Shown here piece by piece: positions 1-32,000 of a stretch of 32,000 bases of DNA. The notes beneath the pieces are model-generated. The model was given only the letters and a program-made list of their open reading frames with translations, was not told the DNA's origin and made no database searches. Position 1 is the first letter of the stretch; every line of letters starts with the position of its first letter. Both the position numbers and the translations under genes were made by a program. The DNA comes from Candidatus Thorarchaeota archaeon (GTDB taxonomy: Archaea; Asgardarchaeota; Heimdallarchaeia; Hodarchaeales; Hodarchaeaceae): NCBI GenBank assembly GCA_048882505.1, contig JBHLRO010000008.1:90001-122000 (forward strand), read 5' to 3'.

Positions 1-14
1 CATGTGGAAAAGCG

Positions 15-55
15 GTCATAACTTATATATTTTCAATAAATTTATAAGTTATGAC
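15..55. promoter_or_regulatory. 13-bp perfect inverted repeat (GTCATAACTTATA-N15-TATAAGTTATGAC) with TATA-like sequence in each arm; candidate operator or bidirectional promoter
   Basis: Arms at 15-27 and 43-55 are exact reverse complements, and pairing continues at 29-32/38-41. It lies upstream of the ORFs starting at 80 and 190. Confidence 0.6.
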
Positions 56-79
56 TAATATTGAATTAATAGATCATAA

Positions 80-190
80 ATGGTTCAATTTGAGCCCAGT
101 GAAATAAAAATTGAAAATAACATCACTTTCAATCTTCAAGTTATCAAAAAGGTAAAAAATGAGCAAAATAAGGAATATGGTGGAAAATAA
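80..190 (+). CDS. Possible 36-aa small ORF (MVQFEPSEIKIENNITFNLQVIKKVKNEQNKEYGGK), coupled to the next gene
   Basis: ATG at 80, TAA at 188-190 overlapping the ATG at 190 (TAATG). It starts about 32-37 bp after the TATA-like arm at 43-48. No family recognised. Confidence 0.3.
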   Translation: MVQFEPSEIKIENNITFNLQVIKKVKNEQNKEYGGK

Positions 191-2832
191 TGGAAAGATC
201 AATGAAAAAAACATGGTGGGCAATCATATTTATCGTTATAACTCAACTGGTAATCTTTTCCGTTCAATCAAAAATCCCAGGGGAAATATGGCTTGAAGGT
301 CACTGGAAATCACCGAATAATCCTGATCAGGGAGAAAGCGTGGATGTTTATTGTTCCGTGGGCCACACCGGGAACCCCAGTTATATTATTGCGGACCTTT
401 ATTATAGGATTAATGGCAATCCTCAAAACCCAAGCCCAGTTTCAATGAGCAATATGGGTGGCGGTACCTATAAGGCGACTATACCCCCAGGTAGTTTGGG
501 AGATTTTATTGAATATAGGATTAGAGTGGAAGGAGAGGTTGACAGCTTTTGGTACCTTCTCTATTCTCCTTCCTCAACAGGATGGCACTCCTATACCGTT
601 GCTGAAACTTCCGATATCTCGTGGATAAGTCCGAGTGACGGGACCGAAATCCCATTTGGCCCGATCGATAATAATATCATTTTCGACTTTAACTGGAATT
701 ATAATAATTTGGACGACGCAACACTTCGGATTGGTAATCAGAATTTTGATATTTTGGGCCCAGGGGGTAAGGTGCTTCAAGTCGTTTTGGACGGCGCATC
801 TTTTGACGGTTCGCCGCTAACAGCTACCTTGAATGGTTATAAGAATGGAATACTAGTAGATTTTGATGTTCGTTATTTTAGCTTTAGAAGATTGGACTAT
901 GGTTTGAATTGGGATTCTCCCTCTGACGGTAACACTATTTCTTTCAGTCCAACAGGTTTAGCACGGTTTAACTTCACATTTTCCAAAGGATTCGATATCC
1001 AGACGGTGAAGATGTTCTTCAATACTACGGACATGGGTGAAGTAACCAATCCAGGAATGGTTGAATTTACGTTTGAAGATTTTTCTGGGTCAGTTTTTGC
1101 AACATTAAGAGGATATGACTCATATAACAATGAGGTGGCCAGTGATACTCGTACTTTTGTATTTAGGAGATTGATTGTGGAAGTTGTTTGGGAATCACCA
1201 GGCATAAATAGTTCAATCACCTTTGATCCAGGAACCGACCCCGTGGAGTTCAATCTCACCTATTCTATGGGAACTGATGTCGAGTATGTGAAACTAGAAC
1301 TCAACGCGATAGATATGGGGGTAGTCAGTAGTCCGGGAACTGTTGCTTTTCTATTCAATGACAGCTTCTATGGACTAATTGAAGCGATCTTAAGAGGATA
1401 CAATGAATTTGACACTGAAATCTCGAGTGATACTCGTCATTTTACGTTTGATAAAAAAGTAGCAACTCGATTTGAAATCCTCCAACAGGATGAAATCGAT
1501 CAAGGAAGAAAACTGTATCTGATTCTTCATGATCCCAATGGCGATGGAAGTACTTCCAGTTATGAAAAATCGACAACCATATCCCTAGGAATTGGCTGTG
1601 AAATCACCGCAGGCGTAACCCAAGGATTAGAAGTCGGCGTTGAAGAAAAATTTGATTTCTTTGGGCTGTTTGAAACTGGCATAGAAGCTTCCACAAAGCT
1701 TTCCTTGTCATTGGAGGCTAGCCTGGGATTTGATGCAAGATTTGACATCTCAGATAGTACTTTTTTGTCATCGTCCGATTCTTCTACCTCTGTTGACCAT
1801 ATTGGGCCTGGTTATGGCGATCGTTATTGGGGTGAACTATGGAAATTTAGGTATGTAATCACAAGTCATTACGTTGAGTATTATAATGGAACAGAGGTCT
1901 ATTACGATCCACATCTCTGGTGGGGCATACTACGGGATTCCGAGGCCTATCTCAGCGATGCAAATGCCCCTCAAAATTGGAGAGAACTAAACCCAGCGCA
2001 TCAAAACTACACGAACGAACAGGTTGAATGGATTAGTGGCTTTTTGGTGACTGATGGAGCAGGAACCTATATTAATTCTCATGAGGTCACGAATACAAAT
2101 ACTGTAAGTGCTTCGATCATAATAGGGATAAAAAGTGAAACAAAGTCTAAACTTACTCTAGGCGGAGTACACGTTGAGGAAACGTTGGAATTATCGCTAA
2201 AAACCAAAGTCTATGCAGAGGCCAGCGTAGGTAATAGTATTAAAACTAGTTATACCATACATGATGATGATCCTGAAGATTCCATCGTACAGAGAGTTGG
2301 GATTGATAAAAACTTTGGAACTTACATTTTTCAAACGGAGCCTAACTTTTGTGCGACATCCAGTCCTATAGAGCATAATACAGTTGATTATGTCCCTCCG
2401 AAGCTGGGATATCCAACCATTATCTACGACACGGATCAGGACTTTAAAGGCCCTACTCCACACGACAGTCCCCTTGTTACAGTTAAAATCGAAGAAGAAG
2501 GTGGTGTCCAAGATGCGGTACTCTACTTTTCTAACGACAACGGAACAAGCTGGAGATCCACACCATTACTCGAGTATCAAGGTCAACCTGATATATGGCA
2601 TGCAAACATTCCGAAGCAAGCAAACATGACGACTATCCTGTGGTACTTAAAAGCTTGGGACGAAAGGGGTAATACTGCGGAAAAGTATGATATCACGGGT
2701 TCATACTTTTCTTACGAGGTTGGTGTTTTAATAAATCCTCTTTCATCCACGACTCCCGGCTTTACGATATGGACAATCATGTTTGGCATGGTGATAGGAG
2801 TATTCCTCGTTTTAAAACGAAAACCAAAATGA
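190..2832 (+). CDS. Large secreted, C-terminally anchored surface protein (Ig-like domains, central beta-hairpin-rich domain, PGF-CTERM-like anchor)
   Basis: 880-aa ORF with an N-terminal signal peptide (KKTWWAIIFIVITQLVIFSVQS) and three internal repeats. It ends TTPGF + hydrophobic helix + KRKPK. Confidence 0.85.
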   Translation: MERSMKKTWWAIIFIVITQLVIFSVQSKIPGEIWLEGHWKSPNNPDQGESVDVYCSVGHTGNPSYIIADLYYRINGNPQNPSPVSMSNMGGGTYKATIPPGSLGDFIEYRIRVEGEVDSFWYLLYSPSSTGWHSYTVAETSDISWISPSDGTEIPFGPIDNNIIFDFNWNYNNLDDATLRIGNQNFDILGPGGKVLQVVLDGASFDGSPLTATLNGYKNGILVDFDVRYFSFRRLDYGLNWDSPSDGNTISFSPTGLARFNFTFSKGFDIQTVKMFFNTTDMGEVTNPGMVEFTFEDFSGSVFATLRGYDSYNNEVASDTRTFVFRRLIVEVVWESPGINSSITFDPGTDPVEFNLTYSMGTDVEYVKLELNAIDMGVVSSPGTVAFLFNDSFYGLIEAILRGYNEFDTEISSDTRHFTFDKKVATRFEILQQDEIDQGRKLYLILHDPNGDGSTSSYEKSTTISLGIGCEITAGVTQGLEVGVEEKFDFFGLFETGIEASTKLSLSLEASLGFDARFDISDSTFLSSSDSSTSVDHIGPGYGDRYWGELWKFRYVITSHYVEYYNGTEVYYDPHLWWGILRDSEAYLSDANAPQNWRELNPAHQNYTNEQVEWISGFLVTDGAGTYINSHEVTNTNTVSASIIIGIKSETKSKLTLGGVHVEETLELSLKTKVYAEASVGNSIKTSYTIHDDDPEDSIVQRVGIDKNFGTYIFQTEPNFCATSSPIEHNTVDYVPPKLGYPTIIYDTDQDFKGPTPHDSPLVTVKIEEEGGVQDAVLYFSNDNGTSWRSTPLLEYQGQPDIWHANIPKQANMTTILWYLKAWDERGNTAEKYDITGSYFSYEVGVLINPLSSTTPGFTIWTIMFGMVIGVFLVLKRKPK
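616..1455 (+). repeat. Three tandem ~95-aa Ig-like repeats within the surface protein
   Basis: Repeats begin ISWISPSDG / LNWDSPSDG / VVWESPGIN and end L.GY....V..D.R.F.F. Repeats 2 and 3 share the DNA words taagaggata and agtgatactcgt. Confidence 0.8.
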
Positions 2833-3563
2833 TTCCTTAATGGATTCGGCCAAATTAATCTAAAAAAATAGCAGTATCTCTAAAAAAACTATATCTAGTA
2901 GTAAAACGGCTTTCTCAAATGAACATCTGCTGTCCGAGACGATTTGCGTCAAATCACTATATTGTGGACCTATCTGGGCCATCCCCGCTATATTCTCCTT
3001 GCAGATCCCAAAATTTACCGCAGTGATCATCTTGCTCTTGATTTCCATCATTAAGGCAAGAGATTGAAATCTGCCAGAGGAGATTCTCACAATTGTTCCT
3101 TAATGGGAAGACCTCTGCTTAACCCGAGTGCCAAAGCTTCTCCTTAGTTTAATCCCAATTAAATTGAATGTTGGCTCTTTATTGGATTTGGGGTATTGAG
3201 GAGGAAATGTTTAGTTTGGAAATACCTGACTGTTTCCAAGATAGATAAATTCCCGAGGGATTTTTCCTGCATCTTATATTATGAAGATACCATGAAAGTT
3301 TTTAACTGGAGACGAAGATGAAATACTCCCCTCTCCGTGTTATCTTTGAAACATGGTTTTCTGAACTATCATTGGAGTAATTTATCACATGAAAAAGGAC
3401 CGAATTAAACTAAATTCACCCGAAGCATTTATGGAAGCAATAAATCGGTATCAAACGAAACAAACTTCCTATTCGACTTCTGGAGAGGATTCATATCCAT
3501 TAACAAGACTATCCATGAAGTGATTCCTTCCGAAAAACATTTCTAAGTCATCACTACCTTGAT

Positions 3564-4013
3564 TTGGAGTTATCTCCACTGTTGGGGACTACATACGGTT
3601 TTATACCGCAAACGCTTTGTGAAGACGGTGATCCATTAGATGTTTTGATTCACTCCAGTGTCGGGAAGTTGCAATTCCCAGGAAGCATAATAACAGCCAA
3701 ACCAGTGGCTGTTTTAAAAATGGAGGACGAAAAGGAGATGACGATAAGATTGTAGCCATTCAGACCGAAGACCCTCACATGGAAGAAAATTAAATCGATC
3801 AATTCCATACCTAAACACCTGTTAAATGAGACAGAAGAGTTCTTCAATACCTACAAACATTTCGAGCGAGGTAAAACGACAAGAGTCGTTGGATGGGAAG
3901 ATAAAAATGTGGCCGAATGTCTTATCATTGAAGCAATTGGTGGATATAGTGGAAAAACCAATACCAATTCTGCTTCTAACGTCAAATTACTGTTAAAAAG
4001 GGACAACAGTTGA
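3564..4013 (+). pseudogene. ppa: Family I inorganic pyrophosphatase remnant with two compensating frameshifts and no recognisable N-terminus
   Basis: Frame at 3564 gives YGFIPQTLCEDGDPLDVLI (PPase D-G-D-P-L-D signature). A -1 shift at the A-run 3730-3733 gives GDDDKIVAIQTEDPH. A +1 shift near 3786-3789 gives IKSINSIPKHLLNETEEFFNTYKHFERGKTTRVVGWEDK, ending TGA 4011-4013. Confidence 0.85.
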
Positions 4014-4091
4014 ACCAGTATTAATCGTTTAATGCATTACAGCGTTATATCCAGTTTGAAATCCGCGGCATTTTTCGTAGGTGAATTTAAA

Positions 4092-4610
4092 ATGGATGTG
4101 GAAACTGCTATCAAAACCCGTCGTGCGATTCGTTTATTTGATGATAAACCGATACCTATTGAGATTGTTACTAAGATTTTGGAGGCTGGCAGACTGGCGC
4201 CCTCTTCCAAAAATTCACAACCAGTTAGAATGATCGTTATTCGAGATAAAAACAAACTTAAGGATGTTAGTAAGATGACCTATTCTGGAGACTTTATTGC
4301 AGATGCGCCAATGGCCATCGCGATCATTACAGAGGATGCGAAACTACCAGATGTTGATGCAGCGCGAGCTGTCCAGAATATGGTGTTAATCGCTTGGAGT
4401 TATGGCATTGGGAGTGTTTGGGTCACCAATTTTTGGGATAAAGGAAAGGAAGTTTTGGCTGTACCTATGATAGGGAGATATAGATTAATAACAGTAATTC
4501 CGTTCGGGTATCCCCATCCAAGTATCGTGAAACCAAAGGGCGCAAGAATTAGACTGGATTTGAAGCAAGTTGTTTTTATGGAAGAGTGGGGAAAACCTTG
4601 GCCCTATTGA
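4092..4610 (+). CDS. Nitroreductase family flavoprotein
   Basis: Motifs AIKTRRAIRLF and AGRLAPSSKNSQP, plus AVQNMVLIAWSYGIGSVW. ATG 4092 follows an AGGTGA RBS-like sequence, preferred over the ORF-track start at 4032. Confidence 0.92.
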   Translation: MDVETAIKTRRAIRLFDDKPIPIEIVTKILEAGRLAPSSKNSQPVRMIVIRDKNKLKDVSKMTYSGDFIADAPMAIAIITEDAKLPDVDAARAVQNMVLIAWSYGIGSVWVTNFWDKGKEVLAVPMIGRYRLITVIPFGYPHPSIVKPKGARIRLDLKQVVFMEEWGKPWPY

Positions 4611-4657
4611 ATTTAGCAACGATTATAGGCAGTATCAAAACCATAGCTTGTCCTTTA

Positions 4658-6040
4658 TCATAAAACTTCAGGCGGACGCAGTATGTATTTCAGATCCATC
4701 ATTGTTTGCGTTTGTTGGCGAGCTTTCTTGATTATACATTCAGCCTTTTCAAAAGCTTCCTTATAAGAAAGTTTCCTTCTTGCAACGCTATCCTTTATCG
4801 CCTGTTGTCCAACCGCCGCAGCCTCACGCGGAAAAACCTCCCATTCATCCATATCTGGTACGATATATTCCTGTGATAATCCCCTATCTTCAGCTGTTTT
4901 GGCTAGTTCATTAGCAGCCGCAATGACCATGTTATCAGTGATAGTGACAGCTTGGACATCTAAGGTTCCTCGAAATATTCCTGGGAAACCGAGACTATTG
5001 TTAACTTGATTAGGAAAATCCGAACGTCCTGTGGCAATAATACAGGCCCCAGCCTGCTTTGCCTCCCAGGGCCAGATCTCTGGAATAGGGTTCGCGCACG
5101 CAAAAACTATCGAATCATCGTTCATTGCTTTAATATGCTCTGGTTTAATAATACCTGGGCCAGGACAACTTGCAGCAATAACAACATCAGTGTCTCTCAT
5201 AGCGGCCAATAAATCACCCTGCCGCCCTTCTCCATTAGAATTTAAGCACATATTCCATTTATATTTCCAATCGTCCTTTACTACTTCGATATCCTTTCGA
5301 GTTGGCGAAAGGATACCTTTTGAATCCACCATTATGATATTCTTTTGTGGAACTCCCGCAGCGATCACCACACGCGCGGCAGCAATATTGGCAGCACCCG
5401 CGCCCACCATAGTTATTAAAACTTCGTCAATCTTCTTATTAACGTACTTTATGGCATTGAATAAAGCAGCCAGTATAATGGCTGCCGTTCCTTGTTGATC
5501 ATCATGCCAAACAGGGATCCTCACATCCTTATCTTCTCTTAACCTATCAAGTATTTCGAAGCACTTCGGTTGGGCAATATCCTCCAGATTGATTCCTCCG
5601 AAAGTGGGTTGAATCCATTTCACCGCTGTTATGATTTCTTCTGTATCGTGACAATCCAAACAGATGGGGAATGCATCTACACCGCCTAAATATTTGAAAA
5701 GTAGAGCTTTTCCTTCCATAACAGGCATACTTGCCTCAGGACCGATATCACCTAATCCCAGTACCCTGGATCCATCACTAACTACGGCAACGTTGTTCCA
5801 TCTGTTTGTAAAAGAATAGGAAGCTTTAGATGTCCCATAATTATCGATTTCATCCGCTATTATCCTACATGCCCTTGCAACCCCCGGAGTATACCAAACG
5901 GCGAAATCTGAAAAGTCATCGATTTTCACTTTGGGAGTAACTTCAATTTTCCCTTTATAAAAAGGATGCCAAGCCTCAGCTTGTCTATTAGGAAGATCAG
6001 CCTTCTTGATTAATTTTTCAACGTCAGCATTCTTGGACAT
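4658..6040 (-). CDS. mae: NAD(P)-dependent malic enzyme (short type, no phosphotransacetylase fusion)
   Basis: Motifs [61 protein letters not shown] and [18 protein letters not shown] at 6040. Confidence 0.95.
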
Positions 6041-6070
6041 TGGAGGAATCCCCAATTCATGGGAAAGAAA

Positions 6071-6099
6071 TTCTGGATCATTTTAACATTGATCCAAAA
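6071..6099. promoter_or_regulatory. Imperfect palindrome TTCTGGATCA-N9-TGATCCAAAA, candidate operator for the malic enzyme gene
   Basis: 9 of 10 arm positions pair. It lies 31-59 bp upstream of the malic enzyme ATG and downstream of a TTTAAAA box on the minus strand (~6125-6131). Confidence 0.45.
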
Positions 6100-6868
6100 T
6101 CGAGGAGCGGGAGAAACCGGTTTGTTTTAAATGTAACGGGAGAATAATGATTACTTTACAATGACCCTACGTCCAAACCGCTTCTTACATTGTAAACAGA
6201 ATGCTTTATTGATAATTAATGGCAAAAAATAGGCAATAGATAACCTAGAACCAAGAAAATTAACTCACCTTGATTTTACTTCTGAAATCCAATCCAGAGA
6301 CATAAATTGACTTCATCATATCCACCATTGGTCTGCAAATTCCAATTCGTCTCAGCCTTGATTTATAAAATACCGGAAGTTTGGGGTGATTAATCTTTGG
6401 AGATGATATAAATCCAAGGATAAGGTCAGATTGTTGATCGAATTATAGCGCATCACCATTCTAAATATGCCGAGTTACTAGATCCTAATTGAAATATAAT
6501 CTCCTAGATACAAGGATTTTCAAAATGAATGATCCTGGAAGAGTTTTTTACCTTTTCTTTTCCTAGTTGATAAAAACTGGACTATATAGTACTCCAAGTC
6601 AGAATAATGGGCATAGTGACGTTTAAATAAGCTCATACTAATATCCAGATTTTGGGGCGCCTACCATGCTTCTGTTCAGAATCACGTGGGCGTTAACTAG
6701 TTTCTCAGATGGACCACATTCACGAAATGATCAATGTATCAATCAGTGTCATTTAAATTTCCAATAGATTCGATATAGGTTTTACCCAAGCCCCATAAAA
6801 CCTTATGAACTATAATCACTTGCTTATCTGTAATTCCTTGAATATATACCCGGGAGAAGAAACCTATT

Positions 6869-8020
6869 TTGGGTGCCCTTGAAAGAAAAATCGAAATTCT
6901 TGGCGAAGCAAGCAAGTTTGATGTCTGTGCATCAATGGCTTCACCAAGAAATGCTTGTAGAAACAACCGAATAGGCAATACGGATAAAATGGGCATTTGT
7001 CATGCTTTCACGCCCGATGGCAGATGTATCAGTCTCTTCAAGGTACTATTGACCAATGAATGCATTTATGATTGTGCATATTGTGTGAATAGCTCCACTG
7101 AGGCAAAAACCAAGGTTATGTTTAAACCTGCCGAATTGGCACGAGCTTTTATGGGATTGTACCTACGAAATTACGTTGAAGGGCTTTTCTTGTCTTCTGG
7201 TATTTGCCGTAACACCACGCACACCACTGAAAAAATGATAGAAGCTCTGAACCTAATTCGTAATAAGTATCTTTTCTACGGATATTTGCACGTCAAAGTT
7301 CTTCCCGGAACAGATAAGGAGTACATCAAGCGGATAATGGAATTAGCTGATCGAGTTAGTCTTAATATCGAGCTCCCAAGCTCATCCCGTCTATCTGAAG
7401 TCTCAAGTATGAAAGATTATCAAAACGACATAATAAGCTGTCAGAAGCACATTTCTAAATTCATTCGCCAGGGATTGGCTCCCGCAGGTCAAACTACTCA
7501 GTTTGTAGTTGGTACGACTGGTGAAACCGATCGTGAAATTATAGAGAGACTCCATTGGGAATATAAAAACCTGGATTTAAAACGTGGTTATTTTTCACAC
7601 TTTACACCAATCAAAGGAACGCCATTAGGTCACAGAGAAATATCCACCAGTCACAGAAAACGGGAGAATTTTCTCTATCGAATAGATTGGTTACTTCGAA
7701 AGTACGACTATAAAGTGGGAGATATTTATTCAATCTTAGACGAAGCAGAAATGATACCATTGACCATCGATCCTAAGGTCTCCCTGGCCGCCACAGATGA
7801 TCTTTTTCCATTAGATGTGAATGAAGCTTCATATGATGAACTTTTACGTGTACCTGGAATTGGAGAAATATCCGCAAGGAGAATCATTAACCTAAGAAAA
7901 GTTAAGAAAGAGATGCACAGCGTTGGAGATTTACAAAGATTAGGAGTCGTAGTAAAAAGAGCAAAACCATTCTTAATCGTTAATGGCTGGCAATACTCAA
8001 AAATCAATGAATTTTGTTGA
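6869..8020 (+). CDS. Putative DNA modification/repair radical SAM protein (TIGR03916/COG4277-like) with C-terminal helix-hairpin-helix
   Basis: GICHAFTPDGRCISLFKVLLTNECIYDCAYC (CxxxCxxC), YVEGLFLSSG, GYLHVK, NIELP, GQTTQFVVG, RENFLYRIDWLLRKY and LDVNEASYDELLRVPGIG. TTG start after a TATATA box. Confidence 0.93.
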   Translation: MGALERKIEILGEASKFDVCASMASPRNACRNNRIGNTDKMGICHAFTPDGRCISLFKVLLTNECIYDCAYCVNSSTEAKTKVMFKPAELARAFMGLYLRNYVEGLFLSSGICRNTTHTTEKMIEALNLIRNKYLFYGYLHVKVLPGTDKEYIKRIMELADRVSLNIELPSSSRLSEVSSMKDYQNDIISCQKHISKFIRQGLAPAGQTTQFVVGTTGETDREIIERLHWEYKNLDLKRGYFSHFTPIKGTPLGHREISTSHRKRENFLYRIDWLLRKYDYKVGDIYSILDEAEMIPLTIDPKVSLAATDDLFPLDVNEASYDELLRVPGIGEISARRIINLRKVKKEMHSVGDLQRLGVVVKRAKPFLIVNGWQYSKINEFC

Positions 8021-8038
8021 AATATTCAATGGGTTGAA

Positions 8039-8638
8039 ATGATGTACGGAAAAATCGAAAGAAAGGAAGTATTAGATTCCCTATCTAGGCATAAGGATAT
8101 TACAGAAGAATTTTTGAATCGAGTGAAATCTATTCCTAAAGTGATTTTAGAGAATGTTGGTACCAAAATTGCCAAACGGGCTGTGGCGATGAGTCGAGAA
8201 GTGGATGCTGATCTACATTCTCATAAAGCCTTTCTACGGCCATCTATTTCAAAGCATGGAATTTTATATGCGAAAACGAATGAGATGGATCATCGGAATG
8301 AGGAAGAACTCTTGCTTTTTTTCAAAAAGAGATTTCCCAAGTTTATTATCGTATTAGAGTCACAGAGAGGAACATTTTGGATCACAACATCATCACGGGT
8401 CTTATCAACTGACCAATCGTTATGTGAAGTTCTAAGGGAACTTGAAGACTCTCTTCCTGAGGTTCCATTTTTACGTGACTTGAGTGATAAAAATTACCAG
8501 TTATTGTGGGAAAACTTCGCACAATCCCAGATCATTGGAGGACGTAGACCATCAAAACGTATGAAAGCTTTAACAAAAAAATGGGATAATACTGTGCCAA
8601 AAGAAAGAACATTCGCGTCCTTAGATGCCTTTTTTTAA
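8039..8638 (+). CDS. DUF4130 (TIGR03915-like) partner of the radical SAM protein
   Basis: V.RE....H..KAFLR-like, FFKKRFP and YQLLWENF.QSQ.I..RR-like motifs. It lies 18 bp after the radical SAM gene, the usual gene pairing. Confidence 0.75.
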   Translation: MMYGKIERKEVLDSLSRHKDITEEFLNRVKSIPKVILENVGTKIAKRAVAMSREVDADLHSHKAFLRPSISKHGILYAKTNEMDHRNEEELLLFFKKRFPKFIIVLESQRGTFWITTSSRVLSTDQSLCEVLRELEDSLPEVPFLRDLSDKNYQLLWENFAQSQIIGGRRPSKRMKALTKKWDNTVPKERTFASLDAFF

Positions 8639-8729
8639 CGAAAAATTTCGTTCTTCATTATCTACCTTTCAGTACTATGATCTTCAACAGGTTTTTAGAT
8701 AACCTATTTCGATGCGGGAATATTTTGGC

Positions 8730-10142
8730 CTAAACTGTTAAGAGTTCCATAAACGCCGTAACAGGGAGCGATTCCAACATCTGTTGATTTTGAAACAAAG
8801 ATATGATTTTTTGAACCTTGGCAGCAACGTATTTAGTAAGGAGATTGTTTTTGCACTTTGTTTCCAACATTGGACCCGCCTCAGATCGTCGTCTGCGATG
8901 GCCCAATGGATATTCGACCATGATATTATCAGTCTGGGATCCGTCCTCAAAGATAATTTGAATCGAGTTCGTTATGGCACGTTTATCTGGTGCATGGTAA
9001 TCCTTGGTGAAATTTGGATTTTCGTACACCTTCATCTTCTCTCTTAGTTCATCAATCAGTGGATTGGCCGCCATTTCGTCCTCATAGTCTTCATAAACGA
9101 TGTTACCTTTCATAAGAGCGATGGCAACCATGTATTGGAGACAATGGTCGCGAGCCGCAGGATTTTGAAGGGGGCCTTTCTTGTCAATTATCCTAATGGC
9201 GGCTTCATGAGTGGCAATTTCTATCCGGTCAATGGTATGCAACCGGTTCTTTACTATTGGATGAAGCCTGATTGCCGCTTCGACGGCGGATTGTCCATGA
9301 AATTCAGCCGGGTAACCAACCTTGAAGAGTACATTCTCCATGACATAAGAACCGTAAGGCATTTGGAATTTGAATTTTTGACTGTTCCAAATTCTATCGT
9401 AATACCCCCAAGTTGGAGCAGAAAGACAGGTTTTATATCCCATTTCCCCACGAAAAGATTGAAGAGCTAGGAATACCCCTCGGCTCGTAGCATCTCCAGC
9501 AGCCCAACTTTTTCGTGTTCCAGTATTGGGGGCGTGTCTATATGTCCGAATTGCTCCTCCATCAACCCAAACCTGGGATATGGCATTTATTATCTGTTCT
9601 TTAGTGCAACCTAGCATACCCGCTGCGACCGCAGCGCTTGCTAGTTTGACCAAAATAACATGATCGATCCCCTTCTGATTGAAGCTGTTTTCTAAGGCCA
9701 TAACGCCTTGAACTTCATATGCTTTAATCATCCATGTAAGGATGTCATACATTCTCATCGGTTCCTCCCCTCGTCTAACCTTTTTTCGTGAAAGATAATC
9801 CCCGACTGAAAGAATGGCTCCTAAATTATCAGAGGGGTGCCCCCATTCCGCAGCTAGCCATGTATCGTTATAATCCAACCAACGAATTAGAACACCAATA
9901 TTAAAGGCTGCTGTTAATGGGTCTAAGACGTACGAAGTCCCAGGAACACGCACTCCGTCAGGAACAATGGTTCCAGGAACGATAGGTCCCAACATCTTAG
10001 TACATTCAGGAAAACGAAGGGCAAGTACGCCACAGCCTATGGAGTCCATTAAACACAATCGTGCGGTATTGTACGCTTCTTTCGAAGTGGGTTCATAGTC
10101 CAAAATATAATCTGCAATATCCACGAGTTCAGGATCTATCAA
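8730..10142 (-). CDS. prpD: 2-methylcitrate dehydratase
   Basis: IRWLDYNDTWLAAEWGHPSDN, YRHAPNTGTRKSWAAGDA, ENVLFKVGYPAEFHGQ, ARDHCLQYM and VEYPLGHRRRR. Confidence 0.96.
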   Translation of the reverse strand: MIDPELVDIADYILDYEPTSKEAYNTARLCLMDSIGCGVLALRFPECTKMLGPIVPGTIVPDGVRVPGTSYVLDPLTAAFNIGVLIRWLDYNDTWLAAEWGHPSDNLGAILSVGDYLSRKKVRRGEEPMRMYDILTWMIKAYEVQGVMALENSFNQKGIDHVILVKLASAAVAAGMLGCTKEQIINAISQVWVDGGAIRTYRHAPNTGTRKSWAAGDATSRGVFLALQSFRGEMGYKTCLSAPTWGYYDRIWNSQKFKFQMPYGSYVMENVLFKVGYPAEFHGQSAVEAAIRLHPIVKNRLHTIDRIEIATHEAAIRIIDKKGPLQNPAARDHCLQYMVAIALMKGNIVYEDYEDEMAANPLIDELREKMKVYENPNFTKDYHAPDKRAITNSIQIIFEDGSQTDNIMVEYPLGHRRRRSEAGPMLETKCKNNLLTKYVAAKVQKIISLFQNQQMLESLPVTAFMELLTV

Positions 10143-10158
10143 AAATTAACCTCCAAAA

Positions 10159-11295
10159 TCATCTTTTTTCTATCGGAATATAGTTCCTATCAATGGGACC
10201 AATATACTCAGCCGTGGGTCTGATAAGCTTATTGTTGGCCCTTTGTTCAAGTATATGTGCAGCCCAGCCACTAAAGCGACTTACTACAAAGATAGGAGTA
10301 AAGAGAGGGATATCGATGTTTGCCATATAATAAGCTGTCGAGGTATAGAAATCCAGGTTCGGATACATCCCCTTTTCTTCCATTACTTCCTCGATGCGAG
10401 TTGCAATCTCAAAGAGGGTTTTTAGTTTTGGACGTGCATTTGAAAGGTTCTCAGCAATCTCCTTGATGATTTTCGAACGCGGATCATGGCCTGCATAAAC
10501 CGCATGTCCGAATCCAAATATTAATTCTTTATTCGCCAGTTTTTCTCGGACACCGCGCTCTGCATCGTCTGCATCTGTGAATTGCAACATAAATTTAATC
10601 GCAGCTTCATTAGCGCCGCCGTTTAATGGTCCTGAAAGAGTTCCTATTGCAGTAGCAACACACGAGTAATAATCGGCTAGCGTTGAAGCACATACTCGTA
10701 ACGCAAATGTCGAAGCGGCAAATTCATGTTCAGCATACAGAATCAGAGATTTATCTAGCATCTCTCGATCCAGGTGATCTGGAGAAGCTCCGGTCAGCAT
10801 TTGCAGTAGGTACCCAGCGATAGTATCCTCATTAGTATCAAAGAAGTTTTGTTTATCTCGTATCCCCCGTCTTGTCTCCCAGTAACCAATCAAGCTGGGT
10901 AATATACCCAAGATTCTAATTGCTTGGGGCACCCCTTCATGGTCCTTTTCTGGTTCAAGTGCTCCCAAAGTGGAAATTCCAGTTCTTAAAACAGACATAG
11001 GATGGGTTGTCGGAGGAAGATTATCAAGTAGATCCATTATTTGCTTTGGTATCACACGAGCATCGACTATATGCGATTTCCAATCTCTTAGCTGCTTTTG
11101 TGTCGGCAACCCACCATGTACGAGTAAATAAGAGACTTCTTCGAAATTGCTATTGCGCGCAAGAATCTCGATCGGGTATCCTCGATACGATAATCCAATA
11201 CCTTCCTCTCCAACTGGGCAGATTTTGGTATAACCCACATTTATTCCCCGCAATCCTTCATAATTTCCGACGACTTCTAATTTCCTTTCGGGCAT
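10159..11295 (-). CDS. prpC: 2-methylcitrate synthase-like protein (citrate synthase family) with two atypical active-site residues
   Basis: LSYRGY, LYAEHEF, GFGHAVY, YPNLDF and WAAHILEQR.NNKLIRP. It sits between prpB and prpD. GPLN replaces GPLH and HEFA replaces HEFN. Confidence 0.88.
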   Translation of the reverse strand: MPERKLEVVGNYEGLRGINVGYTKICPVGEEGIGLSYRGYPIEILARNSNFEEVSYLLVHGGLPTQKQLRDWKSHIVDARVIPKQIMDLLDNLPPTTHPMSVLRTGISTLGALEPEKDHEGVPQAIRILGILPSLIGYWETRRGIRDKQNFFDTNEDTIAGYLLQMLTGASPDHLDREMLDKSLILYAEHEFAASTFALRVCASTLADYYSCVATAIGTLSGPLNGGANEAAIKFMLQFTDADDAERGVREKLANKELIFGFGHAVYAGHDPRSKIIKEIAENLSNARPKLKTLFEIATRIEEVMEEKGMYPNLDFYTSTAYYMANIDIPLFTPIFVVSRFSGWAAHILEQRANNKLIRPTAEYIGPIDRNYIPIEKR

Positions 11296-12186
11296 TTACT
11301 GATCCCCTCCTTGAAGTTTATCCAAAATTCCTTCCCAGCGATAATAGTCTAAGAGCTCGTATAATTCACTTCTAGTTTGCATTCTGTCAATCAGTGTCAT
11401 TTGAGTCCCTTCCCGTCTAACAGTGATATATACATTTTCAGCAGCTTTGTTCATTGCGCGAAAGGCGGTTAATGGGTAAAGTACAAAAGAAACTCCAACT
11501 GAACCAAGTTCTTCAACGGAAAAGAGAGGGGTTTTCCCGAACTCTGTAATGTTTGCAAGTATCGGAATTGAGAACACCTCAGTGACTGCCCTATATTCTT
11601 CCAGAGTCGTAAATGCTTCGGGAAAGATTGCATCGGCACCGGCTTCAATATATCTTCCGATCCTTTTTATGGCTCCGTCTAATCCTTCATTGGCCAAGGC
11701 ATCTGTACGAGCCATTACCATGAAATCTTTATCAGTTTTTGCATCAACAGCGGCGATAATTCTATGGCACATTTCTTCAGTCGTTACAATTTTCTTGCGT
11801 GGTCTATGACCGCAGCGTTTTTGGGCCTCTTGGTCTTCCAAGTGAACACCTGCCACTCCGACTTTCTCTAAAGTTTTAATAGTACGTGAAATGGAAAATG
11901 CAGTTGCTCCAAATCCAGTGTCGATATCCACTAGCAGCGGAAGGTCCACAACGTCCGTTATCCGTCGTGCATCTTCAGCTACGTTGTCTAGAGTAGTTAT
12001 TCCAAGATCTGGAAGGCCATAAGAAGCATTTGCTACGCCCGCGCCTGATAAATAGATCGCACGATAATTGTGCCTTTGGGCCATCATAGCCATTAACGCA
12101 TTAATTGTACCAATAACCTGAAGAGGTTTTTCCACCTCAAGAGCTTCTTTAAGTCGTCTACCTGGCGATTTTTTTTGAGAATTCAA
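11296..12186 (-). CDS. prpB: 2-methylisocitrate lyase
   Basis: [52 protein letters not shown] and [14 protein letters not shown] start at 12186 follows GAGGTG (ORF-track start 12231). The stop directly abuts the prpC ATG. Confidence 0.95.
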
Positions 12187-12263
12187 ATTAAAACACCTCT
12201 TTATTAATCTTATAATGGTGTGGCCTTTCAATTTGGGAGAAAGATCTTCAGTCAGGATAAATG

Positions 12264-12851
12264 TTATCTTCCTTTAACAATCTCGTCTGGAACATTCTGA
12301 ATAAAGTTAACGTACCGAGCGCATATAAAGAGAAAATCAGAAAGCCTATTGACATACTGTATCAAAAGTGAATTAAAATCAGTGATTAAAGACAGCTTGA
12401 CTAATTCGCTTTCCACTCGCCGACAGACAGTACGAGCCAAGTGCAGAAAAGCTGAAACCTCTGTTCCACCTGGTAGTAAAAAATTTTGAAGGGGAGGAAG
12501 TTTTTCAGAAAGCTCGTCGATTTTATTCTCTAAATGTTCGACAGCATTCTTCTCCAGTAGAGAGAAGGTCGAACTCGATCTACCTGATGCTCTTGGATTC
12601 GTTATACCTTTTAAATTAAGGGATCCTACCTCTGCTGCCATATGGAACAGATTCACTTGTATTTCCTCCAAACCCAAAGCGGTTGAATCTGATAAAAAAC
12701 TCCTGGCAACGCCAATAAATGCCGAAAGCTCATCCAGAGCCCCAAGTGCGATTATTCTAGGATCGGTTTTTGAAACTCTTTCCCCTGTAATGAGGGAGGT
12801 GAATCCTTTATCTCCCCTCCGTGTATATATTCTGCCAGGCATAGTTATCAC
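12264..12851 (-). CDS. pduO: PduO/MMAB-type ATP:cob(I)alamin adenosyltransferase
   Basis: [43 protein letters not shown] and [13 protein letters not shown]. Start is either GTG 12851 (GTGA overlap) or ATG 12842. Confidence 0.93.
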
Positions 12852-13822
12852 AAGCCAAGTTTTTTGTTTAAATGGTTAAAGAAATCTGTTAGATCGATAT
12901 TGCCGCCGGATAGGATTACACCCACTCTCTTATCCTTAAAATCATATTCCTCTGGATTTCCTTTCAGTTGAAATAACCCCGCCAAGGGAACTGCTCCCGA
13001 AGGTTCTATGATTATCTTCATTCTCTCCCATAGGTAGCGCATGGCGTTTACGATGCCTTCTTCTGTCACTCTAACAATTCCATTAACGTTTTGTTTTATT
13101 ATTTTAAAGGTAATAACCCCTAAAGAGGTTCTTAAGCCATCCGCGATGGTGTTAGGATCAATAGATGGAAAGATTCTCCTTCCATCCTGAAACGAGCGAA
13201 ATGCGTCATCAGCGTTTAGCGGCTCTATACCTATTACTGTTATATCCTCGTTTAATCCTTTTGCGGCAATCGAAGTTCCACTAAGCAGACCGCCTCCCCC
13301 CACTGGTGCGACGATTAGGTCGAGATCGCTCACCTCCTTTAAAAGCTCGTATGCTGCTGTTCCTGCACCATGAATAATCCGATAATCGTTGTATGGATGA
13401 ACAAGCGTATAATTGAATTCCTGCATTAGCTCTTCAACTTTATCCTTCCGGCTTGTGGGGTCATTTCCACAAAAAACGATGTCCGCCCCGTATCCTCGGG
13501 TAGCGGCCTTCTTAACCTTGGGAGCATTTTCGGGCATAACAATGGTAGCTTTTATCTGAAGTTCTCTCGATGCGAGCGCTACTGCTTGTGCATGGTTGCC
13601 TGAGGAGTGAGTAATGACCCCACCCTCTTTTTCCGATGATGAAAGCTGGCTTAGAGCATTCAGGGCACCTCTGAATTTAAATGCTCCAACTCTCTGGAAA
13701 TTTTCACATTTAAAGTATACTTTCATATCTAACTTTCTATTTAAGGTACGAGAAGTTAATACAGGAGTTTTATTGACATAATCCTTGATTCTGGAATATG
13801 CAGCACTGATTTTAGACAGCAT
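12848..13822 (-). CDS. PLP-dependent threonine/serine dehydratase (serine racemase-like, fold type II, no regulatory domain)
   Basis: KCENFQRVGAFKFRGA (PLP lysine), HSSGNHAQA, HPY, VGGGGLLSG, TIADGL, EPSGA and ILSGGN. ATG at 13822. Confidence 0.92.
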   Translation of the reverse strand: MLSKISAAYSRIKDYVNKTPVLTSRTLNRKLDMKVYFKCENFQRVGAFKFRGALNALSQLSSSEKEGGVITHSSGNHAQAVALASRELQIKATIVMPENAPKVKKAATRGYGADIVFCGNDPTSRKDKVEELMQEFNYTLVHPYNDYRIIHGAGTAAYELLKEVSDLDLIVAPVGGGGLLSGTSIAAKGLNEDITVIGIEPLNADDAFRSFQDGRRIFPSIDPNTIADGLRTSLGVITFKIIKQNVNGIVRVTEEGIVNAMRYLWERMKIIIEPSGAVPLAGLFQLKGNPEEYDFKDKRVGVILSGGNIDLTDFFNHLNKKLGL

Positions 13823-13905
13823 ATGAATCAATTACATCATGCATCTGAGAATTAAAGAATTTGCGGCCCCCTATTTCATTTCGTCCTACGGGAACTGGCC
13901 AAGTG

Positions 13906-13922
13906 ACAAGAATAATTCTTGT
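13906..13922. promoter_or_regulatory. Perfect 17-bp palindrome ACAAGAAT-A-ATTCTTGT, candidate transcription factor site for the dehydratase-pduO-prp cluster
   Basis: Exact 8-bp arms with a 1-nt spacer, in the intergenic region upstream of the dehydratase. Confidence 0.45.
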
Positions 13923-13954
13923 TTTATTCAATTCTGAAAGATTAATTTCGCCCT

Positions 13955-16528
13955 TTACAGCTCCATTCGGACTCGTCTTACTATTGGAGCTTGACGCAAA
14001 TTTTTTTTGGCTTCCCTAATGACATCGTCAGACCGAAGTAAATTTGTACCTTCATAAATAACGAAACTGTTAGTTTGTATCAGATGATCTAAGGTCTCTC
14101 TCTCCGAATCGTCAAGTGGTCGTCCCGATAGTACTAGATCGAGGTACGTATTGATATCTACTGGTTTCAGATATTTTCCTACATGATCAAGTATTAGCTC
14201 ATGACCCCTCAATGATTCGGGAAAATAAAGCTCATATACTAAGTAATTGGCCAGATTGCGCAAAAATGGAAGCCTTTTTCCCTTTTTTCGTTTGAAAATG
14301 GTCTCCTGAGATAGGAAAATAAGCCAGGTGGCCAAACTGGCAAATTCGACCTGCCAATGTTTTGGATAGATGATGGGTAGTAATTTTGTATAGTATTTGT
14401 GAAGATATACGGTCAATCGCGAAAAATTCAATATATAGCGTTTTAAGATATAATTAAGTAGGTCAGAGTTTAATAAAATTAGCATAGGTAAGAATTGATA
14501 GGAAAGTGGAACTTCTAATACCGAAACATTAGTCCCAGGGATAAATTTTTCAGGTTTATATGCAACTCTAAGCTTGTTACCTATCGCAGTACATATCAGG
14601 CGCGGTTCATTATAATAGGTCAAAAATCGCTTGTTGCGGGGATGAGCTTTTATATACTGAAAGTATTTGGGTTTTAAGCCAAATGGAGCAACGCATCTAC
14701 CAGAATGCAGGTAGGAAATCGTATAATATTCTCTGGAGGGGCCATTTATATGGTCTTTTTTGAATACACGGTGGTCTATTCCATAATCTCCTGAAACAAC
14801 GTTTATTTCACCCCTCTGTACTGTCTTTTGCCAGAGATCGTCGTGATAAATCATGAAGCGATCGTATTTCCTAAACGGTTCGATTTCAATCAGTGGATTT
14901 GCCTTGATATCACTACGTGGATAGATCTGAACCATAGAACTACTCTTGGCGGTATTTCGGAGAAATAACGAGCACATTTCTAGTGTTACATCTTCAAAAG
15001 CTTGAGCTTCGTCTCTTATCTTCCAGATCTGGGTGTGTTCTAAAAGGAACGTTCTAAGTGCTTCAAATTCCTCAACTCGTAATATGGAAAACGGAACTAT
15101 GAAACCTAATAATCCACCTGGTTTTAATAGGGATATTGCTCTTTCGATAAAGGCAGCAGCAGCATTTAGGCTATACTTCTTGGGAGGCCCAGTGCAAGAT
15201 CGAAATAACAATTTACAAAGCTGTTTTTGGAATGAGGAAAGTATCGATCTTCCATACGGGGGATTACCAATGCAAATATCGAACCCTTCATCCGACATTA
15301 TGCGTGGAAATTCATGTTCCCAATGAAAAAGCTTAATATCTGACAGATCTTCCATACGAACTTTGGGCGATTTTCTTTTCAAAAACTCCCAATACATGAC
15401 TTGAATCAAGGATGATAATTCGGTTTTCACCCTGGTTAAGATTTCATTTGTCTGTGGGTCGTGGCTCCATCCAGCTTTTTCCAAAGCAGCGCTTATTTCT
15501 ATCCAATCGATGTGTTCATTTTCGCTATCATCAAGTCCCAGAATACCTGTTCTACCTAATTTGCGCTTCAGAGAGAGTATTGTATTCCTGTAATCTAAGG
15601 GATACCTTAGGGGCTCTTTGCAGGTTCCAAAAAGACTATTTCCATTCTTTAAATTCATCAATATACTTGAAGGAAGGCTATTCAGGGAAATCTCATTTTT
15701 TGAGAGGGCCCAACATATTAAACGGAATTTTGCTACCAAAAGACTGCTTTGGGATAATTCTACTCCAAAAATGCAATTCTGCAGGATCCATGGCGCCAAG
15801 GGCATATTTCTTTTATCCTCTAAGCGCCTGTATAGGGACTCTGCAGCGTAGGCCAAAAAGGAACCAGTTCCACAACCAGGGTCTAATATAGTTATTACAT
15901 CGTCACTCGATCGCGTACCTTCGATGTCTCGCCACTGTTGATCGTTTCGGTACCGATCAAGGCACTCATCTGTGATTTGCCTAATAACAAACCACGGAGT
16001 AAAGTATATACCCTTCTTTTTTCTATTTGGAGAAATAGAGCTCTTTAATGATAGGAATTTATCGTATTCAAAGAGAATCTGTTCATAAAAAAAAGATAGG
16101 AATTCGGGCGTGATTATGCGTTTAGAAGTGATTTTCTGCTGAAAATTCTCCTCTAAAGTCCACCGATAAGAGTAAAGAATAGAAATAAGATCATTCCATT
16201 CTTCTTGAGATAAGGCATCTTTTAATTGCTGTTCATAATGCGAACTAGTTAATAAACTGCCAATGACGTACGGTAAATCTATCTCCTCACGAAATTGAGG
16301 TTGAAACAATATCCTTAGGAGAACATTACGTCCATTTCGGACAGTACTATCGTCAAATAGTTCATTTTCGAAATTAAAAGTCCATTTCCGAAGGAAAAAC
16401 AATCCAAGGATTCGAATTAGTAAATTCAACGATGCTTCATGGATTTCCTGGGATGATAACCCATAGGAAACCCCTCGCTGGAGAAATTGTTTATAAAATG
16501 GCTTTAATTCGTCAAATAAATCCTTCAT
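13955..16528 (-). CDS. N6-adenine DNA methyltransferase, Eco57I/Type IIG-like, with TaqI-like C-terminal target-recognition domain and no recognisable nuclease domain
   Basis: GIYFTP, ILDPGCGTGSFL (motif I), IFGVEL, FHWEHEFP, FDICIGNPPY (motif IV), AAFIERAISLLKPGGLLGFIVP and LNSDLLNY. ATG at 16528 (ORF-track TTG 16540). Confidence 0.9.
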   Translation of the reverse strand: MKDLFDELKPFYKQFLQRGVSYGLSSQEIHEASLNLLIRILGLFFLRKWTFNFENELFDDSTVRNGRNVLLRILFQPQFREEIDLPYVIGSLLTSSHYEQQLKDALSQEEWNDLISILYSYRWTLEENFQQKITSKRIITPEFLSFFYEQILFEYDKFLSLKSSISPNRKKKGIYFTPWFVIRQITDECLDRYRNDQQWRDIEGTRSSDDVITILDPGCGTGSFLAYAAESLYRRLEDKRNMPLAPWILQNCIFGVELSQSSLLVAKFRLICWALSKNEISLNSLPSSILMNLKNGNSLFGTCKEPLRYPLDYRNTILSLKRKLGRTGILGLDDSENEHIDWIEISAALEKAGWSHDPQTNEILTRVKTELSSLIQVMYWEFLKRKSPKVRMEDLSDIKLFHWEHEFPRIMSDEGFDICIGNPPYGRSILSSFQKQLCKLLFRSCTGPPKKYSLNAAAAFIERAISLLKPGGLLGFIVPFSILRVEEFEALRTFLLEHTQIWKIRDEAQAFEDVTLEMCSLFLRNTAKSSSMVQIYPRSDIKANPLIEIEPFRKYDRFMIYHDDLWQKTVQRGEINVVSGDYGIDHRVFKKDHINGPSREYYTISYLHSGRCVAPFGLKPKYFQYIKAHPRNKRFLTYYNEPRLICTAIGNKLRVAYKPEKFIPGTNVSVLEVPLSYQFLPMLILLNSDLLNYILKRYILNFSRLTVYLHKYYTKLLPIIYPKHWQVEFASLATWLIFLSQETIFKRKKGKRLPFLRNLANYLVYELYFPESLRGHELILDHVGKYLKPVDINTYLDLVLSGRPLDDSERETLDHLIQTNSFVIYEGTNLLRSDDVIREAKKNLRQAPIVRRVRMEL

Positions 16529-16555
16529 ACTTAAAAACAACGGGTAATAAACGGT

Positions 16556-16563
16556 TTTATAAA
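16556..16563. promoter_or_regulatory. Palindromic TATA box TTTATAAA in the divergent methyltransferase/CCA intergenic region
   Basis: About 28-35 bp upstream of ATG 16528, typical archaeal spacing for a short-leader transcript. Confidence 0.45.
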
Positions 16564-16646
16564 CTGAATCCTATCATTTTGACCTAAAACTGGGCCATCC
16601 TCGGAAGGTACACAGATTAGGGTATAGTACTGGCTGCTGATTACCA

Positions 16647-18623
16647 TTGGTTGCTTCAATTAATGACCATATAATTCCTCCGGAAATATGGGAAATCTGC
16701 AGACATCTGAACTCACAACAGAAACAAGTATATCTTGTAGGAGGCTCAATTAGGGATCTAATAATAGGAAACATCGTACCAGATGACTGGGATGTCGCTA
16801 CGGATTCCAAACCCTCAGAAACTATTCAAATCTTTAAAGAAAAACTCGGATTTCGTGTTATTCCGACGGGTCTTACTCACGGAACGGTTACTGTTCTTGT
16901 TAACACACGTCCCGTCGAAGTTACAACATTTCGGGTTGAGGAGGGATATAATGATGGAAGGCGTCCTTCGCATGTAGAATTTGTAAGTGATGTCAATCAG
17001 GATTTAGCTAGAAGGGATCTAACCTGTAATGCTATTGCATATGATCCTTTCAAGAAACAGATTCTGGACCCTTATGGAGGGATTGATGATATTAGGGCCC
17101 AGATTCTACGGATGGTTGGAGATCCACATAAAAGATTAGAAGAGGACGGATTACGGGCCCTTAGGATTTTTCGCTTTGTAGCTCAGTTGGGATTTAAAAT
17201 AGAAGCCAATACATTGAAGGCCATTCCACATCACTTCACTACGTTTGTAAAAGTCGCAATAGAACGTATTCAAGCCGAACTTGATCGATTGATGTCAGCA
17301 CCCCACTGGAAACAAGCTTTAATTGCCTTGGAAAAAAGCGGGCTGCTCTATGAAATATGCCCTGACTTTGGGTACAAAGCGATGAAGGAGAAACTAAAGC
17401 CTTCATCACGTGATCGAATTTCTCTTACTTTTGATGTATTACAAACGATACCCTCTGATGCTCCGATTCGGTTAAGATATGCTGTATTGCTGCATCAACT
17501 TTCATCAATTCCCCAAAATACCTCCACAATATTCCCAAAATGTGATAATGAATATATTGCACAACTTTTAAGAAATTTACGTTTTCCCAAAAGGGCCGCG
17601 TCTGAAATCCTCCATCTCCTTAACATACACACAAAATCTTTCTCAGTAGAACTTTCGAGGGGTAAGTCAATCCAAGGATATCAAATGCGAAAATTCCTCT
17701 ATACAATTCGTCCAGAGTACCTCAAGGAATATTTTTGGTTTAAGATGGCCAAGGATATTGGATTTAGAGGGAGTTCGAACATCACAGAAGAGGCTTTTTC
17801 AGAAATTGAGCAGTTAGCAGCTAATAATCCACCAATAGAACTCAGCGATTTGATATTAAATGGTGAGAATGTTACTGAGCACTTGTTTCTCAACAAAAAG
17901 AAAGCTTCAGAACGAGAACTTATTGGACGAATCCTAACCATAATTCGCGAAAGGGTCGAACTACATCCCAAGGACAATACAGTAGAGAATCTTAACGAGA
18001 TCTTATCGAACATACGTCCCATCCTTCTCAGGTGCCAACGAAAGGATCCTCAAATGGTACGGATTGTGGCAACAGACCATATTCGGAAAATATATACCAA
18101 GAACAACCCCACATATCGTCCGTGGGAAAATCGTCACACTTACCTGTTATCGCGCTGGTTGTGCATGTGTTTACTAAGAGAAAATCGTCGATCAATAGTT
18201 ATATTCGACGGAACAAACCTGGATCTGCCTCCTCATTCCAATCATCGGAAATCTCTAGCAAAACGGTTTATAAGATATCGTCCCTTCTTTATCAATCTGA
18301 TAGCAACGAGGGAACAGGCTCAGAAGAATTCATTCCTTAGAAGAGCTGGTAGAGACGTAATTCTTGGTAGTGATGCTGATATGGACGTTTTCGAGCGATT
18401 TAAGGAGCGTATGGAGATGAATCCATCCTGCTTGGCAATTCCGGACCAATGTAATGGAACCACTCTTAATACTCACGATCCTGGATTTCAAGATGAGTTA
18501 GAATCGGTGGTAACTAGTATTCAAGACGCAAAACACAGGATTATCATTCTGGGCGGAAACGTTTTAACAGGAAAAACCTATACCGCTCTCGCAATCAAAA
18601 AAATGCTTGAAGATGATAAGTAG
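16647..18623 (+). CDS. cca: Class II (bacterial-type) CCA tRNA nucleotidyltransferase with degenerate HD region, fused to a C-terminal P-loop kinase-like domain
   Basis: LVGGSIRD, DWD (catalytic DxD), VEVTTFR, DGRRP, DLARRDLTCNAIA and EDGLRALR. LLHQ replaces LLHD. The C-terminal part has TDHIR, IFDGTNL and GGNVLTGKT. Confidence 0.88.
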   Translation: MVASINDHIIPPEIWEICRHLNSQQKQVYLVGGSIRDLIIGNIVPDDWDVATDSKPSETIQIFKEKLGFRVIPTGLTHGTVTVLVNTRPVEVTTFRVEEGYNDGRRPSHVEFVSDVNQDLARRDLTCNAIAYDPFKKQILDPYGGIDDIRAQILRMVGDPHKRLEEDGLRALRIFRFVAQLGFKIEANTLKAIPHHFTTFVKVAIERIQAELDRLMSAPHWKQALIALEKSGLLYEICPDFGYKAMKEKLKPSSRDRISLTFDVLQTIPSDAPIRLRYAVLLHQLSSIPQNTSTIFPKCDNEYIAQLLRNLRFPKRAASEILHLLNIHTKSFSVELSRGKSIQGYQMRKFLYTIRPEYLKEYFWFKMAKDIGFRGSSNITEEAFSEIEQLAANNPPIELSDLILNGENVTEHLFLNKKKASERELIGRILTIIRERVELHPKDNTVENLNEILSNIRPILLRCQRKDPQMVRIVATDHIRKIYTKNNPTYRPWENRHTYLLSRWLCMCLLRENRRSIVIFDGTNLDLPPHSNHRKSLAKRFIRYRPFFINLIATREQAQKNSFLRRAGRDVILGSDADMDVFERFKERMEMNPSCLAIPDQCNGTTLNTHDPGFQDELESVVTSIQDAKHRIIILGGNVLTGKTYTALAIKKMLEDDK

Positions 18624-18657
18624 TTTCGAATTATCCCTATTCCTCTTGGGGGTAAAT

Positions 18658-20367
18658 GTGGTTAGTATTTCAAATCCCAAAAACAAGAAAGCCATGGGGC
18701 AGTACTTCACACCTGTCCCAATTGTCAAATGCCTTGTAAACATTCTCATAGATCTTATTCCTAGGGAAAAGATGCAGGGATTGAACGTTCTAGATCCTGC
18801 GGTCGGAGAAGGCATATTCTTAGAAATCCTGAAGGAAGAATTAAATTCAAGATTTCTAGCAAACAAACAGAACATTCACCAGATCCTAGGTATTGATATA
18901 GATCGCAAATCAATCCTTAAAGCTTTAGAGAGGGAGAATGAACAAAAATCGGTTCGAAACCTTGAGATCAAATATCTCGTGGGAGACTTCTTCCAGTTAT
19001 ACGACCAACGAAAACACGAATGGGATTTTGACATAGTTCTTGGCAACCCCCCACACGCAGCCCGTTATTCTCGCTCCCAATGGGAATATATTCGGTCTCT
19101 TATCCCCAGTGGTATGAACAAACGTTTTCCAAAGGAATCAGCAATATTTTTCACCATATTGGCCTTGGATTCATTAAAAGATAGTGGAATCCTTGGCTTT
19201 GTCTTACCCAAACCTCTTTTATACTCACAAAGATGGTATACATTAAGGAGACTGATATTAACAGAATACAAAGTCAACTACGTGATTGATTTTGGCAATC
19301 AATTCGCCTCACAAAATCAAGAACACATTGGAATAATAATAAGTAAAACAAAGCCTGACTCAAGTTATCAAACAGGTTTATACAACAAAAAAACAAATTT
19401 CTTAACGACCTTATCGGATATACCTGTTCAAGACGCCTTACTTACTGATAATTTTCTTGTTGATGTATCAACGAAAGAAAGAGCCTTAATTCGTAAGTTA
19501 CTTAGCCCCAAATATCGATCTCTGGATGTTGAAGCTTATAGAGGTATCAGCAGCAGGTTTCGTGTACAATCTTATGGATTGCCACTTATTGAAAAAAAAA
19601 CCATGGGGAGGGGATTTCTTTTTCCTTCAAGCAGTTTCGTTTCAAGTGAAACCCCTCCAAAGGTATTGATAAAATATCTACACCCAAAAATAATCCTCCA
19701 ACGTATAATTCCTTATAAAACTAATCCGTATAGTTTTATCATCTACCCTTGGGTTGATGTTGATGGAAACATCATACCACATGAAACAACTGTCATATTA
19801 AAGAATCCTAAGCCAAAATATCCTCTAAAAGTTCTTGCTGCAATCCTTCAGTCATCACTAACTGAATGGTGGTTGCGCCACGTTGTATTTACCAAACAGT
19901 TTGTCACTAGTAAAGATTTTGACAGAGCTTACATTGAAAAAGTCCGAGTTCCGCTTGTTCCAAACGAAGGATATGTGTCTCATCCAGGTTCACTGGAACT
20001 AAGCCTAGATTTACTGAACTACCAGGTTTTACTAGATCTTGCCAATCAGGAAGATTCGTTACATGAAATCTCTCTGCTTGGAGAACTCTATGATCATTTC
20101 ATCATTTGCGGAGTTAAAATCAAATCAATCATACAAGAAAATTTAAGAGCTCTTCCTATTCATCAGAAAAACAGTAAATATTTTCAGGAATTCCATAATA
20201 TCTATCGAAGGATAACGAGAGGTCACAGCCATACGTCTGATATGTATAAAAGGATACAAGGCCTATTGGGGAACCAGAACTTAATCCAAAGATGCATCAA
20301 TGAGCTTACATTTCGTTTATATCATTTAACAAGTGAAGAATCCGCTTTAATAAAGAAGAATTTCTAA
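18658..20367 (+). CDS. N6-adenine DNA methyltransferase, M.TaqI-like gamma class, with NPPH catalytic variant
   Basis: GQYFTP, VLDPAVGEGIFL, ILGIDID, YLVGDFF, FDIVLGNPPH and LKDSGILGFVLP, plus a TaqI_C-like tail (KIILQRI ... LAAILQSSL.EWW ... IEKVRVP). Likely GTG start at 18658 after GGGGGT; the ORF is open from 18607. Confidence 0.88.
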   Translation: MVSISNPKNKKAMGQYFTPVPIVKCLVNILIDLIPREKMQGLNVLDPAVGEGIFLEILKEELNSRFLANKQNIHQILGIDIDRKSILKALERENEQKSVRNLEIKYLVGDFFQLYDQRKHEWDFDIVLGNPPHAARYSRSQWEYIRSLIPSGMNKRFPKESAIFFTILALDSLKDSGILGFVLPKPLLYSQRWYTLRRLILTEYKVNYVIDFGNQFASQNQEHIGIIISKTKPDSSYQTGLYNKKTNFLTTLSDIPVQDALLTDNFLVDVSTKERALIRKLLSPKYRSLDVEAYRGISSRFRVQSYGLPLIEKKTMGRGFLFPSSSFVSSETPPKVLIKYLHPKIILQRIIPYKTNPYSFIIYPWVDVDGNIIPHETTVILKNPKPKYPLKVLAAILQSSLTEWWLRHVVFTKQFVTSKDFDRAYIEKVRVPLVPNEGYVSHPGSLELSLDLLNYQVLLDLANQEDSLHEISLLGELYDHFIICGVKIKSIIQENLRALPIHQKNSKYFQEFHNIYRRITRGHSHTSDMYKRIQGLLGNQNLIQRCINELTFRLYHLTSEESALIKKNF

Positions 20368-20394
20368 TGTAAATGATAAAACGAAAAGGAGATG

Positions 20395-21093
20395 TCACCA
20401 ATCGCGTTGTGGAAGACCTGTTACCGTGAAACCAGCATCATGCGTTTTATAGCGCCGATTTAATCCAATCAGGAAGGCAGTAAAGTGCTCAATGTGGCGC
20501 GCCGATTTTGTTCCTCCGGCATCAACGGCACGAAGATTTCGGATTAATTCGACCTTTTCCTTCACTAGATGTTTTGCATGTTTGTCTTTGCCAAAAACAT
20601 AGACATCTTGATTCAATACGGGTAATCTATCTATATCCAGCAGAGTAGTGTTTGACAGTGTTTTTATTGCTCCTACTACTGGGATACCTGGATTAATTTC
20701 TCTTCTTATCAATTCGGTCGCGCTTAAAGCTCCACCTTCAAGTTCTGGGAGGAGATCTACCATTTTTCCTTTTTCAAAAGGCTTCAAAGGGACAGTTACA
20801 TCGACCAAGATCTTACCAGTGGTAAAGTATTTCTCTAGAGGGCGAAGAGTACTTAGGGCAAATTCAAAAGGCACTGAGAGAAGAATTATATCTGACTCTC
20901 GCACACATGCTTCATTGATCATAGGGGTGACAAGATTTTTTCCCAACTTGGTATTCACGTCGGAAGAAACCCTATCTGCCTTTTCCTGTCTTCTCGATCC
21001 CATTATGATGGGTTCCCCAGCCAATCCCCAACGGAGACTTAAGCCCTGTCCCTGGGGGCCTGTACCCCCAATTAACCCAATTCCTTTTTCCAT
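20395..21093 (-). CDS. npdG: F420H2:NADP+ oxidoreductase (NADPH-dependent F420 reductase)
   Basis: IGLIGGTGPQGQGLSLRW, IIMGSRRQEKA, ILLSVP, LVDVTVPL, VVGAIKTLS and LRAVDAGG. Confidence 0.9.
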   Translation of the reverse strand: MEKGIGLIGGTGPQGQGLSLRWGLAGEPIIMGSRRQEKADRVSSDVNTKLGKNLVTPMINEACVRESDIILLSVPFEFALSTLRPLEKYFTTGKILVDVTVPLKPFEKGKMVDLLPELEGGALSATELIRREINPGIPVVGAIKTLSNTTLLDIDRLPVLNQDVYVFGKDKHAKHLVKEKVELIRNLRAVDAGGTKSARHIEHFTAFLIGLNRRYKTHDAGFTVTGLPQRDW

Positions 21094-21370
21094 CTTTTTT
21101 CAATCCTTTATCATTAAGGGTGGGGGCGGATTTTCGTTCTTTTTTTTGAGTTTTTTTAACTTCATTCTTTCTTTAGTCATCCATTAATAGTTAGGATTAT
21201 GCAGTTTCAAAGGACTTGAAGTGTTTTCCACTTTTCATTTGAAATTTTTGTCCCATTTCAAGAAATGGACACCTTAATTCATTATTACCCTTCAACATAT
21301 ATGGACAAGATTAATCTAATTTTCCTGTTTCGTCTTGTTCTTGAGATATAGCCCCTGGGTTAAAGGCCTT

Positions 21371-22699
21371 CTATTTTCGATTTTTTATCCAGGACAGTCC
21401 GAGAAGAGTAGCAATCACAAAGAAAAAAATCAAACCGATCGCATTAATTCCATCGAGTTTTGGATTTATAACGATTTTAACGAGCCACATGTCTCTGTTA
21501 GTATCACCAAATGAACTAGTAAGACCCGCTAGGACATAACCGTTATCTGGCGCTTGAACGAGTGCACTGGCCCAGTCAGGAGCTAATCCCCCAAAAGCCT
21601 GGCTAAATTGCTCCATGCAATTCCTATCGGTCTTCAATAACCATAAATCCCCACTGCCGACCCCAAATGACGCAGTAAGGCCAGCCAGAGCAAAACCATC
21701 ATCATCATCCTGCACGATAGAAGTCGCCCAATCGGATCCTGTTCCGCCATAAGTCTGGCTACATTGCATAATCCCATTCGCATCAGTCCTTACTAGCCAC
21801 ATGTCGCCGCCGCCGACCCCAAATGACCCTGAAATACCCGTTAGTGCAAAGCCTCCCTCTCTAGTCTGGATTAAGGCATGCGCTTCATCCGCACCATCTC
21901 CTCCGTAACTCTTATTCCATTGAGCAACTCCGTTTTCGTCGGTTTTCACCAACCACATATCACTCCCTCTATCAAATGAAACGTTATACCCCGCGATCGC
22001 AAAGCTGCCATCATTGGTCTGGATTATGGCTTTAGCCCAATCATTGGAGTTAATATTATTGTATTGCTTTCCTCCGAAAGTCTGGATCCATTCTTCATTT
22101 CCGTCTTTATCGGTTTTTACCAAAAACATATCAAAATCGCCCGCGCCATATGAGGTGGTGTATCCCGCTATAGCAAACCCGCCATCCAAGGTTTGGATCA
22201 GGGAGGAAGCCCCCTCAGCACCCCATCTTCCATAGGTTTGATCCCACTGAAGTACTCCATCAGAATCAGTCTTCACTAGCCACACGTCTCCCCCACCAAC
22301 CCCAAATGACCGGGTTAGGCCCGCTAGTGCAAAACCTCCGTCATCTGTCTGGACGAGTGCACTCGCCCAATCAGAATCGAATCCGCCATAAGTCCGACTC
22401 CATTCCTCGACACCATTCGCATCGGTCTTAACCAACCACATTTCACTTCCATACGCACCTAATGACCCCGTGGAACCTGCAAGGGCAAAACCTCCATCTG
22501 TTGTCGAAACGAGGTCAGGAGCTTCATCCCCGCTGGTTCCTCCATAGGTCCGATGCCATTGCACCATCGATTCGTTTTGGGTGCCTTCACCTACGGCAAT
22601 TAGTTCATTGGGATTCTGGGATTCAAACAACAGGCCCATCATGAATGGAATGGCTATTAATAAAAAAAGAGTATATCTAGAGAGTTTCGTGATTGTCAC
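21371..22699 (-). CDS. Secreted, C-terminally anchored protein with seven ~52-aa repeats (7-bladed beta-propeller)
   Basis: N-terminal hydrophobic signal; seven copies of W..TYGG...D.A..L.QT.DGGFALAG.T.SFG.G..DMWLVKTD..G; C-terminal transmembrane helix followed by KNRK. Confidence 0.85.
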   Translation of the reverse strand: MTITKLSRYTLFLLIAIPFMMGLLFESQNPNELIAVGEGTQNESMVQWHRTYGGTSGDEAPDLVSTTDGGFALAGSTGSLGAYGSEMWLVKTDANGVEEWSRTYGGFDSDWASALVQTDDGGFALAGLTRSFGVGGGDVWLVKTDSDGVLQWDQTYGRWGAEGASSLIQTLDGGFAIAGYTTSYGAGDFDMFLVKTDKDGNEEWIQTFGGKQYNNINSNDWAKAIIQTNDGSFAIAGYNVSFDRGSDMWLVKTDENGVAQWNKSYGGDGADEAHALIQTREGGFALTGISGSFGVGGGDMWLVRTDANGIMQCSQTYGGTGSDWATSIVQDDDDGFALAGLTASFGVGSGDLWLLKTDRNCMEQFSQAFGGLAPDWASALVQAPDNGYVLAGLTSSFGDTNRDMWLVKIVINPKLDGINAIGLIFFFVIATLLGLSWIKNRK

Positions 22700-22760
22700 A
22701 GAAGTAACACCAGAAGTTTCTTAAAAACCGCGGAATCCTCGTCCTTTTTATGAATTGATA

Positions 22761-24182
22761 TCAGCCTTTTGACAACCCCGATATCTGTTCTTCCAGTTTA
22801 ACCTTAAAAAACGTAACAGTTTCTTCCAATTGGGCTTCTGTCTTTCCTTCAGCAATAATTCTGATCTTAGGGCTAGTGTTGCTGGCTCTAATGAGAACCC
22901 ATGAGTCTTCATCTAATGAAATCCCTATGCCATCAATGTCATTAATATCAGAGTACTCGGGCCTCAGTTTTCTTAAAAGCTTGTCAATCACTTCAAATTT
23001 CACTAAGTCGGAAACCGGAACCGCGATTTTACGAGTGAAAAGTTTCGGAAGCTGATCCACAATCGTGGATAACCGAATATTCCGAGAACTAAGTATTTCT
23101 GCGATCATTAAAGGGATTACCATTGCATCATCAAAGAGGTATATACCTGGAAAAACCATGTGTCCACTGCTTTCTATTCCTATGAGAGTATCGGAGTGGC
23201 GTTGTGCTGCCGCAGTCAGGAATGTGTGGCCAACCTGTATTCTGTCAACAAGGGCACCTTGGCTTTCAAGCTCCTTCTCGATTGCTATCGAACATTCGAC
23301 GTTTATTATTACTCTATTCGTTTTGGGAGATTGCTGGAGCATATGTTGAGCCAAAATTAGACCAGTAAGGTCAGCTTTTATAATGCGTCCAAGATCGTCT
23401 ACTATCACACCCCTATCCGCGTCTCCATCAAATGCTACTCCAAAATCGGCGGATAATTCCTTTACCTTTTGGGATAATGCCTTTAAGGACGTTTCATGGG
23501 GTTCAGAAGGTCTGTTTGGAAAAGATGGATCTATACTACAATATAGTTTAACCACATCAAGACCAATGGCGGTAAGAACTTTCGGAGCAGAAAGGCATGA
23601 AGCCCCATTTCCACAATCTATTACAACCTTAAGAGGTTTAATATTTCTGAAGCGTTTTGATAAGAAATTAACGTAATCCTGTTCTAGACTGCTGATTCTG
23701 ATTTGGCCAACTGAATCCCAACTGGCAGATCTAGTCAGGAGGTCGTCAGAGAGAAATATGTCGCGAATTTCCATATTATCTTCCTCAGAGAAGCCTACAC
23801 CTGACCCATAATAGAACTTGATACCGTTCCACTCAGGTGGCAGATGACTAGCTGTTATATACGCCGTTGCATAGGCCTTCTGGCGCCAGGCGGAGAATAG
23901 GCAGACTCCAAACTGAGTAGGCGCTCCAGAAAATTGGATATTAACTCCTACGGACATTAATCCAGAAATAAATGAGCAAGCAAGCGTTGAACTCGTTTGA
24001 CGAACATCATAGGAAACATATACAAAATCTTGCTCCAAATCAAAGTCTCTCTTACAGATGAAAACACCAAAGGCTACTCCAATACGGAAATGGATATCTG
24101 GAGTTATTTCTTCAGAATATATGCCTCTTATGTCATATGCACGAAAAATGTGCTTGAATTTCGCCATATCGCTGATTATCAT
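22761..24182 (-). CDS. Phosphomannomutase/phosphoglucomutase (alpha-D-phosphohexomutase)
   Basis: IFRAYDIRG, ITASHLPPEWNGIK (catalytic Ser), VVIDCGNGA, AFDGDADR, GIESSGH and LIRASNTSPKIR. Confidence 0.95.
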   Translation of the reverse strand: MIISDMAKFKHIFRAYDIRGIYSEEITPDIHFRIGVAFGVFICKRDFDLEQDFVYVSYDVRQTSSTLACSFISGLMSVGVNIQFSGAPTQFGVCLFSAWRQKAYATAYITASHLPPEWNGIKFYYGSGVGFSEEDNMEIRDIFLSDDLLTRSASWDSVGQIRISSLEQDYVNFLSKRFRNIKPLKVVIDCGNGASCLSAPKVLTAIGLDVVKLYCSIDPSFPNRPSEPHETSLKALSQKVKELSADFGVAFDGDADRGVIVDDLGRIIKADLTGLILAQHMLQQSPKTNRVIINVECSIAIEKELESQGALVDRIQVGHTFLTAAAQRHSDTLIGIESSGHMVFPGIYLFDDAMVIPLMIAEILSSRNIRLSTIVDQLPKLFTRKIAVPVSDLVKFEVIDKLLRKLRPEYSDINDIDGIGISLDEDSWVLIRASNTSPKIRIIAEGKTEAQLEETVTFFKVKLEEQISGLSKG

Positions 24183-24682
24183 AATCTAAATTCCCTTTTT
24201 ATTCATGGCTCCAAAGAGATCAGCCTTTTTCTTAATACTTCGCTGCGAGGCATGTGGGTCTTGATCTTTGTGTAAACAACATAGAAAATCATACCCTATG
24301 CTTCAACTAATTTGTGGAATAATTGAACAGATACCATGGGTACCCCTCAAGGGTCCAATAACCTGGGTAGGAATCTATTACTGTTTCGCACTTCATCCTC
24401 ACAGCTTTAATATCTAGAAAGAACGTCAGTTATTCCAACAATAGATGACACTGATCGCAAAAATCGCTTTTTGACTAGATAAAAGTTCCAATTTACACCA
24501 AATAGGCCTGTAAGGATTTCATGTAACACATCCGATAACCTCGCGCTATTAAAACAACGATTCCAATGTTTCGCAATAAGGAATGAAGCTCATCATATGG
24601 GGGTTTTGAAACGCCTGTTATTTAAGATTAGAATGGATTATCATCCTTTTTATTAAAATTGAGGATATGGAAGTTGACAAAA

Positions 24683-25147
24683 ATGATGCCCCATATCCAT
24701 TTAATTTTCGGAATGACATGCCTAAATGCATTCCAATCATCAGGACTTACTCAATTAAACGCTATTCTCTTTTTAATTGGCAATTTGATCCCTGATTCGG
24801 ATTTCATCATCGCTCGTAAACTAAAACGAAACCATCGGGAAATGGGATCCCATTATCCCCTATTATGGTTGATGGCCGGCATTCTTTCAATGATACTTCA
24901 GCTACCTGTGTTATGGTTTTTCTGGGGTGGTTTTTTTCACGTTATCTTAGATACTTTGGATTGGGAAGTTATCTTGTTCGGGCCACTACTTCCATACTCT
25001 TTTTCAATTCTATCACTGCAATATACGGCGGATTTTGAAACCTATACGATCGTCCAGATCCTAAGAGAGTATTATAGCGATAAAAGAATTTTGTTCCTCG
25101 AAGCGATATTTTTTCTCGTCTATGTTCTTTCGCTTCTAACACGATAG
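24683..25147 (+). CDS. Membrane-bound metal-dependent hydrolase (YdjM/LexA-binding-like)
   Basis: H..FG near the N-terminus, GNLIPDSD, HR..GSHY, FHVILD and several hydrophobic segments. Confidence 0.75.
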   Translation: MMPHIHLIFGMTCLNAFQSSGLTQLNAILFLIGNLIPDSDFIIARKLKRNHREMGSHYPLLWLMAGILSMILQLPVLWFFWGGFFHVILDTLDWEVILFGPLLPYSFSILSLQYTADFETYTIVQILREYYSDKRILFLEAIFFLVYVLSLLTR

Positions 25148-25216
25148 CAAGTTCATTTGGATTCATATCTTAGCTGGAAAATTTTGTACCCTTGATTAAA
25201 AGGATTTAGACACATC

Positions 25217-26599
25217 ATGGCAAAAGAAAAAGCCCGACTGAAGATAACCAAGTGTTCTGCATGCGGAAAAGAGGTACCCGAAGCTAAATTTTGCATGAAC
25301 TGTGGAAAAGATTTAACTCAAAGCATCTCTCAAGTGCCAACTGAAAAGAATCTGATAATTCCATGTCCTTTTTGCAATCGGAACGTCCCGCACACAGCTT
25401 TCTGTATTGCCTGTGGAAATCCCCTTCAGAAAGATATTGAACACGACCCGGTCAAAAAGGATTCTTACCCTACGGAAGAGGACCAGGAACTTGTTGTTTG
25501 TCCTCTATGTCGAGAGAAAATACCGACGGATCATAAATATTGTCATTTGTGCGGAGCTACAATTAAGAAAGATGATTCGGGCTTTGTTTTGGAAGAACCA
25601 AATCGTTTGGTCTGTCCTCAATGTCTAAAACCAAATTCCCCGACATCTGGACATTGCATTTATTGTGGTAGCAGACTCTCTCTTCAAAAAGAAAAAACGA
25701 CGAACATCACGAAGCCCTTCAACGGCTTTCAATATGATGTCCCTTATTTCTTTGAACCCGCGTCATTACCTTTATCTTCTCTCCGTCAAGCCTCAATGCG
25801 AAGTATTTTTCCGATAAAAAGTACGATCGTCCATTCTACGTACTTTGGTGTTAAATCCAAGGCAAGACGTATTAATTTTTTCGCTAGAAATTTCGGTGGT
25901 TATGATATCTCAAATTTAACCAATTACCTCGGCGCTTTTTTGTTGGTGGCTGCTGTATACGTCTATTGGCACTCCTTCAGGTACTCTATTATCGGTACAA
26001 ACACTGCCGACCTTCCCACTGAAATTCTGTATACACTACTTATGGTAATGTTGTTGACGGCCTTGGTCATGCTGCCCACATGGCTTTCAACGTACCTGGT
26101 TTATCGATCTTCAGGCTACCGCCTTAAATTTAGACTTGATTCCAGTAGGATCCTTATGACGATCATATTTAACATCATTTGGCTTTTTATAATTCGAGGA
26201 TTCGGACCAATAATCCTACGGATGGGAGATTTCCAAAATCCTGCTAGCCGTATAGTTTTAAACAGACAGTTCAAGCGTGGCATCGTCATGGGAGTGATTA
26301 TTTCCACCGGAATAACAATACTTATTGCTGGTATAACCATCCTTGTTATGGGAATCCCTGGATCATTTGCTGGGCTGTTTTTACAGGGGGATCCATTAAA
26401 AAATCATGTTTTAATCTTATTTTTTGGAGCGACATGGATCCTATTGGTTTTATTGCTTCCAATTGGAGACTACTTTGATAAAATACTGAAAGAGTGGAAC
26501 ATCGTGGGTTATTTTATTCTGATTGCTATAAGTTTTCTCGTTTTGACACTTTCTTTTAATTTAATAAGCATTCTTGCCCAACCCTCCTATAACGCTTGA
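25217..26599 (+). CDS. Membrane protein with four double zinc ribbons and a C-terminal multi-pass domain resembling a degenerate M50 site-2 protease
   Basis: Eight CxxC pairs (CSAC/CMNC, CPFC/CIAC, CPLC/CHLC, CPQC/CIYC) followed by about six hydrophobic helices. Confidence 0.8.
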   Translation: MAKEKARLKITKCSACGKEVPEAKFCMNCGKDLTQSISQVPTEKNLIIPCPFCNRNVPHTAFCIACGNPLQKDIEHDPVKKDSYPTEEDQELVVCPLCREKIPTDHKYCHLCGATIKKDDSGFVLEEPNRLVCPQCLKPNSPTSGHCIYCGSRLSLQKEKTTNITKPFNGFQYDVPYFFEPASLPLSSLRQASMRSIFPIKSTIVHSTYFGVKSKARRINFFARNFGGYDISNLTNYLGAFLLVAAVYVYWHSFRYSIIGTNTADLPTEILYTLLMVMLLTALVMLPTWLSTYLVYRSSGYRLKFRLDSSRILMTIIFNIIWLFIIRGFGPIILRMGDFQNPASRIVLNRQFKRGIVMGVIISTGITILIAGITILVMGIPGSFAGLFLQGDPLKNHVLILFFGATWILLVLLLPIGDYFDKILKEWNIVGYFILIAISFLVLTLSFNLISILAQPSYNA

Positions 26600-26611
26600 T
26601 TCTTCAGCGTT

Positions 26612-29044
26612 TTAATCGCTTGGATAAATATTTCCAGAGTTTTGCTCTACCTTCTCAATAAAAAAGCACCATTTTTGGATTGTTGGTTGTGAAATGTTGT
26701 ATACTGGAAGGGCTTTAAACCGTAAATGCCATGGGATACCTTCATTCGTTAGTTTTTCGGCAGAAAATTCATTAACGATATTTTCAGCTTTTTGATACAA
26801 TATGTTCTGGAATTTTTCTCCCACTCCTGATTCTTTTAACTTTGGATGCTGAATGACATTAAGAGTTCGTACATCAACATTAAAATTCCCGAATAGCTCC
26901 TGTGCCTGTGAATTGTGGGATAAAACCTTACCTAGATTATCTACATATATGATCCCTTGATTAATGTTTTCTCTTAGAATGTTCAATTCTTGTTGGACTT
27001 GACGAAAGGATTCTTCGATTATTGACACCGCAGTTATGTCGGTTACCGTGACAACCGCGCCCACTACCTCACTATCAGCGAGGAGGGGTACCGAGGTGAC
27101 CTTTGATTTTACCTCTTTCCCCTTCCTCGTAAGATATGTTATGTCCATAAATGTTTCACTTCTATTTCCCCTCAACCTATCTTTAACCAATTCCTTGATA
27201 TGTTCGTGATCACGCTCTGGGAAAAAGCTATAAAGACTTCGACCTATTAATTCCCTACTAGATGTATATTCCAGGATCTTCGCCATGCGTGTGTTCGCCA
27301 TTGTCACTCTCTCTCTGCGATCCCAAACATAAACCCCCTCCGGGATGCTTGTGAGAATCTCCTCCAAAAACTCTTTAGTTGTTTGCAATTCTGAGGCTCT
27401 TGCTTTTTCCTCTGTAATGTCTCTGATAAATCCAAAAGTCTCTTGAATGTCTCCGCTAACACTCTGAATCGCCGCTCCCGTTACTAGCGTATGAATTAAT
27501 TTTCCAGATCTATGAAGGAAGGCTAATTCATAGGATTCTGGGAGTTCTTCTCCAGTCTCTCTACCATGGGTAGTTTCTTTTAACTTTTTGGCACTTTCTT
27601 GCGTTAAGAAATCAAGAACCGGGACTCCAATGATTTCGTGCGGAGAATATCCAAGCATCTTGGCCATACTTTCGTTTATGTAAGTAGTATTCTCATCAGG
27701 TACATCGCTCACCCAAACCCCAATGGGAGTCCTTTCGATGAGTACACGGAATCTTTGTGCGATAGCATTTCTCTCTGCTTCCGCAAAAACCCAGGCAGAG
27801 ATGTCTCGCATAACAAATGCTACTTGATATCCCGCTGAATGTTCGATTGTAAAGCCTCGTGATTCTATTATATGCTTAGAGTTATCGGCCCGGTTTGTAA
27901 TCGAATACATCAGTTCAGAATGACGTTCTGAGGATGAAGGATCGAGTATGTTTAGGAAACGCTCATGAAGCCAGTTTATATCTTTTGAATGAATTTCTCC
28001 TTGGCTTGGATCAAACTTACCAGGATTTAATTTAAGCATAATTTCCGAAACTGGTTTGCCTACTGTTTCTGCTTTTGATAGGCCACTTATTTGCGTGAAG
28101 GCCGAATTAACATCTAAAATCACTTCGTCCTTTGTCATCAAGACGATTCCTGTATCTATTAGTCCCTCAAATATTTTTCGATGTTTCTCTTCTGAATCAA
28201 TTAGAGCTTGTTGAGTCTGTATTGTGTGCGTGATATCAGTTGCCAATGCTTGAATTGCTCGAACTTCACCGGTCTTTTTGCCGTAGATTGGCCGTGCCGT
28301 TAGATCGAGGTGGATGATTTTGCCCTCTTTGGTAATCCCACGGAGGATGGTTCCAATGGTCAAAGATAGTCCGTCTTTGATTTTTTTTATCAAATCTGCC
28401 CATATAGGGCGATCTTCATCCATCGATAACTCTTTAAACGATAAATTCCCCATTTCCTCTCTATCATATCCGAATTTCAAAAAGAATTCAACATTTGCCT
28501 CCTTTAAAGTTCCCTGGGTATCAAAAATCAAAATTAAACCCGTTGAATTCTCGAATAGATCCCGATATCGGGCTTCAGATTTTTTAAGCTCGTTCTGCAA
28601 TCTATATCTGTCAATCGTCTGACGAATAGAAGTCGCCATAAGGGAATAATAACCTGGTTGAACCCGTTTGATGAAATACCCTGAAGCTCCCTGTAATAAT
28701 GCCTGTGATGCGATTTCCTCTGATCCTTGGCCGGTTATGAATATAACGGGGATATCAATTCTCAGTTCTTCCTGAAGTTTTCTTAGAAAATTAATTCCAT
28801 CAGCTGGCAAGACCATTTCATTAATCGTCAAGGTACCAGGCAATTTGTGATCGCATAGAATGCAGTCGAATGTCTCTACCTCAAGTTTTTCTAAGGCAGA
28901 TTTTGCTGAATATACTGTGGTTATTTTAAAACTAGGGTCTACATCACCAAATTTTTTCACCAGTAGCCCAAGGAACCACTCATCGTCATCTATGGCTAGT
29001 ATTTTCCTCTCGGATATCCCTGATGACATATTAGTTCCAATCAT
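26612..29044 (-). CDS. Response regulator receiver domain plus five PAS domains, with no kinase or DNA-binding output
   Basis: REC motifs ILAIDDD, DCILCD, FITGQG and YFIK. PAS starts at YRDLFEN, HRKIFEG, FRVLIER, LEEILTS and LRENINQG. ATG at 29044 (or 29029). Confidence 0.9.
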   Translation of the reverse strand: MIGTNMSSGISERKILAIDDDEWFLGLLVKKFGDVDPSFKITTVYSAKSALEKLEVETFDCILCDHKLPGTLTINEMVLPADGINFLRKLQEELRIDIPVIFITGQGSEEIASQALLQGASGYFIKRVQPGYYSLMATSIRQTIDRYRLQNELKKSEARYRDLFENSTGLILIFDTQGTLKEANVEFFLKFGYDREEMGNLSFKELSMDEDRPIWADLIKKIKDGLSLTIGTILRGITKEGKIIHLDLTARPIYGKKTGEVRAIQALATDITHTIQTQQALIDSEEKHRKIFEGLIDTGIVLMTKDEVILDVNSAFTQISGLSKAETVGKPVSEIMLKLNPGKFDPSQGEIHSKDINWLHERFLNILDPSSSERHSELMYSITNRADNSKHIIESRGFTIEHSAGYQVAFVMRDISAWVFAEAERNAIAQRFRVLIERTPIGVWVSDVPDENTTYINESMAKMLGYSPHEIIGVPVLDFLTQESAKKLKETTHGRETGEELPESYELAFLHRSGKLIHTLVTGAAIQSVSGDIQETFGFIRDITEEKARASELQTTKEFLEEILTSIPEGVYVWDRRERVTMANTRMAKILEYTSSRELIGRSLYSFFPERDHEHIKELVKDRLRGNRSETFMDITYLTRKGKEVKSKVTSVPLLADSEVVGAVVTVTDITAVSIIEESFRQVQQELNILRENINQGIIYVDNLGKVLSHNSQAQELFGNFNVDVRTLNVIQHPKLKESGVGEKFQNILYQKAENIVNEFSAEKLTNEGIPWHLRFKALPVYNISQPTIQKWCFFIEKVEQNSGNIYPSD

Positions 29045-29132
29045 GCTTATCTCACAATGTCCCGAGGCTCTACCCATTCCTGGGGCTTATATGTAAGGTT
29101 TTTTGTTTGAATTCGCCATGAGAGTTTGGGTC

Positions 29133-29381
29133 TCAGACTTTGTATACCTTATCGCCCTTTCTAACTCGTTCTGGAACCTTTAATCCAACCAAGGTTCCAG
29201 CAGAGACAGAATCCACGTCAGCACGATCTATCTGTAGACTTTCAACAACCATCTCAAAATCTGTGGTAGCTCCCCTAATAGAAAGCTTATCACCGATTTT
29301 TACCGATCCGTTTGTAACATTCAAGACAGCTACGCCAACCTTTGTGAAGTAGTTATCTATTTGTCCTATTTCTTCGTCCAT
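29133..29381 (-). CDS. Small translation elongation factor domain-2-like (beta-barrel) protein
   Basis: IGQIDNYFTKVGVAV ... VKIGDKLSIRG ... VESLQID ... VGLKVPERVRKGDKVYKV. ATG 29381 follows AGGTGA; TTTATAAA box at 29408-29415. Confidence 0.8.
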   Translation of the reverse strand: MDEEIGQIDNYFTKVGVAVLNVTNGSVKIGDKLSIRGATTDFEMVVESLQIDRADVDSVSAGTLVGLKVPERVRKGDKVYKV

Positions 29382-29602
29382 ACTTATCACCTAACATTTG
29401 GGCGGGTTTTATAAACACATTCTTATTATCTAGTGGCCGGAAAAGTTGTTTAAGGGCAGATTATTTGATTCGATCCGCCTTCGTCTGGTATAAAGATTAC
29501 TGGAAGTATGGATTCAAAAACCTTTTGAACCATCCAATACTTCCACTTGTATGTTCACTGTTTAATATATTTCCGTTAATGCACCTGTAATGGCATGGAG
29601 GC

Positions 29603-30649
29603 TTAAAGAAGTCTCTTCCACATCCTACGGATTTTTTCTTTCAAGGAGGATCCAGAAGATTTAGAAATTTCTTGAAACGTATCTAATAGATCTTCAGTAG
29701 ACAATGGATCGATAAGTTGTGACACGTAATCCAAATATTCCTTGACAAGAAGCTTTCTAAGCCCTGGTTTAATATCTTCAAGCACGTGGTTAGGAAGAGA
29801 CAGAAACGAATTCAGGAATTCGTGTTGATTGCAAAGCTGAGAAAACGAGGTGTCAAGAACGAGGAAGTAAACCTCACCATAAACAAATTCAAGACTGGAT
29901 AATATATGGGTACCAAATACCAAGCGTTTGGGTCTTGCTCCACCGAACAATGTCTGTACAAAATCAATTATCACCGATAGATACCCTGCTAGTATTACAT
30001 CCCTTTCGACATTCCATGAAATGGGCATTTCTCCGCCTCCGAACATAGACATAAGGGCCCATCCCTCGGGGGTAATTTGGTCGATCAGGCCCTTCTGTTT
30101 TCGCAAATTCCAGTGTAACAACAACAATTCTTCAAAAGAAAGCATTGAAAAATTGGAAGACCCTCTACCGCAGATTTGGCTAATCATCTCCCGATGTCCA
30201 GGATTAAGGTCAATGATAATGTTTTGGAAAATTGATTCTATTATTTTGGCTTCATTCTCTTGTTTCACGTTTGAAACTGCATGGGCGAACAAGATGGAGG
30301 CTTGACCTACAAGAACCGCCTTGATTTGTTCTGCCATTGTTTCAGGCAAGCCCTCCTTTGCAGAAATCAGCTTTAAAGTAATTGCTGCATCCGAACAAAC
30401 GAAAAAGAATTTATTCTGCAATGACACAATAAAGACTTCAGATGCCTTTAGGCCTGCATATTTTTTGACTTCAAATTCTATTGAAGCCACTGAATTTTCT
30501 CCGAAAATTTCTTGAGCGATATTGCCCAGTCCCCTTAAGAAATTGACCACAAAAGTTTTAAATTCATAGTCAGGGCTGCCAAATGACCACTCGATCTTAT
30601 TATCAAATACAAATAGTGCCCAATTTTCATCAGCGCGAATAGACTCCAC
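29603..30649 (-). CDS. Hypothetical protein with two predicted longin-like domains (paralog of the upstream gene)
   Basis: Two units with a beta-beta-alpha-beta-beta-beta-alpha pattern: FVVNFLRGLGNIAQEIFG..VASIEF and LAGYLSVIIDFVQTLFG..KRLVF. Aligns by eye with 30657-31781. Confidence 0.65.
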   Translation of the reverse strand: MESIRADENWALFVFDNKIEWSFGSPDYEFKTFVVNFLRGLGNIAQEIFGENSVASIEFEVKKYAGLKASEVFIVSLQNKFFFVCSDAAITLKLISAKEGLPETMAEQIKAVLVGQASILFAHAVSNVKQENEAKIIESIFQNIIIDLNPGHREMISQICGRGSSNFSMLSFEELLLLHWNLRKQKGLIDQITPEGWALMSMFGGGEMPISWNVERDVILAGYLSVIIDFVQTLFGGARPKRLVFGTHILSSLEFVYGEVYFLVLDTSFSQLCNQHEFLNSFLSLPNHVLEDIKPGLRKLLVKEYLDYVSQLIDPLSTEDLLDTFQEISKSSGSSLKEKIRRMWKRLL

Positions 30650-30656
30650 TTCCGGA

Positions 30657-31781
30657 TTAAAATCTTCCGAAAATACGCGAAAGTATTGTACGAACTTCTC
30701 CTTTCTTTCTTGGTTGATATCTTTTTTTGATCAGATCGTTAATTTCCTGTGTCTCAAGTATCTCTGATTCATATCCAATGATTTCATCGATTAGACGTTT
30801 ATGCAGAGAACTATAGAGGTCTTCTTGTACATGCCGGCTCATGCTAAAGTAGCGATCATGGAACTCATCGATCTGCATAAGGGAATGGACAGGAGTATCG
30901 ATAGCAAGGAAATATTCGTCCTTTCCATTCACAAAAAACAACCGATTGATATTATTGGTCCCAAACGTAATCTGTCCAGGACCACCTGTTTCAAATATCG
31001 ATTTTATGAAAGCAATTATGATTCCTAGATATCCCGCTAATACTACTGGATCACGATCTCTCACATTATAATCTAAATGGATTTCACCCCCAGAAAGATG
31101 ACTAACAAGGGCCCACCCCGATGATGACAATGGTTTTGTGAGCTCGGGCTGTTTTCTCAGATAGTAGTGTAAGTATAAGAGATGATCAAGTGGTAGCATG
31201 GAGAAATTACTTGAATTCTCAGAAACGATCTTGGGAATTTCCTCCTGATAGTTTGGATCGATGTCCAAGATTATGTCCTGCCATAATTTGGTGAGATAAT
31301 CTCTTCTATCAGCTGTCTCGGCTTCTGTTATACATTGCCCGTATATCATTGCAGCTTGGCCCACCAAAACTGCCGAGATAGCATCTTGGATATCTGTTGG
31401 GATTCCCCCTTTACCTTCTATCAATTTAAGTGTAATTTGAGGATCTGATAAAATTAAAAAGAATCTATTCATTAGACTAACAATGAATATTTCTGATGAC
31501 TGATGATAGGAACGTTTCTTGAGTTCAAATTCAATAGATGCGACTCCGTGTTGCCCGAACAATTCCTGACCGATTTGGCCAAGACCTGTTAAAAAATTGA
31601 CAACAAAGGTTTGAAACTCCTCATCAGGATCCCCAAAATGCCATTTTACCTCTTTCTCGATAACGAACAAACAGAAAAATTCATCTACTTTCATAAAAAG
31701 CGGATCCACTAAGCTAGATAAGGAGTCAGACTCCAATAATAATCTTTTTATTTTTTTTGCTAAGAGATAAAACCTCATCAA
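30657..31781 (-). CDS. Hypothetical protein with two predicted longin-like domains; true start probably 31709 (GTG) or 31694 (ATG)
   Basis: Shares TFVVNFL.GLG.I.QE.FG, VASIEFE.KK, ITLKLI, AVLVGQA, SSNFSML, LRKQ, GWAL.S, GGE and LAGYL with the downstream gene. A start at 31781 would leave only 25 bp to the divergent gene. Confidence 0.65.
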   Translation of the reverse strand: MMRFYLLAKKIKRLLLESDSLSSLVDPLFMKVDEFFCLFVIEKEVKWHFGDPDEEFQTFVVNFLTGLGQIGQELFGQHGVASIEFELKKRSYHQSSEIFIVSLMNRFFLILSDPQITLKLIEGKGGIPTDIQDAISAVLVGQAAMIYGQCITEAETADRRDYLTKLWQDIILDIDPNYQEEIPKIVSENSSNFSMLPLDHLLYLHYYLRKQPELTKPLSSSGWALVSHLSGGEIHLDYNVRDRDPVVLAGYLGIIIAFIKSIFETGGPGQITFGTNNINRLFFVNGKDEYFLAIDTPVHSLMQIDEFHDRYFSMSRHVQEDLYSSLHKRLIDEIIGYESEILETQEINDLIKKRYQPRKKGEVRTILSRIFGRF

Positions 31782-31806
31782 AGTCGTCGAAGTAATAACA
31801 GAAGAG

Positions 31807-32000
31807 ATGATTATGCTACCAAAACAGCTTAAAGCGTTACAAGGATCACCTACAGGTAAATTCTTCGCTATGGCAAAAGAAAGAGAGGCTGAAGGCTATC
31901 CCGTAATCCATCTGGAAATTGGCCAACCCGATTTCCAGCCACTTCCCCAGATTATTGATTCAACCATAAGAGCCATTACTGAGGGAAAAACTGCTTACAC
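31807..32000 (+). CDS. Class I/II PLP-dependent aminotransferase (aspartate aminotransferase-like), 5' part, runs off the window
   Basis: Not in the ORF track. Manual translation from ATG 31807 gives MIMLPKQLKALQGSPTGKFFAMAKEREAEGYPVIHLEIGQPDFQPLPQIIDSTIRAITEGKTAY, with the typical VIHLEIGQPDF and GKTxY motifs. Confidence 0.88.
   Translation, partial: MIMLPKQLKALQGSPTGKFFAMAKEREAEGYPVIHLEIGQPDFQPLPQIIDSTIRAITEGKTAY

Follow-up and report, generated by a model that had tools for sequence, protein, structure and literature searches.

Two putative orphan DNA adenine methyltransferase genes bracket a CCA enzyme-kinase fusion gene in one genus of Hodarchaeales

The orphan methylases CamA of Clostridioides difficile and Dam have no partner nuclease, occupy a fixed locus throughout their clade, have a conserved specificity domain and are co-transcribed with unrelated housekeeping genes. 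In E. coli, for instance, dam belongs to the conserved operon aroK-aroB-damX-dam-rpe-gph-trpS, where its neighbours are unrelated housekeeping genes. The specificity domains of restriction-modification (R-M) and BREX methylases are typically less conserved than their catalytic cores. Methyltransferases also occur together with RNA-end enzymes: Pnkp-Hen1 couples RNA repair to a protective methyl mark, and the conflict between T4 Pnk/Rnl and PrrC-EcoprrI couples R-M to tRNA cleavage and repair. Here we compare these systems to a trio of genes found in the window, by which we mean the whole 32,000-nt stretch of DNA that was analysed:

13955..16528, minus strand: MT1, an 857-aa gamma-class N6-adenine-type methyltransferase
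16529..16646, no strand: divergent intergenic region between MT1 and cca, 118 bp, with a palindromic TATA-like box
16647..18623, plus strand: cca-kinase fusion, 658 aa
18658..20367, plus strand: MT2, a 569-aa gamma-class amino-methyltransferase

All three genes are intact in the window, in agreement with the sequence-only reading, which had described two adenine methylases around a CCA-kinase fusion and no restriction endonuclease. The domain assignments of the ORFs within about 4 kb of the trio include no nuclease gene or domain, and neither nuclease families nor helicases or integrases were found in or around the cluster, in the window as well as at the orthologous loci. The trio methylases thus resemble CamA and Dam in having no partner nuclease, a fixed locus across the clade and a conserved specificity domain; like these, they would also be co-transcribed with an unrelated housekeeping gene. 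Unlike for CamA and Dam, one gene here lies between two different gamma-class methylases, sometimes three, and the archaeal genome is unusually rich in such methylases (about 26 among about 3,600 ORFs, MT1 and MT2 included).

We propose, with moderate confidence, that two clade-specific orphan DNA adenine methylases share a promoter region or operon with a tRNA-end enzyme, and that regulation or history, not biochemistry, links them to it. MT1 and MT2 would be domesticated orphan DNA adenine methyltransferases of fixed sequence specificity that, within the set of about 26, probably serve to mark the host chromosome. The gene between them would be one of two class II CCA enzymes that displaced the archaeal class I enzyme in this clade. 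MT1 and cca would have a bidirectional promoter region in common, and MT2, downstream of cca, would be transcribed together with it, in some species along with a third methylase. DNA is the substrate that we infer for both methylases from homology, and they presumably share no biochemical pathway with cca.

In its longest form, the MT1 ORF (minus strand, 13955-16540) encodes 861 aa and opens with a TTG. All 14 orthologues begin four codons after this TTG, and we thus place the probable true start at the ATG at 16528. MT1 matches Eco57I (3.3e-26), N6_Mtase and TaqI_C in Pfam, and its motifs X (KGIYFTPW), I (LDPGCGTGSF) and IV (GNPPYGR) are all invariant in an alignment of 15 orthologues. A helical N-terminal region (about residues 1-160) precedes the methylase domain, after which come a specificity domain of the TaqI_C type and, at the C-terminus, another helical region. 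The AlphaFold model has a pLDDT of 71.6 overall and of about 90 in the helical N-terminus. Since this N-terminus is modelled as all-helical, without a beta-sheet, it is predicted not to be a nuclease, and a fused endonuclease-methylase of Type IIG/IIL (such as Eco57I, MmeI and DrdV), which would carry an N-terminal PD-(D/E)xK nuclease domain, was rejected; a D...ExK pattern is absent among the invariant residues of the orthologue alignment. The best fold matches are BrxX/PglX (2e-13), CamA, BsaXI and DrdV, which are all DNA methylases, and the top 50 structural neighbours are DNA methylases or subunits of R-M or BREX systems, the sole exception being an uncharacterised putative SAM methyltransferase.

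The MT2 ORF opens at a TTG at 18607 and overlaps the stop codon of cca (18621-18623). The sequence-only reading had noted this overlap and had suggested a start 34 bp downstream; the orthologue alignment supports that site, and we accordingly take the GTG at 18658, 34 nt past the cca stop, as the predicted start. In Pfam, MT2 matches N6_Mtase (4.5e-18) and Eco57I. Its motifs X (GQYFTP), I (LDPAVGEGIF) and IV (GNPPH) are invariant in orthologues apart from NPPH, which is found in 12 of the 13 and is NPPY in the remaining one. The protein begins directly with motif X, without an N-terminal nuclease domain of the Type IIG kind; the C-terminal helical tail is variable and the specificity domain is conserved. 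M.BseCI is the closest solved relative, and Type I M subunits and CamA are further ones.

In their intact SAM-binding and catalytic motifs, the lack of a partner nuclease and clade-wide syntenic conservation, both MT1 and MT2 match orphan methylases. Furthermore, specificity domain and core are equally conserved in each (mean pairwise identity of 0.67 in the specificity domain and 0.68 in the catalytic core of MT1, and of 0.52 in both for MT2), which argues for orphan rather than defence methylases. As a point against the proposed reading, we note that specificity domains conserved this strongly fit a fixed RNA substrate equally well.

The cca fusion contains the head and neck of a class II CCA-type nucleotidyltransferase (residues 1-250) and its body and tail (residues about 250-450). 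It matches PolyA_pol (7.4e-34) and PolyA_pol_RNAbd in Pfam and CCA enzymes in the PDB (2.7e-47). On the CCA model NF009814 it scores 246 bits, below the cut-off of 290, because the match covers the N-terminal 250 residues only. The class II CCA motifs GGSIRD, DWD, RRD and EDGLR are invariant in the orthologues, as is the DGRRP element except for its last Arg, which is kept in 15/16. The protein is a predicted enzyme of tRNA 3'-CCA addition or repair. A class I CCA enzyme is absent from this genome, and both class II paralogues are retained in 17/17 genomes. Between the only two CCA enzymes of the genome, the fusion is the more canonical one on the CCA model (246 bits, compared to 165 bits for the other paralogue), which suggests a housekeeping role. 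A preprint describes that in Hodarchaeales the class I CCA enzyme has been replaced by two class II copies (A/B paralogues) and that one Hodarchaeum class II enzyme, of unspecified paralogue, adds the full CCA in vitro, which agrees with a housekeeping role of cca here; it makes no mention of a C-terminal kinase domain, a fusion or methylase neighbours (10.64898/2026.05.29.728689).

The remainder of the fusion (residues about 451-658) is a circularly permuted P-loop kinase domain of the AAA_33/PNK/PSTK-like type. Its Walker A motif (GGNVLTGKT) lies 15 residues from the C-terminus of the fusion; GNVLTGKT/S, which is conserved in 16/16 orthologues, occupies residues 637-644 of the 658-aa protein and comes behind all other parts of the kinase core. 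The glycines and the lysine of GNVLxGK, as well as the positions D477, R480, D521, R565 and SDAD, are invariant or nearly so among these 16. With hhalign, residues 21-179 align to residues 54-196 of an AAA_33 kinase (probability 97.6%, E 2.7e-12). With VIA-align, the domain matches PSTK (Z 9.2, rmsd 2.9, 135 aligned), Kti12 (8.7), Pnkp (8.2, the Pnkp matches spanning 7.2-8.2) and T4 Pnk (7.8), with Z values that are tied within about 1. Every fold match begins past the target's own P-loop, and the canonical order of the family, with strand, Walker A and helix at the domain N-terminus, was rejected as Walker A follows the core. Given the circular permutation, the domain would act like a member of this family, yet not like a canonical one; it probably phosphorylates or grips the end of an RNA or tRNA as its putative substrate.

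MT1 had been read as divergent from cca across about 120 bp, and the spacer measures 118 bp; at the orthologous loci it spans 94-192 nt. The gap from cca to MT2 ranges from -23 to +80 nt across 12 species, an operon-like spacing, and the two genes are probably co-transcribed. According to Pfam, the flanking ORFs in the window encode a PLP enzyme (PALP), a PduO-type adenosyltransferase, a PrpB-like enzyme, an F420-type oxidoreductase and a phosphoglucomutase (PGM), together with a 442-aa protein without domain assignment.

The trio is intact in all 13 species loci with enough flanking sequence, a count that leaves out two further contigs that stop right after cca. It is also present on at least five further metagenomic contigs, reached from the fusion and from MT2, where the flanks vary (CheB, an inverted PALP gene or other downstream genes). 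All three proteins are limited to one genus-level clade of Hodarchaeales (Asgard). The kinase domain occurs in 17 of the 22 genomes of this genus and, bar one broken, borderline match, is absent from 378 other Asgard genomes; among 185,579 species, it is found in Hodarchaeota/Heimdallarchaeota MAGs only. Full-length MT1 is confined to genomes that carry the kinase domain, and MT2 orthologues are found in the same clade only. The neighbourhood-conservation check that had been suggested from the sequence, and that could have refuted the sequence-only reading, came out in its favour: fusion homologues never occur without both methylases, and MT2 orthologues never without the fusion. The five genus members without the trio also lack an orthologue of the flanking PLP enzyme, and four of them lack the F420 gene as well; they are thus divergent genomes and offer no clean empty site. 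On the side against our proposal, all three families have an equally narrow range and diverge in parallel, like parts of one system.

In every species examined, the trio is inherited vertically at a fixed locus. Identities between species are 40-47% for the CCA protein, 37-50% for MT1 and 31-39% for MT2, and those of the flanking PALP, PGM and F420 genes are higher (57-69%). Of the flanking genes, PALP is retained at about 9/13 loci and F420 at about 7/14. As a further point against our proposal, the trio persists through rearrangements that break both flanking junctions, which points to a degree of selection on the linkage as such. A third methylase downstream of cca is present in some species and absent in others.

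By chance, about 0.19 genes per genome should lie between two methylases, and together with the conservation across species this places the arrangement beyond chance. Chance adjacency in this one genome, which the sequence-only reading had allowed for, is excluded by the conservation of the trio across species loci. That methylases on either side of one gene are improbable by chance is also an observation that counts against the proposed reading. Other orphan methylases are equally fixed beside unrelated housekeeping genes. In another Asgard family, members of the MT1 family are nuclease-less and divergent from an M28 peptidase gene in three of four loci. In the same genus, a 645-aa methylase lies directly downstream of a histone-doublet gene, in this genome as well as in 5/5 other species with a contig that reaches this far, a sixth contig that ends at that side being left out.

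Pnkp-Hen1 and the T4 Pnk/Rnl versus PrrC-EcoprrI conflict resemble the trio in that they combine a polynucleotide-kinase-fold domain with an RNA-end enzyme and methyltransferase genes. By loose analogy with Pnkp-Hen1, the trio could be an RNA repair-and-modification operon, an alternative that the sequence-only reading had also named, in which the CCA-kinase would heal tRNA ends and MT1 and MT2 would methylate an exocyclic amine on tRNA or other RNA. We consider this unlikely. The strict three-way co-occurrence and the operon structure are in its favour, as are the strong purifying selection on the specificity domains, which is expected with a fixed macromolecular substrate, the nearest folds of the kinase domain, which act on tRNA or RNA (PSTK, Kti12, Pnkp and Trl1), and weak Pfam matches of both MT1 and MT2 to UPF0020 (RNA m2G methylase). 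However, the structural neighbours of MT1 and the best solved relatives of MT2 are the DNA-methylase and R-M proteins named above, both proteins have TaqI_C-type specificity domains for duplex DNA, and neither contains a THUMP, PUA or other RNA-binding module. MT2 shares its NPPH motif with the tRNA m2G6 methyltransferase that is the Thermus orthologue of Trm14, so that His at this position has a precedent in an active family member, but motif IV has no predictive value for the methylase substrate (PMC3177210). Furthermore, neither the cca fusion nor its neighbours contain a ligase or phosphatase domain. Hen1 is a 2'-O-methyltransferase whereas MT1 and MT2 are gamma-class amino-methyltransferases, and the kinase of the trio differs by its circular permutation and its fusion to a CCA enzyme. 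An assignment to Pnkp-Hen1 RNA repair itself was rejected, as Hen1-type methylase, ligase and phosphatase modules are missing.

The sequence-only reading had proposed a methylation-linked defence or counter-defence module. By analogy with BREX, the methylases would mark self DNA without a nuclease, and the CCA-kinase would be a tRNA-end effector or would repair tRNAs that viral or host anticodon nucleases have cut, much as in the conflict of PrrC-EcoprrI with T4 Pnk/Rnl. The overall domain layout of MT1 is common with its best structural match, the BREX methylase BrxX/PglX (PDB 9ewz, 8c45; about 820 aligned columns in Foldseek), there are partial matches to the PglX, MAD2 and DrmMI models, the three genes evolve at a somewhat higher rate than the housekeeping genes around them, and the third methylase has been gained or lost between species. 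MT1 is shorter than PglX/BrxX (about 1,200 aa) and scores 59 bits on the BREX model NF033452, compared to a cut-off of 500. Nonetheless, we regard such a module as improbable. No BrxA/B/C, PglZ or BrxL and no DISARM or MADS partners were found near the trio in the window or at orthologous loci, and PADLOC matched the locus with generic methylase models only. The locus is vertically inherited and fixed rather than patchy, and its specificity domains are conserved, not diversifying. Viral contigs contain no relatives of the kinase domain, and the sole MT2 relative there is at 24% identity. The nucleotidyltransferase is the more canonical of the two CCA enzymes, and the orphan methylases fixed beside the histone doublet and the M28 peptidase also argue against defence. 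The analogy to MenT toxins is functional only, as these are not known to belong to the class II CCA type. The non-chance linkage of the trio stands, whereas its proposed meaning in defence is not supported.

Type IIS R-M systems with two methylases likewise have two different adenine-type methylases close together, but the trio has no endonuclease, an unrelated 2-kb gene between the methylases, vertical inheritance and conserved specificity domains; Type II/IIS R-M was rejected, given no adjacent endonuclease, the fixed locus in 13 species and a specificity-domain identity equal to that of the core. That MT1 and MT2 each guard one strand of an asymmetric Type IIS-like site against an unlinked restriction enzyme, with cca merely lying between them, is very improbable: strict co-occurrence of MT1 and MT2, partial matches of 48 and 58 bits to the model for Type IIS adenine methylases of the Alw26I/Eco31I/Esp3I kind and a pair of methylase fusions in the genome, each about 1,000 aa long, that could be Type IIG-like are in its favour, but the matches are far under the model cut-off of 353 bits, no endonuclease was found in the window or at any orthologous locus although R-M genes are normally adjacent, clade-wide stability and specificity-domain conservation are atypical for R-M, and the constant presence of cca between MT1 and MT2 is left unexplained.

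Lastly, the spacer between MT1 and cca, which under the orphan-methylase proposal would hold the bidirectional promoter region, contains a palindromic TATA-like box with the sequence TTTATAAA, which occupies 16556-16563 and lies 28 nt upstream of the ATG of MT1. This 8-mer occurs in five copies in the window, compared to 2.0 expected. The spacers of the main clade have a common block, AATTAG-N9-CTAATT, which is followed by GTTAAAAACTTT.

The three genes picked out by the sequence-only reading, a gene for a CCA-type nucleotidyltransferase (cca) between two adenine-type methylase genes (MT1 and MT2), are all intact and lie in the window as follows.

13955-16540, minus strand: MT1 open reading frame, probable real start ATG 16528
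16647-18623, plus strand: cca fusion, 658 aa, intact
18607 (frame opens), plus strand: MT2, start GTG 18658 from the orthologue alignment

ATG 16528 corresponds to the start position of MT1 in 14 of 14 orthologues. The MT2 frame overlaps the cca stop codon, and its aligned start, GTG 18658, lies 34 nt past that stop. The 118-bp spacer between MT1 and cca contains TTTATAAA (16556-16563), which lies 28 nt away from the ATG of MT1. Metabolic genes adjoin the trio, and ORF and domain annotation of the surroundings revealed no nuclease, helicase or integrase genes among its neighbours. Thus, all that had been observed from the sequence was borne out: the intact genes, their layout, the spacer motif, the overlap, the metabolic flanks and the missing nuclease. 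No RNA genes turned up when the region was scanned with Rfam and for tRNAs, and a promoter and terminator scan stayed at background, with a bacterial-type model that is ill-suited to archaea.

Within a single GTDB genus of Hodarchaeales, 17 of the 22 species genomes encode the kinase domain found at the C-terminus of the fusion; the domain is absent from 378 other Asgard genomes, save for one borderline match (E 8e-4) in a frame with five stop codons. Among 185,579 prokaryotic species, the only carriers are Hodarchaeota/Heimdallarchaeota MAGs, and the strong scorers for the domain family in 1.84 billion protein representatives are its own members or fragments. Orthologues of MT2 occur in this clade only. 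Full-length MT1 orthologues are likewise confined to genomes with the trio, and other Asgard genomes contain relatives of the C-terminal half only.

Of the 15 trio loci that we fetched, 13 have sufficiently long flanks in both directions, and two are on contigs that break off just past cca. In all 13, MT1 is divergent from cca and MT2 follows cca. Further metagenomic contigs have an identical layout, whether reached from the fusion or from MT2, and no counter-example was found among these contigs and the fetched loci. Homologues of the fusion that occur mostly without the methylases had been named as evidence against a functional link, and the neighbourhood comparison detected none. Identity to the window is 40-47% for the CCA protein, 37-50% for MT1, 31-39% for MT2 and 57-69% for the flanking genes; one close relative has a trio identity of 82-85%. 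The flanks change: a PLP-enzyme gene of the PALP family adjoins MT1 in about 9 of 13 loci, an F420-type oxidoreductase gene lies downstream in about 7 of 14, and some lineages have CheB genes or an inverted PLP-enzyme gene beside MT1. Five members of the genus do not carry the trio, and in four of them neither flanking gene has an orthologue. In the fifth (G057), the contig with the phosphoglucomutase and F420 genes stops at the very point at which the trio should start. No clean empty site was seen among the five.

The gap between cca and MT2 ranges from -23 to +80 nt across orthologous loci, and the spacer between MT1 and cca from 94 to 192 nt. In the main clade, the spacer contains a conserved palindrome, AATTAG-N9-CTAATT, whose 6-nt arms are a perfect inverted repeat, and then a TATA-like GTTAAAAACTTT (loci L028-L036, e.g. 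L033:10802-10954). This block is a candidate operator and TATA box of the divergent promoter. In the window and in its closest relative, TTTATAAA is found instead. Furthermore, in several species, MT2 is followed by a third TaqI_C-type methylase gene (about 550 aa) that overlaps the MT2 stop codon by about 11 nt, at the following loci.

L037:11389-12861: third methylase
L038:2944-4386: third methylase
L065:8739-10388: third methylase
L067:8739-10388: third methylase

The window's genome has no third methylase at this place; the nearest relative (33% identity) is about 16 kb downstream at C8:126074-128413. Taken together, the layout without counter-example, the parallel divergence of the genes, the changing flanks and the operon structure show that the trio is a real, stable unit. 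A 442-aa ORF nearby (21371-22699, minus strand) has no Pfam family and, at most, weakly matches SBBP beta-propeller lipoprotein repeats. The closest relative has a version with 59% identity, but most other trio loci have none, so the ORF is not part of the cluster.

The first 250 residues of the fusion are the head and neck of a class II CCA-type nucleotidyltransferase (PolyA_pol 7.4e-34; Firmicutes-type CCA model, 246 bits; solved CCA enzymes, 2.7e-47). The last approximately 200 residues matched no Pfam family. We modelled this domain (pLDDT 82), and a sequential structure search with Foldseek gave zero matches at E<=0.001, which a permuted fold would lead one to expect. Only the non-sequential VIA-align found P-loop kinases as structural matches. 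The top match is archaeal PSTK (Z 9.2, rmsd 2.9, 135 residues), followed by Kti12 (Z 8.7), a putative Chloroflexus kinase (8.6), 6-phosphofructo-2-kinase (8.3), the Clostridium Pnkp kinase (8.2), T4 Pnk (7.8) and the Trl1 kinase (7.2); the Z values of tRNA-acting and other kinases are tied within about 1. Each of these matches starts past the target's own P-loop. Consistently, when 16 orthologues are combined in a profile, residues 21-179 of the domain align with an ordinary AAA_33 kinase over its residues 54-196 (probability 97.6%). The elements with which this fold normally begins, namely a strand, the Walker A motif (GNVLTGKT/S) and a helix, are found at the extreme C-terminus and are conserved in 16 of 16 sequences. 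The domain is thus a genuine circularly permuted AAA_33/PNK-type kinase, and a frameshift artefact is ruled out. Both orphan methylases and the class II CCA enzymes of Hodarchaeales belong to known kinds. The fusion of such a CCA enzyme with a circularly permuted, polynucleotide-kinase-like domain is not mentioned in the one paper found on these enzymes, and we came across no account of it or of the fixed three-gene arrangement.

MT1 is a gamma-class amino-methyltransferase (Pfam Eco57I 3.3e-26, also N6_Mtase and TaqI_C) with motifs X, I and IV (GNPPYGR) invariant in its orthologues. In an AlphaFold model built from an alignment of 15 orthologues (pLDDT 71.6), residues 1-160 are purely helical (pLDDT about 90); MT1 is thus not of Type IIG and conceals no PD-(D/E)xK nuclease. 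The top structural match is the BREX methylase BrxX/PglX (2e-13, about 820 aligned columns); other leading matches are the orphan methylase CamA, BsaXI, Type I M subunits, DrdV and LlaGI. Except for one uncharacterised putative SAM methyltransferase, the best matches are DNA methylases or subunits of R-M or BREX systems. MT2 is a second gamma-class methylase, with M.BseCI as its closest solved relative. Its motif IV is NPPH in 12 of 13 orthologues and NPPY in the remaining one. NPPH is also present in the Thermus orthologue of Trm14, a tRNA m2G6 methyltransferase, and motif IV does not predict the substrate (PMC3177210). The conserved NPPH is therefore neither a sign of a dead active site, which we rule out, nor evidence for an RNA substrate. 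Pfam searches with the isolated MT1 N-terminus, MT2 C-terminus and kinase domain gave no significant match, and a complex prediction for MT2 and the kinase domain scored 0.00, which is below the mark and counts neither way.

Other methylases of this genome and phylum served as controls. Among about 3,600 ORFs, the window's genome has 29 Eco57I-family matches that correspond to 26 gamma-class methylase ORFs of 580-1021 aa. Several of these loci are listed here, including a second sandwich (C32:3248-9454, locus L094) with the same orientation pattern as the CCA trio.

C1:352020-356427: example methylase locus
C4:177018-195389: example methylase locus
C8:80218-82557: methylase locus just outside the window
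C8:126074-128413: methylase locus just outside the window
C32, within 3248-9454, minus strand: 1021-aa methylase
C32:6925-7365, plus strand: histone doublet, 146 aa
C32:7517-9454, plus strand: 645-aa methylase

The adjacency of the histone doublet and the 645-aa methylase is kept in all five other species examined with a contig covering that side, including one without the CCA trio; a sixth contig breaks off shortly beyond the methylase. None of the other species examined has the 1021-aa methylase, which is a recent addition. An ancient duplicated sandwich was rejected, as the large methylase is absent elsewhere and the C32 pair are no clear paralogues of MT1 and MT2. By chance, only about 0.19 genes bracketed by two methylases are expected per genome. 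In another Asgard family, relatives of MT1 are single nuclease-less genes amid housekeeping genes, divergent from an M28 peptidase gene in three of four loci. Orphan methylases that are stably next to unrelated housekeeping genes are thus a general feature of the clade, which makes conserved adjacency weaker evidence for a biochemical system. Since the methylases examined are nuclease-less and conserved across species, a large domesticated set of orphan methylases is suggested. As a side note, 26 Eco57I/N6_Mtase-type ORFs are very many for a 4.3-Mb genome, and first-look candidate counts in genus relatives are similar.

We hold with middling confidence that MT1 and MT2 are orphan DNA adenine methylases specific to the clade, that a tRNA-end enzyme has a bidirectional promoter region and an operon in common with them, and that the link is regulatory or historical. 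If so, a large, vertically inherited set of adenine methylases without nucleases is wired into housekeeping operons (tRNA maturation, histones), which points to chromosomal epigenetic marking and not to defence. The case would also caution that strict neighbourhood conservation is insufficient to call a defence system. Two observations speak for something beyond frozen synteny: the trio outlasts both flanks, and the three families have one narrow distribution in common. It is possible, if unlikely, that the cluster is an RNA repair-and-modification operon whose methylases act on tRNA or other RNA. We are likewise doubtful that the trio forms a single undescribed functional unit of a tRNA-end nucleotidyltransferase/permuted PNK/PSTK-like kinase with PglX/TaqI-type methylases. 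In such a unit, the methylases would have been retargeted to tRNA or other RNA, so that repair is combined with a protective amino-methyl mark, or the trio would be an immune or stress module that marks self without a nuclease and has tRNA-end chemistry as its output; the unit would be located in the archaeal group closest to eukaryotes. A minority reading of this kind, if true, would be a new coupling of methylation to tRNA-end repair. Both the conservation of the cluster and the large number of orphan methylases make the methylome of interest.

The main idea of the sequence-only reading, a nuclease-free defence or counter-defence module linked to methylation, did not hold up and is improbable. 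The trio is inherited vertically at a fixed locus and is not patchy. Methylases of R-M and BREX systems are usually most variable in the specificity domain. Here, the mean pairwise identity of specificity domain and catalytic core is 0.67 versus 0.68 for MT1 and 0.52 versus 0.52 for MT2, and the most variable parts are helical ends and an insert. PADLOC and NCBIfam gave only partial, sub-threshold matches to generic methylase models, and no BREX, DISARM or MADS partner genes are present at the cluster. In IMG/VR, the kinase domain has no relatives and MT2 has only one, at 24% identity, so a viral origin was rejected. The probable housekeeping role of the cca fusion also argues against defence. 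Least probable of all is that the methylases serve an unlinked Type IIS-like endonuclease.

With respect to that role, the window's genome (94.5% complete) contains no class I CCA enzyme; the fusion and a 385-aa protein are its only two class II paralogues, and both are kept in 17 of 17 genomes. The nucleotidyltransferase of the fusion is the more canonical copy: it scores 246 bits on the CCA model, versus 165 for the other, and has the usual DGRRP element in its flexible loop. A 2026 preprint independently describes a replacement of class I by class II, often as A/B paralogues, in Hodarchaeales, and reports that a Hodarchaeum class II enzyme adds CCA in vitro; it does not mention a kinase, fusion or methylase (10.64898/2026.05.29.728689). 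G057, the genus member mentioned as lacking the trio, has a full archaeal class I enzyme (361 bits, G057:C101:1133-2332), and a sister-family genome (G078) has a partial one (G078:C122:14422-15249). This would place the switch within or just below this genus-level group, which needs checking given the 7% contamination of G057. The 385-aa paralogue (G000:C1:181494-182651; L007:1396-2553) is 32% identical to the nucleotidyltransferase of the fusion. Its flexible loop is divergent (REHFPAPGKPP versus the canonical EGYNDGRRPS in the fusion), and the two paralogues may thus divide CC-adding and A-adding between them.

Follow-up and report, generated by a model that had tools for sequence, protein, structure and literature searches.

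A class II CCA-adding enzyme carrying a predicted circularly permuted P-loop kinase domain in a Hodarchaeales-type archaeon

In the multifunctional CCA enzyme of E. coli, CCA addition and an HD-domain phosphohydrolase are combined on one chain. Asp-x-x-Arg and D-x-T-N motifs are typical of polynucleotide 5′-kinases, and their roles are known from T4 Pnk. Among archaea, Hodarchaeales have been placed nearest to eukaryotes. Cassidy et al. 2026 (bioRxiv 10.64898/2026.05.29.728689) described class II CCA enzymes, with paralogs, in this order, where bacterial-type enzymes have replaced the archaeal one. In the same report Hodarchaeum CCA2 was active in vitro, the text being silent on whether the long or the short paralog was used; the words kinase and P-loop are absent from it, and C-terminal regions were trimmed (10.64898/2026.05.29.728689). 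Natural circular permutation in the P-loop NTPase fold has a precedent in the permuted GTPases YlqF/YawG and RsgA (PMC1262696). A literature search of partial coverage gave no description of a permuted P-loop kinase or of a CCA-kinase fusion, in keeping with the preliminary description of this DNA, whose author knew of no such architecture.

The window, meaning the whole 32,000-nucleotide stretch of DNA that was analysed, contains a gene with the following parts:

16647..18623, + strand: fusion gene, 658 codons plus stop, for a class II CCA-adding enzyme and a probable circularly permuted kinase domain
16728..17111, + strand: nucleotidyltransferase head domain (PF01743, residues 28-155), with GGSIRD, DWD, RRD and DPYGG
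17190..17369, + strand: neck / RNA-binding region (PF12627, residues 182-241)
17370..18038, + strand: CCA helical body and tail, from the full-length model and its Foldseek match to 1miv_A
18054..18620, + strand: probable circularly permuted AAA_33/PNK-like P-loop kinase domain (residues 470-658)

The structural reading of the 16647-18623 product holds: residues 1-~465 make up an entire class II CCA-adding enzyme, and a P-loop kinase domain of ~190 residues, of the AAA_33/polynucleotide-kinase type, follows. The TTG start of the gene is uncertain, an 85%-identical ortholog beginning 8-9 codons further downstream. The strings quoted in the preliminary description were all recovered from the translation of 16647-18620 at the positions given there. 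The codon of Met470, the residue just before VRIVATDHIRK (471-481), starts at position 18054; IVIFDGTNL spans residues 517-525, FFINLIAT 547-554, SDADMDVFERFKERME 575-590 and RIIILGGNVLTGKTYTALAIKKML 631-654.

The head domain PF01743 scored 117.2 bits against a Pfam gathering cut-off of 23, and the neck PF12627 scored 46.9 bits against a cut-off of 22. The class II catalytic motifs A-E were all present (GGSIRD, DWD, RRD, DPYGG, EDGLR, ERI), with the nucleotide-template motif EDGLR at residues 166-170, just upstream of the PF12627 neck, and the flexible-loop consensus of class II CCA enzymes was kept in the long form. Among aligned relatives E166-R170 was invariant and the RRD block nearly invariant, and the N-terminal CCA motifs were absent solely from truncated relatives. 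Foldseek with the full-length AlphaFold model (pLDDT 88.5, pTM 0.79) returned the whole B. stearothermophilus CCA enzyme 1miv_A (TM 0.82 by target, E 1.1e-18), then 45 more chains of CCA-, A- and CC-adding enzymes and poly(A) polymerases, and placed a complete head-neck-body-tail class II fold in residues 1-~465. In this model the CCA tail ended in a long helix (446-464) running into the kinase domain. The NCBIfam equivalog cut-off for CCA tRNA nucleotidyltransferase (PRK13299) was missed (245.9 vs 290 bits, the match covering residues 17-248 only), and NCBIfam NF008137 matched the fusion protein weakly. The CCA-adding body originally proposed was confirmed by the Pfam cut-offs passed, the intact catalytic motifs and the whole-enzyme Foldseek match. 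The fusion protein is thus like 1MIV and the Hodarchaeales CCA2 in head, neck, body, tail and catalytic motifs and adds to them the ~190-residue kinase domain past the tail. As reported for Hodarchaeales CCA2 (10.64898/2026.05.29.728689), the host genome has two class II paralogs and lacks a class I CCA enzyme.

The kinase domain was resolved into the following elements:

18057..18089, + strand: beta2-equivalent strand and T-D-H-I-R-K, aligned with canonical relatives and conserved
18195..18218, + strand: beta3-equivalent strand with F-D-G-T-N; D521 at 18207-18209
18282..18299, + strand: beta4-equivalent strand, residues 546-551 (P546, then FFINL 547-551)
18327..18380, + strand: lid region, N561-x3-R565, then S-D-A-D (575-578)
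18453..18527, + strand: beta5-equivalent strand (603-607) and the last helix of the canonical kinase (614-627)
18540..18611, + strand: relocated N-terminal module of strand IIILG (632-636), Walker A (637-644) and helix alpha1 (643-655)

The order along the chain was therefore beta2(DxxR)-beta3(DGTN)-beta4-lid-beta5-alphaC, with beta1-Walker A-alpha1 making up the last 28 residues, and in the models helix 614-627 continued through a four-residue turn into the P-loop strand. Walker A, G-N-V-L-T-G-K-T at G637-T644 with K643 at 18573-18575, lay exactly at 18555-18578, where the preliminary description had placed it, and the C-terminus of the protein was 14 residues past GKT.

Conservation was assessed in 17 relatives with 30-85% identity to the domain in the window. 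The motif GNVL(T/S)GK(T/S) was kept in all of them (17/17), with G637, N638, V639, L640, G642 and K643 invariant, so that the loss of GKT from homologs, which had been named as an objection to the permutation, was not seen; a chance Walker A was rejected on the same conservation. Also invariant in 17/17 were N561, R565, S575 and A577, and in the 13 proteins that were full-length or nearly so, T476, D477, R480, K481, T523 and N524 did not vary. In DGTN the T and N were invariant, D being replaced by E in one relative and G by A in two. Walker A stood at the extreme C-terminus in every family member, the proteins all ending 14-22 residues past it. D477 (18075-18077) and R480 (18084-18086) aligned with the Asp-x-x-Arg of canonical relatives, and the offsets of T4 Pnk (chain residues 24-148 on model residues 12-140) were consistent with D477 lying opposite Asp35. 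The lid had been called only partly recognisable as RxxxR. Its first arginine is indeed missing; where canonical relatives have RxxxR, the alignment shows an invariant N561-x3-R565, asparagine taking the place of the first arginine, and this is followed by the S-D-A-D motif common to canonical AAA_33 relatives. A HAD phosphatase reading of FDGTN was dropped, as the HAD motif I DxD was absent and the strand aligned with the AAA_33 DGT strand.

AlphaFold folded the kinase region into one compact domain (pLDDT 88.8, pTM 0.87) that included the terminal strand and helix (pLDDT 92-96); the possibility raised earlier, that the terminal segment fails to pack into the same sheet as TDHIR/DGTNL, gains no support from the model. 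In a VIA-align comparison with 48,161 PDB chains, nearly all of the best 50 matches listed were P-loop kinases. Z was 8.8 for PSTK, 8.6 for Kti12, 8.0 for C. thermocellum Pnkp and 7.1-7.2 for T4 Pnk over 118-142 residues, Z of 8-9 being a range in which chance folds can occur too. PSTK and Kti12 were the best two among the matches listed, with Pnkp, gluconate kinase and others within 1 Z unit, and the neighbours further included shikimate, adenylate and APS kinases and chloramphenicol phosphotransferase. Most of these alignments ran from model residues 11-16 to 140-176 against the kinase domain from ~24-40 onward and left the last ~28 model residues unaligned; model residues 14-176 superposed on PSTK, Kti12, Pnkp and T4 Pnk from just past the P-loop helix. 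The terminal strand probably sits centrally in the sheet (order 2-3-1-4-5), as suggested by its pLDDT of 92-96 within a compact domain and by the unaligned first ~25-30 residues of the kinases. In the ESM Atlas, alignments covering model residues 1-175 or 16-174 linked the domain to AAA_33 clusters, with TM reaching 0.66 by query and 0.70 by hit. When Foldseek was run with the same model, it found nothing in the PDB at E <= 0.001, the top rows being unrelated alpha/beta folds, and nothing significant among the AFDB clusters, where weak gluconokinase, adenylate kinase and AAA rows appeared and no full-length permuted counterpart. The structure comparison suggested in the preliminary description came out in favour of a P-loop kinase with VIA-align and the ESM Atlas and yielded nothing significant with Foldseek.

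Sequence profiles gave a parallel result. A phmmer search with the C-terminal 209 aa against 1.84 billion proteins found one AAA_33 protein (P0019) outside the family itself; P0019 covers Pfam AAA_33 positions 25-133 and was aligned to the fusion family by hhalign at 97.5% probability. Pfam PF13671 (AAA_33) did not match the kinase domain of the window, and its cut-off was reached by no family member searched, two members matching AAA_33 positions 25-138 weakly (16.6-18.5 bits vs a cut-off of 27); the last ~35 residues of the same two matched the P-loop start of Zeta_toxin and nSTAND3. Pfam assigned no kinase family to the native C-terminal domain or to its two pieces, the 41-residue P-loop piece giving weak P-loop matches only, and an HMMER profile of the domain gave only noise against PDB sequences.

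The permutation itself was addressed by hhalign against a template of 14 canonical archaeal AAA_33 kinases, 182 residues long. The native domain aligned to template residues 23-178 (score 87.8, E 1.8e-13, 98.0%). When re-permuted in silico the domain aligned collinearly to residues 3-179 (score 123.5, E 1.4e-19, 99.2%), pairing GNVLTGKT with GLPGTGKT, TDHIRK with TDSIRR, DGT with DGT and SDAD with SDAD. The partial match thus became end to end, P-loop on P-loop, and together with a structural superposition that omits the first ~25-30 residues of the kinases, this supports the circular permutation originally suggested. Neither phmmer (1.84 billion representatives) nor a profile search of 54-368-aa proteins gave stand-alone, unpermuted-fusion or intermediate forms; the sequences returned were members or short proteins of the same family, mostly from short contigs, and one ordinary AAA_33 protein.

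An assembly chimera, a concern voiced in the preliminary description, was rejected because the same frame of 650-700 aa recurred in 16 other species-level genomes, two single-contig assemblies among the occurrences, and in independent metagenome contigs. The fusion was present in 16 of the 20 other genomes sampled from one Hodarchaeales-type family and absent from all other Asgard genomes sampled; the genomes of the family are related and are not independent samples. A short class II paralog of 385-410 aa co-occurred with it. The adjoining genes were as follows:

13955..16540, - strand: divergent Eco57I/N6_Mtase/TaqI_C adenine methyltransferase-like gene, 861 aa, conserved beside the fusion
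18607..20367, + strand: N6_Mtase/Eco57I methyltransferase-like gene (BseCI/CamA-like), 575-586 aa, downstream

The downstream gene has NPPH in motif IV and abuts or overlaps the stop codon of the fusion, and this adjacency is conserved. The fusion always lay between two Eco57I-like adenine methyltransferase genes with varying outer flanks, and the three genes were present or absent as a unit within the family. No ligase, phosphatase or other RNA-repair gene was found near the fusion, no nuclease gene was recognised with the trio, and PADLOC gave no match for the fusion protein.

Compared with the described systems, the appended domain is closest in sequence to the stand-alone Asgard AAA_33 kinases (PF13671), represented by a 182-aa protein of the host genome (L001 1417-1965) and by 191-197-aa proteins of a sister family. 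These share with it GxxGxGKT, (S)TDxxR, DGT, the lid arginine and SDAD (hhalign 98-99%), but they begin with the P-loop, whereas in the fusion the P-loop module comes last, a CCA enzyme precedes the domain in the same chain and asparagine stands for the first lid arginine. T4 Pnk (1LY1/1LTQ) and Clostridium thermocellum Pnkp (4GP6) have the same core fold (Z 7.1-8.0). Unlike them the fusion has no phosphatase or ligase module and its chain order is permuted, 5′-kinase activity being putative; a 3′-phosphatase module (HAD or metallophosphoesterase) gave no Pfam or NCBIfam match anywhere in the protein. PSTK (3A4L) and Kti12 (6QP0) are tied to tRNA, as the fusion is, and carry an unpermuted N-terminal kinase followed by a tRNA-binding domain, whereas here the tRNA-binding partner, the CCA enzyme, stands in front. 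Their family models TIGR03574 and PF08433 did not match the fusion protein, which ends 14 residues past Walker A and has no such domain. The second activity of the E. coli CCA enzyme, like the one proposed for the fusion, concerns phosphate/hydroxyl chemistry of RNA ends, but it resides in an HD phosphohydrolase inside the body rather than in an appended P-loop kinase. The permuted GTPases belong to the TRAFAC class, have the order G4-G5-G1-G2-G3 and are not kinases (PMC1262696), unlike the domain described here.

In the proposed model the kinase domain would descend from the AAA_33/polynucleotide-kinase group. The chain would enter it at the strand that normally comes after the P-loop helix; the acceptor motif Asp-x-x-Arg would come next, followed by the DGTN strand, the lid, and the final strand and its helix, before beta1, Walker A and alpha1 close the protein. 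These last 28 residues would return to the centre of the domain, where their loop would bind the phosphates of ATP (K643, T644), with D477/R480, D521 and R565 supplying the remainder of the phosphotransfer site. The cut falls precisely at the alpha1/beta2 loop without redundant remnants, as expected from a tandem kinase duplication trimmed at both ends. The domain would then use ATP to phosphorylate a terminal hydroxyl of the tRNA bound to the CCA module, the 5′-OH being the best guess, and the protein would be a combined tRNA end-repair and maturation enzyme. The parts of this model differ in strength. The permuted kinase fold is very probable and an ATP-binding active site within it likely; the 5′-OH of RNA or tRNA as the kinase substrate is a tentative suggestion. 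We put the probability of the permuted-fusion architecture together with an active, tRNA-linked ATP-using site at roughly 0.55. The fullest version, in which the first natural circularly permuted P-loop kinase and a CCA enzyme perform single-chain tRNA end repair (5′ phosphorylation and 3′ CCA) and cooperate with the methyltransferases on either side in a conserved module of three genes in Hodarchaeales, is doubtful. Against an end-healing role stand the lack of a nearby ligase, phosphatase or other RNA-repair gene, conserved neighbours that resemble DNA methyltransferases, and the attachment of the kinase to the CCA tail domain. In solved class II complexes the tail lies near the tRNA elbow, far from the acceptor end.

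Several other explanations were weighed. The permuted domain could be a tRNA-dependent ATPase or a regulatory or tRNA-handling module, as Kti12 is for Elongator, that binds ATP and phosphorylates no RNA end. The tRNA-binding kinase-fold proteins PSTK and Kti12 head the structural matches listed, the lid has an invariant asparagine in place of its first arginine, and the domain comes after the tail, the end of the CCA enzyme that binds the tRNA body; yet Pnkp, gluconate kinase and others come within 1 Z unit of these two, Asp-x-x-Arg, known as the acceptor motif in true kinases, does not vary and the C-terminal tRNA-binding domain of PSTK and Kti12 is absent, and we consider this unlikely. No more probable is an active kinase for a nucleotide or other small molecule, joined to the CCA enzyme to supply nucleotides locally or for some reason that has nothing to do with RNA ends. 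Such an activity would suit the gluconate, shikimate, adenylate and APS kinases and chloramphenicol phosphotransferase among the structural neighbours, as well as the aminoglycoside-phosphotransferase-like gene adjoining the closest canonical relative in the host genome. Its permanent fusion to a tRNA enzyme over 30-45% sequence divergence argues instead for a tRNA-linked role, and in NCBIfam the canonical relatives match PSTK and bacterial Pnkp, though weakly.

Less probable again is a domain-swapped dimer, in which the terminal P-loop module would complete the kinase core of the partner subunit. Class II CCA enzymes often dimerise, and the turn from alphaC to the P-loop strand is just four residues; in the monomer model, however, the module sits with high confidence in the domain of its own chain (pLDDT 92-96, pTM 0.87). 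Similarly improbable is a trio devoted to DNA modification or defence, in which the fusion would act on a target other than the tRNA 3′ end and the 385-410-aa paralog that co-occurs with it would be the housekeeping CCA enzyme. This would account for the two methyltransferase genes that invariably flank the fusion while the outer flanks differ, and for the presence or absence of the trio as a unit across the family, but the long form retains every class II CCA motif, including the flexible-loop consensus, neither a PADLOC match nor a recognisable nuclease gene accompanies it, and the genomes concerned are related. Least credible of these, and very improbable, is a dead pseudokinase core whose terminal P-loop is left over, without function, from a second kinase copy since truncated. 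Permutation usually arises when a tandem duplicate is truncated, so that a relic stage must once have existed, but Walker A now ranks with the best conserved parts of the protein (G, N, V, L, G and K invariant, n=17), all the proteins stop 14-22 residues past it, and the catalytic Asp and Arg are invariant as well.

Natural circular permutation of the P-loop fold is known for GTPases, and for the kinase branch no report was found in literature of partial coverage. The clean cut at the alpha1/beta2 loop makes this domain a good case for how far a nucleotide-binding site tolerates having its key loop at the end of the chain. The long paralog, with its extra module predicted to bind ATP, probably does more than add CCA, and the extra module could explain why two class II paralogs are retained. 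Proteins of the CCA2 family have been produced in an E. coli strain without cca (10.64898/2026.05.29.728689), which brings assays within reach. For the archaea most closely related to eukaryotes, the fusion raises a concrete biochemical question, that of tRNA end repair or quality control.

The fusion is encoded by a single gene whose final third is the kinase-like region, and 14 residues separate the Walker A motif from the end of the protein.

16647–18623, plus strand: 658-codon open reading frame of the fusion
18555–18578, plus strand: Walker A G-N-V-L-T-G-K-T, residues 637–644, from the translation

All of the strings quoted in the preliminary description were recovered from this translation at their reported positions; the observation itself is confirmed. 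Domain matches, motifs and structure identify the first two thirds of the protein as a complete CCA-type enzyme. PF01743, the class II nucleotidyltransferase head, matched residues 28–155 (117 bits) and PF12627, the neck, residues 182–241 (47 bits). The top NCBIfam model was the Bacillus-type CCA enzyme, with a score under the equivalog cut-off, and the full set of motifs (GGSIRD, DWD, RRD, DPYGG and EDGLR) was present. In the AlphaFold model of the full-length protein (pLDDT 88.5, pTM 0.79), the first ~450 residues matched the Bacillus stearothermophilus CCA enzyme 1miv_A over its entire length (Foldseek; TM 0.82 by target, E 1e-18).

The remainder had been described as a polynucleotide-kinase-like domain, apparently circularly permuted so that the P-loop lies at the C-terminus. 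Pfam gave no match to the native domain. In an exhaustive phmmer search the sole protein from outside the family was P0019, an AAA_33 protein that covers AAA_33 profile positions 25–133 and was matched by the family profile with 97.5% probability. Two family members weakly matched AAA_33 positions 25–138, and the last ~35 residues of the same two matched Zeta_toxin and nSTAND3 at the start of the P-loop. Profiles were then compared by hhalign with 14 canonical AAA_33 kinases, aligned around the 182-aa kinase of the window's genome, the nearest unpermuted relative in that genome. The native domain aligned with canonical residues 23–178 of 182 (score 87.8, E 1.8e-13). Only after re-permutation, in which the last ~30 alignment columns were shifted to the front, was an end-to-end match obtained, as a single collinear alignment to canonical residues 3–179 (score 123.5, E 1.4e-19). 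This alignment paired GNVLTGKT with GLPGTGKT, TDHIRK with TDSIRR, DGT with DGT and SDAD with SDAD. The lid, previously recognised only in part, was located at N561/R565, opposite the canonical RxxxR, with an invariant Asn replacing the first lid Arg. The canonical kinase gene overlaps by a few bases a 326-aa gene with the look of an aminoglycoside-phosphotransferase-type kinase, and the pair occupies contig C10, locus L001 450–1965.

AlphaFold, supplied with a 17-sequence alignment, modelled the domain as one compact unit (pLDDT 88.8, pTM 0.87), with pLDDT 92–96 in the final 30 residues. The order of elements, in model numbering, was strand 17–20, helices, strand 63–67, strand 92–97, lid helices, strand 149–153, helix 160–173, strand 178–183 and helix 189–202. 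Foldseek, which aligns sequentially, returned nothing significant in the PDB or AFDB clusters. VIA-align against 48,161 PDB chains returned P-loop kinases almost exclusively, with Z-scores of 8.8 for PSTK, 8.6 for Kti12, 8.3 for a Chloroflexus kinase, 8.0 for Clostridium thermocellum Pnkp, 7.9 for chloramphenicol phosphotransferase and 7.2 for T4 Pnk. The ESM Atlas agreed with this, matching AAA_33 clusters over model residues 1–175 or 16–174 with TM values that reached 0.66 by query and 0.70 by hit. In most VIA-align alignments, model residues 11–16 to 140–176 were placed on the kinase domain from about residue 24–40, just past the P-loop helix, and the last ~28 residues of the model were unaligned. 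The terminal strand would lie between the DGTN strand and beta4, given the high confidence of this strand within the compact five-stranded domain and the superposition of the other four strands on kinase beta2–beta5. Taken alone the Z-scores are modest; it is the agreement of profile and structure comparisons on the same boundary that persuades, and the circular-permutation reading is supported.

The permuted domain begins at beta2 and ends with alpha1, and the cut therefore falls in the alpha1/beta2 loop. In the full-length model a turn of four residues connects the original termini, running from the last helix (614–627) to the P-loop strand (632–636), and no redundant remnant is present at either end. 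Origin by tandem duplication, with trimming at each end, fits this anatomy; no intermediate form was found by phmmer with the C-terminal 209 residues or in the further search for relatives.

Relatives, sought with the same 209 residues, form a small family of 650–680-aa proteins and fragments from MAGs named as Heimdallarchaeota, Hodarchaeota/Hodarchaeales or Promethearchaeota, with 30–85% identity to the window's protein over the C-terminal domain. The Walker A residues G, N, V, L, G and K were invariant, as were N561, R565, S575 and A577 and, in the 13 longer sequences, T476, D477, R480, K481, T523 and N524. In a set of 301 Asgard genomes, 16 of the 20 other members of the window's family had the full domain, always within a 650–700-aa frame, and no other sampled family had it. 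Weaker matches in a sister family proved to be ordinary 191–197-aa AAA_33 kinases with an N-terminal P-loop. An assembly artefact is excluded by this recurrence, two of the 16 genomes being single-contig assemblies.

The archaeal class I CCA enzyme (PF09249) was not found in the window's genome (4.3 Mb, 94.5% complete), which has two class II genes, the long fusion and a 385-aa paralog 32% identical to it.

Contig C1:181599–181964 (locus L007 1396–2553): 385-aa class II CCA-type gene

The paralog keeps the catalytic motifs; the flexible loop before its RRD lacks the Y-x-D-G-R-R-P consensus kept in the long form. Both forms occurred together in 17 of 22 family genomes searched, counting the window's own, and PF09249 in two of the 22. 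This pattern is in line with a 2026 preprint on Hodarchaeales, in which class II enzymes were reported to have replaced class I, A and B paralogs were distinguished and CCA addition was shown for one (bioRxiv 10.64898/2026.05.29.728689). The two forms may co-occur because CC and A addition are divided between them. Three genomes of the family, G238, G127 and G062 (87–93% complete), had no PolyA_pol match, and among them only G238 had a class I enzyme; the lack of any CCA-enzyme match in G127 and G062 may be due to incompleteness.

In the window and five diverged loci (33–85% identity across the six), the fusion has a conserved gene on each side, with variable outer flanks.

13955–20367 in the window, and at loci L008, L009, L025 and L026: three-gene unit with the fusion in the middle

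One neighbour, transcribed divergently from the fusion, is an Eco57I/TaqI_C methyltransferase-like gene of ~860 aa; the other, co-directional and directly after the fusion, is an N6_Mtase gene of ~570–586 aa. Both resemble DNA adenine methyltransferases (TaqI, BseCI, CamA, PglX), and no nuclease gene was recognised with the trio. Within the family the trio is adjacent wherever contigs permit and occurs whole or not at all, none of its three genes being found in any of five family genomes. The linkage is suggestive only, since related genomes are not independent samples. Motif IV of the downstream methyltransferase (19045–19056) reads N-P-P-H in place of N-P-P-Y/F/W; because G-N-P-P-H-x-A-x-Y-S is identical in three orthologs with only 31–37% identity, this is a variant that has been conserved rather than a recent defect.

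The residues that kinases of this group need for phosphotransfer are conserved (Walker A Lys and Thr/Ser, Asp-x-x-Arg, the DGTN Asp and one lid Arg), and for that reason ATP binding is expected and catalysis is probable. Structural neighbours tie within one Z unit, and the canonical relatives matched PSTK and bacterial Pnkp models weakly. Because the domain is permanently fused to a tRNA enzyme, tRNA or RNA is the most economical guess at its substrate; the most specific, a 5′-OH kinase, has about one chance in three. A class II CCA enzyme had been reported in this lineage before. As far as we could find, the permuted kinase appended to it has not been described; the words kinase and P-loop occur nowhere in the Hodarchaeales study, in which C-terminal regions were trimmed. 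The fusion is a new architecture made from known parts.

Follow-up and report, generated by a model that had tools for sequence, protein, structure and literature searches.

The stretch of DNA analyzed here, 32,000 nucleotides from the genome of a Hodarchaeales (Asgard) archaeon and referred to below as the window, contains two sister genes, A and B, which raise the question of whether an archaeon encodes a paired, multi-longin regulator of small GTPases comparable to eukaryotic Mon1-Ccz1. Platforms of the longin/roadblock fold act together with small GTPases and play a central part in the membrane traffic and nutrient signaling of eukaryotes, and Asgard archaea are known to possess many single-domain versions of this fold and some fusions to GTPases. 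In the searches made, we came across no described prokaryotic protein related to the exchange factors built from paired, paralogous multi-longin subunits (Mon1-Ccz1, Fuzzy-Inturned, and BLOC-3), and a literature search of incomplete coverage did not turn up this family, an Asgard tri-longin or Mon1-like protein, or a multi-longin paralog pair.

Two adjacent paralogous genes and the start of gene A

Gene B encodes 348 amino acids from a GTG start and begins 7 nt past the stop codon of gene A (Table 1). The two co-oriented neighbors had been predicted to align over most of their length, and they do: BLASTP gave 42% identity over 347 residues (E 3e-96), far above chance. The span originally proposed, 29603-31781, is correct for the gene pair but not for the start of A. 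The longest open reading frame of gene A (30657-31781, minus strand) would yield 374 amino acids from a TTG codon, and initiation at the ATG at 31694 would yield 345. All 15 of the 15 orthologs begin at the position of this ATG, and the match of the family profile in A starts there too. The 29 additional N-terminal residues of the long form are modeled by AlphaFold2 (AF2) with pLDDT values below 50 (residues 1-26), and an A-rich, TATA-like stretch (31744-31758) falls within the extension. For these reasons, the real start of gene A is most likely ATG 31694, not TTG 31781.

Table 1. Features of the A/B locus and its downstream neighbors, numbered from the first letter of the window
Feature	Position	Strand	Basis
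Gene A, double longin/roadblock-domain protein, ortholog group A	30657..31694	-	ORF, ortholog starts, pLDDT, profile start, tree
A, first longin-type domain, residues ~33-125 (long-ORF numbering)	31407..31685	-	AF2
A, second longin/roadblock-type domain, residues ~218-330 (long-ORF numbering)	30792..31130	-	AF2, Foldseek
A, basic amphipathic C-terminal helix, ending ..ILSRIFGRF, candidate membrane-targeting sequence	30660..30701	-	
Gene B, paralog of A, ortholog group B	29603..30649	-	ORF, junction, identity to A, tree
B, first longin-type domain, residues ~7-100	30350..30631	-	
B, second longin/roadblock-type domain, residues ~192-302	29744..30076	-	
B, amphipathic C-terminal helix, ..EKIRRMWKRLL	29606..29644	-	Hydrophobic moment 0.89
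85-aa protein resembling EF-Tu domain 2 (beta-barrel)	29133..29390	-	Pfam GTP_EFTU_D2, E 2e-6, slightly below the curated cutoff
Receiver domain followed by four PAS domains, without an output domain (REC-PAS)	26612..29077	-	Pfam

Each protein contains two longin/roadblock-type domains

AF2 models built from alignments of 67 family members (pLDDT 88.2 and pTM 0.83 for B; pLDDT 86.3 for A) share a common plan. The chain opens with a beta-beta-alpha-beta-beta-beta unit that has no preceding helix and two trailing helices, which is the longin order; three more helices follow, then a second unit of the same beta-beta-alpha-beta-beta-beta composition and a helical tail. The five-stranded antiparallel sheet packed on helices that defines the longin/roadblock fold is thus present in both A and B. 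In B, the first unit consists of strands at residues 11-15 and 18-23, a helix at 28-49, and strands at 55-59, 71-77, and 81-86, and the second consists of strands at 198-202 and 210-212, a helix at 217-234, and strands at 240-245, 250-257, and 261-265, each followed by helices; residues 1-10 are coil, with no helix ahead of strand 1, and a helix at 172-182 comes before domain 2. The corresponding elements of A (long-ORF numbering) are strands 37-41 and 44-49, helix 54-75, strands 80-85, 97-103, and 107-112, and helix 114-123 in domain 1, and strands 224-228 and 234-238, helix 245-263, and strands 268-274, 278-285, and 290-294, then helices, in domain 2.

The two units per protein, each a hairpin, a helix, three strands, and further helices, had been recognized from sequence, and this order recurs twice in each model. 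The motifs on which that recognition drew, NFL.GLG.I.QE.FG and L.GYL, are found in the first and the second helix, respectively, the latter as LAGYL..II.F....F. When the N-terminal and C-terminal halves were compared with hhalign, sequence support for an internal duplication was weak (E 0.0024, probability 12%), so the internal repeat rests on the fold. Residues invariant in the family (B numbering) are W21, G24, L113, G115, A117, L170, H179, R183, G205, F235, F245, and G246. Those from L113 to R183 sit in a conserved helical linker, which holds the invariant motifs VLVGQA, H179, and R183; the middle helical region (residues ~100-190) yielded only generic helical-bundle matches.

Sequence models gave little. 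No relevant family was found for A and B in Pfam and NCBIfam, and no match to Longin, Robl_LC7, Sedlin, Fuz/Intu longin, or similar Pfam models was found at E values up to 1 in A, B, or the 71 members. LANC_like matched nine of the 71 members weakly (best E 9.5e-5), which we took as noise from the helical linker, and a sequence profile search of the PDB returned only DnaI, by chance (E 0.15).

Structure comparison was more informative. VIA-align, which is independent of Foldseek, was run with domain 1 against 48,161 PDB chains; an Odinarchaeota roadblock protein scored best (6.3; rmsd 2.9 Å over 71 residues), with dynein LC7 (6.2), LAMTOR4/5 (5.5), Mon1/Ccz1 subunits (5.2), and BLOC-3 (5.0) behind it. 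Single-domain Foldseek matches of A domain 2 were MP1/p14, LAMTOR, and MglB. With whole chains, Foldseek ranked the CPLANE subunit 7q3e_B first for both models, at E 2e-4 for A and 7.6e-5 for B; subunits of BLOC-3, Mon1-Ccz1, and Fuzzy-Inturned came next (8zwc_A and 9rs7_A listed). These tri-longin matches had E values of 7.6e-5 to 1e-2 and probabilities up to 0.92, with TM scores of ~0.2 and rmsd values of 16-22 Å, and multi-PAS (tandem-PAS) proteins were mixed into the same lists at similar E values. The Foldseek comparison that the original prediction had named as a check therefore gave a divided answer: tri-longin subunits do rank first, but with TM scores of ~0.2 and PAS proteins interleaved. 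Searched by shape, the ESM Atlas returned the family's own cluster (TM 0.58) and otherwise weak matches, to Robl_LC7-bearing bacterial proteins (TM 0.37) and GAP1-N1 (TM 0.33); bacterial proteins that join receiver and Robl_LC7 domains are among these shape neighbors. The AF2 topology and the structure matches agree with the longin/roadblock-related fold that had been assigned to the pair. Searched by features, the Atlas listed an Asgard "Roadblock/LAMTOR2" cluster with Fuz_longin_1 in 22% of its members; all scores in that search were below 0.9, and we do not count it as evidence.

A Hodarchaeales-specific family of old paralogs

A word-indexed search found 73 relatives, and those with names were nearly all from Hodarchaeales, Hodarchaeota, or Heimdallarchaeota; running the family profile exhaustively against 1.8 billion representative proteins gave only 72. 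In a phylum-wide scan of 400 Asgard genomes, the family was present in 21 of 21 other genomes of the host's own family and in both genomes of the sister family in the same order (23/23 other Hodarchaeales in all). Among the remaining 377 Asgard genomes there was one weak match, broken by stop codons. The family is restricted to Hodarchaeales.

The host genome has six copies at five loci, the A/B tandem and four singletons on other contigs. In a maximum-likelihood tree, clades A and B have SH-aLRT support of 99% and 100%, respectively; A, B, and the C9 and C20 types form one clade (100% support) that excludes a divergent E/F pair. Since the tree resolves well-supported A and B ortholog groups, the A/B duplication is old within the order. 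The tandem itself recurs, with gaps of 7 to 66 nt, in eight genomes of the scan and two further NCBI assemblies (at least 10 assemblies), and E/F paralogs adjoin each other in another genome (G065). The neighborhoods of the four other paralogs have no partner gene in common. A and B are thus two old paralogous subunits of a Hodarchaeales-specific double longin/roadblock family.

Relatives of A and B are fused to small GTPases

A and B themselves have no GTPase domain, as judged from Pfam and the AF2 models, and no catalytic signature was recognized in them. The fusions of their relatives to GTPases are the main new result of this analysis. Four relatives (P0104, P0123, P0128, and P0133) carry a Ras/Rab-type domain C-terminal to the module, with Pfam Ras E values of 1.3e-25, 1.1e-32, 1.6e-35, and 4.5e-28; all four have the P-loop GD..(T/V)GK(T/S) and the SAK/SAV motif, three of the four have NKxD, and two are named "Rab family GTPase" by NCBI. 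In another two (P0134 and P0140), the module is preceded by an Arf-like domain (Pfam Arf E 5.7e-39 and 5.7e-15). In a clade of nine proteins of ~550 amino acids, the C-terminal domain is homologous to the intact GTPases (hhalign probability 96.9%, E 1.4e-10, 174 columns); we read it as a pseudo-GTPase because the P-loop lysine, DxxG, and NKxD are missing. This clade has the host genome's E/F paralogs as its sister group, GTPase fusions are scattered over several parts of the family tree, and most of the copies found in the two sister-family genomes sit in open frames of 550 to 590 amino acids.

A module that is fused to a domain in some lineages and separate from it in others is a classical sign of joint function. 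Given that relatives are fused to Rab- or Arf-like GTPases, the module and small GTPases probably cooperate, and A and B probably work with small-GTPase switches. The fusions show that the module of the relatives works with a GTPase domain in cis; free A and B would have to bind theirs in trans.

Candidate partners are numerous, with at least 37 small GTPases in the host genome; among the closest to the fused domains are those encoded at C6:54186-54704, C1:505011-505514, and C2:155945-156469. As had been noted, none was found in the window: the nearest found with a Rab-like query is ~3.6 kb past its left edge, roughly 33 kb from the A/B pair. None of the five family loci of the host has a GTPase gene next to it, and the closest such genes lie 4 to 6 kb from the C9 paralog. 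A small GTPase ~5 kb from a C9-type paralog recurs, nonadjacent, in one other assembly. Small GTPase genes of other Asgard archaea likewise lie apart from those of putative regulators (PMC10933270).

Receiver-domain neighbors

Downstream of gene B are genes for the 85-amino-acid protein, which occupies the same position in two other assemblies, and for REC-PAS. Of the 18 genomes with a REC-PAS ortholog, at least 11 carry it 0.5 to 7 kb downstream of the family gene(s) and in the same orientation, and REC-PAS is also downstream in L012 and L014; the orthologs are only ~49% identical. Because all of these genomes belong to one family-level group, the conserved synteny may be inherited. The host genome has just 13 receiver-domain genes, one of which, encoding a REC-GAF-PAS-HATPase protein, has the same orientation as the C9 paralog and ends 52 nt before it; this neighbor of the C9-type paralog is not retained in another assembly. 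Contig C6 of the host genome has four small GTPase genes interspersed among genes for kinases and receiver proteins. These receiver neighbors and the interleaving on C6 make a connection between phosphorelay, longin/roadblock proteins, and small GTPases plausible, and REC-PAS may provide input to A and B. Such a connection recalls RomR, MglB, and MglA of Myxococcus, where the GTPase MglA and roadblock proteins act together with RomR, a receiver protein (PMC9481161).

A basic amphipathic C-terminal helix

The last 22 residues of A orthologs have a net charge of +4 to +8 in 16 of 16 sequences, and their C-terminal tail has a conserved [LF]-x-R-[IL]-F motif. The hydrophobic moment is 0.5 to 0.86 in most of them and 0.33 to 0.45 in four, with a background mean of 0.43. 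The C-terminal charge varies more within the B clade (-2 to +6), where the chain ends, as in the C9 and C20 types, in a related R-x-W-x-(K/R)-L-L helix. Similar in kind to the membrane-targeting helix of MinD, the basic C-terminal amphipathic helix probably associates A and B with the membrane.

A proposed platform for small GTPases and its alternatives

We consider it reasonably likely that A and B make up a platform, probably heteromeric, for one or more Ras-superfamily GTPases, which it would bind and whose nucleotide state or location at a membrane it would control. The longin/roadblock sheet/helix domains would pair, most likely those of A with those of B, and together offer the GTPase a surface like those of MglB, Ragulator, TRAPP, and Mon1-Ccz1. 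Complex prediction for A with B from ortholog alignments gave a median score of 0.31, against a mark of 0.32 and 0.00 for controls, and so weighs on neither side of the question of binding. The platform would set the nucleotide state or location of the GTPase as an exchange factor, a GAP, or a pure scaffold, and the complex would be kept at the membrane by the basic C-terminal helix, which is most pronounced in A. It is conceivable, if doubtful, that A and B are instead homodimers or monomers with separate partners, and that the tandem is a mere relic of the old duplication. Many archaeal and bacterial roadblock proteins, such as MglB and the Asgard roadblocks, are homodimers (PMC10933270). 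The four paralogs standing alone on other contigs fit such an arrangement, and the two domains of each protein could pair within the chain. However, the tandem has persisted since before the A and B groups split, with short gaps, and is paralleled by the adjacent E/F paralogs, and eukaryotic platforms of the same fold are typically heterodimers of paralogs.

Two further readings were weighed. That A and B are true archaeal homologs or forerunners of the tri-longin Rab GEFs, heterodimerizing through their first longin domains and acting as a GEF for a Rab-like GTPase, seems unlikely to us, even though full-length Foldseek comparison ranks subunits of these three complexes first for two independently predicted models, the proteins come as a paralogous pair with some relatives fused to Rab-type GTPases, and domain 1 has the longin order, lacking an N-terminal helix and carrying two C-terminal ones. 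The chains have two longin-type domains, not three, and their C-terminal 80 residues are helical; whole-chain superposition is poor (rmsd >16 Å), and multi-PAS proteins reach similar E values; domain by domain, roadblock proteins match as well as or better than Mon1/Ccz1; no match to the Mon1, CCZ1, Fuz, and Intu Pfam models was found in the family; and a distribution over a single order fits a lineage-specific invention just as well as an ancestral protein. Equally improbable is a role as an adaptor in phosphorelay-type signaling, with the REC-PAS neighbor or another non-GTPase protein as partner, and not as a GTPase regulator. The GTPase fusions point straight to GTPases, the REC-PAS synteny may be inherited rather than selected, and the receiver neighbor of the C9 type is missing from that place in another assembly; for the adaptor speak the retention of REC-PAS in at least 11 genomes despite its divergence, the chance of two of five loci lying so close to receiver genes in a genome with so few (<1% by a rough estimate), and the bacterial receiver-Robl_LC7 proteins among the shape neighbors. 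By analogy with RomR/MglA, and given the gene interleaving on C6, the adaptor and the GTPase platform are compatible with each other. The platform remains our preferred reading. Of the Mon1-Ccz1-like multi-longin GTPase regulator first envisaged, the fold, the paralogy, and, through the fusions, a link to GTPases have held up, and membership of the tri-longin family has not.

Significance

The A/B family appears to be new and is lineage specific, a compact, order-specific, two-domain version of the longin/roadblock platform that occurs in conserved pairs. Natural fusions suggest its GTPase partners, a conserved receiver-PAS neighbor lies alongside, and a few recombinant proteins would suffice to test directly which Asgard GTPase is served by which regulator. 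Even as a lineage-specific invention, an unannotated family with about six genes per genome joins the inventory of GTPase signaling in Hodarchaeales. We give only a small chance to the bolder idea that the ancestor of the tri-longin Rab GEFs has surviving prokaryotic relatives in the Hodarchaeales pairs (A/B, C9/C20, and E/F). If it had, activation of a Rab-like GTPase by a paralogous multi-longin heterodimer at a membrane would predate eukaryotes, possibly with phosphorelay (REC-PAS) control, and the fused forms would point out the cognate GTPase.

Comparison with known systems

The tri-longin Rab GEFs (Mon1-Ccz1, Fuzzy-Inturned in CPLANE, and HPS1-HPS4 in BLOC-3) resemble A and B in having several longin-type domains per chain, in being paralogs that act in pairs, and in their link to Rab-type GTPases, which for A and B runs through the fusions of relatives. 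They have three longin domains in 400 to 600 amino acids, whereas A and B have two in ~345; three consecutive longin domains are absent, the AF2 model of B showing only helices after residue ~265. The arrangement of the whole chain does not superpose, and A and B differ further in their large conserved helical linker, their C-terminal amphipathic helix, and their occurrence in Hodarchaeales only. With two domains and no match to the sequence models, A and B are not members of the tri-longin family, though they may function like it.

In the roadblock/LC7 proteins (MglB, LAMTOR2-5 of Ragulator, the Rag C-terminal domains, and the Asgard roadblocks 7f8f, 7f8m, and 9jue), the domain has an N-terminal helix that domain 1 of A and B lacks. 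A and B also differ from this group in having two domains per chain, the longin order in domain 1, and no Pfam Robl_LC7 match, and in the fusions of their relatives the GTPase mostly follows the module and does not precede it.

The longin GAPs FLCN-FNIP, C9orf72-SMCR8, and NPRL2-NPRL3 are heterodimers of paralogs with an N-terminal longin domain, and they act on Rag or Arf GTPases. Their signature combines an arginine finger in the longin domain with a GP motif where strand 2 begins, and Heimdallarchaeial longins of the FLCN/SMCR8 type have already been described (PMC12290439). In the A/B family, this signature is absent at the expected place: domain 1, whose invariant residues are W21, G24, (P26), and F37 (B numbering), has an invariant W..G.P motif in which the G-x-P comes only after strand 2 (18-23). 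Residues 1-100 of B contain no invariant Arg, the only one being R183 in the linker. The Pfam models for Folliculin and SMCR8 found no match in A and B, whose second domain is longin/roadblock-like, that of the longin GAPs being DENN-like.

Asgard longin and roadblock proteins described so far comprise single domains, GTPase fusions, and FLCN-type longins (PMC10933270, PMC12290439, 10.1101/2024.02.28.582541, and 10.64898/2026.10.28.762692). The GTPase-fused proteins among them (Rag-like and LGR; PMC10933270) carry the GTPase within the chain, as do relatives of A and B, but not A and B themselves.

Pairing of A/B family paralogs and their genomic neighborhoods

The divergent E/F-type paralogs lie on separate contigs in the genome of the window (G000), yet they adjoin in other genomes (G065:C1:1768879-1770946 and G075:C317:3206-5895), so the A/B family may pair its paralogs as a rule. 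A REC-GAF-PAS-HATPase gene, a neighbor that was not conserved in another assembly examined, ends 52 nt before the start of the C9-type paralog, which is flanked on either side by small GTPase genes (n = 2) at a distance of 4 to 6 kb.

In the window, the longest open reading frame (ORF) of gene A opens with a TTG codon 87 nt upstream of the start that is common to all orthologs, and automatic annotation may carry a spurious N-terminal extension of 29 residues. The 85-aa gene directly downstream of gene B, which has its own TTTATAAA box upstream, occupies the same position in two other Hodarchaeales assemblies. Of two further ORFs in the window, the 880-aa ORF had no match in Pfam or NCBIfam, and the sole match of the 442-aa ORF, to an SBBP beta-propeller lipoprotein, was weak (E = 1e-7, far below the cutoff).

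Features of the window and of three other G000 loci
Feature	Location	Strand	Remarks
880-aa ORF	window 190-2832	+	
442-aa ORF	window 21371-22699	-	
EF-Tu/SelB domain 2-like protein, stand-alone, 85 aa	window 29133-29390	-	resemblance to EF-Tu/SelB domain 2
N-terminal extension, longest gene A ORF	window 31695-31781	-	TTG start
REC-GAF-PAS-HATPase gene	L008 (contig C9) 7842-9746	same as next	
C9-type paralog	L008 9799-10845	same as preceding	
511-aa protein	L018 (contig C11) 526-2061		C-terminal Rab-type GTPase; GDGAVGKT, DLAGQ, NKAD, SAK
Signaling genes	L028 (contig C6:45000-60000), ORFs 2409-13298		in order: Ras-like GTPase; Arf-like GTPase with N-terminal extension; GAF-PAS histidine kinase; single receiver; Rag/Gtr-like 414-aa GTPase; Ras-like GTPase; receiver protein; REC-PAS histidine kinase

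The N-terminal half of the 511-aa Rab-type GTPase protein looks as if it contained one longin/roadblock-like unit; the protein lies outside the A/B family. On contig C6, signaling genes are densely packed, and the second Ras-like GTPase among them is the nearest G000 relative of the GTPase that is fused to the A/B family elsewhere.
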